Assembly (NCBI GenBank): GCA_963734955.1
Contig: CAVTJO010000006.1
Coordinates: 411,458 to 475,457 of the forward strand
Direction of reading: 5' to 3'
Source of the DNA: an uncultured Bacteroidota bacterium
GTDB lineage: Bacteria; Bacteroidota; Ignavibacteria; UBA10030; UBA6906
DNA length: 64,000 nt
Part shown: positions 1 to 64,000 of the stretch, in pieces
How positions within the stretch are numbered: the first letter of the stretch is position 1
Layout: each line of letters begins with the position of its first letter
Notes under the pieces: model-generated
Told to the model about the DNA's origin: nothing
Database searches by the model: none
What the model saw: the letters and a program-made list of their open reading frames with translations, nothing else
Translations under genes and position numbers: made by a program

Positions 1-417
1 TTCCCTTTCTTTTGCCTATGTTCAAATTTGTGGCGGCGGCTCATTGGGTCGTGCGGCTGCTGGTGCAACAAAGGCTGTGTGAGAATGTTAATACATATTC
101 TTCAGGAATCAAGAGCCGAATTCATCCATGGCCTTGCCCACGAAAAACCGTCCGCGGGTCTGGATACAGTAAGTATAGTGTCTGAAGGGACTCCACAGTT
201 CCAGCCTGTCGTTTCGTCCCAATCTGGAGACGGCACGCGTCATTCCTGTTTGTCTTGCCTGTGGTTTTGAGTATCCTGTGCCTGCAAGCCTGCTCGGGAA
301 AGAACATACCATCCTTCTCAAGCCCTGAGCCACGTCGTCGTGCGATGACGTGTCTGACGTTGTAGCTACCTGTTTGTGTCAGTCAACTTTCCAATCATCA
401 ATCGTGTGGAGGCATGC

Positions 418-1884
418 ATGAAAAGCTTTGCGGTTTCGACGGTGGGCGTCGTCCTTTTCGTGGCGGTGTTTGTCGGGAGTATGTTTGCACAGATGTCTGC
501 CAATGGGAAAATCCCAATCACGACTTCGTCTGAGGAGGCGAGAAGGGAATTTCTTCAAGGCCGGGACTTATCCGAGAAGCTGCGGCTTCAGAATTCGATC
601 CAGCATTTCGAGAATGCAATCTCAAAAGACCCGAACTTTGCGTATGCGTACCTCTTGCTTGCCCAATCGGCGCCGACAGCGAAGGTCTTCTTTGAAAACA
701 TGAAGAAGGCCGTCGCGCTTGCAAACAAGGTCTCCGAGGGAGAACGGTTGCTCATCATGGGCGCCCAGGCAGGAGTGGATGGGGAGCAGATGAGGCAGAA
801 GGCGATGTATGACAAGCTCGTTGCAGCGTATCCTCGCGATGAACGCGCGTGTTTCGTACTTGGGAATTACTACATTGGCATCCAGGACTATCCGAAAGGG
901 ATTGAACAGTACGAGAAGTGCTCGAAGATCGCTCCCGATTATTCTCCTGCGTACAACTCACTTGGCTACGCGTACAGGGCGATTGAGAAATATGACGCTG
1001 CGGAAAAGGCATTCAAGAGATACACCGAGTTGATTCCGGACGATCCAAATCCGCCGGATTCCTATGCGGAGTTGTTGATGAAAATGGGGAGATTCCAGGA
1101 ATCGATCTCCGAATACAGGAGGGCGCTGAGCATTGACCCGAATTTCATCAATTCTCGCATGGGCGTTGCTGCCAACCTCACATATCTTGGAAAGCCGGAT
1201 GAAGCATCTGCGGAATTGCAGAAACTCTACGACATGGCCCGCGACGACGGAGAGCGTCGCACTGCGTTGTTTAGTATGGTCGTCCTCAAGGTTGACGGCG
1301 GGAAGATGGATGAGGCTCTGGTGGAAGCCGATAAGGAATATGCGATAGCGGAGAAGGCTAACGATATGGCCAACATGTCTGCCGACCTCGTGATGAAAGG
1401 GAATATTCTACGGGAGATGGGGAACTACGATGATGCGCTAACGACGTTTGACAGGTCGCTGGAAACAATGGAAAGATCGTCGCTCTCCCAGCCGGTCAAG
1501 GATCTGGCGAAACTGGGGCATCACTTTAACATTGCGACAGTTGCCGTCATGAAAGGGGATCTAAAGACTGCCCGTTCGGAGGCAGCACAATTCCAGAAAG
1601 GCGCGGAGGCACTCAAGAACAATTTCCAAATGAGACGCGCCCACGAGCTGGCCGGTAGGATTTTGCTCGAAGAAAAGAACTATGATAAGGCGATATCCGA
1701 GTTGAAACAGGCAAACCAATTGGATCCTTATAATCTCTACAGGCTGTCTCTTGCCTACCAGGGGAAGAAGGACACTGAGAAGGCAAGGGAATTCTGTACG
1801 AGGGCAGCGAAGGACAACACCCTTCCTGCATTGAACTACGCTTTCGTAAGAAGCAAGGCAACCAGGATGTTGTCAGCATTGTGA
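418..1884 (+). CDS. TPR-repeat protein with N-terminal signal peptide/TM segment
   Basis: Multiple tetratricopeptide-like repeats (AxxYxxLGxxY... pattern). Hydrophobic N-terminus (MKSFAVSTVGVVLFVAVFVGSMFAQ). GGAGG RBS sits 5 nt upstream of the ATG at 418; the ORF track begins at 376. Confidence 0.7.
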   Translation: MKSFAVSTVGVVLFVAVFVGSMFAQMSANGKIPITTSSEEARREFLQGRDLSEKLRLQNSIQHFENAISKDPNFAYAYLLLAQSAPTAKVFFENMKKAVALANKVSEGERLLIMGAQAGVDGEQMRQKAMYDKLVAAYPRDERACFVLGNYYIGIQDYPKGIEQYEKCSKIAPDYSPAYNSLGYAYRAIEKYDAAEKAFKRYTELIPDDPNPPDSYAELLMKMGRFQESISEYRRALSIDPNFINSRMGVAANLTYLGKPDEASAELQKLYDMARDDGERRTALFSMVVLKVDGGKMDEALVEADKEYAIAEKANDMANMSADLVMKGNILREMGNYDDALTTFDRSLETMERSSLSQPVKDLAKLGHHFNIATVAVMKGDLKTARSEAAQFQKGAEALKNNFQMRRAHELAGRILLEEKNYDKAISELKQANQLDPYNLYRLSLAYQGKKDTEKAREFCTRAAKDNTLPALNYAFVRSKATRMLSAL

Positions 1885-1979
1885 GCTGATGGGCACCCCC
1901 GAAGGTCTGCTCCTAACACTCAGTTGCTCGTTTGTTTCCCTTTCCTGATTTCACTATCTTTTCCAGTGATTTACATGCA

Positions 1980-2020
1980 AGACACGAGGCGATAAGGCCT
2001 CGTGTCTTGGCTGTTTGTGT
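1980..2020 (+). terminator. Hairpin (11 bp perfect stem agacacgaggc/gcctcgtgtct, 6 nt loop) followed by a T-rich tract, between the TPR gene and mnmA
   Basis: Perfect inverted repeat seen directly in the sequence. Terminator vs attenuator function cannot be distinguished. Confidence 0.3.
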
Positions 2021-2047
2021 CCGGACTGTTGTTTGGAAACGACGAGT

Positions 2048-3151
2048 ATGAGTCGAAAGATGCGTGTCGTTGTGGCAATGAGCGGTGGTGTGGATTCGTC
2101 CGTGGCTGCGGGCATTCTCGCTTCGCACGGATACGATCTGATTGGCATTACAATCAAGACATACAAGTATGAGGATGTTGGTGGGAACGTTGGTAACGAA
2201 AGCAGTTGCTGTTCGCTTGACGGGATTAACGACGCACGGGCAGTGGCTGCCAGGCTCGGCTTCCCGCACTATGTGCTCGACTTCAGTGAGCGGTTCGGCG
2301 TTGAAGTGATTGAGAACTTCGTCAGCGAGTACCTCGCCGGACGAACTCCCAATCCCTGTGTCATCTGCAACAGGAAAATCAAGTGGGAAGAACTCATCAG
2401 GAAATCTACCGCACTTGGGGCAGACTACATCGCCACCGGGCACTACGCCCGCGTCCGGCTTGACGAACATGCCGGCCGTTATGTTATCTCCAGAGGAAAA
2501 GATGAATCCAAGGATCAGTCGTATGCCTTGTGGGGTCTGACGCAAGAGTCGTTGAGCAAGACCATGTTTCCCCTGGCGGACATGACGAAAGCTGAATCTC
2601 GATCTTTGGGTGAGACTCTGGGCCTTCCGAATATGAACAAGGGGGAAAGCTATGAAATATGCTTCATCCCCGATAACAATTATGAGCGGTTTCTCAAGGA
2701 GCGCCGCCCGGCTCTTCAGGCAGAAGTTGAAGGTGGAGAAATTGTGATGAATGGCCAAGTCGTGGGTCATCACCGCGGTTTTCCGTTCTATACAATTGGG
2801 CAGCGAAAGGGTCTGGGGGTTTCCCGGCCGGACCCGTTGTACGTGACGGGCATCGATTCAAAAAGCAACCGCATTGAAATCGGCAGCGGGGAAGCACTCT
2901 ACAAGCATGGGCTCGTTGCGCGTAGTATCAATATGATCAAGTACAACGATTGCCGGGAGCCCCGCCGTGTCGACGCGAAGATCAGGTACAATGATGCCGG
3001 AGCTGCTGCCACAATTCAGCAATTGGAAGACGGACGGATGGTGGTACTGTTTGACGAACCCCGCCGCGCAATCACTCCGGGTCAATCTGTTGTATTTTAT
3101 GAGGGTGATGATGTCGTAGGAGGAGCCATCATTGACGAAGTTCTGGCTTAA
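2048..3151 (+). CDS. mnmA: tRNA-specific 2-thiouridylase MnmA
   Basis: PP-loop motif SGGVDSSV and conserved MnmA core (CNxxIKW, DQSYxL) over the full length. An alternative ATG lies at 2060. Confidence 0.9.
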
Positions 3152-3355
3152 GCCCGCCTTTCATGGCTGCTGTCCCCAGTCGATACAGGGCAGGAGCCTC
3201 CCTTTGAGTGCGAGGAGCAAAGACATTTGAATGCCTCAGTAGGGCCGTCAGCGAGACCACTATCTCCGAACCGGTTCCCCAATGGCCTGTTCCTGTGATT
3301 GCACTTCGTTGTTGACTTTTCTATATTGACCGCGTCAAATTTCTGAGGTTCGCTC

Positions 3356-3577
3356 TTGCTCACACGTAGATTTCTTACCATTTATGGGATAGTCGGAATT
3401 GTCGTGATGGCGGTGTTGCTTATCCTTGTCGCCTTCAAGCTTGTCCGAACAGAGTATTTCCTCCCTCTCTTTCTCGTCGCATTTGTTATCTGGGCAAGTC
3501 GCATTGTGCTTCGTATGTTGATCTCACGGAAAGAGCGCGAGGAAGCGGCAGGCCAAAGTCAACCGCCGGCCAAATAG
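3356..3577 (+). CDS. Small hypothetical membrane protein (2 TM helices), TTG start
   Basis: 73 aa ORF with two hydrophobic helices and a charged C-terminus. No recognisable family. Confidence 0.3.
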   Translation: MLTRRFLTIYGIVGIVVMAVLLILVAFKLVRTEYFLPLFLVAFVIWASRIVLRMLISRKEREEAAGQSQPPAK

Positions 3578-3597
3578 TTCCATTATACAGACTTTAA

Positions 3598-4561
3598 ATG
3601 GTTCGTGTCGGCATCCTCGGCACTGCGAGAATTGCACGCGCATTCTTCGATGCCCCCTTGCACGGTGTTGAAATTTCGGCCATTGCCAGCAGAGAGAAAT
3701 CCAGGGGCGAGGCATTTGCCAAGGAGTTCAATATTCCCCTTTGCTGCGGCAGTTACGAACAGCTGCTGGCCGACCGCGCCATAGACGCCGTCTATATTCC
3801 TCTCCCTCAACATCTTCATTGTGAATATACGGTCAAGGCAGCACAGGCCGGGAAACATGTGCTCGTCGAAAAGCCGGCCGCGCTCACATCCACGGAAGTT
3901 CACTCGATGATCGACGCCTGCAAGGAACATAACGTGTTCCTCATGGAGGCATTCATGTATCGGTTCAAACGCATCCAGAAGAGGTTGAAAGAGATTGTCG
4001 TATCAGGAAGGATAGGGAGGGTGACGTACATCGATTTCAATTGGTGCTTCCATATAGGCACCTTGGCCCGCAGTGCCTTCAGAATGGATCCAAGAACGGG
4101 CGGAGGTGCGCTGTATGATCTCGGAATTTACGGGATCGATTTTATGCGGTATGTGACGGATGAGGAGCCGAAACTGCTTCATGCGCAAATCCACCGTGAC
4201 ACGCCTGACGGAGTTGATATGTTCTCTCACGCCGTGTTCTCCGTCGCCGGCGCAACGGCGACCGTCACGGCCTCCTTCACTACCGACGCGAACTACTATG
4301 CTGTGAATGGCGAGAAGGGATCCATCTATGCACGGTCGGCCCTTGCGGGTCGTCCGGTGGAAAACGTTCTTCAAATCCACTTACTCGGAGGTGATGAGTT
4401 GATTGAGGAGAGGGTTCCCGCCCGAGAATCCCTATATCAATGAACTCGAGTATTTTGCCCGATGTATTGCGGCGAACGAAAAGCCATTTCCCGATGCGGA
4501 GAACAGCCTCGAAAACCTTCGAGTGCTTGAAGAGGTCTTCGCAAGGGCCACGCTTGTGTGA
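3598..4561 (+). CDS. Gfo/Idh/MocA family NAD(P)-dependent oxidoreductase, interrupted by a frameshift near 4403-4440
   Basis: N-terminal Rossmann motif (VGILGTARIA...EKP). The last ~45 aa (NPYINELEYFARCIAANEKPFPDAENSLENLRVLEEVFARATLV*) continue in the +1 frame, ending at 4561. Confidence 0.75.
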
Positions 4562-4610
4562 CAAAAAAATGCCTCCCGTCGGGGAGGCATTCTTCGCATG
4601 GCAGATCGTC

Positions 4611-4973
4611 CTAAGACTGGAGCTTTTTGTTTGCCAGAAGATAGAATGCAATGAGGCTGACGCCGCCAAAGAGGCACATGAGTGCGGGGTAGATCCCTTC
4701 TTCGACGAAGTAGTTTGCGTGCAGGTACATGCCAATGATTGCAGCGATACCAACGGCCACAAAGATCATCCCCCATTTCAGTGAACTCAATGGATTGATC
4801 CTCAGTGTTCCTCGCTCATAGAGGGCCTTCATGTCTTCAGGTTTCAGGCCCTTTTCAATCATGGTCATTCGCTCCTTGTGGCGGGTTAAGAGGGTGAATC
4901 CCCAAATTGCCGCAATTGTGAGAAAGAATACTATTGGCACGAGAACTTCTTCGCCGTTCATTGTCGCCTCCAT
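4611..4973 (-). CDS. Small integral membrane protein (3 predicted TM helices), divergent from the ECF sigma factor gene
   Basis: 120 aa ORF with hydrophobic segments. No family assignment possible by eye. Confidence 0.5.
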   Translation of the reverse strand: MEATMNGEEVLVPIVFFLTIAAIWGFTLLTRHKERMTMIEKGLKPEDMKALYERGTLRINPLSSLKWGMIFVAVGIAAIIGMYLHANYFVEEGIYPALMCLFGGVSLIAFYLLANKKLQS

Positions 4974-5115
4974 TGTTGGATAGTGAGTGTGGCTTCTTCT
5001 GTTTGCTTAGACATCAGGCGGGGAGAAAATGTTTCTGCCCTTTCTAAAGAAGGCGTACGGATGAAACAATCTTCGTGCTACGGTAGTCCAATGGGTTAAA
5101 GAAGGCATCAGGCCC

Positions 5116-5697
5116 TTGAGAGATTCCGATCAGGATATCATCGATCAGATTCGGGCGGGGAATTCCCGTCGATACGCCCTTTTGGTCGATCACCACAAGG
5201 ACCGGGCTCTTACACTTGCGTGCAGGCTCGTTGGCGGCAAAGAGGAAGCCGAGGAGTTGGTGCAGGATGCTTTTATCAGAGCATTCAAAAGCCTGGATCA
5301 ATTCCGGGGTGATGCAAAATTCGGGACATGGTTCTACCGTATTCTGTATAACCTCTGCATGACTAAAGTGACCCGGCGGCGCGGCAAGCCGGAGCAAATC
5401 GATGTCGATGATAAAGGCGGATTGGATAACATTCTTGTGGACACAGATGAACCCTCACTTGATGAACGACTGGAAGAGGATGAACTCAACGAACTTATTG
5501 CAGATGAGATCAACACCCTTCCCGAAAAGTTCAGATCTGTAGTAACGTTGTTTTACGTTCAGGAGATGAGTTACGAGGAGATTGTTTCCGTTCTCAACAC
5601 GCCGATTGGCACGGTCAAAACCAATCTTTTTCGCGCAAGGAATATGTTAAAGGAAAGGGTGCTGGGTCGGATGAAAGGAGAGATGAAGGTCGCATGA
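5116..5697 (+). CDS. RNA polymerase ECF-type sigma-70 family factor
   Basis: Region 2 (DAFIRAFKSLDQFRGDAKFGTWFYRILYN) and region 4 (MSYEEIVSVLNTPIGTVKTNLFRAR) are clearly recognisable. Confidence 0.85.
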   Translation: MRDSDQDIIDQIRAGNSRRYALLVDHHKDRALTLACRLVGGKEEAEELVQDAFIRAFKSLDQFRGDAKFGTWFYRILYNLCMTKVTRRRGKPEQIDVDDKGGLDNILVDTDEPSLDERLEEDELNELIADEINTLPEKFRSVVTLFYVQEMSYEEIVSVLNTPIGTVKTNLFRARNMLKERVLGRMKGEMKVA

Positions 5698-6254
5698 AAA
5701 ATGGAACACTGCATTACTCCGCTGAGCAATTCAACCTGCTGTTGGATGGTCGAGTGCCATCCGATGAGGCAAAGGCCATGAATGACCACATCAGCGGTTG
5801 CAGAGAATGTCGTCGGATGTGGAAGGATCTCGGGACGATTGACGCCGCGCTGGGCCAGGTTCCGCTGCTGCAAGCCCGCCCAGATTTCACCCGATCCGTG
5901 ATTGATCGTATTTTGATTGCCCCGAAACCGCCGTTCGTATTTCGCCTGCTCGAAAATGCCTCGTATCTGTTCGGGCTTCTCATTGTCCTCGGGATCATGG
6001 CGGCGGCGTTCGTGGTGACCGGAGTGTTTACCAACACCGAAATCGAGCAGACGAAAAATGTGATGTCCACTGTTGCGTCAAGTGCGGGAGAGAGTTTGGC
6101 AACCTCATTGGGCACCTTCAACTCCTGGTTGGTTGAGTATCTCCCCTTTGCGTTTGGGAAAGGAAGCATGGGTATCGCATTCTTTGCCGTCCTTGTAATG
6201 ATCATGCTTGCTGCGATTGATCACGTGGTAGGGAGGAGGGTGATGCAGAAATAG
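5694..6254 (+). CDS. Putative anti-sigma factor (zf-HC2 type, membrane-spanning)
   Basis: ATGA overlap with the sigma gene. HxxxCxxC motif (HISGCRECRRMW) followed by TM segments. Confidence 0.6.
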   Translation: MKNGTLHYSAEQFNLLLDGRVPSDEAKAMNDHISGCRECRRMWKDLGTIDAALGQVPLLQARPDFTRSVIDRILIAPKPPFVFRLLENASYLFGLLIVLGIMAAAFVVTGVFTNTEIEQTKNVMSTVASSAGESLATSLGTFNSWLVEYLPFAFGKGSMGIAFFAVLVMIMLAAIDHVVGRRVMQK

Positions 6255-6284
6255 ACCTGTTGCGGGGGCCCTTAAGCCGGACGT

Positions 6285-6599
6285 CTATTTTGCTGCGGAG
6301 AGGTATTTCACATCTTCTTTTCCGACAACTTCTGCCCAGTGGACTGTGTTTGCGGGTAGATCCAGTCTGTCTCCCGGATTCATGATCCACGTTCCCGCGT
6401 CTGTCCCGACCTTCATCCTGCCCGCCACGATCACGATGAAGTCATCGAAGTCATGTTTGTGCCTGCCATATTTCATGCGCGGGGGATCGGAATACAACTC
6501 GCACTGAAGCCCCTCATTCTGCAAGATCACTTTCAGTTCATCCAGTGTTGGCTTTGACTTCTTCCCCCAGGGAACGATATCAATGATCTGTTTCGACAA
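6285..6599 (-). CDS. Cupin-domain protein
   Basis: About 100 aa. Cupin motifs G(x)5HxH...PxG...H (HKHDFDDFIVIVAGRM ... NPGDRLDLPANTVHWAE). Confidence 0.7.
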   Translation of the reverse strand: MSKQIIDIVPWGKKSKPTLDELKVILQNEGLQCELYSDPPRMKYGRHKHDFDDFIVIVAGRMKVGTDAGTWIMNPGDRLDLPANTVHWAEVVGKEDVKYLSAAK

Positions 6600-6611
6600 C
6601 GAATAGTCCTC

Positions 6612-7787
6612 TCAACGTGTAGACTGTGTCCTCAGTGCACGTACTGCCTCGCCGCCATGGCTATCCTCAGGGCGTCCCAAGCATTGCTCGAGATATGATT
6701 CGTACTGATCCACGATGCGGTGCACGTCAAAATTCTCGACTGCCCGCCTCCTGGCGTTGGCACTGAAGATTGTATGTTTGGCCTGATTGGTGAGAAGTTC
6801 GACGGCGTATCGTGCCATGCGTTCGACATCTCCGATTTCGGCGATGTAACCCGTCTCGCCGTGTACCTGGAGTTCTGGAAGACCTCCCACACTGGATGAT
6901 ACAACCGGGACTCCACATGACATTGCCTCCAATGCCGAGAGGCCGAAGCTCTCTGATTGACTTGGCATCAGAAATAAATCTGCCGCCGAAAGAATTGGCA
7001 CCAACTCGAGCTGTTTGCCGAGAAATTTCACATGTTGCTCGATTCCCAGCTCCCGAACCAGAAGTTCACAGCTTGAGCGTTCGGGACCATCGCCGACGAG
7101 AATGAGCTTGGATGGTATTTTCTTCCTGACCTCATTGAAGATCTTGATGACATCCTGCACCCGCTTCACAACTCTGAAATTGGACGTATGCACCATGATC
7201 TTTTCGCCTCTCGGTGCAAAGCGATCGGCGATGTCCTCGCATTCTATGCGCTTGTACTTTTCCGTATCGACGAAGTTGGGGATCACTTCGATCGCTTTGT
7301 CAATTCCGTAGTTCGTGGTTGTCTTTTCCCGCAAGAAGCGTGAGACCGCGGTAACGCCGTCGCTCTTCTCTATGCTGAATTTCATCACGGGCAAGAAGCT
7401 GGGTTCCAATCCGACGAGGGTGATGTCAGTGCCATGAAGAGTGGTTACAATTTTCAACCCATTTCCCACGATTTCTCTTGCGAGGTAGGCACTTATTGCA
7501 TGCGGAATGGCATAATGTGCGTGTATCAGATCGAGTTTCTCGAATCGCGCAACTTCAACCATTTTGCTTGCGAGTGCAGGCGTGTAGAGCGGGAACTCGA
7601 AGAGCGGATACGTTGCCATCTCCACTTCATGATAGAATACATTGCCTTGATACCCATCCAGCCGCATGGGTATCGCGTAGCTGATGAAGTGGACCTGATG
7701 ACCTTTTGTTGCCAGTGCCTTGCCGAGTTCCGTCGCCACTACGCCGCTGCCGCCGTACGTGGGATAGCAGACAACTCCGATTTTCAT
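6612..7787 (-). CDS. bshA: GT4 glycosyltransferase, BshA-like (N-acetyl-alpha-D-glucosaminyl L-malate synthase, bacillithiol pathway)
   Basis: N-terminus MKIGVVCYPTYGGSGVVATELGKALATKGHQVHFI closely matches the BshA signature. C-terminal GT4 EX7E region present. Start placed at MKIG (7787). Confidence 0.7.
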   Translation of the reverse strand: MKIGVVCYPTYGGSGVVATELGKALATKGHQVHFISYAIPMRLDGYQGNVFYHEVEMATYPLFEFPLYTPALASKMVEVARFEKLDLIHAHYAIPHAISAYLAREIVGNGLKIVTTLHGTDITLVGLEPSFLPVMKFSIEKSDGVTAVSRFLREKTTTNYGIDKAIEVIPNFVDTEKYKRIECEDIADRFAPRGEKIMVHTSNFRVVKRVQDVIKIFNEVRKKIPSKLILVGDGPERSSCELLVRELGIEQHVKFLGKQLELVPILSAADLFLMPSQSESFGLSALEAMSCGVPVVSSSVGGLPELQVHGETGYIAEIGDVERMARYAVELLTNQAKHTIFSANARRRAVENFDVHRIVDQYESYLEQCLGRPEDSHGGEAVRALRTQSTR

Positions 7788-7909
7788 GGAAAGTTCCCTT
7801 TGTGCGATGAAGATAAACAAAGAAGCCGTAAGCCACAAGTTGCCCGATGGATCGCTTTAGAAAGCCGTTCAGATTTCATTATATTAGGGCTGCTCGATAT
7901 TCCACGACG

Positions 7910-8548
7910 ATGACTGCGCTGACAGACGAATACAGAACAATCGCACGGGGTGCCGAGGCCGGGTTCAAGGTGCAGGATTCAAAGTTCATTGCCTCGGCCT
8001 CGCCATCGACAACAAAGACCCAGGCTGAAGAGTTCGTTGCCGGGCTGAAAAAACTCCGCCACGATGCAACGCACAATTGCTTCGCGTACCGGTGCGGAGT
8101 GGACGGGGCCACGTTCAGGTTCAATGACGATGGTGAGCCCAGCGGGACTGCGGGGAAGCCGATTCTCGTTGCCATCGACAAGTTCGGCCTGACCGATATC
8201 GTTGTTGTGGTGACACGATATTTTGGCGGAACGAAGCTTGGAGTGGGAGGATTGCGCCGCGCGTATTCCGATGCAGCCGAACGGGCCCTTGCGTCTGCCT
8301 CGCTTCTCACTAGGTACGCCGTCGAAGAGCTTCGTGTTTCATTCCCCCACTCGCATATCGGCAAAGTCATGCACGTTGCATCGCGGTGCGGTGCAAAGAT
8401 TCTTGACACGCAGTATGATGAAGAGGTGCACGTTGTGCTGGAGATCAGAAGATCGAGGCGTGAAGACCTCCGGTCTCTCCTCATGAATCAGACAAATGGC
8501 AATCTCAGGTTCACTTCCGGGACGGCGTTGAACCCGACACGTTCTTAG
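7910..8548 (+). CDS. YigZ/IMPACT family protein (UPF0029)
   Basis: Conserved block HNCFAYRxG...DDGEPSGTAGKPIL...VVVTRYFGGTKLGxGGL. Confidence 0.75.
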   Translation: MTALTDEYRTIARGAEAGFKVQDSKFIASASPSTTKTQAEEFVAGLKKLRHDATHNCFAYRCGVDGATFRFNDDGEPSGTAGKPILVAIDKFGLTDIVVVVTRYFGGTKLGVGGLRRAYSDAAERALASASLLTRYAVEELRVSFPHSHIGKVMHVASRCGAKILDTQYDEEVHVVLEIRRSRREDLRSLLMNQTNGNLRFTSGTALNPTRS

Positions 8549-9747
8549 TTCCGCTCTTTCACAATTTTCATTGTGTCGAGCGCGATCACCAGCTCTTCAT
8601 TCGTGGGAACCACCAGCACGGCGGCTTTCGAGCCGGGCGTGCTTATGAGCTTTTCCTTTTCCGCCGACCCGTTTGCGTTCTCATCAATATGGATTCCGAG
8701 GAAATCAAGGTCCCTGCAACTCTCCCGTCGAACTTCGGGGCTGTTCTCTCCAATGCCACCGGTGAATATGACGGCGTCAATTCCTCCCATCGCTGCTGCA
8801 TACGCTCCAATGTACTTCCGGATCCTGTAGCAGAAAATCTCGAACGCGTAGTGAGCCTTCTTGTCTCCATTCTGCATTTCCTTCAGGACTTCCCGCATGT
8901 CGCTGCTTACTCCTGAGATGCCCTGAAGTCCGCTGTGTTTATTGAGAAGGGTATTGGCTTCAGCGATGTTGATTCCCTCCTTCGCCATGATATAGAGAAT
9001 GACTGAAGGATCGATATCGCCCGAGCGCGTTCCCATGAGCAACCCTTCAAGAGGCGTGAAGCCCATGGTTGTATCCACAGATGTGCCATGGTCAATTGCC
9101 GCCATGCTGCATCCATTGCCAAGGTGACATGTGACCAGCTTGAGGGAGCCGATATCTCTCTTCAACAAAATTGTTGATCGTTCCGAGACGTACCGATGAG
9201 ACATGCCATGAAATCCATAGCGACGGATTCTGTATTGTGTGTAGAGGGAGTAGGGGAGGCCATACAGGAAGGCGCGCCTCGGCATTTGTTGGTGGAATGC
9301 GGTATCGAAGACGGCCACTTGAGGAGTGCCAGGCAAACTCACTTGGCATGCGTTAATGCCCCTGAGGTTGTGGGGATTGTGCAATGGGGCAATCTCGAAG
9401 TTGTTCCGGATGCCCTTGATGACTTCGTCGGTGATGAGGACTGAGGCTGTGAACGTCTCTCCCCCATGCACCACTCGATGACCAATGGCGTGGATGTCGG
9501 ACTTTTCATTGATGACTCCGTGATTCCGACTGAGGAGAACAGCGAGGATGTATTCGATTGCACTGATGTGGTCGACAATTTCGCCGGCAATTTTGATCTC
9601 ATCGCCGTCGTATCGAATGTTCGTGAGCGTTGCGCCATCCATTCCGATACGCTCAATGCTTCCGCGAGCAAGGGTTTTCTGCGTTTCGGGTTCGATGAAT
9701 TGGTACTTGACGGACGAGCTGCCACAGTTAAGGACAAGTATGTTCAT
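8545..9747 (-). CDS. ackA: Acetate kinase
   Basis: MNILVLNCGSSSVKYQF N-terminus and full-length acetate/propionate kinase signature. Confidence 0.9.
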   Translation of the reverse strand: MNILVLNCGSSSVKYQFIEPETQKTLARGSIERIGMDGATLTNIRYDGDEIKIAGEIVDHISAIEYILAVLLSRNHGVINEKSDIHAIGHRVVHGGETFTASVLITDEVIKGIRNNFEIAPLHNPHNLRGINACQVSLPGTPQVAVFDTAFHQQMPRRAFLYGLPYSLYTQYRIRRYGFHGMSHRYVSERSTILLKRDIGSLKLVTCHLGNGCSMAAIDHGTSVDTTMGFTPLEGLLMGTRSGDIDPSVILYIMAKEGINIAEANTLLNKHSGLQGISGVSSDMREVLKEMQNGDKKAHYAFEIFCYRIRKYIGAYAAAMGGIDAVIFTGGIGENSPEVRRESCRDLDFLGIHIDENANGSAEKEKLISTPGSKAAVLVVPTNEELVIALDTMKIVKERN

Positions 9748-9845
9748 AGTTCTCTAAAGTTGTCGAAATGATGGACCTTCGTTGTATTCCAGCAGGGAAT
9801 GGGATTGTGTACGGCAGTCATCGACGTCCGCCGCTGCCGAGGCTG

Positions 9846-10778
9846 TCAGAGTTTTCTTCCTTCGCCGTTATATTTGAAGAAGCCCTCGCCGGACTTCCTC
9901 CCGAGTTTTCGTTCGCGTACCATGCGGCGAAGAAGAGGGCATGGGCGATAGCGCGGTTCGCCAAGCTCGTGGAACAGCGTCTCCATCCACATCAATACTT
10001 CGTCAAGACCCATATTGTCGGCCATCTCAAGCGGACCCTTTTCCATTCCGTAGCCAAGTCTCATTGCGGTGTCAATGTCTTCGGCCTTTGCGATTCCTTC
10101 CATCAACACGTGCATCGCCTCGTTGAGCATTGGAAGGATCACGCGTGTAGTGATAAAGCCCGGGTATTCAAATACCTCCACGGGCGTCTTGCCGATTCGC
10201 TCCGCGAATTTCTTCACGATCTTGAAGGTCTCGTCGGAAGTCTTCATACCGCGCACAATCTCGACAAGCGGAACCTTCGGTACGGGGTTGAGAAAGTGCA
10301 TGCCGATGATGCGTTCCGGCCGCTGACTGGACTGGGCAAGTTTCGACAGGCTGAGCGTGGCAGTGTTTGAAATGAACACTGCTTCATCCTTTCCAACAGA
10401 GTAAAACGCTTCGATGAGCTGACGCTTCAGCTCGAAATTTTCATCCACCGCCTCAATAATGATGTCGCAGTTCTTCAGCCCCGTAATCTCAATGGTTCCT
10501 TTCACGCGGGAGAGGATTGCGCGCTTGTCCGCGGCAGTTTTGCTCCAGCGCTTGATCTCGACGTCTATGGATTTCCCAAGTTCATCCAGGCCGGACTTGA
10601 GGGTTTTCTCGTTCTTTTCAACGACAATTACCTCGATGCCCGCGCCGGCGATTGTTTCAGCGATGCCTTGCCCCATCACTCCCAAACCGATCACTCCTAC
10701 CGAATGAAAACGATCCACACCTTTGTGAGTCTTGGAAAGTGGAGAACGAAGGTCTTCAAGCTTCAGTTTTTCAGCCAT
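9846..10778 (-). CDS. hbd: 3-hydroxybutyryl-CoA / 3-hydroxyacyl-CoA dehydrogenase
   Basis: NAD-binding VGVIGLGVMGQGIAE and 3HCDH core. Start set at MAEKLKL (10778). Confidence 0.85.
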   Translation of the reverse strand: MAEKLKLEDLRSPLSKTHKGVDRFHSVGVIGLGVMGQGIAETIAGAGIEVIVVEKNEKTLKSGLDELGKSIDVEIKRWSKTAADKRAILSRVKGTIEITGLKNCDIIIEAVDENFELKRQLIEAFYSVGKDEAVFISNTATLSLSKLAQSSQRPERIIGMHFLNPVPKVPLVEIVRGMKTSDETFKIVKKFAERIGKTPVEVFEYPGFITTRVILPMLNEAMHVLMEGIAKAEDIDTAMRLGYGMEKGPLEMADNMGLDEVLMWMETLFHELGEPRYRPCPLLRRMVRERKLGRKSGEGFFKYNGEGRKL

Positions 10779-11351
10779 TTCATTGATCCTGGTTCTCAAT
10801 TAGTCAAAGAATTGGATGCAGTCCTCTTTGGAAAACCGTATTGCATCCGTGTTGAACAGTATGGAAAGGTCCGGATGAGCAACAACAGAACGGACAGTGA
10901 CTTGACGTACCGGATTCCAGCAGACTAATCTACTGCAGTCTGGACTCCAATCTCTTGTAAGATAAAGATGTTGGGGGAGGTAAGCAAAGACTTTAGGATG
11001 AAACTCCCATCGTGAGCGGAGACAGTGAAGAGTTTATCTGCAGTCTCTAATTTCCAAGTGCGAAACGAATGTGCTGGCTTATCAAGAACGTGAAGAGGAT
11101 GCTCGTATTTCCGTTCGGTGGTATAGTCAAACTTGTGTCTGCACTTAGTCCAACGTCACGCATGTGCTGCACGACAGTGCCAGCCTGCGGCTCCAGGAGA
11201 CAATGTGACGCCGCAATTTTGGGAGGGCGTGTCCGGAGTGTCAGATCATTCGACAAGCAGAGAGCATAGACGGGACTACGGCGATATTCTGTTCTGGTTT
11301 AGGCTTTCTTGAACGCAAGTTGGCGAAAGGCTGGGTTGTTGGAATTTTTGA

Positions 11352-11380
11352 TTGACTTTTGTGTTGGTCTTGGTTATATT
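11352..11380 (+). promoter_or_regulatory. Sigma-70-like promoter TTGACT-17-TATATT upstream of the Rrf2/suf operon
   Basis: Exact hexamers with 17 nt spacing, about 120 nt upstream of the Rrf2 start. Confidence 0.3.
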
Positions 11381-11501
11381 TTGGCACGAGAAACCGAGCT
11401 TCCAAAGTGGAACCATGTCTCGGAGAATTTCGTTGTAATTAATGCACGTGAGTGCTTTTTTGATGGATTGAAATAGGACTGTTTCGGTCGGGTATACAAA
11501 G

Positions 11502-11906
11502 ATGGTGCGGCTGTCGAAAAAAGTTGAATATGGTTTGATTGCGATTCGGGATATTGCAGCTCGGTCGAATGCAAATATTGTGACTGCCCGCGAGATTGCC
11601 GATACCTACAAAATTTCCTATGAGTTGTTGGCAAAGGTACTCCAGAAGATGGCAAAAGCGGGTCTTATCATCTCGCACCAGGGAGTCTATGGCGGGTATG
11701 CCCTTGCGCGCAACCCGAATGAGATCACGGTTTCCCGGATCATCAACGTCATTGAAGGCAACATGCCGATGATTGCCCAGTGCATGATTGAAGGCCCTGC
11801 AAGCTGTGGCGTATTTGATGTGTGTACAATCAAGTCCCCGTTGCACAAGGTTCAGGCAAACATCGAACGAGCGTTTGAGAGCATGACGCTTTCGGAGATT
11901 GTGTAA
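11502..11906 (+). CDS. Rrf2 family transcriptional regulator (IscR/SufR-like, Cys-containing)
   Basis: N-terminal wHTH (SKKVEYGLIAIRDIA) plus three Cys (CMIEGPASCGVFDVC), typical of Fe-S-sensing Rrf2 regulators. First gene of the suf operon. Confidence 0.8.
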   Translation: MVRLSKKVEYGLIAIRDIAARSNANIVTAREIADTYKISYELLAKVLQKMAKAGLIISHQGVYGGYALARNPNEITVSRIINVIEGNMPMIAQCMIEGPASCGVFDVCTIKSPLHKVQANIERAFESMTLSEIV

Positions 11907-13084
11907 TGTCAGCCCGGACTCCCATATATCTCGACAACCACTCGACAACCAAGGTTGATCCGCGAGTTGTCGAGGCAATGCTGCCATACTTCGGCGAGGA
12001 ATATGGCAATGCTTCAAGCAGGCATCATGCCTTCGGATGGAGCGCCGAGGCCGCTGTGGGGAATGCACGGCGTGAGCTTGCTCGGCTGATTGGCGCAGAG
12101 ACCAGTGAGATCGTCTTCACGAGCGGAGCAACGGAATCCATCAATCTCGCGCTCAAGGGGATCGCCGAAGGATACTCGTCAAAAGGGAACCACATCATTA
12201 CTGCTGCCACCGAGCACAAGGCGGTTCTCGATACGTGCAAGCGGCTAGAGCGATATGGTTTCAACATCACATATCTCGCTGTTGATGGAACGGGATTGGT
12301 CAATCCTGTCGATGTGGAACGAGCAATAACCGGCAAAACGATCCTGGTGACGGTGATGGTCGCCAATAACGAGATTGGAACGATTGCTCCGATCAAGGAG
12401 ATTGGTGCTATCTGTCGGACGGCGGGCGTTCTCTTTCACACAGATGCGACTCAAGCGGTTGGAAAGATTCCCGTCAAGGTGTCTGCCTTGAATGTGGACC
12501 TGATGTCGTTCAGTGCACACAAGATGTATGGACCCAAGGGCATCGGGGCACTCTATCTCCGCACAACCAGGCCGACGATCAATGTTACCTCACAGCTTGA
12601 CGGCGGGGGTCACGAGCGAGGAATGCGCTCAGGTACTCTGAACGTTCCCGCAATTGTTGGATTTGGGAAAGCCGGTGCGATTGCCGGAGAAGAGATGGAT
12701 TCGGAAGCCAACCGTATTTCGTCTCTCCGTGATCGCCTCGAAAACGGCATCACCTCACAGATTGATGATACGAGCATCAATGGGAATCGGAGCAACCGAC
12801 TGCCGCACAACGCAAACGTCACATTTCGAGGGACGAACGCCGACATGCTGATCATGGAAATGAAGGATATTGCAGTCTCAACCGGTTCTGCGTGCAGCTC
12901 GGCTCTCGCCAAACCGTCTCATGTGCTGAAAGCAATCGGGCTGGGCGATGAAGATGTGCTCTCGTCAATCAGGTTTGGACTCGGAAGGTTCACGACAGAA
13001 GAAGAAATTGAGTATACAATCAACAGGGTGGCGCAGAGCGTGCAGGTGCTCCGTGGGAAGGCAATGCAGTTCGCCCATTCATGA
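11906..13084 (+). CDS. Cysteine desulfurase, NifS/IscS type
   Basis: IYLDNHSTTKVDPRVVEAM...SAHKMYGPKGIGALY...SGTLNVP motifs of class-I desulfurases. TAATG overlap with the Rrf2 gene. Confidence 0.85.
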   Translation: MSARTPIYLDNHSTTKVDPRVVEAMLPYFGEEYGNASSRHHAFGWSAEAAVGNARRELARLIGAETSEIVFTSGATESINLALKGIAEGYSSKGNHIITAATEHKAVLDTCKRLERYGFNITYLAVDGTGLVNPVDVERAITGKTILVTVMVANNEIGTIAPIKEIGAICRTAGVLFHTDATQAVGKIPVKVSALNVDLMSFSAHKMYGPKGIGALYLRTTRPTINVTSQLDGGGHERGMRSGTLNVPAIVGFGKAGAIAGEEMDSEANRISSLRDRLENGITSQIDDTSINGNRSNRLPHNANVTFRGTNADMLIMEMKDIAVSTGSACSSALAKPSHVLKAIGLGDEDVLSSIRFGLGRFTTEEEIEYTINRVAQSVQVLRGKAMQFAHS

Positions 13085-13102
13085 CAATCAATCATTGGAC
13101 CC

Positions 13103-13858
13103 ATGAAACAGACCGATTACATACTTGAAAACGAACAAGAAGTATTGAACTTCCTGAAATCGAAATACCCGATGTATCACCTTTCAAACATCTTCTTCAG
13201 AGATATTCAATACGGCATTCAGACAATGCTCGACAGGAAGAACATGTCGGTCGGGTATGCAGATGCCGAAAAGATCGCGCGGGCGTTTGCAGCACAGCTG
13301 GAGAAGAAAAAAATTCTGAACCCGATTGACAAGCAGAGCTGGGTGTTGAACTATCCTGAATTCAAGAAGCCGGCAGTTAAACCTGCAGCACCCGCAAAGC
13401 CTGTTGCAAAACCTGCGGCACCTGCCGCCGCAAGACCATCGGCGACACCTGGTGGGGCAAAGCCGTCTTTACCGCCACTGAGTCGTCCCGCCGCGGGTGC
13501 AGCCAAGCCCGGCGGATTGCCTCCCATCAGCCGGCCCGCAACGGGAGCCGCTTCCACGGCAAAGCCAGGGGGATTGCCGCCGCTGAACCGCCAACCCGCA
13601 GGAGCTTCAACAAACCCGAAACAGGGTGCACTTCCACCAATCAAAAGAGCACCGGCATCGGCCCCGGCCCCGAACTCGGCATCTGAGCCCGTGTCATCGC
13701 AAGGACAAGCAGAATCGCCAGCGCCTGCTCCAGTGAAACCAGCGGTTGAAGCCCCAATCCAGGCATCCGTTGCCCCGCCACCGTCAAAACCGGTGACGCC
13801 TGGCGAAAGAAAACCGTTGCCGCCTTTGAGGAGCTCGACGCCGGTCGGGAAGAAATGA
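13103..13858 (+). CDS. Hypothetical protein: ~90 aa N-terminal domain plus Pro/Ala-rich tandem-repeat C-terminal region
   Basis: Repeats of the form AKPGGLPPISRPATGAAST / AKPGGLPPLNRQPAGAST / KQGALPPIKRAPASAPAP. Low complexity, no known family. Confidence 0.55.
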   Translation: MKQTDYILENEQEVLNFLKSKYPMYHLSNIFFRDIQYGIQTMLDRKNMSVGYADAEKIARAFAAQLEKKKILNPIDKQSWVLNYPEFKKPAVKPAAPAKPVAKPAAPAAARPSATPGGAKPSLPPLSRPAAGAAKPGGLPPISRPATGAASTAKPGGLPPLNRQPAGASTNPKQGALPPIKRAPASAPAPNSASEPVSSQGQAESPAPAPVKPAVEAPIQASVAPPPSKPVTPGERKPLPPLRSSTPVGKK

Positions 13859-13908
13859 AGATGAGTATCAGACGGAGGATTCGAGAAGGGACTAATGAGT
13901 GAGACGCA

Positions 13909-15354
13909 ATGAACACTGAGACCAACAACATAGAAGAACTTGCAAACCGCGAATACAAGTACGGCTTCGTTACAGATATTGAAAGCGACGCTGCGCCACG
14001 CGGCTTGAATGAGGACATCATCAGGTATATCTCGAAAAAGAAAGATGAGCCCAATTGGCTGACCGACTGGCGCCTAAAGGCGTATCGCCACTGGCAGTCA
14101 ATGGTAGAGCCAACGTGGCCAAACGTGCACTATCCGAAAATTGACTATCAGGATATGATTTACTACTCCGCGCCGAAGCAGTCAAATCGCCCCAGGAGTC
14201 TGAACGAGGTCGATCCTGAGCTCCGAAAGACTTACGAAAAGCTGGGCATCTCGCTCGCTGAACAGGAGCGACTGTCGGGCGTGGCCGTTGATGCCGTCTT
14301 CGATAGTGTGTCCGTGGCAACAACATTCAAGGAGAAACTTGGGGAGCTCGGCATCATCTTCTGTTCCTTCTCCGAGGCAGTGAGGGAACATCCGGAACTT
14401 GTGAAGAAGTACCTCGGTTCAGTTGTTCCGTCAAGTGATAATTTCTTTGCAGCGCTTAACTCAGCTGTCTTCAGCGATGGCTCGTTCTGCTACATTCCCA
14501 AAGGTGTACGTTGCCCCATGGAGTTATCGACGTACTTTCGTATTAACGCGGCAGAGACAGGCCAGTTTGAGAGAACCCTTATCGTTGCTGAAGAAGGTGC
14601 GTATGTCAGCTACCTCGAAGGCTGCACCGCCCCGATGCGCGATACGAATCAACTTCATGCCGCAGTTGTTGAACTGATAGCCCTGGACAATGCGCAAATC
14701 AAGTACTCAACGGTCCAAAACTGGTATCCGGGTGACAAGGAAGGGAAGGGTGGAATCTACAACTTCGTCACCAAGAGGGGCAAATGTGCCGGCGTGAATT
14801 CAAAGATCTCATGGACACAGGTGGAGACGGGTTCAGCGATCACCTGGAAATATCCGGGCTGCATCCTTCAGGGCGACAATTCTGTTGGAGAATTCTATTC
14901 CGTGGCCGTAGTGAACAACTTCCAGCAAGCCGACACCGGCACAAAGATGATTCACATCGGGAAGCATACGCGCAGCACGGTTGTCTCGAAAGGAATTTCC
15001 GCAGGTCGGGGGAACAACTCATATCGCGGACTTGTCGATATCAAAAAGAACGCAGTCAATGCCAGGAACTTCTCGCAGTGCGATTCACTGCTTCTCGGTG
15101 ACAAGTGTGGGGCTCATACGTTCCCGTACATTGAGGTAAAGAACTCAACATCGAAGGTTGAGCACGAAGCCTCAACATCGAAAATTGGTGAAGATCAGAT
15201 TTTCTATTGCAAGCAACGCGGTCTCTCGACTGAGGATGCAGTGAATATGATCGTGAACGGATTCTGCAAGGAGGTATTTCGGGAGTTGCCGATGGAGTTC
15301 GCTGTTGAAGCGCAAAAACTCCTCGGTGTCAGCCTCGAAGGCAGCGTTGGATAG
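13909..15354 (+). CDS. sufB: Fe-S cluster assembly protein SufB
   Basis: Full-length SufB homology, including the conserved C-terminal region. Confidence 0.9.
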
Positions 15355-15385
15355 TGGTCAACTGAAAACAACAAGGACGAAGAGA

Positions 15386-16159
15386 ATGCTTGAAATAAAG
15401 AACCTTCACGCGAGCGTCGGAGGAAATGAAATCCTGAGGGGGATAAACCTCAGGGTCAATGCCGGTGAAGTGCACGCCATTATGGGCCCGAATGGATCGG
15501 GGAAGAGCACACTCGCCCAGGTTCTCGCTGGACGCGAGTCATATGTTGTAACTGAAGGCAAAGTGCTGTACGAGGGAAAGGATCTTCTTGACATGGCTCC
15601 GGAAGACAGAGCCTGCGAAGGATTGTTCCTTGCGTTCCAGTATCCGGTCGAAATTCCGGGCGTGACGAACAACTATTTTCTGAAAGCCGCGCTCAACTCG
15701 ATCAGGAAATACCGGGGGGTGGAGCCCCTCGACGCGATGGAGTTTTTGAAACTGGTAAAAGACAAGTTGAACATCATCGAAATGGATCAGAGCCTCTTGA
15801 ATCGCCCCGTGAACGAGGGTTTTTCGGGAGGTGAAAAGAAACGGAACGAGATCTTTCAGATGGCGGTGCTTGAGCCGAGGCTGGCGATACTGGACGAAAC
15901 CGACTCGGGGCTGGACATTGACGCCTTGAGAATCGTTGCCGACGGAGTGAACAAGCTCCGCAGAAAGGACAACGCAACAATCGTCGTAACACACTACCAG
16001 CGACTGCTGAATTACATCATCCCCGATGTTGTGCACGTCCTGGTCGACGGACGTATAGCGAAATCAGGAGGCAAGGAGCTGGCATTCGAGCTTGAGGAAA
16101 AAGGCTACGACTGGCTGCGCGAAGATGTTGAGCCAACAGTCCAGGTTCAGGAGAGATGA
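15386..16159 (+). CDS. sufC: Fe-S cluster assembly ATPase SufC
   Basis: Walker A GPNGSGKST, ABC signature SGGEKKR, Walker B ILDETDSGLD. Start at MLEIKNL. Confidence 0.9.
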   Translation: MLEIKNLHASVGGNEILRGINLRVNAGEVHAIMGPNGSGKSTLAQVLAGRESYVVTEGKVLYEGKDLLDMAPEDRACEGLFLAFQYPVEIPGVTNNYFLKAALNSIRKYRGVEPLDAMEFLKLVKDKLNIIEMDQSLLNRPVNEGFSGGEKKRNEIFQMAVLEPRLAILDETDSGLDIDALRIVADGVNKLRRKDNATIVVTHYQRLLNYIIPDVVHVLVDGRIAKSGGKELAFELEEKGYDWLREDVEPTVQVQER

Positions 16160-16163
16160 GTGC

Positions 16164-17510
16164 ATGCCACAAACGCCAGACAAAAATGTTGAGTGGTACC
16201 TGACGCGGTTCGAGGCGTTCGAACGAGGGTTGAACGGAGAATCGAAAACGCCAATCCATATCATGCGGCGGGCTGCGATGGCCCGGTTTGCAGAGCTTGG
16301 CTTTCCTCCGCCCAAACATGAAGAGTGGCGTTTCACGAATATCGTTCCAATTACAAAGACTCCGTTCGCACCTGCAGCACCTCCTGTGTCTGGTGAGATC
16401 AAATACCAGGCAATTGCACCCTTTACGTTCCAGAATCTCCAGTGTAGTCGCCTCGTCTTTGTGAATGGTCATTTTGTCGATGAGCTTTCGTCGACTGGAA
16501 ATCTGCCGAAAGGTGTGAGGGCGGCAAGTCTTGCAGCTAGTATGAAGTTGGATGGTGACCTATTGTACTCGCATCTCGGCAAATACGTCACAGGAGGAGA
16601 AAACGCATTCACCGCTCTCAACACCGCCTTCATGCGCGATGGGGCGTTCCTTTATATCCCCGATAACGTTGTCGCTGAGGAGCCAATTCATCTTTTGTTT
16701 GTTTCGTCAGCAACGGACTCATCATTCATCACCACACCTAGGAATCTGATCATTACAGGGAGGAACAGTCAGGTCTCGATTGTGGAAAGCTACGTCAGCT
16801 TGACCGATGTTCGATACCTCACCAACTCTGTAACGGAAATGGTGGTGGGTGATGGATCTGTTGTCGAGCACGATAAGCTTCAGGATGAAAGTCTGAACGG
16901 CTTTCATATCGGGACGACACATATTCAGCAGAGCGGGAAAAGCAGTGTCATATCAAACTCGATATCGCTGGGCGGATCGATTGTGAGGAACAATGTCACG
17001 TCGGTGCTTGCCGCCGAAGGCATCGAATGCACCCTCAACGGCCTTTCATTGGCCACGGGCCAACAGCTGATGGATAATCACACTGTCATCGATCATGCAA
17101 TGCCGAATTGCGTGAGCCATGAATTGTACAAGTCCGTGCTTGCCGGAAAGTCACGGGGCGTGTTCAACGGCAAGATCTTCGTTCGCAAGGATGCGCAAAA
17201 GACGGATGCAAAGCAGACCAACAAGACGCTTCTCCTTTCAGACGACGCAACAATGGACACGAAGCCGCAACTCGAGATATTTGCAGACGACGTGAAATGC
17301 ACTCACGGTGCAACGGTCGGGCAACTGGATGAGGAGCAGGTGTTCTACCTGCGCTCCCGCGGTATGTCGCTTGAGACAGCGCGGGACATTTTGACATTCG
17401 CCTTCGCCAGTGACGTCGTGAGCCGGATTCACATAGAACCCCTGCGCGACGAGTTGGATGCGGTCATTCAAAACAGGTTGCGGAAAGGACGTGAACAGGT
17501 GGAGGCATGA
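16164..17510 (+). CDS. sufD: Fe-S cluster assembly protein SufD
   Basis: Position after sufC plus SufBD-family C-terminal homology. Confidence 0.85.
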   Translation: MPQTPDKNVEWYLTRFEAFERGLNGESKTPIHIMRRAAMARFAELGFPPPKHEEWRFTNIVPITKTPFAPAAPPVSGEIKYQAIAPFTFQNLQCSRLVFVNGHFVDELSSTGNLPKGVRAASLAASMKLDGDLLYSHLGKYVTGGENAFTALNTAFMRDGAFLYIPDNVVAEEPIHLLFVSSATDSSFITTPRNLIITGRNSQVSIVESYVSLTDVRYLTNSVTEMVVGDGSVVEHDKLQDESLNGFHIGTTHIQQSGKSSVISNSISLGGSIVRNNVTSVLAAEGIECTLNGLSLATGQQLMDNHTVIDHAMPNCVSHELYKSVLAGKSRGVFNGKIFVRKDAQKTDAKQTNKTLLLSDDATMDTKPQLEIFADDVKCTHGATVGQLDEEQVFYLRSRGMSLETARDILTFAFASDVVSRIHIEPLRDELDAVIQNRLRKGREQVEA

Positions 17511-18772
17511 TGAATGCCAGTCTCGAAATACCGGTCGCGATGACGGATGACAAGCCGGTGAGCATTGCCGGTTGCCGTCACCAGTTCCCGCTGCTGCACG
17601 AGCGGGTGAACGGGAAGCAACTTGTTTACCTTGACAACGCGGCAACGAGCCAAAAGCCGCAGATCGTCATCGACACGATGATGCGGTACTATCAATCTGA
17701 AAATTCGAATATTCACCGCGGCGTGCATTACCTCAGTGAGAAGGCCACCCAGTCATACGAAAGAGCCCGCGACAAGGTGAGAGAGTTTCTCAACGCGCCG
17801 CACCGAGAGGAGATCATCCTCGTCCGGAACACGACCGAAGGCATCAACCTTGTCGCCTACGCGTATGGCCGTCAGAAGGTGCAGGAAGGGGATGAAGTGC
17901 TCATCTCTGCGATGGAGCATCACTCCAACATTGTTCCGTGGCAGATTCTGTGTGAAGAGAAGCGCGCATCGCTCAGGGTTATCCCGATGAACGACAATGG
18001 CGAATTGTTGCTTGATGAATACGAACACTTGCTGACGCCGCGAACAAGGATTGTCGCACTTGCACACGTTTCAAATGCTCTCGGTACAATCAATCCGGTG
18101 AAGCAGATGATCGCCGAGGCGCACAAACAGGGAATCCCCGTTCTCCTCGATGGCGCGCAAGCGGTACCTCACATGAAGGTTGATGTCCAGGATCTTGAAT
18201 GTGACTTCTACACATTTTCATCCCACAAAATGTTTGGTCCGACCGGCGTCGGGGTGTTGTTCGGAAGGAAGAGGTTGTTGAACGCAATGCCGCCATACCA
18301 GAGCGGCGGTGACATGATCAAGTCGGTGTCGTTTGAGAAAACGATTTATAATGACCTGCCGTACAAGTTCGAGGCTGGGACGCCGAATATCGCCGGTGGA
18401 TTCGGGCTGGGTGCTGCCATTGACTACGTCCAGAAGCTCGATCTCAAAGCGATCGGCGAGTATGAACGGCAACTTCTTTCCTATGCGACCGAAAGGCTTT
18501 CGGCGATTCCGGGCGTACGCATCATTGGGACTGCAAAGGACAAGGCCGCGGTGGTCTCATTTGTTATGGATGGAATTCATCCCCACGACATCGGGACGAT
18601 ACTTGATGCCGAGGGGATTGCAATCCGTACCGGACACCATTGCGCGCAACCCGTCATGCAGCGTTTTGGAATCCCGGCCACGGCGCGAGCGTCGTTTGCC
18701 TTCTACAATACCAATGATGAAATCGACATGCTCGTCAAGGGGATCTACAAGGTGAAGGAGATTCTCGGATGA
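17507..18772 (+). CDS. sufS: Cysteine desulfurase SufS (class II)
   Basis: VYLDNAATSQKP, SxHK, and RTGHHCAQP active-site motif. ATGA overlap with sufD. Confidence 0.9.
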   Translation: MMNASLEIPVAMTDDKPVSIAGCRHQFPLLHERVNGKQLVYLDNAATSQKPQIVIDTMMRYYQSENSNIHRGVHYLSEKATQSYERARDKVREFLNAPHREEIILVRNTTEGINLVAYAYGRQKVQEGDEVLISAMEHHSNIVPWQILCEEKRASLRVIPMNDNGELLLDEYEHLLTPRTRIVALAHVSNALGTINPVKQMIAEAHKQGIPVLLDGAQAVPHMKVDVQDLECDFYTFSSHKMFGPTGVGVLFGRKRLLNAMPPYQSGGDMIKSVSFEKTIYNDLPYKFEAGTPNIAGGFGLGAAIDYVQKLDLKAIGEYERQLLSYATERLSAIPGVRIIGTAKDKAAVVSFVMDGIHPHDIGTILDAEGIAIRTGHHCAQPVMQRFGIPATARASFAFYNTNDEIDMLVKGIYKVKEILG

Positions 18773-19233
18773 TGTCAGCCTTGCGCGAATTATACCAGGA
18801 AACGATCCTTGACCACAACAAAAACCCCCGCAACTTTCGCAGAATGGGTGATGCCACCCGCAAAGTGGAAGGCTACAATCCTCTCTGCGGCGATCACTAC
18901 ACAATTTACGTCAAGCTTGACAACGACAGGATTGCAGATGTCGCGTTTGATGGAGCGGGGTGTGCAATCTCGAAGGCCTCTGCCTCGGTTATGACATCCA
19001 TGCTGCGGGGAATGACGAAGATGGAGGCCGAGCGGTTGTTCCAGGATTTTCATAGACTTGTAACGGGAGGTCTCGATCCGGCCGAGCATCTTGATCACCT
19101 TGGCAAGCTTGCCGCGTTTGCAGGTGTCAGTGAGTTCCCTGCCCGCGTGAAATGCGCAAGCCTTCCCTGGCATACACTACACACCGCGCTTGAGTCGAAG
19201 AACGGCGAACGAACACCAGTGACGACGGAGTGA
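18769..19233 (+). CDS. sufU: SufU / NifU-like N-terminal domain sulfur-transfer protein
   Basis: LYQExILDHNKNPRNFRRM...NPLCGDHYTIYVKLD...GCAISKASASVMT signature. Confidence 0.8.
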   Translation: MMSALRELYQETILDHNKNPRNFRRMGDATRKVEGYNPLCGDHYTIYVKLDNDRIADVAFDGAGCAISKASASVMTSMLRGMTKMEAERLFQDFHRLVTGGLDPAEHLDHLGKLAAFAGVSEFPARVKCASLPWHTLHTALESKNGERTPVTTE

Positions 19234-19237
19234 TGAG

Positions 19238-19612
19238 ATGGACAACTCCACAAGACAGAACCAGCCAACCCCGAACATCGAAACCACACGGATCCTCAGC
19301 ACCGTGGAACAGAACATCATCCAGAGCCAGGTCGTCGAGGCCATCCGCACATGCTACGACCCCGAGATCCCGGTGAATATCTATGAGATGGGACTGGTCT
19401 ACGATGTAAGGGTTGCTGCCGATGGTGGTGTTTTGGTGGTAATGACGCTCACCTCTCCGAGTTGCCCCGCGGCGCAATCTCTTCCTCAAGAAGTCGAGAC
19501 GAAGGTGAAAGGCGTTTCAGGCGTGACCGCAGTTGTTGTGAAAGTTGTGTGGGACCCATCCTGGAATCCGAGCATGATGTCCGAGGCTGCCAAGCTGGAA
19601 CTTGGAATGTAG
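19238..19612 (+). CDS. DUF59/MIP18-family Fe-S assembly protein (SufT-like)
   Basis: DPEIPVNIYEMGLVY...MTLTSPSCPAA...VVWDPSWNPSMMSEAAKLELG. Confidence 0.7.
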   Translation: MDNSTRQNQPTPNIETTRILSTVEQNIIQSQVVEAIRTCYDPEIPVNIYEMGLVYDVRVAADGGVLVVMTLTSPSCPAAQSLPQEVETKVKGVSGVTAVVVKVVWDPSWNPSMMSEAAKLELGM

Positions 19613-19649
19613 GAATTTGTTCTTGAATGTAAACACATAAGGAGTAGTC

Positions 19650-20018
19650 ATGGCTGAAACGACGGTGCTTGACAAACCCGCAATGAATGAAGAAATCAGT
19701 CTGACCGAAAAAGCTGCCAGGCAGGTCACGAAAGTGAAGTCGGAGAATAACATCCCTGAATCTCACGGACTTCGCCTCGGTGTGAAGGGAGGGGGATGTT
19801 CCGGTCTGACGTATGTTCTTGGCTTTGATGAGAAGGCCAAAGAGAGCGACAAAGTGATGAACATCCACGGAGTGACCGTGTTTGTCGACCCGAAGAGTCT
19901 TTTCTATCTGGCGGGGACAGTTCTCGACTTCAGCGACGGCCTGAACGGGAAAGGCTTCGTGTTCAACAACCCGCAGGCTGCAAAAACATGCGGATGCGGT
20001 AGTTCATTCGGTGTATGA
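19650..20018 (+). CDS. HesB/IscA-family A-type Fe-S carrier (SufA/ErpA-like)
   Basis: GGGCSGLTY ... C-terminal CGCGSSF motif. Confidence 0.85.
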   Translation: MAETTVLDKPAMNEEISLTEKAARQVTKVKSENNIPESHGLRLGVKGGGCSGLTYVLGFDEKAKESDKVMNIHGVTVFVDPKSLFYLAGTVLDFSDGLNGKGFVFNNPQAAKTCGCGSSFGV

Positions 20019-20203
20019 AACCGGATTCTTTTGATGTATGTAGGACGATGATTGAACGTCATGGCGGCACTCTGGTGGGACGGTCATCAGGTGGGGCTCA
20101 TCCGGTGGGTTTGAAGATCCTTCACCAAAGATTCATCTCTGTTTGATCTGCAATAGTTCAATGTGCTGCTTGTTGTCACCATCTATCACTTCCCGGAGGA
20201 TTC

Positions 20204-21013
20204 ATGGAGGTTACTGATCTTCTCAGTGTGCTTTTTCGTTGGATTCATATCGTAGCCGGAGTGATGTGGGTTGGGTTCGCGTTCTGGGTCGTGTTCATTC
20301 AAATGCCGTCCGCTATGGCATTGGACATTCCAACCCAGACAAAAGTCAATCTGGCGATCCTCCCAAGGGCAATGTACTTCTTCCGATGGTCATCCATCTA
20401 CACATGGGTCGCCGGCATTCTCCTCCTGGGGTTGGTGTTTTATCACGGGGGAATAGTCTTCGAGAATCCGAGTGAGCAGGGATGGAGTGCCGCGAGTGTT
20501 TTGTCATTGATTCTTGTGTTTGGGATGTACGGCATGTACAGCCCTCTCGCTAAAAGTGGTCTGGCCAAAAATTCCATCGCATTTGGCGTGGTCTCGCTCG
20601 TTATTATCGCTGTCATGATCTACCTGATGCGGGATGTTGCCGGGTTCTCCTATCGGGCCTACAATATTCATTTGGGTGCAATGTTCGGTACCATCATGCT
20701 CGCAAACGGGATGAGATCCATTCCCGCCCAGCGAAAGATGCTTGCCGCGATGAAGGAGGGGAAACCACCCGATCAAGGTGAGATTCAACTTTTCGGAAGG
20801 ATGGCGAAACATAATGTCTATCTGTCGGTTCCGCTCATCTATACAATGATTAATGCCCACACAGTTGTTCCGGGTGCAGATAGCATTGCATATCTGTTTG
20901 GTGCAACAGTGTTGGGCTGGCTTCTTGTGCATTCATCTTTAATCGGGCCCGAAGTATCAAGATCATCCGAGAGATCTGGTATTCCTCAGGTATCAGTCGA
21001 ACGAGATACGTGA
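20204..21013 (+). CDS. Hypothetical multi-pass membrane protein (N-terminal helix HIVAGVMWVG, HemJ/CopD-like motif)
   Basis: About seven hydrophobic segments. Family uncertain. Confidence 0.5.
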   Translation: MEVTDLLSVLFRWIHIVAGVMWVGFAFWVVFIQMPSAMALDIPTQTKVNLAILPRAMYFFRWSSIYTWVAGILLLGLVFYHGGIVFENPSEQGWSAASVLSLILVFGMYGMYSPLAKSGLAKNSIAFGVVSLVIIAVMIYLMRDVAGFSYRAYNIHLGAMFGTIMLANGMRSIPAQRKMLAAMKEGKPPDQGEIQLFGRMAKHNVYLSVPLIYTMINAHTVVPGADSIAYLFGATVLGWLLVHSSLIGPEVSRSSERSGIPQVSVERDT

Positions 21014-21133
21014 AGCGACGATCATTCGTCAGGACCACGGCAGCAGCAAGTGTGACCGCGATCGTTGCACGGATGGTCCATGGAAATGAGTTCATTGGTC
21101 AATTCACTAACTTCAACAGAAGGAGGTAACACA

Positions 21134-21757
21134 ATGTACGAGTGGAAATTCAATCCCCGTCCGTATAGCGATGATGAAGCAAAGAAGGTCCTTGCTCCGG
21201 TCATCGATGCGGAAACAACCGACTGGCACTACAACACCCACCACAAGGGTTACGTGACTGCCCTGAACACCATCGAAAAAGGACTGGAAGCCGCCGACCG
21301 CGCAGGTGCAAACGGCAACTACAGCCCGATTGGCGAGTTGAAGAGGCGAACCACGTGGAACCACGCGGGGGCACTTCTCCATGATGTGTACTGGGAGGTG
21401 ATGGGTGGAGACGGCAATGCCTCGAAGGGCGCTGAGGTGAAGGCTGCAATTGAGAAGGAATTTGGTTCCATTGATACATGGAAAGCAGATTTTAAGGCTG
21501 CTGCGGTTTCCGCCAAGCTGAGCGGTTGGGGTGTCCTTGTGTATGACATGCTCTACTCAAAACGCCTTCTCAACGTGCTCGTGGACGAGCACCACTACGG
21601 TGCCATCTGGGGTGGTATCCCGTTGATTGCGTGCGATGTCTTTGAACATGCGTACTATCATAAGGACGGTCCCAAGCGTGCAGTCTACATTGACAACTTC
21701 CTCGGGAATTTGCACTGGGGGAGAATCAACGATCGCTACAAGAAATACGCGAAATAA
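21134..21757 (+). CDS. sod: Fe/Mn-family superoxide dismutase
   Basis: HYNTHHKGY and DVFEHAYY metal-ligand motifs. AGGAGG RBS. Confidence 0.9.
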   Translation: MYEWKFNPRPYSDDEAKKVLAPVIDAETTDWHYNTHHKGYVTALNTIEKGLEAADRAGANGNYSPIGELKRRTTWNHAGALLHDVYWEVMGGDGNASKGAEVKAAIEKEFGSIDTWKADFKAAAVSAKLSGWGVLVYDMLYSKRLLNVLVDEHHYGAIWGGIPLIACDVFEHAYYHKDGPKRAVYIDNFLGNLHWGRINDRYKKYAK

Positions 21758-21774
21758 TCAGCGCGGGCAAGACC

Positions 21775-21981
21775 ATGCACAGATGGACGTGGCGTGACGT
21801 CGACGACATCGCTCTCGATCTGGTCGAGCGTTACCCGACGCTTGATCCTCTTACGGTGAAACTGCCGGAGTTGAAGCAGATGGTCACGGAGCTTCCGACC
21901 TTTGCCGACAATCCGGAAGCCGCGAGCGACAAGATCCTCGAGGCAATTCAAGCTGCCTGGTATGACGAGTTTGAGGATTGA
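21775..21981 (+). CDS. iscX: Fe-S assembly protein IscX (YfhJ) homolog
   Basis: 66-68 aa. WTWRDVDDIALDLVERYPTLDPLTVKLPEL...DNPEAASDKILEAIQAAWYDE aligns along its whole length with the IscX family signature (WTDxxEIxxxLxxxYPDxDPxTVRF...DDPxASNEKILEAIxxxWxDE). Confidence 0.7.
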   Translation: MHRWTWRDVDDIALDLVERYPTLDPLTVKLPELKQMVTELPTFADNPEAASDKILEAIQAAWYDEFED

Positions 21982-21986
21982 GAGCG

Positions 21987-22620
21987 ATGGCTGAAGAGAT
22001 GTTGCCGCTGTTTCCCCTGAACGTTGTGTTGTTCCCGGGTTCTGCGCTTCCACTCCATATCTTCGAGGATCGGTACAAGATCCTGGTTCGCGAGTGTTCG
22101 GAGAAGCGGGGAATGGAGTTCGGGATCAACCGTGTCGAGGGGGAACGGCTTTCCTCTATTGGCTGCACGGCAGTGGTGAGGGAGGTTGTCAAACGATATG
22201 AGGATGGCCGGTTTGACATCATTGCAGATGGAATGAGACGGTACCAGCTCCAAGGTCTGGATCAGGGTAAGACGCCATACTACGTCGGACGGGTGACGTT
22301 CCTGGAAGACGAAAAGGATGAGGTCGACGCGGCACTGTTGAATGAAACCACCGACCTCTACAACCGTCTCGTAACGTCAGTGTATGAAGATCGACTGCCG
22401 CGTATTTCCGCGGCACTAGCCTCACGCCCCATGTCCGTTTGTCATGGCTCAAAAAATAGGAATGACCCCTCGTGAGCGCCAGAACCTTCTCGAAATGAGG
22501 TCGGAGAATGAGAGGCTTCGCAGTGTCCACAGCTACCTGGCAGGTGTAGTTCCAAAACTGAAACACGTGCAGGAGGTTCAACGCATAATCAACAACGATG
22601 GCTACATTATCAATTCATGA
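21987..22620 (+). CDS. Lon protease N-terminal (LON substrate-binding) domain protein, interrupted by a frameshift near 22419-22445
   Basis: LPLFPLNVVLFPGSALPLHIFEDRYK motif. The C-terminal helix (TPRERQNLLEMRSENERLRSVHSYLAGV...) continues in another frame to 22620. Confidence 0.65.
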
Positions 22621-22635
22621 ACACTGGAGATGACA

Positions 22636-22731
22636 ATGAACAAGAAGAAGCAGGCTGTTCGGAGAAAACATAAGAAGGCTGTCGAGCGCGCGAAAGCAAA
22701 ACGCAGGGCTCAGATGGCGTCGAAAAAGTGA
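22636..22731 (+). CDS. 31-aa highly basic small protein (MNKKKQAVRRKHKKAVERAKAKRRAQMASKK), candidate ribosome-associated small protein (bS22-like composition)
   Basis: GGAG RBS 6 nt upstream of the ATG, followed immediately by a strong intrinsic terminator. Too short for the ORF track. Confidence 0.45.
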   Translation: MNKKKQAVRRKHKKAVERAKAKRRAQMASKK

Positions 22732-22742
22732 CTGCCCAAGGG

Positions 22743-22774
22743 AAAGGTGATCGGATGATCACCTTTTCTTGTTT
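22743..22774 (+). terminator. Rho-independent terminator (10 bp stem aaaggtgatc/gatcaccttt, loop ggat, then TTTCTTGTTT)
   Basis: Perfect inverted repeat plus T-tract, downstream of the Lon-N gene and the small basic ORF. Confidence 0.6.
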
Positions 22775-22817
22775 AAAGGTTGCGCACTCAACTATCATTC
22801 TCTATATTTGAACCACC

Positions 22818-23718
22818 ATGACGATGAGCCTGGTGAGAGAACACATCGTGTTTCGATTTGGGAAAAGGACATACGACCTTTCCAGCCGTACTCATTTGAT
22901 GGGCGTCCTCAATATCACGCCCGATTCCTTCTCGGATGGTGGGCGATTCCTCACACGGGAAGCCGCCAGAGAGCATGCCCTCCGCATGATTGACGACGGC
23001 GCTGATTTCATCGATGTGGGTGGCGAATCGACCCGACCCAGAGGCCAGGCATATGGCGAAGGAGCGGAAGCGGTATCGCTGGACGAGGAACTCGAGCGTG
23101 TCATTCCCGTTGTCGGGATGCTCGCCCGGGAAACTGATGTGCCAATCTCCATCGACACCTACAAGTCAGATGTTGCCAGGGAAGCGCTAAAGGCGGGGGC
23201 CTCGATCGTAAACGACATCAGCGGGTTCACGTTCGATCAGACAATGCCGGCCGTTGTTGCGGAAGCCGGCGCCTCGGCAGTGGTGATGCATATTCAGGGA
23301 ACACCGAAAACGATGCAGCAAAATCCATCGTACGAGGATCTGATGGGAGAGATTTGTGCCTTTCTTGATGCAGGGGTCGAGCAAGGGCAGACGTTCGGGC
23401 ATCACACAACTCATTGTCGACCCGGGTATTGGCTTCGGGAAGAGGTTGGAGCATAACCTGCAACTGATCGGGCACCTGCAGGAACTGGCCGCGCTGGGCT
23501 GCCCGATTCTCATTGGGCCGTCGAGGAAATCGTTTATCGGGACCGTTCTCGATCTTCCCGTCCACGATCGACTTGAAGGCTCGCTTGCTGCGGCAGTGGC
23601 ATGTGTGCTAAACGGGGCCAACATTCTCCGGGTTCACGATGTGAAAGCAACCAAACGTGCGGTGATGGTCGCTGATGCCATCAAACAAACAATGACGACT
23701 CCGAAGCAGGCAGGTTGA
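22818..23718 (+). CDS. folP: Dihydropteroate synthase, interrupted by a frameshift near 23380-23400
   Basis: GVLNITPDSFSDGG and DVGGESTRP in the first frame. DPGIGFGK and the C-terminal half lie in the second frame (ORF track pieces 22818..23456 and 23356..23718). Confidence 0.8.
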
Positions 23719-24539
23719 CGATGGAACTGTTCAAGATAGGGTTCCTTACGATAGGGCTGAACGATCTCATTGACATCGCGCTGGTGTCCGTGATATTCTA
23801 TCGACTCTATCTTGTCATGCGCGGTACCATTGCGGCACAGATTTTCATCGGCCTTGTCCTGATTATTGCCATCTCATTCATCGCTCAGGCAGCTAATCTC
23901 AAGGTGATGAGCTGGATCATGAGAACGCTCACTGATATCTGGGTGATTGCGTTTATCATTTTGTTCCAGCCGGAGTTGCGTCGCTTGCTCGTGCTCCTCG
24001 GCCGGAATCCTGTGGTTCGGTTCTTCGTGCGAGGAAATGTTGATGAGTCGGTTGACGACGTTGTTGCAGCAGTCATCGAGCTCTCGCGGAAGAAGCAGGG
24101 CGCATTGATCGTGTTCGTTCGTGCCACCGGAATCCGTGCACACGTCGAGACCGGCACGAAGATGGAGGCGCTTGTCAGCAAATCATTGATCCTGTCCATT
24201 TTCAATCCGAAGTCGCCGCTTCACGACGGGGCTGTGGTCATCAAGGACCGGCTGATTGAGGCCGCCCGCTGCACACTTCCTCTTTCCAACATCACGTCGT
24301 GGGAAGGAGAATTACTCGGAACACGACATCGATCGGGCCTCGGAATCTCTGAACAGGCCGATGTCGTTGTGGTAATCGTCTCAGAAGAGACGGGATCGAT
24401 TTCACTTGCTGAAAATGGCATCATGTACCGCAGCCTCACTCCTGCCAGCCTGAGGAAAGAACTCAAAGACCGGCTGATGCTTGAAACCGACGATCGATCT
24501 CTCGGTTCCATCTGGCGGATGATCAAGAACTCCAATTGA
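23715..24539 (+). CDS. cdaA: Diadenylate cyclase CdaA (c-di-AMP synthase)
   Basis: Three N-terminal TM helices, then the DAC domain (GALIVF, PLHDGAVVI, LGTRHRSGLGISEQADVVVVIVSEETG). ATGA overlap with folP. Confidence 0.85.
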   Translation: MTMELFKIGFLTIGLNDLIDIALVSVIFYRLYLVMRGTIAAQIFIGLVLIIAISFIAQAANLKVMSWIMRTLTDIWVIAFIILFQPELRRLLVLLGRNPVVRFFVRGNVDESVDDVVAAVIELSRKKQGALIVFVRATGIRAHVETGTKMEALVSKSLILSIFNPKSPLHDGAVVIKDRLIEAARCTLPLSNITSWEGELLGTRHRSGLGISEQADVVVVIVSEETGSISLAENGIMYRSLTPASLRKELKDRLMLETDDRSLGSIWRMIKNSN

Positions 24540-24557
24540 ACAAGTGCAAAGACGCCG

Positions 24558-25226
24558 GTGAGCATCTTCGACTCTGACCGGGAGGACATGATCGCCCTCC
24601 TCAAGGACCGGGGAATCACCGATGCCCGCATACTCCGGGCAATGGTAACCATTGACCGGCACGTGTTCGTGCCTGAGCCATTTACCAGTCGCGCGTATGA
24701 GGATTGCGCTCTGCCGATTGGCAAGGGTCAGACGATCTCGCAGCCATACACCGTTGCCTTCATGACGCAGGCTCTTGGTGTAAAGGAGGGGGACAGGATT
24801 CTCGAGATTGGGACCGGGTCAGGATACCAGGCGGTGGTACTTACATTGATGGGTGCGCGGGTCTTTACTATAGAACGAAACCCCGAACTCCATGCTGCTG
24901 CGAGAAAGTTGATCGACCGGCTTGGGTACCGTATCGCAACGAAGTGCGGAGACGGGACAGTTGGATGGTCTGAGTTCGCGCCATTTAATGGTATCATGGT
25001 GACGGCCGGTGCTCCGCATGTTCCCCAAACACTTGTGCGACAGCTCGCCGACGGTGGCAAACTGGTGATTCCCGTGGGCAATCTTGAAAACCAATCGCTC
25101 ACCGTCGTCACACGGCACGGCGACCAGCTCGATCGAAGGGAAATCGAAGGGTTCAAGTTTGTTCCTCTCATCGGCAAGATGGGTTGGGACAAGCCAATGA
25201 TCAATCGAACCATCCCCCCACGTTGA
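24558..25226 (+). CDS. pcm: Protein-L-isoaspartate O-methyltransferase
   Basis: GQTISQPY, LEIGTGSGYQAV and the rest of the PCMT signature. GTG start. Confidence 0.85.
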   Translation: MSIFDSDREDMIALLKDRGITDARILRAMVTIDRHVFVPEPFTSRAYEDCALPIGKGQTISQPYTVAFMTQALGVKEGDRILEIGTGSGYQAVVLTLMGARVFTIERNPELHAAARKLIDRLGYRIATKCGDGTVGWSEFAPFNGIMVTAGAPHVPQTLVRQLADGGKLVIPVGNLENQSLTVVTRHGDQLDRREIEGFKFVPLIGKMGWDKPMINRTIPPR

Positions 25227-25237
25227 CCGCAACTTCA

Positions 25238-26215
25238 GTGACCCTCGCTTCGAAAACCAAACCCTCCGTGCTTGTACTCGTTGGCCCCACATGTTCCGGA
25301 AAGACGGCAGTCTCACTTGCTCTTGCCTCACACCTCAACGGAGAAATCATATCTGCGGATTCGCGCCAGGTGTACAAGCACCTCGATATCGGAACCGCCA
25401 AACCAACGATGGCGGAGCGTTCGATTGTACGCCATCACTTTGTGGATGAATTGTTGCCGGATCAGGAATTCAACGCTGGTGAATTTGGTGATCAAGGCCG
25501 CGCCACAATCGGGAGAATCCTGGAGAAGAACAAGCTGCCGATCGTCGTAGGAGGATCCGGACTCTACATCCGCTCGTTGATTGATGGACTTTTTGAAGGT
25601 CCTCGCGCGGATCAGGAATTCCGCGACGCAATGGAAAGCCAGGTCAAGGAAGGACGTCTCGGTGCATTGCTTGAGACGTTGAGGCGTGTTGACCCGGAAT
25701 CCGCAGCCCGGATTGATCCGACCAAACCCAGACGCATCATTCGAGCGCTTGAAGTTCACCGGTTGGCGGGCCGGGCTCTCTCGCAGCTTCAAAGAGAGCG
25801 AAAAGTTGAAATCAATTTTGTACCAAGACTATTCGGCCTGCAGTGGGAGCGGCATGTATTGTATCAGCGCATTGAGGATCGGTGTCAGCAAATGATCGAG
25901 CGTGGGTTTCTTTCCGAAGTCGAACGTCTTCGCTTGATGGGCTTTGATGATTCTCTGAACGCACTGAACACCGTGGGATATGCCGAGGCATTTGCGTACT
26001 TGAGGGGAGCGATCTCGTATCATGAGTTCGTCCGGCTGTTCAAGCAGAATTCCCGCCGGTATGCAAAGCGTCAGATGACATGGTTCCGGCGGGACCATAG
26101 AATTGCATGGATTGAGATGGACCGGAGGCGATCGACGGACACTGTCGTCAAGGAAATCACAAGAAGATTCCTGGCGACCGTGGCTCTCCCTGTCGTTGAT
26201 TCTGACAGGGAATAG
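25238..26215 (+). CDS. miaA: tRNA dimethylallyltransferase MiaA
   Basis: P-loop GPTCSGKT, SADSRQVY, DIGTAKP. ORF track starts at 25184 (TTG, inside pcm); GTG at 25238 gives a typical N-terminus. Confidence 0.85.
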   Translation: MTLASKTKPSVLVLVGPTCSGKTAVSLALASHLNGEIISADSRQVYKHLDIGTAKPTMAERSIVRHHFVDELLPDQEFNAGEFGDQGRATIGRILEKNKLPIVVGGSGLYIRSLIDGLFEGPRADQEFRDAMESQVKEGRLGALLETLRRVDPESAARIDPTKPRRIIRALEVHRLAGRALSQLQRERKVEINFVPRLFGLQWERHVLYQRIEDRCQQMIERGFLSEVERLRLMGFDDSLNALNTVGYAEAFAYLRGAISYHEFVRLFKQNSRRYAKRQMTWFRRDHRIAWIEMDRRRSTDTVVKEITRRFLATVALPVVDSDRE

Positions 26216-26241
26216 CATTATCTTTATTCGTGCGGAACAAT

Positions 26242-26316
26242 CGGGGCGTAGCGCAGCCCGGCTAGCGCGCTTGGTTCGGGACCAAGAGGTCGGGGGTTCG
26301 AATCCCCCCGCCCCGA
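26242..26316 (+). tRNA. tRNA-Pro (anticodon CGG)
   Basis: Cloverleaf folded by hand: acceptor CGGGGCG/CGCCCCG, D-arm GCGC-AGCCCGGCTA-GCGC, anticodon arm CTTGG-TTCGGGA-CCAAG, T-arm GGGGG-TTCGAAT-CCCCC, discriminator A. Confidence 0.85.
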
Positions 26317-26360
26317 CAAGATTTGTAGGCACTTTCGTCTCTCCCCCTTCGACCTTACCC

Positions 26361-26867
26361 TTGATTGCACCCTTGCCTGAACACTCGAAATGCACGGAGC
26401 AGTTTGACCGATTGGGCAGATGGTTTCACAGACTGAAGCATGTTGCGGAAGGATCGGAGAAGCCCCAGTCTGTTGAACTCCATCGGGATGATTACTTCGC
26501 ATTCTTCTTGAATTGCTATCACCTGAAGGATTGGATAAAGAACGACCCATCGGTACCACATTTGAAAGACTTGGTCGAAGGATACATTAACCAGTCGGTT
26601 GCGCTGAGTATTTGCGCCGACATTTGCAATGGTCTCAAACATCTCAAACTCAACAGCTCCCGAAGTGGCCTGAACCCAACGTTCGACCCTAAAGTGTACA
26701 CCCGAATTGAGATTGGGTCAAGGTCCAAGAGAGCGGGGATTGGATTCCTCGTTGCCACCGACAAGGGAGACCACGAAGCCTTCGATTTGGCATTTGAATG
26801 CCTAATGGAATGGGAGCTGTTTCTCGCAACTCCACCGAGTCTTGCTCAACATCTGTTGAGAAGATAA
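26361..26867 (+). CDS. Hypothetical ORF between tRNA-Pro and its partial duplicate; no in-frame ATG/GTG start (only TTG at 26361/26373/26412)
   Basis: Open frame runs through the tRNA from 26103. Only the downstream part could be a separate gene; possibly a 5'-truncated remnant. Confidence 0.25.
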   Translation: MIAPLPEHSKCTEQFDRLGRWFHRLKHVAEGSEKPQSVELHRDDYFAFFLNCYHLKDWIKNDPSVPHLKDLVEGYINQSVALSICADICNGLKHLKLNSSRSGLNPTFDPKVYTRIEIGSRSKRAGIGFLVATDKGDHEAFDLAFECLMEWELFLATPPSLAQHLLRR

Positions 26868-26896
26868 CATCGGATGTTGAGATTCAGATTCCAACC

Positions 26897-26967
26897 GGGC
26901 GCCTCCGGCGCCAAGGTCGGGGGTTCTGCCGAAGGGACGACCTCGTCGGAATCCCGCCGCCCCGACA
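26897..26967 (+). repeat. Degenerate direct repeat of the tRNA-Pro 3' half (anticodon-stem 3' side through acceptor end), with a 22-nt insertion in the T-loop, preceded by a GGCGCC-TCC-GGCGCC hairpin
   Basis: ccaag-gtc-ggggg-ttc-[tgccgaagggacgacctcgtcg]-gaat-cccgc-cgccccg-aca vs tRNA ccaag-aggtc-ggggg-ttc-gaat-ccccc-cgccccg-aca. Confidence 0.5.
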
Positions 26968-27233
26968 TGTACCACGTGTACGTTCTTCACAACGAATTCA
27001 CCCAACGATACTCCGTGGTTCCACCCAGAATGTGAGCAATCGTCTTCATGAGCGGTATATACCGCAAATAGAGCAATAGCAGCACATCGTGTGGATTCAT
27101 CGGACACGAAGATGCACCTGCAAACGCGATAGAATTGGCATCGATCTGATGAACACCAATACCCTGCTTTGTGTCCGTCAAGTTGCTTCCGTGACTTCAT
27201 TTTCAGATTGGAACGAAATACTACACTATGTGC

Positions 27234-27262
27234 TTGACAATTTTAGTCACATTTGGTACATT
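27234..27262 (+). promoter_or_regulatory. Sigma-70-like promoter TTGACA-17-TACATT upstream of the six-gene surface operon
   Basis: Exact -35 hexamer, 17 nt spacer, good -10, about 190 nt upstream of the first gene. Confidence 0.3.
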
Positions 27263-27449
27263 CGTACGAAGTCGAAATCTGATTGTTCTCACCATCTAGC
27301 TCAAGAATCGGGAAGCACACTACCTGCAAGTTCCACGAGTGTGGAGTGAAGGTCAACACTCCCGGAATGAAAAGTGGACGCGGATAAGTGGTCTCGAAGC
27401 TCATTCCACCCAGAATTGGCTGGTCTAATCACTTTCAGGAAGAGCCATT

Positions 27450-28136
27450 ATGTTTGCACCACACAGGAGATTTATTACCACACTCACGTTCTTGGGGGCA
27501 TGTTTGTCCGCTCTTTCCTTCTCTTGCAAGGAATACGATTACATTTCGCCGTCGCCCGGCATCCTTGAGGTTCGGTTGCGCACAAAGAGTACGGTTGACA
27601 CAAACTATGTGTCTTTTCCCTTGACGAATCCCGGAACAGGTACATACAGCTTTATGTATTCGATTCTGCGGAACATCATTGTCAAGGAACCGAACGGAGC
27701 TCAGATAGAACTTTTCTCCGACCTCCATGCCATCCGTAGAAATGACAAGGGAGACACCGTGAATTGTCTGGGCGAACTGGCAAGAGATTCTGCGTTTGTT
27801 CTAGGCATTGCGTACGCACCTCCGAAGACATTTACAGAGATCGATTTGCGAATCGTCCCGATATACGTGTTCGGGATTCAATTGATCCAGAGGTTTGGGG
27901 CCGACACATCCTCGATCTTTCTCGGGAACTTCATTCCATTGCGTCAGCCCAGCAGTCTCTTGGGGGATCTGAACCAGCTCCCCTATCCGAATCAAGCTCC
28001 GTTAAGTATTCCAGTACAGGAAGGGCACCTTACACGCGTGACGATTACGTTCGATCTGGACTCGGCTCTGGTGCGCAAGGCGGAGTGGTGCGACTATGTT
28101 CCTTACTTCTACGTTTCGTCAGTCCAGACTTTCTAA
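27450..28136 (+). CDS. Hypothetical lipoprotein (lipobox LGAC)
   Basis: Signal peptide with R-rich n-region, then L-G-A-C lipobox at residues 15-18. No known domain. Confidence 0.65.
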   Translation: MFAPHRRFITTLTFLGACLSALSFSCKEYDYISPSPGILEVRLRTKSTVDTNYVSFPLTNPGTGTYSFMYSILRNIIVKEPNGAQIELFSDLHAIRRNDKGDTVNCLGELARDSAFVLGIAYAPPKTFTEIDLRIVPIYVFGIQLIQRFGADTSSIFLGNFIPLRQPSSLLGDLNQLPYPNQAPLSIPVQEGHLTRVTITFDLDSALVRKAEWCDYVPYFYVSSVQTF

Positions 28137-28166
28137 GTACACAACCACGAGATCGGGTCATCGGCT

Positions 28167-30002
28167 ATGCATCGAACAATCAGGCAACCTGTTTTTCAGT
28201 TCTTCGCAATGGCTATTGCCATCGCAAGTGTCGTCCTCGTAGTATGGAGTTGCGAAAACCCCACAGGCCAGCTGTTGGGGAACTCGCCACCGCAAACGAC
28301 AATTGCCAACATTCCGGTCAACGATACATTGGCCGTCTACTTCAGGCTCGGAACACTTCCCGAGCAAACATTGTACTGGTCCGGCGGCGATCCGGACGGG
28401 TACGTGATCGGATTTCGTTATAAGTGGACGGATTCAACCCGTGGTGGTGCGGGGAGGAGTGCGGGGTGGACGACGCTCCTGAATGTGACGACATTCGGCG
28501 ACGGAAGTGCTGTGCCGAACACAATCCTCGTAAAAGGGACACCAAGCTCTCTTCTAAGGTTCTACCATTACTTCCAAACGTTGACGAATGTCGACACAAT
28601 TCGGATGATCGGAGATTCGCTGGTTGCCCGGGCAACCATCAGTGTTCCTTTTGGTCACGGGTTACCGGGAGACTCCGTCTATGGTGGAGACCCCGACGCG
28701 AACATATCTCCAAACCAGGGGACCTTTATTTTCGGTTCCCCAGACTCGGCGAACGTTCACCTCTTCCAAGTGGCAGCGATTGACAACAATGAAGCCGTCG
28801 ATCCCACACCTGCGTATGTATTCTTTTGGACGCAACAAGCGCCCGCACCAGAGGCGAGATTCGCAGCGGTTGCACGCAACCCGGCATCAGGAGCCACAGA
28901 CACACTCGTGCTTCGTGAAATAAACAGTCGTTGGGCCGGCATAAGAATAACATACTTTGCCGTTGATCCCAGCACTTTTGAACAGCAGTTTTCCTGGGCT
29001 GTTGACGATACGGTTACCCATCCCCCAGACGCGCCCGGATCTCGTTGGTCCCCATGGAGCGACGCCCAAGTCGCAATCGTGACTGCATCAAACTTTCTCG
29101 ACCTGACTACAGACTCTCTTATCACACACAAGTTCTTCCTGCGCGCCAAAAACCGGTGGGGCGTCATCAGTCCAACCGCTGAGACTACTTTTGTTGCCAT
29201 CCTGCCGGCGATCGACGACCCCAATTATCCTTCCAAGTTCCTCATCATTAATAATGATAAGATTGGGAATGGGACACGAGGGAATCCCGATACCACAACA
29301 ATCAACAATTTTTATCGAGGAATACTCCAGGAACTCAACATACCGGGGACTCTTGACCTCTGGACGACGGGATCACAGAGGAGCGGTGGGACGGTCACTT
29401 ACAGGATTCCCAGTCGAACGACCCTTACAAAGTATCGCGCAATTCTGTTCGTGTACGAACAACCTCCTCAAGGATTCGTCAATCAGGATATCCAAAGAAA
29501 GTTTAACAGTGTCAAGGAGCAGTCTCTCAGGGACTATCTCAATGTTGGTGGAAAACTCATCTTCAGTGGTCCACCGAACGCTGATTTGAATATCGACGCA
29601 TATTTGCCCCTTTTCGAGGGACAGTGGTCGTACGATGTTTTTCACATCCAGGGATATACCAAGAATCCGAATCGTGATTTCATCGGTGCAAGAGGAGTCT
29701 TGGGCTATCCGACAATCATGCTTGATACGTTGAAGCTTCCCGCTGACTCGGCAGATGGGATTCGAAACATAGCAATCAACATTCCTCGAACATTTGCCCA
29801 ATCGATTTCAGCGTTTGATTCTCGCACCAATGACCCGGCTTTCGAGAACCAGCCCGTTGGCATCCGTTACAAGGCTCTTCCCGAGCCGCCTGCGCGCGAT
29901 ACTTATTCGATGGTGTTTTTTGGTTTTCCTCTCTACTATGGTCAGAGAGACGCAGTGAAAGATGCATTGCGGCAAGCCATTGTGGATATCGGCTACCGAT
30001 GA
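28167..30002 (+). CDS. Hypothetical large exported protein / lipoprotein (611 aa)
   Basis: N-terminal signal/TM plus Cys (VVWSC). No recognisable catalytic motif. Confidence 0.65.
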   Translation: MHRTIRQPVFQFFAMAIAIASVVLVVWSCENPTGQLLGNSPPQTTIANIPVNDTLAVYFRLGTLPEQTLYWSGGDPDGYVIGFRYKWTDSTRGGAGRSAGWTTLLNVTTFGDGSAVPNTILVKGTPSSLLRFYHYFQTLTNVDTIRMIGDSLVARATISVPFGHGLPGDSVYGGDPDANISPNQGTFIFGSPDSANVHLFQVAAIDNNEAVDPTPAYVFFWTQQAPAPEARFAAVARNPASGATDTLVLREINSRWAGIRITYFAVDPSTFEQQFSWAVDDTVTHPPDAPGSRWSPWSDAQVAIVTASNFLDLTTDSLITHKFFLRAKNRWGVISPTAETTFVAILPAIDDPNYPSKFLIINNDKIGNGTRGNPDTTTINNFYRGILQELNIPGTLDLWTTGSQRSGGTVTYRIPSRTTLTKYRAILFVYEQPPQGFVNQDIQRKFNSVKEQSLRDYLNVGGKLIFSGPPNADLNIDAYLPLFEGQWSYDVFHIQGYTKNPNRDFIGARGVLGYPTIMLDTLKLPADSADGIRNIAINIPRTFAQSISAFDSRTNDPAFENQPVGIRYKALPEPPARDTYSMVFFGFPLYYGQRDAVKDALRQAIVDIGYR

Positions 30003-30033
30003 GCAATCTCTTTTTGAACCCGGAGATCTTCAA

Positions 30034-32845
30034 ATGAAAATGATTACTATTCGGCTCATTCTTCTTGCTCTTATCGTGACCGGGGCAGCGTATCTTGCCA
30101 TTGCCGGCGGGACGACGGGCATCGTCAAGGGAACAGTGACTGACATAAAATCAGGAGAGGCTCTCCCGCTTGTAAACGTTCTCATTGTTGGCAGTGGCCG
30201 GGGTGCCGTGACGAACGACAAGGGCGAGTATCAGGTGGTGGGGGTGACTCCCGGCGTCTATACGCTGAGAGTTTCATTGCTGGGCTATCAAATGTTGGAA
30301 GCCAAGAAGGTGGCAATTAATGCCGACGAAACCACCGTGATGAACTTCAAGCTTGCGAGCACAGAAATTCAAATGGAAGGCATAACCGTCGAGGGCACTC
30401 CACCGCTCGTTGATGTGACGAAGACTGCCGGAGATCAGACGTTTAATCAGGAGAAGATTGAGCAACTCCCCAATGTGAAAGGCTATGAAGATGTACTCAC
30501 GCTGCAAGCAGGAGTTGTGAAGTTCGGATCCAAGCTTTTTCTTCGAGGAGGTCGTGCCAATGAGACGCAGATTCTGGTCGATGGCGTTCCTGTAAATGAT
30601 GTCGGAGGGGTAACGGGAACGGCGGGAACAAGTACAGCAAACGAACAACTGCAAGCCCTCTACTCCGGGACAAGTTCGGGGGGTGCGCTTTCAGTCTCCG
30701 CGAATGCGATTCAATCCGTGAGCGTCTCGAGCAGCGGACTTGACGCGGAGTACGGCAATGCGCAGTCGGGAGTCGTGAATATCACGACAAAAGGTGGTGG
30801 AGACAAGTATGACGCTTCCGTCCAATACCGAACGGATGAGATAACGGCCTCAGGTTTCAACTCGCGATACTATGCCGCGAATGTGGGCGGACCCGAGCCA
30901 ATCACGCAATATCTTCTTCCCGAACTTGGCGTCGAATTTCCCGGGAAGATGACATTTTTCATGAGTTCAACGTTTGATCAGAATGATGGCCCGTATGGTT
31001 TCAATACCAACCAGTTTTATGATCCTTTGAAACGTAAGATACAGTTCTCAGGAGTGTTCGGCAGTATCTTCAACAATCTTGGCTTCACGTACTCCGATCA
31101 CCAGAACAATGAGTATTCGTACAACACGAAGCTGACCTATTCTGTGGGGGATAACGATCAGTTCTTCTTTCGTTATACGGCAAACGCCAGTTCCAACCAC
31201 GGGTTGGCTGGATCGTATTCATGGCGTGATCTTTCAGATTCCCTGGCTTCGACGGTCCAGTTGAAGACACAGAACATGCTGTACTGGACCCACATTCTGG
31301 GACAGAACGCTCTCTTGAGGTCGTACATTAGCAGACAGGAAAAGGTGGCGACCAACAGTGTGGGCAATCTCACGCCGGACCAGTACTCTATTGTGGGACA
31401 GATATAGGTGCCAGAGACCCCAACGGTGACGGATTCAACGACCTTGGGACATCGCAAAGTTGGTCCACGTCAAATGAGGTGGTTTGGAATGCAAAAGTGG
31501 ACTACAGCGCCCAGGTGCATGAGTACCATTTTCTGAAGACCGGCATTGATTTTTACTCGGAACATATTCAGTCGACAGCGATCTCCTTTCCCAATGACGT
31601 CCAGAGGGACACAAGTCGACGTGGTGCTTTCCCCGGCTACGGATTTGCCAGGTGGGTCGCGAACGATCTGCCGAGTCATGGAGCAATCTATGCTCAGGAC
31701 AACATCGAACTTACGGGGATCAATATCCATGTCGGGCTACGGTACGACTTCTTCTACTTGGGGAAGCAGGTGTTCGCTCCGGATTTCGTATCACGATGGG
31801 AAGTTCGCCACCGGCGAGAAAGCTGACTGGCTTGACCATAAGTCCTTCTTTTCACAGTTCATTCGCGGTAAGGTCAGCCCCCGGCTTGCAATAGGCTATC
31901 CGATATCCGAGCGTACCGTTTTCTATTTCAACTATGCGCATTTTCTCCAGTATCCTGACAGAGATCAGTACTACCATGACCCGATCAGTGACAAAATCAT
32001 AAGTGGAAACTATGTCGGGAAACCCGTCGTTGGAACCCATGAAAACGGTGCAGTACGAAGCGGGATTCGACCAGTTGTTGCTTGACGACCTTTCGCTCGG
32101 AATCCGTGGGTACTACAAGGATACGTTCAATGATATTACCACCCAGCCTGCACTCAGTTCTCCGGTCGGAATCTTGAAGTTTGTCAACTTCGACTACGCG
32201 AGTGCAAGAGGGTTTGAGATCATTCTTACCAAGCAGGAGAGAAATCATGTCCAGGGAAGCCTCGGGTACACATTCCAGTTGGCGAAGGGGCGCACTTCGG
32301 ACCCATTTGCTGCGACAGCAAGCCCTCAATTGAATGGGTTGCCGAGGGAAGTACGGCTCGATTATGATCAGCAGCATACGTTGAATCTGTTTCTCGGCTA
32401 CCGTGTTGGCCCGCGCGATGATTTCACGCTCTTTGGCATGCCGTTCAATGATTGGGGTGTGTCCGTGACCTGGAATTTCGGAAGCGGCTTCCCCTATACT
32501 CCCTACAATCAAGGAAGAACGTTACAAGATCTCTACCTGAAGAATACAGGAGACGGCCCGTATACATCGGAAGTCGGGATTTCCATGAGCAAGGGTTTCA
32601 GGGTTCTTGACAAACTTGGTCTTGTCTTCACCCTTGATGTCACGAATCTTTTCAACAGGAAGAATGTGGACATCAATGGAGGTGGATTTAATAGTGCGAC
32701 GGGTGCGCCGTATGTTTTTGGAGACTATAATCCGATTAATCCCAAAGACATATATGCCTGGAGATCGTTTGATTCAAGAGTGACGCCGTTTATTCTTAGA
32801 CCGCCACGTCAGATTCTGTTGGGCATGAAAATCAATTGGGAATAG
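30034..32845 (+). CDS. TonB-dependent outer-membrane receptor with N-terminal CarboxypepD_reg-like domain, interrupted by three frameshifts (near 31380-31410, 31780-31800, 32020)
   Basis: Signal peptide, GIVKGTVTD...GEALPLVNVLIV carboxypeptidase-regulatory fold, plug motif (FLRGGRANETQILVDGVPVND), barrel motifs across four ORF-track pieces. Confidence 0.75.
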
Positions 32846-32848
32846 ATT

Positions 32849-34996
32849 ATGACTCGAAAGACAAATCAATACGCGCTCTGCCTTCTCATCTTTGGTCTCT
32901 TTGGCTTCTTTCTCCCTGGCGCCGCTGCCAGAAATGAACCAGACAAAGTTCCTCCGCCGCCCCAAAGTCCCGCGGCAGGAGGAGGACAAGGAACGGTGGT
33001 CGAAGGTACAACCGATGCTCCTCATATCGTGCGCGTGAAGCAGGGCTACGGGATGAGACTGGAAATGGATAACAGCGGTGCGTTTGGTCATGTAATCTAC
33101 CCGCCGCGCGGAGGTACAACTCAGCCTCCTGATTCAATAGGTCTTGAGTACCCGGTCGGCAGCCAAATCGAGCACATCTTTGGAGGAGGTATCTGGGTTG
33201 CCGCCCAGGTTCTTGATACGGCGACCGGGACGAGAGTAAAGCGTGTGTCGACAGGATACGAAGGTTATGGTGGTGGTATAAACTCGCTCTTTGAGTTCAA
33301 CCCGGGACCGGATCTGGCAGATTCATTCTGGGTAGCAAAGAAAGGGGACTTGAAGCCACCGGGCTGGGATGGATATTGGGGGTCCACTTTTCCATTCAAG
33401 CCGATTTCGGACAATGACCTCTATTGCACCTACACAGATGACAGGTTCTCCGCGTTCAACCACGTTCCGATGCATGTGAAGATCATTCAGAAATCGTATG
33501 CGTGGTCCGATCCGTACGCCGAGGCGATCATCATCAATGAATACCAGATCGTCAATACTGGCACAAGGTCACTTGATAGCGTGTTCATCGGATTCTTTGT
33601 CGATGCTGATGTAGGTCCGATCAATGTGCCCAGCTATCAGTTAAACAACTTTACAGGTTACTATCCTGACGCAAAAACCGCATATATCCACAATCCCATA
33701 GACAGGGGTTCAACGCCAGTCGGTGTGACTCTGTTGTGGGCGAACGGACGAGATCTAACAGGACTCAGATATACGTTCCAGTGGTATCCGCTTGCCTCAA
33801 GCCCGATTACTGACCAGGCGAAGTACGATATGATGGCCTCGGGCGTGGTAAGGGCCGACGAATTTCCTTCGCTTTCCGACACAAGGTTCCTTTTTTCCTT
33901 CGGAACAAACAACACAGGGGGTTTCAGTATCAGGCCAATTTCGGATCCTTTTCCTGACACTCTCAAGATTGCGGTGGCAATTGTTTCCGGACAATCAAGG
34001 ACCAAGGACCCGCGTATCGTGATGCAAATAAACGCCCAGAGGGCTCTTGACATCTACCTGAATCAGGGGATACGGTTGCCGGCTACTCCACCTTCTCCTC
34101 CTCTGCGCGCTGAAGTCGGCTTCCGCAAGGTGACCCTCGACTGGAAGTGGAGGCCAGGAGACGACGTCGGAGGACCCGGGAGAGACCCACGGATCTATGG
34201 AAGGCCAGACCCCGAACAGAATTGGGACAGCACGAGCAAGGTTGCGCAACGCGACCCGCTCAGGCGCACAAATCCTCCTGCCGGTTATGATTCCACTCGC
34301 GGTGGGCGGAACTTTGAGGCATATCGCATTTGGCGAAGTGAAGACCCAGACTATCCGGACGCAAGCTTCACGCTTCTGAAGCAGGTCGATGTGAAGGTAC
34401 CGCCCGGCTATCCCGACAGTCTGAGTTTTGAGTACGACACGGGCCTGGAGTACTCATACGTCGATTCCAATTTGGTGCGGGGGCACACGTATGTCTATGC
34501 TGTTACCTCGAAATCGATTCCCAACCTCACCGAGCGGAGAAACCCCGACAGCACAATCACTCTTGTTCCCGTCGAGCCGCTTGAATCTTCCAAACAGGTT
34601 AATGCAACGCCAATTGGAAAGGACAAGCAGCTCCCATTTGCGACCTCGCAGCAGCTTGGAAAGGTCAGCGTTGTTCCCAACCCTTATCGCACCGATCAGG
34701 ACTACACCAAGGAGAGCGCAGGGTATGAGGGAAAGACAGGCGCCTGGAACGAGAACAGGCGCGTCATCAAGTTCATCAATCTTCCAGTGCGATGTACAAT
34801 CCGGATTTTCTCGCTCGCCGGCGATTTGGTTCGCACTGTTGAACATGACGGTAACGTGGGAACGACGTTCCCCTTTGGTGATGAAAACGTGCCCCTCGTG
34901 AGTGAGAGCAACCGTGCGCTTGCCAGTGGAATTTACATCTTCACCGTTGAATCCGACTTGGGAACCCAAACAGGCAAGTTTGTTATCATACGGTAG
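32849..34996 (+). CDS. Large secreted protein with C-terminal T9SS (Por secretion) sorting domain
   Basis: Signal peptide. The C-terminal ~90 aa (VSVVPNPY...IRIFSLAGDLVRTV...GIYIFTVESDLGTQTGKFVIIR) matches a type-A T9SS CTD pattern. Confidence 0.7.
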   Translation: MTRKTNQYALCLLIFGLFGFFLPGAAARNEPDKVPPPPQSPAAGGGQGTVVEGTTDAPHIVRVKQGYGMRLEMDNSGAFGHVIYPPRGGTTQPPDSIGLEYPVGSQIEHIFGGGIWVAAQVLDTATGTRVKRVSTGYEGYGGGINSLFEFNPGPDLADSFWVAKKGDLKPPGWDGYWGSTFPFKPISDNDLYCTYTDDRFSAFNHVPMHVKIIQKSYAWSDPYAEAIIINEYQIVNTGTRSLDSVFIGFFVDADVGPINVPSYQLNNFTGYYPDAKTAYIHNPIDRGSTPVGVTLLWANGRDLTGLRYTFQWYPLASSPITDQAKYDMMASGVVRADEFPSLSDTRFLFSFGTNNTGGFSIRPISDPFPDTLKIAVAIVSGQSRTKDPRIVMQINAQRALDIYLNQGIRLPATPPSPPLRAEVGFRKVTLDWKWRPGDDVGGPGRDPRIYGRPDPEQNWDSTSKVAQRDPLRRTNPPAGYDSTRGGRNFEAYRIWRSEDPDYPDASFTLLKQVDVKVPPGYPDSLSFEYDTGLEYSYVDSNLVRGHTYVYAVTSKSIPNLTERRNPDSTITLVPVEPLESSKQVNATPIGKDKQLPFATSQQLGKVSVVPNPYRTDQDYTKESAGYEGKTGAWNENRRVIKFINLPVRCTIRIFSLAGDLVRTVEHDGNVGTTFPFGDENVPLVSESNRALASGIYIFTVESDLGTQTGKFVIIR

Positions 34997-35035
34997 TCAT
35001 CGGCAACAAGTCACCAGCACAAAGAGAGTATTACG

Positions 35036-35977
35036 ATGAAACAATCATTTACAAGAGCTTCAATTGCAACGATCCTTTGCATGATCTTTGCAGTGTGTGG
35101 GACACGCGCTGGTAACAGGTCTGGTACCGTGTCTGGTGAGTTCCTCAAATTGCCTGTTAACGCGCGCGTTACGGCGATAGGCAATGCCCAGGTGGCGTTG
35201 GCGGAGGGAGCGTCTTCTATCGCGTACAACCCGGCTGGAATTCTCAGTGTTTCCACCGCTGCGTTTGGCGGGACGTACAACAAATGGATCGCAGATATTA
35301 CTCATTCCTTTTTTGGCGTCGCGGTAAATCTCCAGGAATGGGGTACTGTGGGTGCAGGGGTCATGTTCTTGACCACTGACGACATGGCGGTAACCACTCC
35401 GCAGTTTCCTGAAGGCACCGGAGAGTTGTTCAAGGCGAGTGATTTTGCGTATACGTTAACGTATGCGCGCCAGATCAGCGAAGACTTCGGATTGGGGTTG
35501 AGTGCCAAGTACATCAAGTCATATCTCTACAACTCTGAAATCAAGGCAAGCTCAATAGCGTTTGATATCGGTTCCCTCTATGATATCCCCGCACTCCGAA
35601 CCCGTCTTGGAATATCGATCAATAACCTTGGGAAGGACCTCAAGTATATCAACGAACAATACTCGATTCCTTCTGCATTGCGCTTTGGTGCCCGCATAAC
35701 TGCATATGAAGAAGAGAATCATTTGGTCTACATTGCCCTGCAAATTGCTCGTCCCAACGATGCCAATGAGCAATACAATGCCGGTGTGGAGTACACATTT
35801 CAGAAGATCGTCTCTCTCAGAACCGGGTACCGGTTCAACTATGACACGGAAAACTGGAGTGGTGGCATCGGCCTCAGCCTCGAAAGTCTTGGCATCCATG
35901 GTTCGCTTGACTATGCCTACACGAACTACAAATATTTGCCAGGCACTCACATGTTCTCAACTGAAATAGGATTTTGA
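35036..35977 (+). CDS. Putative outer-membrane beta-barrel protein (PorV/FadL-like features; T9SS-associated?)
   Basis: Signal peptide, alternating amphipathic strands, C-terminal Phe (TEIGF*). N-terminal FLKLPVNARVTAIGNAQVA..YNPAG resembles PorV-family conserved N-termini. Family call is tentative. Confidence 0.5.
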   Translation: MKQSFTRASIATILCMIFAVCGTRAGNRSGTVSGEFLKLPVNARVTAIGNAQVALAEGASSIAYNPAGILSVSTAAFGGTYNKWIADITHSFFGVAVNLQEWGTVGAGVMFLTTDDMAVTTPQFPEGTGELFKASDFAYTLTYARQISEDFGLGLSAKYIKSYLYNSEIKASSIAFDIGSLYDIPALRTRLGISINNLGKDLKYINEQYSIPSALRFGARITAYEEENHLVYIALQIARPNDANEQYNAGVEYTFQKIVSLRTGYRFNYDTENWSGGIGLSLESLGIHGSLDYAYTNYKYLPGTHMFSTEIGF

Positions 35978-35979
35978 GT

Positions 35980-36834
35980 ATGCTCAAGCTCGCGAGAAAT
36001 TTCTCAGTTTTTGCGACGATGTTGTCCGTCCTCCTGACGGGTTGCGAAATTACATCCGAATCACCGACACCTCCCGACTTGAGACCTGCCCCGCACATGG
36101 TTATCAATGAAGTGTTTACACTACCATCAACGAGCCAGACGCCGTATAGTTGGATCGAGTTCTTGAACCCCACGAGAGATACCGTGGATATCGGAAACTG
36201 GACCCTTTCGTTCAGTACGTTCAAGCAACGAACGAGAACGGTTGTCATCGTCGATTCATTGTTCCAGTTCAGGCTTTTCGTTTCACAGACCAGCTTCCAG
36301 CCAGAGTTTGGGACTTTTGATGTCCCGTTCGCCAAGGGAGTTTCCTTTGAGTCAATTGGAATTCAGGATACGGTTTTAATACCACCCAATGGACTCTACA
36401 CAATCGTAACGAATGAACAACGTCTGCTTGATCATACACAATGGGGTCCAGGTCCCTCTTCTTCGCGTTTCGAGAGACCGCTCTACGCCACTCTTGACTC
36501 CGCCGTCATTGTCCAGTATGTCAATGCAGATAGCGTGATTGTCGCAACTTATCAAACCATCTATGGGGCTCAACTACAGACCACCGATCAATTGTTGCTG
36601 AAGGATCAGAATGGAAACGTGATGGATGTTGTACGGTATGGCAACTACACGTATCAGGGGCCAGGGACTGATCCATACAGTGGAAATCACACAATCGGAG
36701 CCGTACCGGAATTCCAATCCATTGCCAGGTATGCAGGAGGTTATTTCACTGGTAACACTGCGTTTGATTTCTATGTGACCAGGGATGACCTCCCACCCAT
36801 TCCCAATTGGTACAGTCAGGCGTATCGTCGTTAG
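35980..36834 (+). CDS. Lamin-tail-domain (LTD) lipoprotein
   Basis: Lipobox LTGC. LTD signature VINEVF...YSWIEFLNPTRDTVDIGNWTLS. ORF track starts at TTG 35974, overlapping the upstream stop. Confidence 0.65.
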   Translation: MLKLARNFSVFATMLSVLLTGCEITSESPTPPDLRPAPHMVINEVFTLPSTSQTPYSWIEFLNPTRDTVDIGNWTLSFSTFKQRTRTVVIVDSLFQFRLFVSQTSFQPEFGTFDVPFAKGVSFESIGIQDTVLIPPNGLYTIVTNEQRLLDHTQWGPGPSSSRFERPLYATLDSAVIVQYVNADSVIVATYQTIYGAQLQTTDQLLLKDQNGNVMDVVRYGNYTYQGPGTDPYSGNHTIGAVPEFQSIARYAGGYFTGNTAFDFYVTRDDLPPIPNWYSQAYRR

Positions 36835-36934
36835 GGCAGGGCTTTCCTCGCGTTTCTTTTCGCGACCGAGACGAAGGGAGGCCCTCTCTTCGTCTCGTCC
36901 GTTTGTGCTCCTGGCATTGGGACTTGATCTTCGC

Positions 36935-37546
36935 TCAGAACATCGATACATCCCCTGCTCCCGCACGCACCACACGAGGTGTCTCACCGGTAAGATCAAT
37001 GACTGATGAGGGTTCTGAGACCAGCGCCCCGGCATCGATGATTGCATCAACCTGATTGTTAAACTTCTGACCAATGGCGTCGGGATCGTTCATCAGGCTT
37101 CCGTCTTCGAACGAGACGCTCGTGCTCAGAATTGGATGCCCGAGCTCTTTGACCAACGCGAGAGTTATTGGACTGTCCGGCACTCTGATCCCCACGGTCT
37201 TTCGCTTCGATACCAGAATTCTCGGCAATTGTTTCATTTTCGCCGCAGGCAACACAAATGTGTACGGCCCGGGAATGAGATGCTTCATGACCTTGAACGC
37301 TGCGTTGCCGACGTGTGCGTACTCGCTAATATGGGTCAGGTCTGAACACACGAAGCTATACGGTTTGTCCTTCCGCTGCCGTTTGATCAGGTAGATCCGC
37401 TCGATTGCACTCTTGTCTTCGATGCTGCAACCGATTCCGTACACCGTATCGGTCGGATAGATCACAATTCCGCCTGCGCGGAGGATCCCCACTGCCTTCG
37501 TGATCAGACGCGGGTCAGGAGTGACAGGGTGGATCTTGATTACCAT
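36935..37546 (-). CDS. tsaC: L-threonylcarbamoyladenylate synthase (YrdC/Sua5 family)
   Basis: YPTDTVYGIGC...KxRxxxKPxSFV...RxPD YrdC signature. Confidence 0.85.
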   Translation of the reverse strand: MVIKIHPVTPDPRLITKAVGILRAGGIVIYPTDTVYGIGCSIEDKSAIERIYLIKRQRKDKPYSFVCSDLTHISEYAHVGNAAFKVMKHLIPGPYTFVLPAAKMKQLPRILVSKRKTVGIRVPDSPITLALVKELGHPILSTSVSFEDGSLMNDPDAIGQKFNNQVDAIIDAGALVSEPSSVIDLTGETPRVVRAGAGDVSMF

Positions 37547-37588
37547 TTGTGTTTCCCGGAAGTCCTGGACGACATGTCCACATCTCCG

Positions 37589-40129
37589 CTATTTCAGGAG
37601 TAACATCCTGCGAGTCTGGCTGGACCCTCCCGCTGATAGTGTATACAAATACACTCCGCTGGCGAGTCGTCGCGCATCGAAGGTCGTTTCGTACGTTCCT
37701 CCCTTCAACACACCCTCTATAAGGGTGGCGACCTGACTTCCGCGCACGTCGAAGATTTGTAAGGTGGTCTTTGTCCCGGACTGAGCTTCAGGCACAACGA
37801 ACTTGATGACCGTTGTAGGGTTGAAAGGATTGGGGAAATTCTGCTCGAGTGTGAATCCTTGTGCCACCGTGCCGGACGTCAGTCGCACCGACGTAAGTCC
37901 GGTGAGGTCGACCGCCCAGGACGAGCGACCATGGGAAAACGCGAACAACCTGCGGGTGGGGGAGTGAAGTGTCAAGTCATGAACGGGGGCCTCCGGCATC
38001 CCGGTTCCGAGGACGATCCATGTTGCCCCCATGTTGGTACTGTACACAACGCCTGCGTCTGTGGCGACATACAGGTTTGGGCGATACACCGGATCGACGA
38101 TGACATCGTTCAAAGGAATATTGGGAAGGTTGCCGCCGATGTTGATCCAGGATTGGCCGTAGTTCGTGGTCTTGTAGATGTGTGCATCGGAGAGATCCTC
38201 CAGGTATCCCGAGAGTGTAACGTACGCGACGTTTGCGGAGTCAGGGTCGACCGTGACCCGGGTTACCCAATGAACCGGCAGGGAGCCTGTAACGTCATTC
38301 CATGTTGTGCCTCTGTCTGTTGTGACCGACACCTTCCCGTCATCCGTGCCGACGTAGACGACGTTGGAGTCTGAGTTTGCTACATCAATCGTTGTTATTG
38401 TGCCGATTCTCCCGTTCGCGCCGCGTGTCAGGTCGTCGCTGATTGCAGTCCAGCTCTGCATGCCGTTGGTCGTTCGGTACATGCGCTGTGTTCCGGTGTA
38501 GAGGGTCAACGGTGAGTTGAAGTCCAATGCGATGGGGGTGCACCAGTTCTTTCTATCAGTCGAACTGATGCCGGAGGTCCCATTTGAGAAGGATGTTCCG
38601 CCATTGACGGAATATCCCAATCCGCCATTCTGAGACTCGGCATAGACGCGATTCGAGTTTGTGGGATCAACAAGTGCGTAAAACCCATCGCCGCCATAGA
38701 TTGACTGCCAGTCGTTCGTCGACCCTGTGAGTGTGCGTGGGGTCCCGTTATCCTGCAGCCCTCCAAGGATTCGCTGTGGATTCTGGAAGTCGACGGTGCC
38801 TGCATAGAACTGAGAGATCGGGAGGTTGAGTGATTTTGTCCACGAAGATCCCGTTGTCGTCGAAGTGAAGACACCCCCGTCGTTGCCCACGACGACCCTT
38901 GCGGGATTTCCAGCGTCAAATGCTATCGCGTGGTGGTCAACGTGCATTCCGTTAATGCTCGTCCAGGTCGAGCCGCCATTGGTAGACTGATAGAACCTCG
39001 TCAACCCGAGCAGGAGAAAATCAGGATTGGCGGGATGGATGTCGATAATCAAGTTGTACCACGATTGTCCTTCGTTGTTGAATGTGCTGGTCGAGACGGT
39101 TGCCCAGGAATCGCCGCTTGTTGTTGATCTGTAGACGCCCATAACGCCTGTTCCGTTTGAGACAATCGCGAACATGATGTTCGGCTGTGACGGTGCAACG
39201 GCGAGGCACATTCGTCCGATGCTCGGATTGTTGTTCGGAAACCCGTTGGTAACCTGAGACCATGTATCGCCGGCATCAGTTGAAAGGAAAAGACCCGAAA
39301 CCGCACTGCTTATGACGCTGTAGGTCAATGGTCTGTAACGCGTCCACATCCCTGCGAGGACGCGATTGGGATTTGAAGGGTCAATCATCACATCGCAGGC
39401 GCCCGTTGTATCGTCAACGAACAGGATGCGTTGCCATGAGGTACCGCTGTCGGTTGATCTGTACACTCCGCGTTCCTGAGTTCTGCTTCGATACCGCCCG
39501 AGTGCTGCGGCAAAAATTCTGCTCGGTGCCGACGGGTGGATGGCGATTCGTCCAATCTGTCCGGTCGCAGTGAGGCCAAGGTTGGTCCACGTTTGTCCGG
39601 CGTCAGTCGAACGCCAGAGTCCATTCCCCGGGTAGATTGCGACTCCTCCCGGATTCGCTTCTCCGGTTCCGACGTAAACAACTTGAGAGTTGGTTGGGTC
39701 AAGGGTGATGGATCCTATGGTAAATGACTGGCTGAACATATTTGTCCATGTTCCACCGTTATCTGTCGATTTCCATCCTCCTCCGGAAGCCGCTCCCATA
39801 TAGATCACCGAGGAGTTCGTTGGATCGAGCGCAATCGAGGTAACACGTCCACCTACATTCGAAGGTCCGACACTGGTCCACGTCGGCAGGACTATCGCCG
39901 GATTGTCTCGAGCCATCGCTCTGAATTGCGCTCTTGCTGATTCATACAATGCCGGGCTGATATCATCGTGAGGATACACACGCTGTAGCATGAACCAATC
40001 GTTATCCAACGCTTCTGCTTCCTGCGATGGTGTATATGTCTTTGGGTTTGGCACTGCGGTCACAATGAAGACAAACGCTCCGATCAGGAGAATGAAGACG
40101 CTCTGCATTACTTCTCTGGACACCATCAT
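37589..40129 (-). CDS. BNR/Sortilin-Vps10-type repeat protein (glycosyl-hydrolase-like beta-propeller) with C-terminal T9SS sorting domain
   Basis: More than 10 S-x-D-x-G-x-T-W BNR motifs. C-terminus NFPNPFNP...SGVYLYTLSAGG...RRMLLLK. GAGGAG RBS before ATG 40129; ORF track extends to 40228. Confidence 0.8.
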   Translation of the reverse strand: MMVSREVMQSVFILLIGAFVFIVTAVPNPKTYTPSQEAEALDNDWFMLQRVYPHDDISPALYESARAQFRAMARDNPAIVLPTWTSVGPSNVGGRVTSIALDPTNSSVIYMGAASGGGWKSTDNGGTWTNMFSQSFTIGSITLDPTNSQVVYVGTGEANPGGVAIYPGNGLWRSTDAGQTWTNLGLTATGQIGRIAIHPSAPSRIFAAALGRYRSRTQERGVYRSTDSGTSWQRILFVDDTTGACDVMIDPSNPNRVLAGMWTRYRPLTYSVISSAVSGLFLSTDAGDTWSQVTNGFPNNNPSIGRMCLAVAPSQPNIMFAIVSNGTGVMGVYRSTTSGDSWATVSTSTFNNEGQSWYNLIIDIHPANPDFLLLGLTRFYQSTNGGSTWTSINGMHVDHHAIAFDAGNPARVVVGNDGGVFTSTTTGSSWTKSLNLPISQFYAGTVDFQNPQRILGGLQDNGTPRTLTGSTNDWQSIYGGDGFYALVDPTNSNRVYAESQNGGLGYSVNGGTSFSNGTSGISSTDRKNWCTPIALDFNSPLTLYTGTQRMYRTTNGMQSWTAISDDLTRGANGRIGTITTIDVANSDSNVVYVGTDDGKVSVTTDRGTTWNDVTGSLPVHWVTRVTVDPDSANVAYVTLSGYLEDLSDAHIYKTTNYGQSWINIGGNLPNIPLNDVIVDPVYRPNLYVATDAGVVYSTNMGATWIVLGTGMPEAPVHDLTLHSPTRRLFAFSHGRSSWAVDLTGLTSVRLTSGTVAQGFTLEQNFPNPFNPTTVIKFVVPEAQSGTKTTLQIFDVRGSQVATLIEGVLKGGTYETTFDARRLASGVYLYTLSAGGSSQTRRMLLLK

Positions 40130-40292
40130 GATTGCTCCTCGAGTGTGGTGAAACTTGGCTTGTTCAAAGTACGCAGTGTTTCGAAGAGTAGCAAGACTCA
40201 TCTCGCTACCAACCGTGTGCAATGTCATTCCGTGAGATGATGGTGTGCCTTTTGTTCTTGTTTCTCAAAGAATTTCTTGTAGATTCTCAGCC

Positions 40293-40724
40293 GTGAGTGT
40301 CAACATCAACATACTGTTAGTGGAAGACAATTATGAGCATCTCCGCCTGACGAAGTACATTCTGAAGCGAAACAATGTTCCCGGCCAGGTGCATGTTGTA
40401 CGCGATGGCCAGGAAGCGATGGATTTCCTGTACCAGCGGAACAAGTTCTCCGATCCCCAGCTTCATCCCCGTCCCAATCTCGTTCTTCTTGACCTCAATA
40501 TTCCCCGGATCAATGGAAGGGAAGTTCTCAAGATCATGAAGGCCGATAGTGCATTAAAGGATATCCCGGTCGTTGTGGTGAGTTCATCCGAGCGCGAAGA
40601 AGATGTGAATTACGCGAAGGAGATTGGCGCCGTAGCGTACATTTCAAAGTCGGGTGGGTTTGAGCGATTGAACCAGGCGCTCTCCACGGTCTATACGTAC
40701 GCGACGCGGAACACGGCGCCATAG
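40293..40724 (+). CDS. Stand-alone response-regulator receiver domain (CheY-like)
   Basis: ILLVEDN...D...LVLLDLNIP...K. No cognate kinase in the window. GTG start at 40293 assumed; ORF track begins at 40245. Confidence 0.7.
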   Translation: MSVNINILLVEDNYEHLRLTKYILKRNNVPGQVHVVRDGQEAMDFLYQRNKFSDPQLHPRPNLVLLDLNIPRINGREVLKIMKADSALKDIPVVVVSSSEREEDVNYAKEIGAVAYISKSGGFERLNQALSTVYTYATRNTAP

Positions 40725-40805
40725 TCTGGCTGCTGTTCTTGAATGTCGTGCCTCTTCTTCTTACCTTGAACAGGTCTTTCCTCTCACTCCAGGCGGTCTT
40801 TTTCC

Positions 40806-42115
40806 ATGTCACGGTCCTTGGTAGCAATCGTCGGCCGTCCCAACGTCGGCAAGTCGACATTGTTCAATCGGATTATCGGGCAACGCAATGCGATTGTGCA
40901 CGATGATCCGGGCGTTACGAGGGATCGCCATTACGCCGATGCGGATTGGGCCGGCAGAACGTTCTCTCTTGTCGATACCGGTGGGTACGTCCCGGCGTCG
41001 GAAAATGTCATCGAAGCTGCAATTCGCGAGCAGGCTGAGGTCGCCATCGATGAAGCAGATGTCGTCTGTTTGTTGTTGATGGAGAGACAGGCCCTATGCC
41101 GGCAGACATCGAAATAGCTGGCATTCTGAGAAAAGCGCAGAAAAAGGTCGTCCTTATCGTCAATAAGATTGATAGCGAAAAACGCGAGCCTGCACTTGGG
41201 GAATTTTACAGGCTGGGGCTCGGTGAACCCATTCCAACATCGGCCCTCCTCGGGCGTAAGACCGGCGACCTCCTGGACATCATCACCGCGGATTTTCAGG
41301 AAGGCGAGATGGATGATTCAGACCGTCGCCTGAAGATTGCAATTATCGGCAAACCCAACGTTGGTAAATCCTCCCTCGTCAATGCACTCCTCCAACAGGA
41401 ACGCAATATTGTGACACCTGTTCCAGGAACCACTCGCGATCCGATTGATGCAGTCCTGAAATATTTCGGCGAGGAGATTGTCCTCGTTGACACTGCCGGA
41501 CTGCGGCGAAAAAGCAAGATCAAGGAGAGTGTGGAGTTCTTTAGTACTGTACGAACTCTCAAGAGCATTGAGCGGTGCGACGTCGCCGTGGTGATGATTG
41601 ACGCCCAACAGGGGCTGGAGCATCAGGACTTGAGGATCATCGAGACAGCGGTTGAACGCAAACGGGCGGTGGTCATAGCAGTGAACAAATGGGATGTGAT
41701 CGAAAAGGATGACACGACCGCCAAGACACTTGAGAAAGCTCTCAAGGAGAAATTGCGCATTTATGATTTCATTCCAATCATCTTTATTTCTGCACTTGTC
41801 AAGCAGAGAATCTATAAAGTAATCGAGCTGGCAAAGATGGTGGATGCCGAGCAAAACAAACGCATTGCCACCAGCGAGCTGAACGATCGCCTCCGAACGG
41901 ATATCGAACTCTTTCCTCCACGCAGCAGATCCGGGAAGGAAATCAAGGTCAACTACGTCACCCAGGTAAATTCAAAACCACCGGTGTTTGCATTCTTCTG
42001 CAACGAGCCCACCCTGATTGATGATAACTACCGGAGATATCTGGAAAACAAGATCCGGGAACATTTCGTATTCAGCGGTGTTCCGGTTGTGCTGTCGTTC
42101 AAAAAAAAGAACTGA
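40806..42115 (+). CDS. der: Ribosome-biogenesis GTPase Der (EngA), interrupted by a frameshift near 41060-41085
   Basis: Two GTPase domains ([12 protein letters not shown] and [12 protein letters not shown]). [21 protein letters not shown] continues in the -1 frame. Confidence 0.8.
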
Positions 42116-42121
42116 CTTCGG

Positions 42122-43477
42122 ATGGCAAAGCGTATTCTTGTCATAGGCGGTCTGGCTGCGGGACCGAGTGCTGCGAGCAAGGCGGTTCGCACAAGCCCCG
42201 ATGTCGAAGTGGTTCTTTTCGAGCAGGGGGAACACATCTCATACGGGATATGTGAGATTCCGTACTACATCGGCGGGGAGGTGAAAGAAGAGGGCCTCGT
42301 CTCATATACCCCTGCGAGGTTGAAAGAGAAAAAGGGCGTCACGGCGTTTACGTTACACAGGGTCGAGGAGATTCAGCCGACGAAGCGGACAATTGTCGTC
42401 CGTGACTTGCGGTCGGGAACAACAGTTGCGGAGAAGTATGATCGCCTCATCATTGCCACAGGATCACGACCAAGGACACTGGGAATTCCCGGTGAGGATT
42501 CACGCAACGTTTTTCACGTCAAGTCTCTGGATGAAGGGCTGCGTATCAGGAAGTTCATTGACGAGGAGAAACCGCGGCATGCTGTCATTATCGGCGGCGG
42601 TTATATCGGAATGGAAATGGCCGATGCCCTCAGACGGCGCAATCTCGACGTGACGCTGCTGCACAAACACAGCCTTCCGATGGTCGGTCTTGAACGGGAA
42701 ACACGTGAGATCGTCCGACACCAGCTCGAACAGCACGGAGTGAATTTTGTTTCACAAGCTATGACGGAAGGTTTTGTTGTTGACAAGCAGCAAAGAGTGA
42801 CACATGTCGTGACGTCGACCGGATCCTTTGAAACCGATCTTGTCATCCTTGCGCTCGGAGTATTGCCGAACTCAGAGATTGCAAAGGCTGCGGGAGTGCA
42901 CGTCGGGACAATGAACGGCATCCTCACCGATCAGAGGCAGCAAACGAATCTTGACAACGTCTATGCCGCGGGCGATTGTTGTGAGGTGAAGAACCTGGTC
43001 AACAACAAATCCATGTACATTCCCCTCGCTACCATTGCCAGCAAAGCGGGTTGGACTGCTGGAGAAAATGCTGCAGGCGGTAAAGCGACTTTCCGCGGAG
43101 CCATTCGAGCAATCGGAGTGAAGGTGTTTGATCTTGAAGTGGTCCAGGTGGGGATCGGCTCGGAAGAGGCGAAGGATGCCGGATACGACATCGCGACGGA
43201 AACAGTCACAGGATGGAACAAGGTGGCGATTATGCCGGGAAGTACCAAGACGACCATCCACATGATTGCCGATAAGCGAACGAGGCGATTGCTCGGGGCG
43301 AATTTGTACGGAGAATCGGGAGAGGTCCTCAGGGCTAACGCCCTTGCGGTTGCCATCCAACATCGGATCACCATCGATGAGATTCGGCAATGGGATTTGA
43401 TCTACACGCCACCATTCTCGCCGCTGTGGGATCCGATACTTGTGGCAGCGAACGCCATGGCGAAGAAGTTGCGCTAG
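42122..43477 (+). CDS. FAD-dependent pyridine nucleotide-disulfide oxidoreductase (NADH oxidase / CoA-disulfide reductase family)
   Basis: ILVIGGLAAGPSAA, N-terminal redox Cys (SYGICEIPY), second Rossmann motif VIIGGGYIGMEMA, C-terminal dimerisation domain. Confidence 0.8.
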   Translation: MAKRILVIGGLAAGPSAASKAVRTSPDVEVVLFEQGEHISYGICEIPYYIGGEVKEEGLVSYTPARLKEKKGVTAFTLHRVEEIQPTKRTIVVRDLRSGTTVAEKYDRLIIATGSRPRTLGIPGEDSRNVFHVKSLDEGLRIRKFIDEEKPRHAVIIGGGYIGMEMADALRRRNLDVTLLHKHSLPMVGLERETREIVRHQLEQHGVNFVSQAMTEGFVVDKQQRVTHVVTSTGSFETDLVILALGVLPNSEIAKAAGVHVGTMNGILTDQRQQTNLDNVYAAGDCCEVKNLVNNKSMYIPLATIASKAGWTAGENAAGGKATFRGAIRAIGVKVFDLEVVQVGIGSEEAKDAGYDIATETVTGWNKVAIMPGSTKTTIHMIADKRTRRLLGANLYGESGEVLRANALAVAIQHRITIDEIRQWDLIYTPPFSPLWDPILVAANAMAKKLR

Positions 43478-43519
43478 CGGTTTGCGGTCGCGACCCATAA
43501 ATCCATTCCAGGAAGAGAC

Positions 43520-44146
43520 ATGAAGAACCTCACCATCATCGATCATCCTCTCATCAAGCGGGATCTCTCGATCCTGAGGGATCAAAGAACCAACAACCAC
43601 CTTTTTCGGACAACACTCAGACGGATTTCGTCGGTGATGGCGTTTGAAGTAACACGTGACCTCGGACTGAAACGAGGTACTGTCCGCACTCCATTGGAGA
43701 AAACCACCGGCTATACACTTGCCGAGGAGATCGTGATTGTGCCCGTACTGCGCGCAGGACTTGGATTGATTGAAGGGTTCCTTGATTTTCTCCCCGAGGC
43801 CCGAGTTGGTCACGTTGGCATTTATCGCAACGAGAAGACTCTGGAGCCTGTCGATTACTACTCAAAGTTTCCCCGTGTCCTCAACAAAGGGCTCGTTATG
43901 CTGCTGGACCCGATGCTCGCCACCGGTGGCAGCGGGACGGCGGCAATCTCATTCCTCAAGCAGAAGGGAGCGAAGAGAATCCGTTTCGTCAGTCTTCTTG
44001 CTGCTCCCGAAGGCGTCAGAAGAATCACAGCTGCTCATCCTGACGTTCGCATCTTCTCCACCGTCCTTGACCGGCAGTTGAACAAGCAAGGCTATATTCT
44101 TCCCGGCCTCGGCGATGCTGGTGATAGGATTTTCGGAACGGAATGA
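43520..44146 (+). CDS. upp: Uracil phosphoribosyltransferase
   Basis: Full-length UPRT homology (VMLLDPMLATGGS PRPP-binding motif). Confidence 0.9.
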   Translation: MKNLTIIDHPLIKRDLSILRDQRTNNHLFRTTLRRISSVMAFEVTRDLGLKRGTVRTPLEKTTGYTLAEEIVIVPVLRAGLGLIEGFLDFLPEARVGHVGIYRNEKTLEPVDYYSKFPRVLNKGLVMLLDPMLATGGSGTAAISFLKQKGAKRIRFVSLLAAPEGVRRITAAHPDVRIFSTVLDRQLNKQGYILPGLGDAGDRIFGTE

Positions 44147-44188
44147 GGTTCCCTCTTCATCGTTGTAGTTCACTCGCCTGCAGTGTTC

Positions 44189-44217
44189 TTGACATTCCCT
44201 GCCAAAGCACCTATATT
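44189..44217 (+). promoter_or_regulatory. Sigma-70-like promoter TTGACA-17-TATATT upstream of relA/spoT
   Basis: Exact hexamers, 17 nt spacer, about 60 nt upstream of the ATG. Confidence 0.35.
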
Positions 44218-44277
44218 TTTGAAGAGCGAACTTGCTTCCCCCGGACAGAACATGGGAGGTAAGGCGTCAAGGCAATC

Positions 44278-46461
44278 ATGACAAACCCCAAGTTTAAGAA
44301 GAAGTTAGACGATCTGTTGCTCATCTGTCAGAAGAACCTCCGGAAGGTGGATGACAACCTTATCCGTCGTGCGTTCGAGTTTGGATTCAACGCTCACCGC
44401 CACGACATCCGCGCCTCCGGAGAACCGTTCTTCGACCATCCTTACGAAGTCGCAAAGATCGTAGCCAAGGAAATTCCCCTCGATGATGTGTCTGTTGCCG
44501 CGGCCCTCCTCCACGATGTGGCTGAAGATACTGATTATGAAATCAATGACATCCGTGCAGAGTTCGGCGATACGATCGCTGAAATCGTCGACGGTGCCAC
44601 GAAGATCTCCGATATCTTCAAAAGTCACGAAGTGACTCAGGCGGAAAGCTACCGCAAAATGTTGCTCTCCATGGTCGACGACGTCAGAGTGATGCTGGTG
44701 AAATTCGCCGACCGTCTTCATAACATGCGCACGCTGGAGTATCTTCCCCCCGACAAACAGAAACGCCTGGCAAAAGAAACGCTTGACATCTATGCTCCGT
44801 TTGCCCATCGCTTCGGTCTCGCCAATATCAAATGGGAGCTGGAGGATCTCTCGTTCAAGTATCTGAACCGGGAGGCCTATGACATGCTTGTTCATGATAT
44901 CAAGTCACGGAGGCGGGAGCGCGAACACTACGTGAAGAAATTTGCGGAGCCGATCGAGAAGCGCTTGAAGGAGGCGGGTTTCAAGTTTGAAATCAGCGGA
45001 CGCCCGAAGCATCTCTTCAGCATCTACAACAAGATGCTGAAACGCAACAAATCCCTGGAAGAGATCTATGATCTCTTCGCCGTCCGCATCATTCTCGACA
45101 CGGACAACAGCAACGATTGCTTCACGGTCTACGGGATTGCCTCCGACATCTATACCCCCAATCCCGAAAGATTCAAGAACTATATTTCGGTCCCCAAGAA
45201 GAACGGGTATCAATCGATTCACACGACCGTGTTTGGTCCCGAAGGCAAGATGGTGGAGGTTCAGATCCGCACGCGCGGGATGCACGAGGTTGCCGAGCGT
45301 GGTGTTGCGGCACACTGGATGTACAAGGAAAACACGGCAATTGACGAAGAGCTCTCCAACTGGGTTACGTGGGTGAGGGAAATTTTCGAGAGTGCCGCCG
45401 AGGGTCAGGTGCCAACGCAGCAGTTGATGGAGAGTTTCAAGCTCAACCTGTACCAGGAGGAAATCTATGTCTTCACGCCGAAGGGCGAGTTGAAGATCCT
45501 CCCGAATGGCGCAACCCCGATTGATTTCGCCTACGAAATCCACTCGAAGGTTGGTGATCACTGCATTGCGGCGAAAGTCGGCGGACGAATTGTTCCCCTC
45601 GACACCCAACTGCGCAGCGGCGACCAGGTGGAGATCATTACATCGAAGAGCCAGACCCCGAATCCCGACTGGGAGAAATCATGCGTTACACACAAGGCGA
45701 AATCGCATATCCGTCGTTGGATGAGAGATGAGCAGCGCAAGGCGATTGAAGAAGGACGGGAGTTGTGGGAGAAGAAGGTGAAGAAGGCAAAGTTGAGCAT
45801 TAGTGAGGATGACCTCAACAAGTTCCTTGCGGAGAAACGACTTGAGAATGTCGGAATGTTCTACCTTGGTATCCGTCAGGAAAAAATCAACGCCGATGAG
45901 ATCGTCAAGATGATCCAGGATGAGCAGAAGCATCCTGCTGCGGTCGTCACAGAGGAAGGAAGGATCGAAGGGCTCTTCGACAAGTTTGTCTCCTCGGCAC
46001 GTGGCATAGCCGGCGGGATTGTCCTCGAAGGGAAACAGGAAAATTACATGCATAACTATGCCAAATGCTGTAACCCCATTCCGGGCGATGATGTTGTAGG
46101 ATTTGTGACGACGGGTGAGGGAATCAAGATCCACCGTCGCTCCTGTCGGAACATCAAGCTCATGATGGGGATGGATGTGAAGAGGTTCGTCGAGGTTGGT
46201 TGGCCGCTGGAGAATGGGCATATGTTTGTCGCCGCCGTGAGAATCTCGGGAGATGATCGGCCCGGCATGCTCAGCGATATCACGCATGCAATTTCCACGT
46301 ATCTGAACACCAATATCCGGAGCGTTAATCTCGACTCCGAGCATTCAATGTTTCAGGGAACATTCATCCTGTACGTGAAAGATACCGAACACCTTTCCCG
46401 TATTCTCGAGCGTATCAGGAAAATCAAGGGTGTGAGGAGTACGGAACGCCTTGAAGAGTAA
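44278..46461 (+). CDS. Bifunctional (p)ppGpp synthetase/hydrolase RelA/SpoT family
   Basis: HD domain (HDVAEDT), synthetase domain, TGS and ACT regions over 727 aa. Confidence 0.9.
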   Translation: MTNPKFKKKLDDLLLICQKNLRKVDDNLIRRAFEFGFNAHRHDIRASGEPFFDHPYEVAKIVAKEIPLDDVSVAAALLHDVAEDTDYEINDIRAEFGDTIAEIVDGATKISDIFKSHEVTQAESYRKMLLSMVDDVRVMLVKFADRLHNMRTLEYLPPDKQKRLAKETLDIYAPFAHRFGLANIKWELEDLSFKYLNREAYDMLVHDIKSRRREREHYVKKFAEPIEKRLKEAGFKFEISGRPKHLFSIYNKMLKRNKSLEEIYDLFAVRIILDTDNSNDCFTVYGIASDIYTPNPERFKNYISVPKKNGYQSIHTTVFGPEGKMVEVQIRTRGMHEVAERGVAAHWMYKENTAIDEELSNWVTWVREIFESAAEGQVPTQQLMESFKLNLYQEEIYVFTPKGELKILPNGATPIDFAYEIHSKVGDHCIAAKVGGRIVPLDTQLRSGDQVEIITSKSQTPNPDWEKSCVTHKAKSHIRRWMRDEQRKAIEEGRELWEKKVKKAKLSISEDDLNKFLAEKRLENVGMFYLGIRQEKINADEIVKMIQDEQKHPAAVVTEEGRIEGLFDKFVSSARGIAGGIVLEGKQENYMHNYAKCCNPIPGDDVVGFVTTGEGIKIHRRSCRNIKLMMGMDVKRFVEVGWPLENGHMFVAAVRISGDDRPGMLSDITHAISTYLNTNIRSVNLDSEHSMFQGTFILYVKDTEHLSRILERIRKIKGVRSTERLEE

Positions 46462-46467
46462 CCACCG

Positions 46468-46914
46468 ATGAAAGCCTTACCCGGCCGAATTCTTTCCGTC
46501 GACTATGGCACAAGGCGCGTTGGTGTGGCAGTCAGCGATCCCATGCGTGTAATCGCACAGGGCGTTACGACGCTGGACAATGACAATACCTTGATCGAGA
46601 AGTTGTCGGGAGTGATCCATCAGCATGAAGTTGTCCATGTGGTGGTCGGGATGCCGTATAGCGCTGATGGGGGGAAGGGAGCCAAGGCGATGGAAGTCGA
46701 GGAATTCATCGGCCGCTTGAAAATCGCCGTTGAGCTTCCTATTGAGACCTGGGACGAAAGCTACTCATCCGTGAATGCGCATCGCGTTTTCGTCGAAACA
46801 GGGATGAAGAGAAAGAAACGGCGGGAGAAAAGAAGGGTGGACGAGATGGCTGCGCGTCTCCTGCTCCAGGAGTATCTCGATCATCACGGAACACCTGCTG
46901 CCGGTAACGGTTGA
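46468..46914 (+). CDS. ruvX: Holliday-junction resolvase-like RuvX (YqgF)
   Basis: ILSVDYGTRRVGVAVSD N-terminus, RNase H-like fold motifs. Confidence 0.85.
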   Translation: MKALPGRILSVDYGTRRVGVAVSDPMRVIAQGVTTLDNDNTLIEKLSGVIHQHEVVHVVVGMPYSADGGKGAKAMEVEEFIGRLKIAVELPIETWDESYSSVNAHRVFVETGMKRKKRREKRRVDEMAARLLLQEYLDHHGTPAAGNG

Positions 46915-46956
46915 TCGGGTTGAAGAGAGTATAGTGTTGAAATCATTGGTACTGCC

Positions 46957-47799
46957 ATGAATGGTGTGCAGCGTCGTTTTGAGTGGATGGGTCAACATCC
47001 TATGAAGACGCTTGCCATCGTTGTCGGGTTGTTCCTCCTCTATGAACTTCTCACCATTCCATATCTGAGCATAGCAAACCTGGGAACGCAAAACCCCTCG
47101 GAGACGGCACTCATGCTGCAACGGGTGCGGGAAGCTGAACAGGACGGGAAGAAACTCAGGGTTGTGCAGCGATGGGTTCCCCTTTCACACATTTCGAAGA
47201 ATCTGATTGAAGCCGTTATTGTTGCGGAGGACGGAACTTTCTACTCCCACGGTGGAGTGGATTGGTTCGAGGTACGGGAATCAATTGAGAAAAATATCGA
47301 TGAGGGTCGGGCAGCGCGGGGTGCGAGCACGATTACGCAGCAGCTTGCCAAGAACCTGTTCCTGTCTACCTCGAAGGATCCAATCAGGAAACTGAAAGAG
47401 CTCATTATCACGCTGCTGTTGGAACACCAGTTGACCAAGAGCAGAATACTCGAGATTTATCTCAATGTTATTGAATGGGGCCGAGGTGTCTATGGCGCCG
47501 AAGCGGCAGCGCAAACCTACTTTGGAAAGCCTGCAAGCGCTTTGACGCTTGATGAGGCCACGCGACTTGCAGCCATTATTCCAAGCCCGTTACGGCACCG
47601 ACCCAATGACAACAGCCGCTACGTGATGCGACGAAAGGGCATCGTTCTGCGGCGGATGGAGGCACGATATTCGACTGATCAGCCACAGAATGAGGAGAAT
47701 CCGTCAAGCGATACCATCGATCAACACCCTTCAACCGACACGCCGACCGGGCAGGAAGATTCTACTGACATTGAAGAGGAAGCAAACCATGGACTATAA
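46957..47799 (+). CDS. mtgA: Monofunctional biosynthetic peptidoglycan transglycosylase
   Basis: GT51 motifs EDxxFxxHxG, GASTITQQ, RKxxE, plus N-terminal TM anchor. Confidence 0.85.
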   Translation: MNGVQRRFEWMGQHPMKTLAIVVGLFLLYELLTIPYLSIANLGTQNPSETALMLQRVREAEQDGKKLRVVQRWVPLSHISKNLIEAVIVAEDGTFYSHGGVDWFEVRESIEKNIDEGRAARGASTITQQLAKNLFLSTSKDPIRKLKELIITLLLEHQLTKSRILEIYLNVIEWGRGVYGAEAAAQTYFGKPASALTLDEATRLAAIIPSPLRHRPNDNSRYVMRRKGIVLRRMEARYSTDQPQNEENPSSDTIDQHPSTDTPTGQEDSTDIEEEANHGL

Positions 47800-48466
47800 G
47801 GACGTCAAACGATTGATTGAGCAAGGCGAAGGGTTTGAGATAGAGTTCAAGCGAAAGGTGTCCACGCCCGAAAAGATTGCCCGGGCCCTCATAGCATTTG
47901 CCAACACCAAAGGCGGGCACATCCTCTTCGGAGTTGACGACGACGGCTCGATTGTTGGAGTGGAAAGCGAGAAGAGCGAAGTGGAGATGATCAGGCACGC
48001 GGGGTTATTCTGCTGCTCTCCGGAGATCGAGCCGTTGATCGATATCGTGGCGTTTGATGGAGATGACGTGATCGTGGCGTATGTGCCTGAGAGCGATACC
48101 AAACCGCACATGTTTATCGGCTCCGGCAACGGGAATGGTTCGGAGCATGAGGAGGAGGAAACGAAGGTGTTTATCCGCGTGAACGACAAGACAGTGATGG
48201 CAAGCAAGGAAGTGGTACGGATTCTCCGGGATGAACGGGTTGATGCGCCTCCAATGCAGATCGAGGTCGGGGAGAACGAAAAACGTCTCTTTGGATATCT
48301 CAACGTCAACGAGCGGATCACCACCAAGGAATTCAGTCACCTGGTGAACATCTCGGAGCAGCGCGCTTCACGGATACTCACGTCCCTTGTTCGTGCGGGG
48401 GTCATACGCATCCACACAATGGAAAAGAGTGACTACTTCACTCTCGCCTATAACGTGTTCAAATAG
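47789..48466 (+). CDS. AlbA_2 (Schlafen-like, divergent AAA) domain putative DNA-binding regulator with C-terminal HTH
   Basis: FEIEFKR...IARALIAFANTKGGHILFGVDDDGSIVGV motif. Overlaps the mtgA end by 11 nt with its own RBS (GAAGAGGA). Confidence 0.6.
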   Translation: MDYKDVKRLIEQGEGFEIEFKRKVSTPEKIARALIAFANTKGGHILFGVDDDGSIVGVESEKSEVEMIRHAGLFCCSPEIEPLIDIVAFDGDDVIVAYVPESDTKPHMFIGSGNGNGSEHEEEETKVFIRVNDKTVMASKEVVRILRDERVDAPPMQIEVGENEKRLFGYLNVNERITTKEFSHLVNISEQRASRILTSLVRAGVIRIHTMEKSDYFTLAYNVFK

Positions 48467-48467
48467 A

Positions 48468-49004
48468 CTACCGTGCATTCCAGATTCTCACAAGGTCGAA
48501 CAGCGCGATGCCGTAAGCGACTGCGGCATTTAATGACTGTTTGGTACCATACATGGGGATGTCGATGGCAACGTCTGCTGTATCAATAATCTGTGGAGAC
48601 ACTCCCGTGATTTCATTGCCGATGACGAGACAAATCGGAAAATCCTGTTTCCGGATGGAGGTGTAGGGGACGCTCCCTGTGGTCTGTTCCAGCACGCACA
48701 CCTTTGCTCCCTCGGATTTTGCGGCCCTGATCGCATCAAGGGGATCGGCATGATACTCCCAGGGCACGCTCTTGGTTGAACCAAGAGCTGTCTTGTCAAT
48801 TTCTTTCCTTGGCGGATGAGGCGTGTATCCGCAAAGATACAGCTTTTGTATGAGAGCCCCGTCCGATGTTCTGAACATTGACCCGACATTATAAAGGCTC
48901 CGAATATTGTCCAGAAGCCCGTAGATGGGTAACCTCTTGGCTTTTGGAATCGCTTCCAGAGTCAGCCGCTTCGATAATATTTCGCCATGAGAGAGTTTTC
49001 GCAC
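48468..49004 (-). CDS. SpoU/TrmH-family RNA 2'-O-methyltransferase
   Basis: SPOUT motifs (NVGSMFRTSDG ... LVIGNEITGVS ... IPMYGTKQSLNAAVA). Confidence 0.8.
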   Translation of the reverse strand: MRKLSHGEILSKRLTLEAIPKAKRLPIYGLLDNIRSLYNVGSMFRTSDGALIQKLYLCGYTPHPPRKEIDKTALGSTKSVPWEYHADPLDAIRAAKSEGAKVCVLEQTTGSVPYTSIRKQDFPICLVIGNEITGVSPQIIDTADVAIDIPMYGTKQSLNAAVAYGIALFDLVRIWNAR

Positions 49005-49145
49005 AGGTTCTCCGTGAACAGCGCAGGAATATAAAGAAAAACATGTGTCTTCTCAAAGAAAAACGCTGCCAAACGCTATCAGGATGTGAAGCCGTTTGCG
49101 GTAGTAAACTGAATTGCGTATATTAATTGCCTCAAGACGTTCAGT

Positions 49146-49844
49146 GTGTGTTTGAGCAAGAGGAACCTGGTAATCGCGATAGACGGGCCCGCTGGCTCGG
49201 GAAAGTCGACGACGGCGCGATTCGTTGCGGATCGGTTGGGCCTCTTGCACATCGACACCGGCGCAATGTACCGGGCGGTAACGTTAAAGGTGCTTGAACG
49301 TGGTCTGAGCCCGCATGACGTTGAGGCGGTCTCCAACCTGATTGACTCGACCACGGTGGAATTGAAGCGAAGGGACTCCTCGTTACGCGTTCTCCTGGAT
49401 GCCAAAGACGTTACGGACCGTATCAGGGATCCTGATGTGACTCGTGCTGTCAGCGCCGTCAGCAGGATTCGTCATGTACGCCAGGCCATGGTGAAACAGC
49501 AACGGGCAATGGGTCTGAGTCAGGGGGTTGTGCTGGAAGGGAGGGACATCGGAACGGTGGTTTTCCCGGATGCTGACCTCAAGATCTTTCTTGTCGCATC
49601 GCTTGAAGCTCGTGCTGAACGACGCGAGAAGGAATTGGCGGGAAAAGGGATCAGCATCAGCCGGCCGAAATTGATGGACGAAATTGAGGAACGCGACAAA
49701 CTCGATTCAACGCGGGAAGAAAGCCCGTTGAGACGGGCGGATGATGCGATTGAGATCGACACTTCGAAGCTGAGTATTCTGCAGCAGGTGGGGTTCGTGG
49801 TGGAGAAAGCAAAAGAGATTCTGGACAGGATGAATAAAGAATGA
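49146..49844 (+). CDS. cmk: Cytidylate kinase
   Basis: IAIDGPAGSGKST P-loop and Cmk core. GTG start. Confidence 0.9.
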   Translation: MCLSKRNLVIAIDGPAGSGKSTTARFVADRLGLLHIDTGAMYRAVTLKVLERGLSPHDVEAVSNLIDSTTVELKRRDSSLRVLLDAKDVTDRIRDPDVTRAVSAVSRIRHVRQAMVKQQRAMGLSQGVVLEGRDIGTVVFPDADLKIFLVASLEARAERREKELAGKGISISRPKLMDEIEERDKLDSTREESPLRRADDAIEIDTSKLSILQQVGFVVEKAKEILDRMNKE

Positions 49845-50731
49845 AGGTTACCATCGATCAGCACTCCGGATTTTGTTGGGGTGTTGTCCGGACTATTGAC
49901 ATTGCCGAGGAGGAGCTCAAGGAGACCCCGACCATGTATTCCCTTGGCCCGATTATTCACAACCCGATGGAGATTGACCGGCTTGCGAACAAGGGCCTTG
50001 AGACGATCAGCCACGATGACTTTGAGCGACTCGAAGGTCAGAAGGTGCTCATCCGCGCCCATGGTGAACCACCTGCGACGTATGAGCTGGCGCGCAAACA
50101 CAGAATCACGCTTGTGGATGCAACATGTCCCGTAGTGACAAAAGTCCAGGAGCGTATCCGCAAGTTCTATGACAAGGGATATCAGATTGTCATCTTCGGG
50201 AAGAAGGATCATGCCGAGGTGGTTGGACTCGTCGGTGTGACGAACGGAGAGGCGGTCGTGATCAAGTCCGTGGAGGAGACATCGAAGGTTGATCCCAGGC
50301 GGAAGACAGTGCTCTTTTCCCAGACAACAATGGACAAGGGAACGTTCTACGAGATTGCAGGCGTCCTGAGAGAGAAAATCAAGGATCTTGAAGTCGGTAC
50401 GTTCGAAGAATCGGCCATTGACTTTCACGCCAAGGACACGATCTGCGGACAGGTTTCCGGGCGTGACAAGAAACTTCGGGAGTTTGCATCGCAGAACGAT
50501 ATCGTTATTTTTGTCGCAGGGAGGAACTCCTCCAACGGAAAAGTGCTGTTTGAGATTTGTCGTGAGGCTAATCCCAGTACGTATTTCGTTGAAGATGAGT
50601 CTGAATTGAAGCGTGAATGGTTTGAAGGAAAGGAAACGGTGGGAATCAGTGGTGCAACGTCGACCCCTCAATGGTTGATGGAGCGTGTGAAACTGGCCGC
50701 CGAAATCGTCGTTCAAACTGTAACGGTGTAG
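49841..50731 (+). CDS. ispH: 4-hydroxy-3-methylbut-2-enyl diphosphate reductase
   Basis: Full-length LytB/IspH homology with three conserved Cys regions. ATGA overlap with cmk. Confidence 0.9.
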   Translation: MKVTIDQHSGFCWGVVRTIDIAEEELKETPTMYSLGPIIHNPMEIDRLANKGLETISHDDFERLEGQKVLIRAHGEPPATYELARKHRITLVDATCPVVTKVQERIRKFYDKGYQIVIFGKKDHAEVVGLVGVTNGEAVVIKSVEETSKVDPRRKTVLFSQTTMDKGTFYEIAGVLREKIKDLEVGTFEESAIDFHAKDTICGQVSGRDKKLREFASQNDIVIFVAGRNSSNGKVLFEICREANPSTYFVEDESELKREWFEGKETVGISGATSTPQWLMERVKLAAEIVVQTVTV

Positions 50732-50911
50732 TTATAAGGAAGTGAGCATTCCGGAAACGGATGCACATAGTCATCACAAATACACTATATCAATAACTCA
50801 ACACGCCCTTGCAAGTGATCGTATGCGATGATTTGATGACGTCATTGCACACAGACCTTGCACGGATGTCCCGGCAAGCCCGGGACGGTATGTAAAACAA
50901 TCGGAGGATGA

Positions 50912-52729
50912 ATGGCTGAAGAAACCTCAGTACTGAAGGATGCAACAATCTCCACCGCATCAGGCGTAACAAAGGGTGTCACGAAGCCTCAGAATGGTTT
51001 CAAGCGTTCCGCCACACTCGATGAGCAGGAATATGACGAGAAGCAGTATGGCGATATGATGAAGCTCTACGAGGGCACGCTCGGAAAGATCAACGAGGGT
51101 GAAATCGTCAGGGGCCGGGTGGTTGCCATCGGTGATAGTGAGGTTTCGGTCGACATCGGTTTCAAGTCGGAAGGTTTGGTGGCGAAGGCCGAGTTCCCGA
51201 ATCCCGACGAGCTGAAAGTGGGAGAGGAAATCGAAGTTTTCCTTGAGAGTGTTGAGAACAAAGACGGGCAGCTTGTTCTTTCGCGCAAGCGCGCAGACTT
51301 CATGCGTATCTGGGAACGCGTGACCAAGGCATTCGAAACAGGTGAAGTTCTGCAAGGGCGCTGCGTCCGTCGTATCAAAGGGGGGATCGTCGTTGACCTG
51401 TATGGGATCGACGCATTCCTTCCGGGCTCGCAAATCGACGTTCGACCGGTTCGGGATTTTGATGCCTTCATCGGAAGGACAATGGACTTCCGGGTCGTGA
51501 AAATCAATCATCCTTCAGAAAATGTCGTTGTCAGCCACAAGGTCCTCGTTGAAGAGGAGATGTCCGGTCAGCGAAAGGCAATCCTCGAGAAGCTGGAGAA
51601 AGGTCAGATTCTGGAAGGGACCGTCAAGGCCATAACCGATTTTGGTGTGTTCGTCGACCTCGGTGGCGTGGACGGACTCGTGCATATCACGGACCTCTCA
51701 TGGGGTCGCATCAACCATCCCTCTGAAATTGTCAAGCTCGATCAAACCATCAATGTCGTCGTGCTCGATTTCGATCAGGAGAAGAAGCGCATCTCTCTTG
51801 GTTACAAACAGCTTCAACCCCATCCGTGGGATAATATTCAGGACAAGTATCCGGTGGGGACGAAGGTTACGGGCAAGGTTGTTTCACTTGCAGACTATGG
51901 TGCGTTCGTCGAGATCGAAAAAGGAATCGAGGGACTCATCCACATTTCAGAGATGAGCTGGACGCAGCACATCAAGCATCCGTCGCAGGTGGTGTCCATG
52001 GGACAGATGATCGACGCTGTGATTCTCAGCCTCGATAAGGACAACAAGAAACTCTCCCTTGGTATCAAGCAGCTTGAACCGGATCCATGGCTGAACCTGA
52101 TGCAGAAATATCCAGTCGGCTCGCGCCACATGGGCGTTGTCCGCAACCTGACAAACTTTGGCGTCTTTGTGGAATTGGAACAGGGAGTTGACGGACTTGT
52201 ACACATCTCCGATCTTTCCTGGACAAAAAAGATTCGTCATCCCGGCGAAGTCGTGAAGAAAGGCGACGAGCTTGATGTTGTGATTCTTGGCGTCGACGTT
52301 GACCAACGCCGGATTTCGCTCGGACACAAACAGGTGGGCGAGAATCCCTGGGACCGCTTCGGTGAAGACTACAGGGTGGGCACTGATGTTGAGGGGAAGA
52401 TCGTCCGCATCATCGAGAAGGGCGTCATCGTCGAGCTGCCTCTCAGTGTTGATGGGTTCGTGCCGGTGTCACAGCTCGCTCAGATCCAGGTGAAGAACAT
52501 TGCCGACAAGTTCAAGGTGGGGGATCCCCTGCCGCTGAAGGTCGTGGAATTCGACAAAGACGCAAAGAAGATCGTGCTGTCGGTCGTCGAATACTTCAAG
52601 GACAAGGAGTCCAGGGCGGTTGAGACCTATATGGCAGAGCACAAACTTCCGACCTCGACACTCGGAGACACTGCAACCATCACAGGTGCAACGCCGTCGG
52701 GAGACGTAACCATTCCAACTGAAAACTGA
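50912..52729 (+). CDS. rpsA: 30S ribosomal protein S1
   Basis: Six S1 repeat domains. GGAGG RBS. Confidence 0.9.
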
Positions 52730-52750
52730 TTCCTCACCGGGCAAACGCCA

Positions 52751-52784
52751 GAGCTGCTCGACGTGAACGGGCAGCTCTTTTTTT
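52751..52784 (+). terminator. Rho-independent terminator after rpsA (stem gagctgc/gcagctc plus T7 tract)
   Basis: Inverted repeat followed by seven T residues. Confidence 0.6.
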
Positions 52785-52794
52785 GTATACGGAG

Positions 52795-54102
52795 ATGCCG
52801 ACAGTTTCATTTCATACCCTCGGATGTAAACTCAACTTCGCCGAGACGTCAATGGTGGGTAAGCAGTTCCTCGATCGCGGCTTCACAGTTGTCGATTTTG
52901 GGACACCTGCCGACGTCTGCGTGATCAATACGTGCAGTGTCACGGCGCGAGCTGACCGGGAATGCCGGCAAATGGTACGCAGGGCGATCCGCACTTCCCG
53001 GGAACCATTCGTGGTCGTGACAGGATGCTATGCGCAACTCGAGCCCGAGGAAGTTGCGTCGATTCATGGCGTTGACCTGGTACTTGGTGCCCGGGAGAAG
53101 TTCGAGATGTTCGACTACCTCGGAGGCCTGGAGAAGAAACTCTATCCCCACGTGTTCGTCTCCGACATAAACACAGTTGACAACTTTGGTGCTTCCTTTA
53201 CGACCGAAGTCGGTGAGCGCACGCGTGCATTCCTGAAGGTCCAGGATGGCTGTGACTACAACTGCAGCTTTTGTACCATTCCTCTTGCCCGCGGAGCAAG
53301 CAGGAGTCAAACGATAGACCGGTGTGTTGTGCAGGCGAGAGACCTTGTTACTCAGGGATTCAAGGAAATTACGTTGACCGGCGTGAATGTGGGGGACTAC
53401 GGGAGATCTTCAGGTAATGACCTTCTTCATCTCCTTCGCCAACTTGTGGACGTCGATGGGCTTAAGCGAATTCGTATCAGCTCCATCGAGCCCAATCTTC
53501 TCACGCAGGAGATCATCGAGTTTGTGGCGTCGGAAGCGAAAATGTGCAATCATTTTCACATTCCGTTGCAGAGTGGTTGCGACGAAATTCTTGGACGCAT
53601 GAGACGACGCTACAATAGCAAGATCTACGCTGACCTGGTTCACCGGATCCGGCAGACAATCCCCGAATGCGGCATCGGTGTTGATGTCATCGTGGGGTTT
53701 CCCGGCGAAACGGACGAACACTTTGAAACAACGCGGCGCTTTCTTGAGGCATTACCGGTCTCGTATATTCACGCCTTCACCTATTCTGAACGGCCCAACA
53801 CACCGGCCGTTGCCTTCACTGGTTCAGTCGAACCGAAGATACGATTCAAACGGAATGAAATTCTCCGCTCGATCGGCATACGCAAGAAGCGCGAGTTCTA
53901 CAATGCCCATATCGGTAAAACGCTCCCGGTACTGGCAGAAGGTGATGTCGAAGGTGATACGCGTTTTGGTTTCACAGAAAACTACGTCCGTGTTGGAGTA
54001 CCATCGTCGGTCCCACCGAACACAATTCTTCTTGTTACGATTTCGGGCGTGAAGAACGGCCGGTGCATCGGACAGCTGGCGGGCGGGAAGGTCGCAGCAT
54101 GA
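52795..54102 (+). CDS. mtaB: Radical-SAM methylthiotransferase, MtaB-like (MiaB/RimO family)
   Basis: UPF0004 N-domain (FHTLGCKLNFAETS), radical-SAM CDYNCSFC motif, no obvious TRAM. The TTG at 52783 lies in the terminator T-tract, so ATG 52795 is preferred. Confidence 0.75.
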   Translation: MPTVSFHTLGCKLNFAETSMVGKQFLDRGFTVVDFGTPADVCVINTCSVTARADRECRQMVRRAIRTSREPFVVVTGCYAQLEPEEVASIHGVDLVLGAREKFEMFDYLGGLEKKLYPHVFVSDINTVDNFGASFTTEVGERTRAFLKVQDGCDYNCSFCTIPLARGASRSQTIDRCVVQARDLVTQGFKEITLTGVNVGDYGRSSGNDLLHLLRQLVDVDGLKRIRISSIEPNLLTQEIIEFVASEAKMCNHFHIPLQSGCDEILGRMRRRYNSKIYADLVHRIRQTIPECGIGVDVIVGFPGETDEHFETTRRFLEALPVSYIHAFTYSERPNTPAVAFTGSVEPKIRFKRNEILRSIGIRKKREFYNAHIGKTLPVLAEGDVEGDTRFGFTENYVRVGVPSSVPPNTILLVTISGVKNGRCIGQLAGGKVAA

Positions 54103-55447
54103 AGATCACGCTTGTTGAGCCGGGGAGTATTGCCGAGGAGGTCGGGATTCGACCGGGCGATGAGCTTCTCGAGATCAACGGGAAGCATGTGCTCGACGCA
54201 ATCGACTTCAGGTTTCACGAAGGAAATGGAGACATCTCACTCAAAGTCTCCCGCGGCAAGGAAGTCACTATCTATGATATTGAAAAGGATGAGGACGACC
54301 ATGTCGGTATTGATTTTGAGGAGATGAAGACCCTTTCGTGCGGCAATGACTGTATTTTCTGCTTCGTCGATCAAAACCCCAAGGGCCTGAGAAAGCGAAC
54401 TGTATTTCCGTGATGGCGACTATCGTCTGTCATTCATGTACGGCAACTACACCACCATGACGAACGCGGGACCCGCCATTCTGCGACGCATCATTGACCA
54501 ACGACTCTCCCCACAGTACATCTCTGTTCACGTCACTGACTACGAGGTTCGCCGACGCCTGATGGGGCTGAAGAAGGATGATCTCATCCTGCAAAAGATC
54601 AAACTTCTCCACGATAATGGCATTGACATGCACACGCAAATCGTGCTCTGCCCGGGGATTAATGATGGAGAAGTTCTGGAAAAAACTGTGCGTGATCTCT
54701 ATCGCTATCACGAACACATTGTTTCTCTTGCGGTTGTTCCGGTCGGATTGACCGATCATCGCTTTGGGTTGGCAGAATTGAAGAAGGTGGATCATGGTTA
54801 TGCAATCGGTCTTCTGACTCAGGTCGAAACCTGGGCGAAGAAATGCCGGCGGGAGATTGGTCGGGGATTTGTTTACGCATCAGACGAATTCTACATCACT
54901 GCCGGAGCGACATATCCCGCGGGCTGCTCACTATGATGGTTTCGCGCAGACCGAGAACGGCGTGGGTCTTGTGAGGACCTTCCTGGATGAGTTTAAGAAA
55001 CAAGCAAGGAAATTCCCGGCACGACTTGTCAAGAAACGCCGGCTGGTGATGGTCACCGGTGCGCTGGCATCAGTGTTCCTTGAAGGAGAAGTTGCAGTCC
55101 GTTTGAGAAGGGTCACAGGCCTGGACGTCGAGGTTGTGATTGCCCCCAATCTTCTCTTCGGAGAGAGTGTGACTGTTGCTGGACTTCTATCCGCCAAATG
55201 TATATCTTCAGCATTGAAAGGGATCGACCGTGGAGACTTACTCCTCCTTCCTCCGGACATCCTGAACGCGGAGGGAATGTTTCTGGACGATGCGACGGTA
55301 CCGCAATTGGAGGAACAGCTCAACGTTCCAGTGGTTGTGTTTGACGGCGACTGGACTGACATATTCCTGCATCTCAAGAACCCGAAACGGAGCCAACACA
55401 CCCGGCATTTGTTACCAGTTCTCAATCGACGGTACCAACCAGCGTAG
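54099..55447 (+). CDS. DUF512-type PDZ plus radical-SAM protein, interrupted by two frameshifts (near 54385-54400 and 54895-54905)
   Basis: PDZ (IRPGDELLEING), Cys cluster CGNDCIFCF. Downstream pieces (DGDYRLSFMYGNYTTMTN... and ...HYDGFAQTENGVG...) lie in shifted frames. ATGA-coupled to mtaB. Confidence 0.65.
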
Positions 55448-55467
55448 TTCATAATCAGAGGTTCAGA

Positions 55468-56220
55468 ATGGCAACAATGAAATGGGTCGTCATTTTCGCG
55501 CTCCTCTTTTCAGTTCACGGGTTTGGACAGGAAAAACCACCCACGTCACGTTTTGAGATTCAGCGGGATCTATTTGGATCGGGCTCGACTGCCAAAATTG
55601 TCCCAACCCTCTTTCCGGACGACATGGCTTCCGGAAAGAAATCCACCGGCCTTGCGGCGATTTACTCCCTTCTACTTCCGGGTATGGGCGAGTTGTATGC
55701 CGGCGGGTTCGAATCGGGGAAGTACTTCCTCATTGCGGAAGGTGCTCTCTGGCTCACCTATGCGTCGTTCGAGATCTATGGCAACCAGATTCGGGACGAT
55801 GCGCGGGCTTTTGCGCAAGCGCATGCCGGCGTCAACCCGGCAGGGAAGAATGACCAGTTCTTTGTGGACATTGGCAATTATCTCAACACGGATGAATACA
55901 ACCAGCAGAAACTGCGGGATCACGATGTCACCAAGCTTTACGACGATCCAACCTATCAATGGGCCTGGGATACCGATCCCTCTCGTTCCACATTCCGTGA
56001 ACAGCGCATTGCCAGCGACAATATGTACAATAACAGGAAATTTGTTGTTGGTGCAATCCTGATCAACCATGTCGGGAGTGCCATCAATGCCGTCCGTGCT
56101 GCGATCAGTCACAACAAGGCGTTATCCGATGCCGGTGGCGATCTGGATATTCATGCCAATGTCATGGGAGGCTGGGCAAATCCACATGGAATGATGCTTA
56201 CCGTAACGAAAACGTTTTGA
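55468..56220 (+). CDS. Hypothetical secreted/membrane protein (LLLPGMGELYAGGF motif)
   Basis: Signal peptide, no known family. The LPGxGExY motif resembles small Bacteroidota-specific DUFs. Confidence 0.5.
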   Translation: MATMKWVVIFALLFSVHGFGQEKPPTSRFEIQRDLFGSGSTAKIVPTLFPDDMASGKKSTGLAAIYSLLLPGMGELYAGGFESGKYFLIAEGALWLTYASFEIYGNQIRDDARAFAQAHAGVNPAGKNDQFFVDIGNYLNTDEYNQQKLRDHDVTKLYDDPTYQWAWDTDPSRSTFREQRIASDNMYNNRKFVVGAILINHVGSAINAVRAAISHNKALSDAGGDLDIHANVMGGWANPHGMMLTVTKTF

Positions 56221-56241
56221 TTCACAAGCTCTCCCTGCCAA

Positions 56242-56970
56242 ATGAGGAACATTAAGCTCACGCTGGAATACGACGGAACCGATTTTGTCGGGTGGCAGAG
56301 TCAACGTAACGGACGGGCCGTACAGGATGAAGTGACCAAGGTCTTGTGCGAAGTGCTTCAAGAGGGCGTTACGATTGAGGGGGCCGGGCGCACCGACTCC
56401 GGTGTTCATGCCCGGGGACAGGTGGCCAATTTTCTCACCAACTCCTCCATGGAACCTGATGCAATTCGCAATGCTCTTAACGGCATGCTGCCCCTTGATG
56501 TTCGGGTCCGCGCTGCTCAGGAAGTCTCGGAGCTATTCCAGGCCCGTTTCCATGCACGAGCGCGACTCTACAAATACTACCTCTCACTCAAGCCGCAAGC
56601 GATCGGGCGACAATATCAATGGTATGTCAAGTACTCCCTTGATATTGACTCCATGAAGTGTGTTGCCGAGTTGATCAAGGGCGAGCATGACTTCTCGTCG
56701 TTCTGCAACCACGCAAGCGAGGTCGATCATCTTACCTGCACAGTTATCTCGTCGAGGTGGAGCCAATCGCCGAAAGGTCTCATCTATGAGGTCAAAGCAA
56801 ACCGCTTCGTTCACGGGATGGTTCGCGTTCTGGTAGGAACGATGGTTGACATCGGACGGGGGCATATTCCTGCCGGGGCGTTTTCGGAAATCATGGAAGC
56901 GAAGGATCGGACCCGCGCCGGAGTGGCTGCGCCTGCTCACGGCCTTTGCCTTGAAGAAGTTGTGTACTGA
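56242..56970 (+). CDS. truA: tRNA pseudouridine(38-40) synthase
   Basis: YDGTDFVGWQ...GRTDSGVHA catalytic Asp motif. Confidence 0.9.
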   Translation: MRNIKLTLEYDGTDFVGWQSQRNGRAVQDEVTKVLCEVLQEGVTIEGAGRTDSGVHARGQVANFLTNSSMEPDAIRNALNGMLPLDVRVRAAQEVSELFQARFHARARLYKYYLSLKPQAIGRQYQWYVKYSLDIDSMKCVAELIKGEHDFSSFCNHASEVDHLTCTVISSRWSQSPKGLIYEVKANRFVHGMVRVLVGTMVDIGRGHIPAGAFSEIMEAKDRTRAGVAAPAHGLCLEEVVY

Positions 56971-57031
56971 GCTCCGATCGAGCTCCTTTCCCTTTCTCTT
57001 ACCCGAATCACATAAAAAGGACGGAACAAAC

Positions 57032-58705
57032 ATGGACCGACGGCGTTCGAGATTGATGGTGATGATTGCTGCTTGTTTGATCTGTTTTGGCCTGGGAGCC
57101 TTTCTTCAATCACAGGCAGTTCAGCAGCCCCTCACACGGGAGTTTGTAGCCGCGGCAGAGAAGCTGATAGGCCTGCAGTTTACGGATGCCAAGCGTGATT
57201 CAATGCTGGATGGGTTGAAAGATCAATTGGAAAACTACCAGAACATCCGCAACATTCCGCTTGCGAATAGCACTCCGCCGGCAATACTCTTCAATCCGGT
57301 TCCTGTCGGGGTGAGTTTTCAGAATGAGAGGAAGCCGTTCAGGATGAGTCCTCCGGGGGCCGTTGACCTTCCCGCAAATCTCGATGATCTGGCATTCTAT
57401 TCGGTCGGACAATTGTCTGAGCTCATCAGATCGAGACGGATAACGAGTGAAGCGCTGACGAAATTGTACATTGCCCGTCTGAAGAAGTATGGACCAAAGC
57501 TGGAATGTGTAATCACGCTTACTGAAGACCTTGCTCTGAAGCAGGCGAGGCAGGCCGACCATGAAATTGCAGAGGGGAAATATCGCGGTCCATTACAGGG
57601 CATACCATACGGCGCAAAAGACCTGCTTGCAGTTCGTGGATATAAGACGACGTGGGGTTCGGCGCCGTTCAAGGATCAAGTGATTGATGAAGATGCGACA
57701 GTCATCAAGCGATTGGAGGATGCGGGGGCTGTGCTGGTCGCAAAGTTGTCGATGGGCGAACTGGCATGGGGCGACGTTTGGTTTGGCGGCATGACCAGGA
57801 ATCCCTGGAATTACAAGGAGGGATCAAGCGGTTCCTCAGCCGGATCGGCCGCGGCAACTGCAGCTGGACTTGTGGGTTTTGCCATTGGGACTGAGACATG
57901 GGGATCGATTGTGTCTCCATCAACACGGTGCGGAACAACCGGGCTTCGACCGACATATGGCCGTGTCAGCAGGTACGGAGCTATGGCTCTCAGCTGGTCG
58001 ATGGACAAGATCGGGCCGATCTGCCGCACAGTGGAGGATTGTGCGATCGTGTTGAACGCCATCTGTGGTCCCGATGGCAAGGATCAGACTGTGTACGACA
58101 TTCCGTTCAATTATGATCCGAATATTAATCTCCATGATCTCCGGATTGGATACCTGAAGACAGCGTTTGACAGTGTGCAAGGAGACCACGCGAACAATGA
58201 CGCGGCTCTGGCGAAGTTGAGGACGCTTGGCGCTACATTGATTCCGATCGAACTTCCCAAGTATCCGATGAATGATCTCTCGATCATTCTCAGCGCAGAG
58301 GCAGGTGCTGCCTTCGACGACCTCACGCGCAGTGGAAAGGATGATCTGCTCGTCCGACAGGTGAAGGATGCGTGGCCCAATGTCTTCAGACTCTCGCGGT
58401 TCATTCCAGCCGTTGAGTACATTCAGGCGAACCGGATTCGCTATGAGGTCATTCAGGATATGGCGAAGCTGATGAATGATATTGATCTCTACGTTGCACC
58501 ACCATTTCAAGGAGATAACCTGTTGATGACCAATCTCACTGGTCATCCGCAGGTTGTTCTTCCAAACGGTTTCACCAAGGAAGGGACTCCGACCAGCATC
58601 ACTTTTGTGGGGAGGCTCTTCGACGAGGCCACATTGCTTGTCGTGGCAAAGAAGTATCAGGATGCGACTGGCTTCCATTTGAAACATCCGAAGCTCGAGG
58701 AGTAG
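57032..58705 (+). CDS. Amidase-signature (AS) family amidase with signal peptide
   Basis: GGSSGGSAAA-type signature (GSSGSSAGSAAATAAG) and the catalytic Ser-cisSer-Lys region. Start at MDRRRS; ORF track starts at 56846. Confidence 0.8.
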   Translation: MDRRRSRLMVMIAACLICFGLGAFLQSQAVQQPLTREFVAAAEKLIGLQFTDAKRDSMLDGLKDQLENYQNIRNIPLANSTPPAILFNPVPVGVSFQNERKPFRMSPPGAVDLPANLDDLAFYSVGQLSELIRSRRITSEALTKLYIARLKKYGPKLECVITLTEDLALKQARQADHEIAEGKYRGPLQGIPYGAKDLLAVRGYKTTWGSAPFKDQVIDEDATVIKRLEDAGAVLVAKLSMGELAWGDVWFGGMTRNPWNYKEGSSGSSAGSAAATAAGLVGFAIGTETWGSIVSPSTRCGTTGLRPTYGRVSRYGAMALSWSMDKIGPICRTVEDCAIVLNAICGPDGKDQTVYDIPFNYDPNINLHDLRIGYLKTAFDSVQGDHANNDAALAKLRTLGATLIPIELPKYPMNDLSIILSAEAGAAFDDLTRSGKDDLLVRQVKDAWPNVFRLSRFIPAVEYIQANRIRYEVIQDMAKLMNDIDLYVAPPFQGDNLLMTNLTGHPQVVLPNGFTKEGTPTSITFVGRLFDEATLLVVAKKYQDATGFHLKHPKLEE

Positions 58706-58892
58706 ACGCCTTTTTGAGGTCAGGAGTGAGTGTTGAATCCGACAGTAGTTGGCAGTGAACCAGGATCCACCCGATTCCGTAGCGGGTGATGAATAACTAT
58801 TGATTTTCGATCTTCCTTTCTCTAAGTTTCTGCAGCACCGCCACACTCTCCCTGTTCTTACATTCCTTCTTGTTTCCAATCCAGGAACCTCC

Positions 58893-60432
58893 ATGCTCTC
58901 CAGGATCCTTAGTTGTGCCACATACGGTGTCAATGCCTACATCATTGAGGTAGAGACACACATTGAGAAGCAACTCCCGTCGTTCTCCATCGTCGGTTTG
59001 CCCGACAATGCCGTGAAAGAAAGCCGTGAGAGGGTCACTGCCGCAATCAAGAACTGTTCGTTTGACTTTCCGATCAAGAAAATTACCGTGAATCTTGCCC
59101 CGGCAGACATCAAGAAAGAGGGATCCTCATTTGATCTGCCAATGGCAATTGGCATCCTGGCGTCGACAGAGCAGGTAGCACCTGACGTTCTGGAGAACTT
59201 TGTTTTGCTCGGCGAGTTGGCGCTGGATGGAGCCTTACGGCCAATTCATGGTACGCTGCCGATGGCTCTTGAGGTTCGAAAGAAGAAACTGAAGGGAATG
59301 ATCGTTCCGAGGGAAAACGGCAAGGAGGCCGCAATGGTGGAGGGTGTGGCGGTCTATCCAATGTTGTCGCTGAAGGAAACAGTCGAGTTTTTGAACGCTG
59401 ATCATGCCTCCCTTGCTCCCTTGAAAGTCGATATCGACGAGCTCTTCACACAGGATCAGAAGTACCTCGCTGATTTCGCCGATGTCAAAGGACAAGAAAA
59501 TGTCAAACGGGCGTTGGAGGTTGCGGCCGCCGGTGGCCACAATATTATCATGATTGGTCCCCCCGGTTCCGGCAAAACCATGCTGGCCAAGCGACTCCCG
59601 AGCATTCTGCCGCCGCTTTCATTCGAAGAGGCGCTCGAGACGACAAAGATTCACTCAGTGGCCGGACTTCTTCCGCCTGATTCGGCTCTTGTAGCAACAC
59701 GGCCATTTCGTTCACCTCATCATACAATCTCGGATGCTGCGCTCGTCGGAGGTGGGACAGTGCCGCGTCCGGGAGAGATTTCGCTCGCTCACCACGGTGT
59801 GTTGTTCCTTGACGAGCTTCCGGAGTTCGCACGGAATGTGCTTGAGGTATTACGTCAACCTCTTGAAGATGGAAGAGTGACTATCAGTCGGTCAAGACTT
59901 TCCGTGGAGTATCCTGCCAACTTCATGCTGGTTTGTGCAATGAATCCCTGTCTCTGTGGATTCCTAACAGATCCGTCAAAAGAGTGCACCTGTCACACCA
60001 CAGGCGATTCAAAAGTACATGGCGAAGATTTCCGGACCACTGCTGGATCGTATCGATCTGCACATCGAAGTACCGGCAGTGAAGTACAAGGAGCTTTCGA
60101 GCAAGGAGAGCGGAGAGTGTTCCGAACGGATACGCAACAGGGTAATACAAGCCCGTGTCGCCCAGACACAACGGTTTAAAGGTCGCAAGGGGCTCTTTGC
60201 AAACGCCGACATGCAGTCAAAGGACGTTCGTGAGTACTGCAAACTCGATGCAGCAGGGGAGGAACTTCTCAAGATGGCGATTACGAAACTGGGACTTTCT
60301 GCACGTGCATACGATCGGATTCTGAAAGTGGGGAGGACGATTGCCGACATGGCCGGAAGTGCTGATATCCGGCCAGAACACATCAGTGAGGCGATTCAGT
60401 ACAGAAGCTTGGATAGGAATCTGACTGCGTGA
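58893..60432 (+). CDS. comM: YifB/ComM-family Mg-chelatase-like AAA+ ATPase, interrupted by a frameshift near 59990-60010
   Basis: Lon-protease-like N-domain, Walker A GPPGSGKT, sensor motifs. The C-terminal [20 protein letters not shown] continues in another frame. Confidence 0.8.
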
Positions 60433-60556
60433 AGACTGTCAGCCCAAATCGAAGCACGGGACCCAGAATTCAGTCAAGGCCTCCAGCCTTTTGCTGACTG
60501 ATGATCTCAAAATAGTGCAAGCGCTACAACTGAAAATCCCCCGGCGTTGCCATGTA

Positions 60557-62008
60557 CTAGTTTTGTTGTGTCTTCTGTGCTTCACGGACAATCCTCGCAA
60601 GCATCCCTTTGAACACCAGCGCGTGTAACGGATAGACCCCATACCAATACGCTATGCCAGGGAGTCCAACAGGATCAAAAACAGCAGTTTGGCTAATGAC
60701 AGATCCATTTCTGTTTGGTGCAACAGTAAATTCCAGCCACGCCCGTCCTGGAAGTTTCATTTCAGCCGCAAGACGGAGTTGTCTGCCGGACTCAAATGAT
60801 TCAACACGCCACCAGTCAACCACATCTCCCACGCGAAGTTCGTCGGGATGTCTGCGGCCCCTGCGCATCCCCACGCCTCCCACAAGAAGATCCAAAAACC
60901 CCCGTAGCCTCCAGAGCCAGTTCCCATAATACCAACCCGTGGCCCCACCAATCCGCTGTATCGGGCGGAAGGCCTTTGCAGGCGGAACATCTACAACAGC
61001 TGAACGGGTATCAACAAGCCTGTTGCCTACACGAATCGTTCCGAGTGTGTCACCCATGCCTGTCGAGGAGATTGAATCCGACCATCGAGTTGTTGCGCAT
61101 TCACTGTCCTCATTTTTCAGAGCTTCGGCGATGGCTTGTTGCACACCCCGCGGACGAATAGTAAACAGCTTCGCCCCTGATGGATCCTGGACGGTAGTTG
61201 AATGCCGTAGACTTTCCACCAACTTGCGCCCGGTTCGCGCGTAGAGTGGCGTGACGAGTCCAAGCCAGAGACTGGAAAGGCGCGGTGTGAGCACAGGTAC
61301 GGCGATCATGAACCGGCGGAGGCCTCGTTGATGTGCATACTCTTGCATCAGGTCACCATAGGATACCTGATCTGCGCCGCCGATTTCAATGGTACGGTGT
61401 TGATCCAGAGGAATCTCAAGTGCCTCCATCAGATACTCGAGAAGGTCTGATATGGCAATTGGTTGTGCCTTCACACCAACCCATCGTGGCGTGATCATAA
61501 CGGGAAGACGCTCTACGAGTGCGCGAATCATTTCGAATGACAGGCTCCCTGATCCCAGCACAATCGATGCGCGCAGCTCTGCAACCTGAACTCCAGACTC
61601 ACGAAGGATGTCCCCCACTTCCTGTCTGCTCTGCAGATGTGGCGAGAGGTTGCTGTCGGAACCGAGTCCGCCGAGATAGATGATGCGTCTCACGCCACAC
61701 TCCCGGGCCGCCTCTCCGAAATTCCGAGCGCCTTCACGATCAAGGTCGACAAAATTGCCATCCGCTCCCATGGAATGAATCAGGTAGAATGCTGCATCGA
61801 CATCTTTCAGGGCCTGAACAAGTGTAGATTTCACCAGCACGTCCCCCTTGGCCTTTTCAACCTCCCAGGTTGGATCGATGTGCAAGAATTCCGGTCGACG
61901 CGCAAGAGTGCGGACGCGGTACCCTTGACGATGCATGACCATCAGCAACCGTCCGCCGACATAACCGGTGGCCCCTGTCAGGAGAATACGTTTGCGAGGT
62001 GAGTTCAT
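60557..62008 (-). CDS. NAD(P)-binding SDR/NmrA-like protein fused to a C-terminal DUF2867 domain
   Basis: ILLTGATGYVGGRL Rossmann motif, followed by a ~150 aa domain typical of DUF2867 fusions. Confidence 0.7.
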   Translation of the reverse strand: MNSPRKRILLTGATGYVGGRLLMVMHRQGYRVRTLARRPEFLHIDPTWEVEKAKGDVLVKSTLVQALKDVDAAFYLIHSMGADGNFVDLDREGARNFGEAARECGVRRIIYLGGLGSDSNLSPHLQSRQEVGDILRESGVQVAELRASIVLGSGSLSFEMIRALVERLPVMITPRWVGVKAQPIAISDLLEYLMEALEIPLDQHRTIEIGGADQVSYGDLMQEYAHQRGLRRFMIAVPVLTPRLSSLWLGLVTPLYARTGRKLVESLRHSTTVQDPSGAKLFTIRPRGVQQAIAEALKNEDSECATTRWSDSISSTGMGDTLGTIRVGNRLVDTRSAVVDVPPAKAFRPIQRIGGATGWYYGNWLWRLRGFLDLLVGGVGMRRGRRHPDELRVGDVVDWWRVESFESGRQLRLAAEMKLPGRAWLEFTVAPNRNGSVISQTAVFDPVGLPGIAYWYGVYPLHALVFKGMLARIVREAQKTQQN

Positions 62009-62577
62009 TCTTTGATGTTGGCGGAGTGTTTTGAGCAGTATTCCACAATTGTTGCAATCTCAAGTGAGAACTCCCCCGACTGCTTTCCTGAAATCGTCAG
62101 TCCGAACGATTTGATGCTCTGAGTTCTTAGAGGTGGATGATCTAGAACAGGTCTGCCGCGGAACATCGGAATAAACCCGTCAAAAGGAAAAGACACCTCG
62201 ATCCACTCGTCTGATATTGTGGAGAACTTTGCCTGAAAAAGGACACCCTCGGCCGATCGATTGTCGGTGAGGTTCAACTTGTAGTTCTTCCCGTCACCTT
62301 TTACTGCAAGAATCAATCCGGCAAGCCCGTTGAGGTTGTGCTCTGTGCCAATCGTCCGCACCGAGGCAAACCCACCACCGTTGTCGAGCGAAACCGCCCC
62401 TGTAAAGAGTGCAGGTCCCGCTGCACGTTGTACCATCCTCCCTGATGAGGCCCCACCCATAACAATATCATTCACAGGCAGCCAGAGGTCCGCCTGGTGC
62501 GGTTCGGTAAAATCAAAGATGATCCGCCGCCTGGATCCCGGGGTAACGTCAACAGATGATTGATTGATCGTTGTCAT
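62005..62577 (-). CDS. CIA30 (complex I intermediate-associated protein 30)-like domain protein
   Basis: WLPVNDIVMGGASSG matches the CIA30 WxxxNDxVMGG motif. Overlaps the SDR gene. Confidence 0.7.
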   Translation of the reverse strand: MTTINQSSVDVTPGSRRRIIFDFTEPHQADLWLPVNDIVMGGASSGRMVQRAAGPALFTGAVSLDNGGGFASVRTIGTEHNLNGLAGLILAVKGDGKNYKLNLTDNRSAEGVLFQAKFSTISDEWIEVSFPFDGFIPMFRGRPVLDHPPLRTQSIKSFGLTISGKQSGEFSLEIATIVEYCSKHSANIKE

Positions 62578-62599
62578 GATGAATTGTCATTTGTTGGTG

Positions 62600-64000
62600 T
62601 CAGAATTCGGCGCTGACTCCGATTGAGGGGAGTATGCCGATTGCGCTTTCATTGAACTCGGCCCGTTGTTCGCGTGCATTCCATCGAACACCGCCGCTGA
62701 ACTTGTTATTGTAGACGTTCTGGACATCGAGATAGACGATGAGGTTCCATGCGGAGAAATTCCAGCGGCGATCAACTCGTATATCGAGACTATGAGCGCT
62801 TTTGACACGGAGTCTGTTATACGCTGAGACGTCCTGCGTCCCGTTCGGATTAAATGGCGTATATGGCTGACCGGTGGCAAACCGGAACTTCATGCTCGCT
62901 TCCCATCGTTCATCGAACCTGTACCCGGCACTAACATTGATGATGAACTCCTGGTCGAACGCTCCCTGGCGCTCAACTCCGTCGAGTGCAATGAAAGTTG
63001 TCCGCATCAAAGTAGCACTGAGAAGTCCGTAGAGAGGCGTATCAGAAAGCTTCTTTTGGATTAATAGCTCCACACCCCGTGATTGGCCCTTCCCTCCACT
63101 CACCAGCTCGTCAAACCCGAACGACGCAAAGTTGTCATCCGAGCCGCCGAAACCACCGCCTGTATTTGCAAGGACGAGATAGGGGCGGTTCACACTGGCC
63201 GGGTAATCCCGGTAGTCTTTGTAAAAACCCTCCAACCGCAACTTCAGGTCAAAATCGATCAGGTGGTCGATGCTGAGAATGTATTGATCTGCACGTGCTG
63301 CGCGCAAAGCCCGGTTCTTTTCATTTGCCACAAGCCAGACATACGACGGGTTTTGCCGGTAGACGCCCGCATTTGCCGTGACACTCGTGAGAGGTGAGAT
63401 ATCATACGCAATCGAGGCGCGCGGCGAAAGGTACGTCTTCATATCAATCAAGCTGAAATAGTCAAGCCTTCCCCCAACCGTAACCCTCAAATCATCGAGA
63501 AACCGGTGTGAGATCTGTGCATAGCCTGAAGCTTTGTATCCTGTCGAGACGAAGTTGCTGACATTGATGTCGAGGGATTCTCCAAATGTCGTCCGATACC
63601 TCGGAAGTGCAAGATCCGAAGTGAATCGGATCCCTTTCACCTGGGCGCCAAATGAAAGTTCAGTCGTGGTTGCAGGCTTCAACACAACATCAGTTCGCAG
63701 ACTTGTTTCCCCCTCTTTCGATCTGTTGGTAAAGATAGGGTTCAGTATTGAGTCGCGCTGAATGCCGTTGTAGCTTACGTAGGTCCGTCCCAAAGTAACA
63801 CGGGAAAATCCATTGCCAAGCAGGTGCTGCCACGTTACACCGCTGACGTATTGTCGCTGGGCTGTACCGAGAATGCGGGAATTATCAAACATGTTATCGG
63901 CGTCGCTGTTGAAAAAAGTCACATCATCAATCGCACCAACTGCAAGGAACGTCAAGCTATTGTTCCGGTCCAACCTGTAGGACATCCTGCCAAGGAAATC
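62600..64000 (-). CDS. TonB-dependent receptor (C-terminal beta-barrel portion; 5' end lies beyond the window)
   Basis: Barrel strand pattern and terminal ...GVSAEF*. The ORF is open to the window edge. Confidence 0.7.
   Translation of the reverse strand, partial: DFLGRMSYRLDRNNSLTFLAVGAIDDVTFFNSDADNMFDNSRILGTAQRQYVSGVTWQHLLGNGFSRVTLGRTYVSYNGIQRDSILNPIFTNRSKEGETSLRTDVVLKPATTTELSFGAQVKGIRFTSDLALPRYRTTFGESLDINVSNFVSTGYKASGYAQISHRFLDDLRVTVGGRLDYFSLIDMKTYLSPRASIAYDISPLTSVTANAGVYRQNPSYVWLVANEKNRALRAARADQYILSIDHLIDFDLKLRLEGFYKDYRDYPASVNRPYLVLANTGGGFGGSDDNFASFGFDELVSGGKGQSRGVELLIQKKLSDTPLYGLLSATLMRTTFIALDGVERQGAFDQEFIINVSAGYRFDERWEASMKFRFATGQPYTPFNPNGTQDVSAYNRLRVKSAHSLDIRVDRRWNFSAWNLIVYLDVQNVYNNKFSGGVRWNAREQRAEFNESAIGILPSIGVSAEF

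Follow-up and report, generated by a model that had tools for sequence, protein, structure and literature searches.

An intact tRNA-Pro and its truncated copy, next to a GIY-YIG nuclease gene remnant, bracket a slot with gene turnover on a bacterial chromosome

Integrative elements that target tRNA genes reportedly fall into classes according to their sublocation within the tRNA gene, a scheme credited to Williams in 2002. Such elements, which include islands, ICEs and prophages, leave an intact tRNA, a direct repeat of its 3' part that starts in the anticodon arm and lies downstream, and variable cargo between the two. Indeed, where a partial 3' repeat accompanies an intact tRNA, an integrase-borne island is the routine interpretation. 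Repeats of tRNA parts also occur in the tRNA operons of E. coli, for example the 178-bp repeats of tyrT, which start with the tRNA 3' end. In these operons, a functional tRNA is followed by further partial copies of its 3' segment, which belong to a tandem unit, much as at the locus described in this paper. Unlike that locus, the tyrT repeats include no nuclease gene, have no T-loop insertion and flank no foreign gene that has been swapped in.

Nucleases enter in two other systems. In phage T6, the GIY-YIG endonuclease SegB drives the tandem amplification of a unit made of tRNA-Tyr and segB, and homologues of SegB often adjoin tRNAs (PMC13096335). In fungal mitochondria, mobile endonuclease ORFs (mORFs) supply their host gene with a replacement 3' end, and the native one stays behind downstream, as in Allomyces atp6 (PMC3630166). 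The order that results is a working 3' end, an endonuclease ORF (of the GIY-YIG type in atp9) and a displaced duplicate 3' end (PMC3630166).

The locus described here shares with the SegB units, which occur in T-even and other phages, a GIY-YIG gene directly beside a tRNA gene and a repeat unit that consists of the tRNA and the nuclease gene. It differs from them in lying on a bacterial chromosome (Ignavibacteria/Bacteroidota-like) rather than in a phage, and the likeness is one of architecture. Further, its protein is small (77-83 aa) and has no DNA-binding domain beside its catalytic domain; the junction at tRNA position 13 leaves the second tRNA copy non-functional, so that no tRNA dosage is gained; and the array is a two-copy fossil, not a dynamic ladder. 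With the mORFs, the locus shares the order of its parts, a displaced copy that is unused, and presence or absence that varies among relatives. Unlike the mORFs, its host gene is a tRNA, identical at 76/76 positions between lineages, rather than a protein-coding gene, and the locus is known from its sequence alone.

The window, by which we mean the whole 64,000-nucleotide stretch of DNA that was analysed, comes from an uncultured Bacteroidota bacterium; the features that matter here are collected in Table 1. A preliminary description of this DNA had reported an intact tRNA-Pro(CGG) ending at 26316, followed on the same strand, at 26911-26967, by a degenerate repeat of the 3' half of that tRNA. 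Both observations hold. ARAGORN and Rfam agree in calling a single tRNA-Pro(CGG). The repeat, called copy 2 below, is recovered by a repeat search and by homology. Collinear with the tRNA, it is made of CCAAG, a 13/13 block (AGGTCGGGGGTTC, at 26287-26299 in the tRNA), the insert and an 18/19 block (GAATCCCCCCGCCCCGACA, at 26300-26318 in the tRNA), whose single mismatch breaks one T-stem pair. CCAAG lies just 5' of the first block; compared with the tRNA, 2 nt (AG) are absent there. The insertion that had been described in the T-loop is exactly 22 nt long, separates TTC from GAAT, and occurs once in the window; the GC hairpin that had been placed ahead of the copy is likewise present, at 26898-26912. 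With as many as 3 mismatches allowed, the 19-mer of copy 2 is found at these two sites only, against a chance expectation of 0.06.

Table 1. Positions in the window of the tRNA, its truncated copy and the features around them
Feature	Position	Strand	Basis
tRNA-Pro(CGG), intact	26242-26317 (end 26316 or 26317 by caller)	+	ARAGORN and Rfam, 66.4 bits
tRNA trailer and spacer, this genome only	26318-26372	+	comparison with relatives
ORF164, intact 164-aa gene, TTG start	26373-26867	+	start aligned to homologues; family comparison
Imperfect 14-nt inverted repeat (CTCAACATCTGTTG / CATCGGATGTTGAG) over the ORF164 stop codon, no T-run after it	26845-26881	+	
Copy 2, left part: GC hairpin GGCGCC-TCC-GGCGCC at the place of the anticodon arm, ending CCAAG	26897-26915	+	comparison with relatives
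Copy 2: variable loop, T-stem 5' strand, TTC	26914-26926	+	13/13 match to tRNA
T-loop insert of copy 2, 22 nt (TGCCGAAGGGACGACCTCGTCG), not tRNA-derived	26927-26948	+	
Copy 2: T-loop 3' part, T-stem 3' strand, acceptor-stem 3' strand, discriminator, CA	26949-26967	+	18/19 match to tRNA
GIY-YIG N-terminal remnant, ~29 codons	26967-27055	+	homology to P0243 and the L163 gene
Promoter-like TTGACA-17-TACATT of the surface-protein operon (context)	27234-27262	+	comparison with relatives

Copy 2 cannot make a tRNA, because tRNA positions 1-12 are missing from it. ARAGORN makes no tRNA call on it, and neither does Infernal even at E <= 10; this is the pseudogene-type check that the preliminary description had proposed, and its outcome fits a non-functional copy. 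As its second explanation, that description had offered a decayed duplicated tRNA. Copy 2 is indeed tRNA-derived, truncated and non-functional, that is, a tRNA pseudogene fragment. A spurious minus-strand ORF that runs across it has 0 matches among 1.84 billion protein representatives.

Between the tRNA and copy 2 lies ORF164. It was correctly said to have no ATG or GTG start; the ORF does start, with TTG at 26373, and is intact rather than a fragment. This TTG lines up with the N-termini of its homologues, one of which (P0003) also has a non-ATG start. The family is widespread, with proteins of ~155 aa, and ORF164 retains 26/26 of its invariant residues (FFxNCYHLKDWIKxD, CADxCNxxKH). Its AlphaFold2 model is confident (pLDDT 87.9). 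Searches of Pfam, NCBIfam, PADLOC and PHROG, and a sequence-profile search of the PDB, gave no match, and with the model Foldseek found nothing at E <= 0.001 in the PDB or BFVD. Weak GIY-like tblastn matches within ORF164 (E = 0.007-0.05) lie in different frames, are not collinear and were set aside as chance; an integron attC-like site at ~26868-26896 was judged by eye and rejected. Just 5' of the tRNA, within the 3' end of miaA, is a conserved promoter-like sequence, TTGATT-17-TATCTT. No intrinsic terminator was found in the trailer and spacer, and the tRNA and the ORF164 that follows may thus share a transcript.

Relatives of this locus were located by a miaA protein search and contig look-ups, L003 being the single useful locus among the genome-contig miaA matches listed. 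The relatives share the order folP-cdaA-pcm-miaA-tRNA-Pro(CGG) and the surface operon downstream. The promoter of that operon and part of its leader are conserved in L163 and L165, and the rearranged stretch beside the tRNA ends, on its distal side, at this promoter. Three related lineages (L163/L164, L165 and L172-175) have the same truncated copy at tRNA-Pro(CGG), and the carriers of copy 2 are these and the window only, four lineages in all. Their miaA is 63-74% identical, and four-fold sites in the flanking genes are saturated, with identities of 0.20-0.45 (0.38 in miaA between the window and L163). The tRNA itself is identical at 76/76 positions between the window and L163, its closest relative, and in the window homology to the relatives stops right behind ...CCCCGACA. 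ORF164 is missing in the syntenic relatives and is the window's own content in this slot.

Copy 2, in contrast, is held in common. Between the window and L163 it is 86% identical (shuffles, 56 +/- 4%), with 17/22 positions identical in the insert, whereas the stretch from the nuclease stub to the promoter, at 59% against 56% for shuffles, is at background. Copy 2 does not, therefore, diverge as the adjacent intergenic DNA does. The insert is common to L163/L164 and, in a longer form, to L172-175. In L172, where it measures ~63 nt, both its ends (TSCCRARGGGAC ... TTCGTCC) are recognizable, and 11/12 of its first 12 nt are identical to those in the window. The hairpin at the place of the anticodon arm has an ortholog in L163 (TGGCG-TCTTCGG-CGCCA), and in L172 it is still tRNA-like (CTTGG-TTCGGGA-TCAAG). 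The copy in L172 starts at position 27 and lies behind a terminator, with no GIY-YIG gene. L165 has lost the middle of its copy, including the stretch that would hold the insert. Behind this remnant stand a trailer and a terminator whose homologues in L172 and L171 follow the functional tRNA, which identifies the remnant in L165 as the displaced native 3' end. The metagenome contigs of four relatives break off inside tRNA-Pro at positions 25-28, the point where the tRNA and copy 2 diverge.

These comparisons bear on the explanation that the preliminary description had put first, an attL/attR scar left by an integrase island that deletion had reduced. Here, a tyrosine-integrase element would have brought ORF164 to tRNA-Pro, with the tRNA as attL and copy 2 as attR, and with an integrase that was since deleted or acts in trans from elsewhere in the genome, so that what is left would be an element without an integrase that can be mobilized in cis. 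The geometry suits this account, as the intact tRNA is followed by a same-strand repeat that begins with the 3' strand of the anticodon stem and stops 2 nt beyond the discriminator. The cargo suits it too: a sporadic orphan gene, absent in the syntenic relatives and slightly low in GC (-1.8 sd), with relatives in varied contexts, some of them defence-like (Mrr-type restriction endonuclease, reverse transcriptase, PLD nuclease). Further, the segment that the tRNA and copy 2 bracket differs between relatives, as it would at a hot spot where foreign DNA comes in.

What survives of that explanation is a tRNA pseudogene fragment that brackets a variable segment; the specific reading as a reduced integrase island is not supported. 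The description itself had named, as evidence against an att scar, a degenerate repeat conserved at this position in relatives, and the same degenerate copy does lie at tRNA-Pro(CGG) in L163/L164, L165 and L172-175. It had also proposed to see whether the promoter at 27234 comes directly after tRNA-Pro in relatives. What comes there is a GIY-YIG gene or pseudogene together with the copy, and among L163/L164, L165 and L172-175 there is no empty site with the tRNA joined to a 27234-type promoter; all keep the partial copy. Thus, copy 2 predates the lineage of this genome and occurs in relatives that have no ORF164, whereas in tRNA-targeting islands the repeat would not be kept in relatives with other cargo. 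A Pfam scan of the larger ORFs in 22818-40228, a span that reaches 3.4 kb upstream and 13 kb downstream, found no tyrosine or serine recombinase family and hence no integrase. Unlike in such islands, moreover, the DNA distal to the repeat duplicates the DNA distal to the tRNA. The GIY-YIG start beyond copy 2 is the same as that directly behind the functional tRNA of L163, and a start that is repeated in this way speaks for duplication, not for the product of attP x attB recombination.

The wider distribution of the parts also speaks against an integrase island. Among 2.9 million viral contigs, there is no exact match to the 3' end of the tRNA, to the signature of copy 2 or to the tRNA/GIY junction, and relatives of ORF164 are nearly absent there, at 1 locus. 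In 80 metagenome loci of the ORF164 family, no conserved neighbours and no linkage to tRNAs emerged: a tRNA lies within 1 kb in 2/80 and a sequence like copy 2 in 0/80. In the GC and codon check that had been suggested for the enclosed segment, ORF164 has a GC of 0.487 and a GC3 of 0.558, both within 2 sd of the window's genes (0.523 +/- 0.020 and 0.595 +/- 0.037). We consider it improbable that an integrase brought ORF164 here. We read the tRNA and copy 2 as bracketing a slot with gene turnover rather than as marking the recent arrival of an island borne by an integrase.

In the relatives, the slot is associated with a nuclease gene. In L163, an 83-aa GIY-YIG ORF directly adjoins the tRNA (7000-7075) and fills the slot before the copy. 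Its ATG overlaps the end of the tRNA (...GACATG), and it ends ...QPG*, where CAG CCC GGC TAG are positions 13-24 of the second tRNA copy. This second copy extends to ...CCCCGACA, and behind it a second GIY-YIG start (MYHV...) appears. A GIY-YIG ORF between the working tRNA 3' end and the displaced duplicate is thus the arrangement of L163/L164, with a decayed form in L165. In the window, the ATG of the stub overlaps the last A of copy 2, a 1-nt frameshift follows near 27017, and the remainder of the gene is lost. The stub nevertheless matches P0243 at 17/29 residues (pairwise E = 5e-12) and, once repaired, matches PF01541 at E = 0.034; P0242 (E = 1.4e-10) and P0243 (E = 1.7e-14) both pass the Pfam cut-off for GIY-YIG. 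Its DNA is 74% identical to the L163 gene (shuffles, 56 +/- 3%), with 8/9 four-fold sites identical, a small sample of 9 sites, against 0.20-0.45 in the flanking genes.

This gene keeps close to one tRNA. In the 1.3 Mb of DNA examined, GIY-YIG relatives occur only within ~70 nt of tRNA-Pro(CGG) (in the window, of its displaced copy), and the linkage is seen in 5/6 independent lineages, in one of them with a tRNA that has moved. The gene is open in L163 and canonical-looking in P0242 and P0243; L172 lacks it, and the window, L165, L171 and L003 have it in decayed form. Most copies are pseudogenes. Even the open L163 ORF has a compensated frameshift relative to P0242. Some of the frameshifts could be assembly errors, because the window also carries a broken TonB-receptor gene. 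The proteins match the Pfam family over their whole length and consist of the catalytic domain only. No relatives of them were found in the viral contigs.

On balance, we lean towards the view that the tRNA 3' part and the GIY-YIG gene were long ago duplicated in tandem as one unit, that copy 2 is a relic of this, and that a cassette was replaced later. The ancestral order would have been tRNA-Pro, GIY-YIG, the tRNA from position 13 on, GIY-YIG, and then the native trailer and terminator; the junction at tRNA position 13 that belongs to this layout is still visible in L163. In the displaced copy, the T-loop would have taken up its insertion and the anticodon arm would have been remodelled. In the lineage of the window, the unrelated 164-aa accessory gene would then have replaced the proximal GIY-YIG gene together with the D-loop part of copy 2, and the distal GIY-YIG gene would have decayed to the frameshifted stub of 29 codons. 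The nuclease itself may have provoked the duplication, through a double-strand break that was followed by recombination at microhomology, and recombination within the invariant tRNA may carry the block from one lineage to another. The route by which ORF164 came into the slot is a step that we infer.

This proposal meets difficulties. Against it stands a GIY-YIG protein that consists of a catalytic domain only, and site-specific cleavage by it is putative. The arrangement in L172 is not explained by a single duplication of tRNA positions 13-76 plus GIY. The non-tRNA insert is shared by lineages whose neutral divergence is saturated, which requires that copy 2 is under selection or that the block is exchanged horizontally. 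The sample is also small, with four lineages that carry copy 2 and 9 four-fold sites. Further, the stub in the window is nearer to the first GIY copy of L163 than to the second (74% vs 61% over 97 nt, and 87% vs 69%, as counted by eye, over the first 39 nt), and extra recombination or gene conversion must therefore be assumed.

A segmental duplication by unequal crossing-over or slippage, followed by decay, would carry the GIY-YIG gene as a passenger, and ORF164 would have come by an unrelated illegitimate insertion. Microhomology suffices for the repeat unit and its junction, and proteins that lack a DNA-binding domain and are encoded mostly by pseudogenes suit the part of passenger. A passenger, however, would hardly be expected to stay 0-70 nt from tRNA-Pro(CGG) where the neighbourhood has changed (L171, L003), nor to have its ATG flush with the tRNA end, where there is no space for a promoter of its own. 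The DNA of the stub is also far less diverged than the flanking genes, and there is the precedent of SegB, whose units are amplified because of the nuclease (PMC13096335). These observations make an origin without a part for the nuclease unlikely in our view.

The selection on copy 2 that the tandem duplication might call for leads to a different explanation, in which copy 2 is itself a selected functional element: a tRNA-like RNA 3' structure through which the transcript of tRNA and cassette would be stabilised or processed, a DNA landing pad for recombination, or a nuclease target disabled by its insert. A non-tRNA insert and a remodelled arm are kept between lineages with saturated four-fold sites. 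Where the anticodon arm would lie, a hairpin is retained with every base changed (CTTGG/TCAAG in L172, TGGCG/CGCCA in L163). Copy 2 is also probably transcribed in the window, since no terminator separates it from the tRNA. The preliminary description had kept a structured RNA as its fallback, and this is not what the folding indicates. Copy 2 folds no more stably than its shuffles (z-scores of -0.94, -0.85, -0.88 and +0.25), and RNAalifold, on three sequences and with correspondingly low power, gives a covariation term of about zero (-0.11 kcal/mol) and no common fold. The best hairpins of the window and L163 use different pairs, the T-stem in the window is mismatched, the 5' strand of the acceptor stem is missing, and neither the copy in the window nor those in relatives match Rfam. 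Selection also fits poorly with L165, where the middle of the copy is gone, and with the dead GIY-YIG stub next door, which is conserved about as well as copy 2. That similarity points to recent common ancestry rather than to selection, and we assign a selected copy 2 a low probability.

The tandem duplication can be placed in a broader, and rather doubtful, scheme, in which the locus would be the bacterial chromosomal counterpart of the SegB units and the mORFs. Here, a minimal GIY-YIG gene that encodes a catalytic domain only and sits flush with the 3' end of tRNA-Pro(CGG) would spread among Ignavibacteria/Bacteroidota-like lineages by recombination in this invariant tRNA, and each move would duplicate the tRNA 3' part. 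The copy thus displaced, with its conserved T-loop interruption, would be kept as something useful, perhaps a nuclease-resistant decoy or the right-hand homology arm of a landing pad. Through such a pad, unrelated accessory genes, ORF164 among them, would be exchanged with no integrase.

At this locus, then, the signature that is taken for an integrase island stands where no integrase was found among the larger ORFs scanned. The duplication of a unit of tRNA and nuclease was recently demonstrated by experiment in phage T6; for bacterial chromosomes we know of no such description. If the nuclease is not causally linked to the duplication, the locus is an ordinary decayed duplication. If it is, the rearrangement of tRNA loci by homing endonucleases would reach beyond phages and organelles to free-living bacteria, and tools that predict islands from tRNA repeats would need a caveat. 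The flanks of tRNA genes would then have, in addition, an integrase-free route by which they become hot spots of gene exchange.

In an earlier description from the sequence alone, a partial copy of the 3' part of tRNA-Pro(CGG) with a 22-nt insert in its T-loop was reported downstream of that gene; the copy proved to be as described. This copy (copy 2) is built from two blocks that are collinear with their counterparts in the tRNA and on the same strand, with CCAAG immediately 5' of the first. In the 64 kb, the 19-mer of the second block has no further site at ≤3 mismatches (chance expectation 0.06), and the 22-nt insert is unique.

Coordinates of the tRNA-Pro repeat, its associated features and their counterparts in relatives
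Feature	Position	Detail
tRNA-Pro(CGG)	window 26242-26317	sole tRNA gene of the window; ARAGORN; Rfam tRNA, 66.4 bits
Repeat block 1, AGGTCGGGGGTTC	window 26287-26299 vs 26914-26926	same strand; 13/13
Repeat block 2, GAATCCCCCCGCCCCGACA	window 26300-26318 vs 26949-26967	same strand; 18/19
Copy 2	window 26911-26967	same strand as tRNA
Copy 2 T-loop insert	window 26927-26948	22 nt, between TTC and GAAT
ORF164	window 26373-26867 (+)	between tRNA and copy 2
GIY-YIG stub	window 26967-27055	MYHVYVLHNEFTQRYSV, 1-nt frameshift, GSTQNVSNRLHE
Junction ACATGTACCACGTGTAC	window 26967-26983; L163 7075-7091 and 7400-7416	tRNA end and first GIY codons
Promoter/leader region	window 27234-27449; L163 7667-7903; L165 7385-7625	upstream of lipoprotein / TonB receptor / PorV operon
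GIY-YIG pseudogene, L003	7245-7451	stop just before YLYVL motif
GIY-YIG pseudogene, L171	10838-10930	in-frame stop at codon 5

Relatives were reached through a protein search with MiaA, which retrieved the protein of the source genome itself (100%) and relatives that are 60-74% identical, with Ignavibacteria and Bacteroidota MAGs among the source names; genes for PorV and a Por secretion tail lie in the window itself. Contig look-ups then gave syntenic loci A (L163/L164), B (L165), C (L172-175) and D (L171), whose MiaA proteins are 74%, 67%, 63% and 63% identical to that of the window, respectively. A genome scan added L003, which is more distant (47% over the segment that matched). In miaA, pcm and the lipoprotein gene downstream, the window agrees with A or B at a fraction of only 0.20-0.45 of the four-fold degenerate sites. 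This means that neutral divergence between the three is saturated.

The same degenerate repeat at this position in relatives, named beforehand as contrary to an att scar, was found in every available lineage, to ~63% MiaA identity, whose tRNA flank is readable far enough (A, B and C; in D the locus ends ~150 nt past the tRNA). The proposed integrase island, bounded by attL and attR, also lacks two of its three testable defining features, as no recombinase was found among the larger ORFs from 22.8 to 40.2 kb and no empty site was seen in the relatives.

In A, a tRNA (7000-7075) identical at 76/76 positions to that of the window is directly followed by an 83-aa GIY-YIG ORF, whose ATG overlaps the tRNA end (...GACATG) and whose final codons, CAG CCC GGC TAG, are tRNA positions 13-24. 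From these codons a second tRNA copy runs on, through an altered anticodon arm (TGGCG-TCTTCGG-CGCCA), then AGGTCGGGGGTTC, the 22-nt insert TCCCAAGGGGACGACTTCGTCC, and GAATCCCCCCGCCCCGACA; directly after it comes a second GIY-YIG start, MYHVHILQ.... The copy 2 of the window and that of A agree at 63/73 positions (86%; shuffles 56 ± 4%), and their inserts alone at 17/22. In B, the tRNA precedes a GIY-YIG pseudogene without its ATG, which breaks off after ~30 codons. The copy-2 remnant behind it shares a derived CG-TGG change with A, and the trailer and terminator downstream of this remnant are homologous to the ones that come after the functional tRNA of C and of D. In C, the tRNA is located elsewhere, on the other strand, with its own terminator; copy 2 comes after that terminator, begins at the anticodon stem, and has an insert with the same ends (TCCCGAAGGGAC ... 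GTTCGTCC) and a longer interior. No GIY-YIG gene was found at this tRNA/copy-2 locus. In D and L003, a GIY-YIG pseudogene lies 55-70 nt downstream of tRNA-Pro(CGG) and its terminator; in D this linkage has survived the tRNA's move away from miaA. The functional tRNA-Pro of L172 (7794-7719, minus strand) has the anticodon stem CGTGG/CCACG, while its copy 2 (7672-7632, minus strand) has CTTGG/TCAAG, as in the tRNAs of other lineages; this reflects either a compensatory double change in the tRNA after duplication or a foreign copy.

The window, too, carries the remnant of a GIY-YIG nuclease gene, a 29-codon stub right after copy 2. Its unrepaired pieces match GIY-YIG in two frames; with the frameshift repaired, it is 17/29 identical to the homologue P0243 (pairwise E = 5e-12). 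P0243 and P0242 are bona fide GIY-YIG proteins that consist of the catalytic domain only, with no DNA-binding domain. Most GIY-YIG copies are pseudogenes, and even the open copy of L163 (7076-7327, 83 aa) is probably inactive, judging by its sequence: it reads ...SLGAGRGLRYAFGGVVQE... where P0242 has ...SLVRVEDYATRAEAMAQE..., a compensated double frameshift that removes a conserved acidic region. Over 97 nt, the DNA of the stub matches the first GIY copy of A at 74% of positions (shuffles 56 ± 3%), and 8/9 four-fold sites agree. From the stub to the promoter at 27234, identity is 59%, the background level. Because this likeness lies in a dead fragment, beyond the reach of coding selection, it suggests, from a small sample, that the copy 2/GIY block has a common ancestor younger than that of the host genomes. 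Where the tRNA end meets the first GIY codons, the junction sequence is almost a palindrome (ACATGT, CACGTG, GTAC twice). Its first 15 nt match at all three sites; the next two are TA, or CA in the L163 copy at 7400. The junction might be a site of protein binding or of cleavage.

Between the tRNA and copy 2 lies ORF164, correctly said to have no ATG or GTG start. The gene is intact nonetheless, opening on a TTG (26373) that aligns with the first residue of its homologues, one of which (P0003) also opens on a non-ATG codon (LPEDSKY...). Its 164-aa product (family, ~155 aa) keeps all 26 invariant family residues, which include the motifs FFxNCYHLKDWIKxD and CADxCNxxKH. At least 352 proteins in public data belong to the family, with up to 70% identity to that of ORF164. 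No match was found in Pfam, NCBIfam, PADLOC, PHROG or PDB sequences, and the confident AlphaFold2 model (pLDDT 87.9) has no significant fold match in the PDB or among viral models. No neighbour of the family is conserved across 80 metagenome loci, and only two of these have a tRNA within 1 kb; the adjacent genes include some defence-like ones (an Mrr-type nuclease, a reverse transcriptase, a PLD nuclease). Just one of 2.9 million viral contigs holds a relative. GC (0.487) and GC3 (0.558) are low, yet within 2 sd of the window's genes. ORF164 is missing from all syntenic relatives; it is an intact orphan accessory gene. That it marks the remnant of an island without its integrase is doubtful.

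The tRNA flank is hinted to be repeat-rich or variable. Four relatives' metagenome contigs (the end of L166; ends of L168-L170) stop inside tRNA-Pro at positions 25-28, exactly where tRNA and copy 2 diverge in L163, suggesting that repeat or strain variation breaks assemblies there. In a fifth contig, L167 (4940-5105), the tRNA-Pro is inverted, with T-stem GGGAG/CTCCC, and runs at ...CCCCGACA into the truncated 3' end of miaA, after which the miaA end and tRNA promoter recur as an inverted copy; this is either an inversion that broke at the last base of the tRNA or an artefact of fold-back assembly.

On the operon side, conservation in the face of saturated divergence is seen in a promoter-like TTGACA-17-TACATT and in a leader motif (CTCACCATCT..GCT), implying a 5' leader of ~190 nt with a putative regulatory role. 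The TonB-dependent receptor gene (29962-32845) is broken by an in-frame stop (31405-31407) and a frame change near 32018-32025, as compared with an intact 945-aa orthologue in L165. Either the gene is a pseudogene or the breaks are errors of assembly, so other single-base frameshifts in the window call for the same caution.

The best-supported account, towards which we lean modestly, is a decayed duplication of tRNA-Pro and GIY-YIG whose inner slot was overwritten by an orphan gene. The decayed duplicated tRNA first offered as the alternative to an att scar was right as far as it went. Here, the layout in A (tRNA, GIY, tRNA from position 13, GIY') would be a tandem duplication of a unit of tRNA 3' part and GIY-YIG, its junction joining the 3' end of the nuclease gene to the 5' part of the tRNA. 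Going downstream, the window is homologous to A up to ...CCCCGACA of the tRNA and again from copy 2's GC hairpin onward; from this gap, ORF164 would have taken the place of the proximal GIY copy and the D-loop part of copy 2.

There are precedents for such a history. In phage T6, the GIY-YIG homing endonuclease SegB, whose homologues are frequently tRNA-linked, causes a 718-bp unit of tRNA-Tyr and segB to be amplified in tandem by a recombination-dependent route, with the same type of junction as in A (PMC13096335). Fungal mitochondrial mORFs place an inserted 3' end and an endonuclease ORF before the native 3' end (PMC3630166), a layout mirrored by that of A; the native terminator behind copy 2 in B fits such a displaced native end. 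As the GIY-YIG proteins lack a DNA-binding domain, most copies are pseudogenes and the one in A is frameshifted, a causal role of the nuclease is putative, drawn from linkage and precedent; a duplication that carried the nuclease as a passenger is improbable.

In C, the copy 2 insert is present despite the different layout and with no nuclease gene, which the duplication account does not explain. A functional copy 2 seems unlikely; it is not called as a tRNA, even at E ≤ 10, and RNA-structure tests on it, of low power, were negative. The conservation of an insert that is not part of a tRNA would need either selection on copy 2 or horizontal exchange of the block.

Follow-up and report, generated by a model that had tools for sequence, protein, structure and literature searches.

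A compact operon of six co-directional + strand envelope genes (g1–g6, positions 27450–36834; Table 1) lies in the 64,000-nt window that we analysed from an uncultured Ignavibacteria genome, and it is conserved in dozens of uncultured Ignavibacteria-like bacteria. The operon is apparently undescribed so far; literature searches on the gene combination, on DUF4382 and on Ignavibacteria T9SS turned up no description of the cluster. As the best explanation, to which we assign a probability of roughly 0.45, we propose that the operon encodes one outer-membrane surface complex, in which a T9SS-delivered protein (g4) would be docked on a dedicated beta-barrel (g5) beside a TonB-dependent receptor (g3), serving capture and import.

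Two surface architectures are hallmarks of Bacteroidota and the FCB group, namely TonB-dependent transporters accompanied by surface lipoproteins and T9SS cargo on FadL-type barrels, and so far they have been studied separately. The operon joins both in one transcription unit across many deep-branching uncultured lineages. If its products form one complex, they would represent a new way to build a device for capture and import at the cell surface. The operon could instead explain the T9SS requirement for the TonB-receptor-like protein PorF. Three protein families not covered by Pfam or NCBIfam models are also defined here, namely g2, the head of g4 and the clade of g1, and their folds are predicted with confidence.

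Table 1. Features of the operon and its upstream region (window coordinates)
Feature	Coordinates	Strand	Basis and details
Sigma-70-type promoter	27234..27262	+	TTGACA-17-TACATT; TTGACAA and TTTGG-TACATT parts
5' leader, ~187 nt	27263..27449	+	CACCATC box 27290–27296; hairpin 27343–27362 with GGTC loop
g1, 228-aa lipoprotein, distant DUF4382-like beta-sandwich	27450..28136	+	Lipobox; DUF4382 matches of orthologues
g2, 611-aa lipoprotein, N-terminal FN3/Ig-like domains and C-terminal GATase1-like (ThuA/IFT52-GIFT-like) domain	28167..30002	+	Lipobox; predicted fold
g3, TonB-dependent transporter (CarboxypepD_reg extension, plug, barrel)	30034..32845	+	Pfam matches; interrupted by three frameshifts
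g4, 715-aa T9SS cargo-type protein	32849..34996	+	Signal peptide, variable linker, beta-supersandwich head, FN3-like domain, type-A CTD
g5, 313-aa PorV/PorQ-family outer-membrane beta-barrel ending in Phe	35036..35977	+	NF033709; Pfam PorV
g6, 286-aa lipoprotein with lamin-tail domain	35974..36834	+	PF00932; lipobox

Organization and conservation of the operon

The six genes are tightly packed, with spacings of 30, 31, 3 and 39 nt from g1 to g5 followed by a 4-nt overlap between g5 and g6, and all six products start with a signal peptide or lipobox. The initial annotation had described both the compact co-directional layout and the export signal of every product, and had placed a canonical sigma-70-like promoter in front of the genes; all three descriptions are confirmed. 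The promoter is the top consensus match of the region (10 of 12 positions, with TG), and it is one of the two matches to a relaxed pattern (TTGACA, 15–19 nt, TANNTT) in the entire window. The motif TTGACAA...TTTsCTACATT is kept in 10 of 11 related loci, 146–226 nt upstream of g1, and the surrounding intergenic DNA is otherwise unalignable among these 11 loci.

The leader is approximately 96% identical to that of the related locus L005, compared with about 75% identity upstream of the promoter and a dS of 0.3–0.55 within the genes. Its CACCATC box and GGTC-loop hairpin recur in other species with different stem sequences. Comparison of leader folds across species yielded no single common fold beyond one hairpin, and an Rfam search with the leader gave no match. 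Purifying selection on the six genes is strong throughout (dN/dS 0.04–0.10).

The synteny check proposed with the initial annotation showed the same six-gene order to be conserved. The order is present in loci L001–L005, and 18 of the 78 species-level loci have it in full; at least 17 further loci are cut by a contig end and have a compatible order, and in four more g1–g5 run up to the contig end. The order is kept down to 36% identity, and profile searches for missing operon members across the loci added none that had been overlooked. All listed loci and named top matches are MAGs, and none of them comes from a cultured isolate; L042 and L003 carry the operon on contigs of 924 kb and 802 kb. 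An apparent second g4–g5 cassette in L049 was discarded as independent evidence, because a 3.2-kb segment of L049 is 96% identical to L064, with a g5 that is 100% identical.

When the flanking genes were clustered across loci, no seventh gene proved to be conserved throughout. Recurrent neighbours are limited to particular lineages: a Reg_prop propeller gene on the upstream side (20 loci), a Sortilin/BNR-CTD gene on the downstream side (14 loci) and an ABC transporter (7–8 loci). The cluster seems to be essentially single-copy, lineage-wide and sited among housekeeping genes, and in this it is unlike nutrient-specific PULs.

Lipoproteins g1, g2 and g6

The lipobox cysteine of g1 (Cys26) is kept in all 26 orthologues, and the mature N-terminus follows the conserved pattern C-x-x-Y-[DE]-Y-x-S-P-x-P-G. 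DUF4382 (PF14321) is matched by 12 of these 26 orthologues at E ≤ 0.05 (best 8.9e-8), the window copy itself having no match. The second product, g2, had been described as an exported protein; it is more specifically a lipoprotein, as lipobox Cys29 does not vary in any of its 42 homologues. The Cys-His-Glu triad of class I glutamine amidotransferases is missing from its C-terminal domain, and the modelled GATase1/ThuA/GIFT-like domain is predicted to be non-catalytic. For g6, the assignment as a lamin-tail-domain lipoprotein is borne out by PF00932 (40.3 bits, cut-off 34.3). The domain is matched in 19 of 26 g6 orthologues and lipobox Cys24 is kept in all 26, and forms of approximately 600 aa in more distant lineages carry an extra BNR/Ycf48-like propeller.

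The surface-export signal of Bacteroidota lipoproteins consists of at least two acidic residues behind the lipobox cysteine. This signal is present in only about one-third of the g1, g2 and g6 orthologues, and surface exposure of the three proteins is therefore uncertain. Sequence or profile searches with g1, g2, g4 and g6 against the PDB returned no significant match.

The g4–g5 pair

The head of g4 (residues ~60–405) is predicted to adopt a galactose-mutarotase-like beta-supersandwich, as is typical for modules that bind or process carbohydrates. Residues E108, H109, D197, N282, D322 and D344 of the head are invariant and are candidates for a sugar site. The type-A CTD of g4 (residues ~596–715) has a conserved insertion that follows the PNP motif. 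The CTD had been recognised in the initial annotation. With the TIGR04183/PF18962 test the window copy reaches 18.5 bits, which is below the cut-off of 23, but the CTD model is matched by 31 of 53 members of the g4 family, and in the structural model the C-terminus can be superposed on the CTD region of PorZ. Family and predicted fold support the assignment despite the window score. The CTD is the most conserved part of g4 and for this reason looks functional, as it does in PorZ and PorU; weak matches to the PorZ or PorU models occur in 6 of 53 family members. Solo and tandem g4 paralogues carry the same C-terminal module, a pattern that fits diversified ligand-binding heads on one shared anchor.

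The initial description of g5 as an outer-membrane beta-barrel ending in Phe, with a PorV-like N-terminal motif, agrees with its assignment to the PorV/PorQ family. The protein scores 192.9 bits with NF033709 (cut-off 90) and 39.6 bits with Pfam PorV (cut-off 27), and matches Flavobacterium johnsoniae PorV (PDB 6h3i_F, E 3.5e-6). At the same time it fails the PorV equivalog NF033710 (84.5 vs 250 bits), the PorQ equivalog NF033711 (100.7 vs 220) and PorP/SprF TIGR03519 (19.4 vs 90.55). Orthologues of g5 are 65–78% identical, g5 is the most conserved product, and in the loci examined its gene always directly follows g4.

A gene near the operon (37589–40228) matches Por_Secre_tail with 30.8 bits (cut-off 27), indicating that T9SS cargo exist here. 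No core T9SS genes were seen among the approximately 40 of about 60 window ORFs that were scanned, and neither these ORFs nor the operon contain ligand, enzyme or TonB/ExbBD genes.

The g3 receptor

The identification of g3 as a CarboxypepD_reg-type TonB-dependent receptor stands with respect to its domains, but not as a single open frame (see below). Pfam matches the N-terminal CarboxypepD_reg extension in the window fragments, the PF07715 plug scores 31.1 bits in the first fragment (cut-off 23.9), and the PF00593 barrel scores 55.1 bits in the last fragment and 75.6 bits in the full-length orthologue of L001. Among 22–38 orthologues, the plug motifs LFLRGGRANE and GNAQSG..NI.TK vary hardly or not at all. 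Between the N-terminal extension and the plug, a candidate TonB box (EGITVEG...LV) is only moderately conserved. A profile search against the PDB gave matches limited to the N-terminal extension and the plug, and the barrel is far removed from those of solved transporters. None of the T9SS-labelled NCBIfam models matched g3.

A proposed surface capture and import complex

According to the mechanism that we favour, g4 would be delivered by T9SS and docked on g5 beside g3. Its unusually conserved CTD would stay bound to the dedicated g5 barrel and hold g4 at the surface, where g4 and the lipoproteins g1, g2 and g6 would form a capture platform around g3. This platform would bind a glycan-type ligand and pass it to g3 for TonB-powered import. 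The six-gene synteny, the conserved promoter, the purifying selection, the invariant plug motifs of g3, the invariant lipobox cysteines and the predicted folds of g2 and of the g4 head speak for this explanation. Anchoring of g4 is suggested by its PorZ-like, retained-type CTD, by the ever-adjoining g5 and by locus L077, which contains g4–g5–g6 and has no g1–g3 within 6.9 kb upstream. Both the g4–g5 contact and the contacts between the lipoproteins and g3 are putative. The lack of ligand, enzyme and TonB/ExbBD genes in the operon and the scanned ORFs, the housekeeping-like, single-copy distribution, the uncertain surface exposure of the lipoproteins, the broken g3 frame in the window and the distant g3 barrel count against it. 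A new module combining TonB-dependent import with T9SS-displayed components had been suggested initially. The core of this suggestion, an uncharacterised surface module of a non-SusC/D type that links a TonB-dependent receptor to a T9SS-displayed protein and its own barrel partner, withstood all tests run, and the gene order is strongly conserved; its function in capture and uptake is one that we infer, and the receptor ORF is broken in the window.

Cargo proteins held by FadL-type barrels have documented precedents, as PorZ is held by PorQ (PMC10947112) and SprB by SprF (PMC9143113), and a further case of anchoring is given in PMC12578637. The likeness of the g4–g5 pair to SprB–SprF, with unrelated proteins, had been noted from the outset and is well founded. 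As in PorQ–PorZ, PorV–PorU and SprF–SprB, a CTD-bearing surface protein is paired with a FadL-family barrel (PorV/PorQ/PorP group). In contrast to these systems, the pair shares its operon with genes for a TonB-dependent transporter and for three lipoproteins, g5 fails the specific PorQ, PorV and PorP/SprF models, and the g4 head is unrelated in fold to the PorZ propellers, the PorU peptidase and the SprB repeats. In BamG–BamH of the Bacteroidota BAM complex, a FadL-family barrel likewise is a docking platform for surface-exposed proteins. However, our cluster is without BamA or BamD, g5 is a member of the PorV/PorQ branch, and the protein paired with it has a T9SS CTD in place of a lipid anchor.

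Alternative functions

The main rival to a capture complex, which we consider possible but unlikely, is a T9SS late-stage or attachment module equivalent to PorF/PorZ/PorQ of Porphyromonas gingivalis. In such a module g3 would import or handle the cargo-attachment glycan and g4–g5 would present it, a housekeeping role and not nutrient capture. PorF is a TonB-receptor-like T9SS component for which a role in glycan import has been proposed, and by phenotype its mutant falls into one group with the porQ and porZ mutants (PMC12704123, PMC5445135). The best specific model for g5 is the PorQ equivalog, and the conserved, PorZ-like CTD of g4 with the weak PorZ/PorU matches of its family points in the same direction, as do the occurrence of the cluster once per lineage, its strong constraint and its housekeeping neighbours. 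Nevertheless, the predicted supersandwich of the g4 head differs from the double beta-propeller of PorZ, the likeness is limited to the C-terminal region, and g5 stays below both the PorQ and PorV equivalog cut-offs. Moreover, the operon has no sortase-like (PorU) gene, g1, g2 and g6 are without known T9SS counterparts, and the many solo and tandem g4 paralogues are unexpected for a machine subunit.

PorF (PG0534/Q7MWR1, Fjoh_0118) is a TonB-receptor-like barrel with a functional link to late T9SS steps and to PorQ/PorZ phenotypes; in our operon, the link of the receptor to a PorQ-like barrel and to a CTD protein is genetic. The two receptors differ in size (~92 kDa for PorF, ~105 kDa for g3), and the PorF, PorZ and PorQ genes are scattered in P. 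gingivalis but united in one operon here. A bolder form of the idea, in which we place less trust, is a lineage-wide machine with the TonB-dependent transporter physically coupled to T9SS through the PorQ-like anchor and a CTD-retaining, glycan-binding subunit, making the operon an ancestor or analogue of the scattered PorF/PorZ/PorQ set. If true, it would offer the first genetic and structural handle on the need of T9SS for a TonB-receptor-like protein.

A further possibility is that g3 is a true pseudogene in this genome and that the operon is decaying or has been rewired to work without import. We regard this as improbable. In the window, g3 consists of four frame segments, with insertions of +2 at ~31395, +1 at ~31804 and +1 at ~32020, as placed against the intact 935-aa orthologue of L005 (92% nucleotide identity); intact orthologues of 930–1005 aa are found in all other loci. 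The three independent indels fall within 625 nt, and dS between them is 0.22–0.23 as against 0.43–0.49, which marks this stretch as unusual. Nonetheless, once its frame is corrected, g3 shows a dN/dS of 0.039, the lowest in the operon, and all its stop codons are due to the shifts. Frameshifts also affect two essential genes elsewhere in the window, folP (at about 23400) and der (at about 41070–41117), and the MAGs L064 and L082 show a similar fragmentation. Both observations point to indel errors of assembly, and the insertions in g3 are most likely assembly or sequencing errors and not biology.

A very unlikely alternative to import is that g3 acts outward, exporting a polymer or protein layer or assembling it at the surface, where the lipoproteins and g4–g5 would be assembly factors. 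The model for this is Oar of Myxococcus xanthus, on which PopC secretion depends (PMC6434023). Like g3, Oar is a large TonB-dependent transporter that combines a CarboxypepD_reg-type N-terminal extension with a large divergent barrel, and neither protein has an evident role in nutrient uptake. The housekeeping-like distribution of the cluster, the GIFT-like domain of g2, of a type found in GldG (PMC9582644), and an ABC transporter behind g6 in 7–8 distant loci are also in line with an outward function. However, only one lineage has this link to the ABC transporter, the cluster has no conserved companion gene for a substrate, a glycosyltransferase or a polymerase, and the plug motifs of g3 are typical importer motifs. 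Oar, in turn, has no known link to T9SS or a PorV-like barrel, and no secreted substrate is known for g3.

An ordinary SusC/SusD-type PUL or a peptidase locus missed by eye is effectively refuted: in spite of the SusC-like extension on g3 and the carbohydrate-associated folds in g4 and g2, g3 fails the SusC/RagA model TIGR04056 (41.5 bits for the L001 orthologue and 21.8 for the window fragment, cut-off 368.25), and the cluster is single-copy and outside any multi-PUL family. HMM scans of the six products (Pfam, NCBIfam) gave no match to SusD, SusE/F, glycoside hydrolases or peptidases, and no T9SS-core match beyond those reported here. The protein encoded directly downstream of g3 does not match SusD, its predicted structure being a supersandwich followed by FN3 and CTD. 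An architecture unlike SusC/SusD PULs had been claimed at the start, with an assignment to SusD/SusE or peptidase families named as the finding that would contradict it; neither HMM nor fold gave such an assignment. The initial description of the non-receptor members as having no recognisable catalytic motif should give way to specific folds, namely mutarotase-like supersandwich, GIFT/ThuA-like, lamin-tail and DUF4382.

The operon has several traits in common with SusC/SusD utilisomes: its TonB-dependent transporter bears a CarboxypepD_reg extension, several lipoproteins are co-transcribed with it, and accessory proteins with carbohydrate-associated folds are part of the same operon. Utilisomes are substrate-specific and multi-copy, whereas this operon is single-copy and lineage-wide. 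It has neither a SusD-like lid nor a SusE/F-like protein or glycoside hydrolase; instead, one accessory protein is probably delivered by T9SS and comes with its own PorQ/V-like barrel.

Organization and conservation of the operon

The six envelope genes g1–g6 lie close-packed on the plus strand, as the initial annotation had described, with intergenic spacings of 30, 31, 3 and 39 nt and a 4-nt overlap between g5 and g6. Their flanks in the window are housekeeping genes. Between the upstream tRNA gene and the promoter (26318–27233), the sole ORF encodes 132 aa on the minus strand (26802–27200) and has no Pfam match.

Features of the operon and its surroundings (window coordinates)
Feature	Position	Strand	Remark
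tRNA-Pro (CGG) gene	26242–26317		~0.9 kb upstream of operon promoter
Promoter TTGACA-17-TACATT	27234–27262	+	best consensus match in region
5' leader	27263–27449	+	CACCATC box, GGTC-loop hairpin
g1 ORF	27450–28136	+
g2 ORF	28167–30002	+
g3 ORF	30034–32845	+	frame-broken
g4 ORF	32849–34996	+
g5 ORF	35036–35977	+
g6 ORF	35974–36834	+
Sua5/YrdC gene	36935–37546		next gene after g6; convergent with operon
Sortilin/BNR-repeat protein, 879 aa	37589–40228	-	T9SS CTD (Por_Secre_tail, 30.8 bits); convergent with operon

In close relatives, the g1–g6 order is present in every long contig examined. It is complete in 18 of the 78 species-representative loci, down to 36% g4 identity; at least 17 others are compatible with it and cut by a contig end, and four more contain g1–g5 up to the contig end. 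Profile searches for missed cluster members added nothing, and none of the listed loci is from a cultured isolate. The synteny on which the initial annotation depended is strongly conserved, and both the existence of the operon and its conservation are close to certain. The parts are of known kinds (a TonB-dependent transporter, surface lipoproteins, a probable T9SS cargo with a C-terminal sorting domain (CTD) and a PorV/PorQ-family barrel); what is new is that they occur in a fixed combination. In the literature we found this set of genes undescribed, and for g2, the g4 head and the g1 clade we found no curated model.

Among flanking genes, conservation is confined to lineage-specific neighbours. 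A Reg_prop (two-component regulator propeller) gene of ~360–410 aa is situated directly upstream of g1, divergent and on the opposite strand, in 20 more distant loci (L035, L039, L041, L042, L045, L048, L050, L051, L060, L062 and others), and an ABC ATPase with a PF16949 (ABC_tran_2) protein follows g6 in 7–8 loci. The 879-aa Sortilin/BNR-CTD protein has homologs encoded beyond the 3' end of the cluster in 14 loci. Since g6 of more distant lineages (~600 aa) instead carries an extra BNR/Ycf48-like propeller, this protein could represent a seventh component in loose association with the operon. In one lineage (L003, 1371–4552), a 217-aa protein and, after it, an 846-aa CarboxypepD_reg TonB-receptor-like protein are encoded just upstream of the cluster, and the pair may represent a simpler paralogous module of the g1–g3 type.

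Promoter and leader

Promoter-like sites in the region are overall no more numerous than expected by chance. The proposed sigma-70-like promoter is nevertheless one of only two matches in 64 kb to a relaxed pattern (TTGACA, 15–19 nt, TANNTT) and is kept in 10 of 11 related species, where the element TTGACAA-N15-TTTsCTACATT is located 146–226 nt 5' of g1 and the rest of the intergenic DNA is unalignable. The leader is ~96% identical between the window and its close relative L005, compared with ~75% for DNA upstream of the promoter and a gene dS of 0.3–0.55. In a comparison of the window with L001, L005, L006, L013, L016, L018 and L019 upstream of g1, the CACCATC box recurs ~25–35 nt past the −10 element, with a further copy frequently present near +5, and the hairpin (27343–27362) presents GGTC in its loop on a stem of variable sequence. 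This conserved leader matches no Rfam family and may be an unrecognised cis-regulatory element.

Gene products

Three of the products are lipoproteins, with the lipobox cysteine kept in all homologs of g1 (26/26), g2 (42/42) and g6 (26/26). g1 is probably a distant DUF4382 member (matched in 12 of 26 orthologs and not in the window copy), and g6 contains a lamin-tail domain. g3 matches CarboxypepD_reg, Plug and TonB-barrel models with near-invariant plug motifs; it fails the SusC/RagA model (41.5 versus 368 bits) and is remote from solved transporters. In keeping with the initial annotation, the six include no SusD/SusE-like protein and no peptidase. g5 belongs to the PorV/PorQ family of barrels (192.9 bits; cut-off, 90) and matches Flavobacterium johnsoniae PorV in the PDB (E = 3.5e-6) and scores below the cut-offs of the specific PorQ (100.7/220), PorV (84.5/250) and PorP/SprF (19.4/90.55) models. 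Its orthologs share 65–78% identity.

Homologs of g4 are abundant in metagenome-assembled genomes (MAGs) of Ignavibacteria, Ignavibacteriales, Kryptoniota and 'Bacteroidota'; at E ≤ 1e-30, g4 homologs fall into 488 clusters at 50% identity. Other architectures contain its head without its FN3+CTD tail, or the tail without the head. Solo or tandem g4 paralogs make up 22 loci, and L077 encodes g4-g5-g6 with no g1–g3 within 6.9 kb upstream. Several Ignavibacteria-type MAGs carry extra g4 paralogs, in tandem (L046, L047, L066) or solo (L032, L034, L053, L054, L065, L073, L078, L079), that share the conserved tail and occupy up to four loci per MAG.

Proposed mechanism

The most economical mechanism, in which our confidence is about 0.45, is surface capture coupled to import, a function that is inferred. 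T9SS would export g4, and the dedicated g5 barrel would hold it non-covalently via the conserved g4 CTD; g4 and the three lipoproteins would then form a platform around g3, which would import the captured ligand. Both g4 and g2 have carbohydrate-associated folds, suggesting a glycan as this ligand, and diverse g4 heads on a constant tail fit a family of ligand-binding modules. Retention of a CTD protein by its barrel is a documented principle for PorZ–PorQ (PMC10947112) and SprB–SprF (PMC9143113), and g5 holding g4 would be reminiscent of the BamG docking platform (PMC12578637).

The main rival is a PorF/PorZ/PorQ-like housekeeping role in T9SS, which suits an apparently single-copy, lineage-wide and tightly constrained operon better than a nutrient PUL would. 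The P. gingivalis T9SS requires the TonB-receptor-like protein PorF, for which glycan import has been suggested and whose mutant falls into one phenotypic group with porQ and porZ mutants (PMC12704123, PMC5445135); PorZ binds carbohydrate and retains the CTD (PMC8754138). However, the g4 head is not PorZ-like, the operon has no sortase and g4 paralogs are numerous. As a third and weaker reading, the operon could serve export in the manner of Oar (PMC6434023).

The receptor gene and assembly quality

g3, listed as one receptor gene in the initial annotation, lacks a continuous reading frame here: three-frame translation and tblastn with intact orthologs resolve it into four frame segments. Aligned at the nucleotide level with L005, whose 935-aa gene is intact and 92% identical, g3 shows insertions of +2, +1 and +1 nt at ~31395, ~31804 and ~32020. 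Once frame-corrected, its dN/dS is 0.039, below that of each of the other five genes (0.059–0.101), and two essential genes are also frameshifted: der/engA (40806–42115) at ~41070–41117 and folP (22818–23720) near 23400, where the DPGIGFGK motif carries on in another frame. We therefore attribute the interruptions of g3 to indels in the assembly and give a genuine, recently formed pseudogene a minor share of the probability. Together, the three genes suggest that the assembly is indel-prone and possibly long-read. Between the g3 frameshift sites (31395–32020), dS versus L005 falls to 0.22–0.23, compared with 0.43–0.49 on either side; a patch of chimeric or strain-mixed assembly may account for this drop, as may recombination. 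A second TonB-dependent-receptor-like gene on the minus strand (62600–64000), running past the window end, weakly matches the g3 profile (E = 6e-12).
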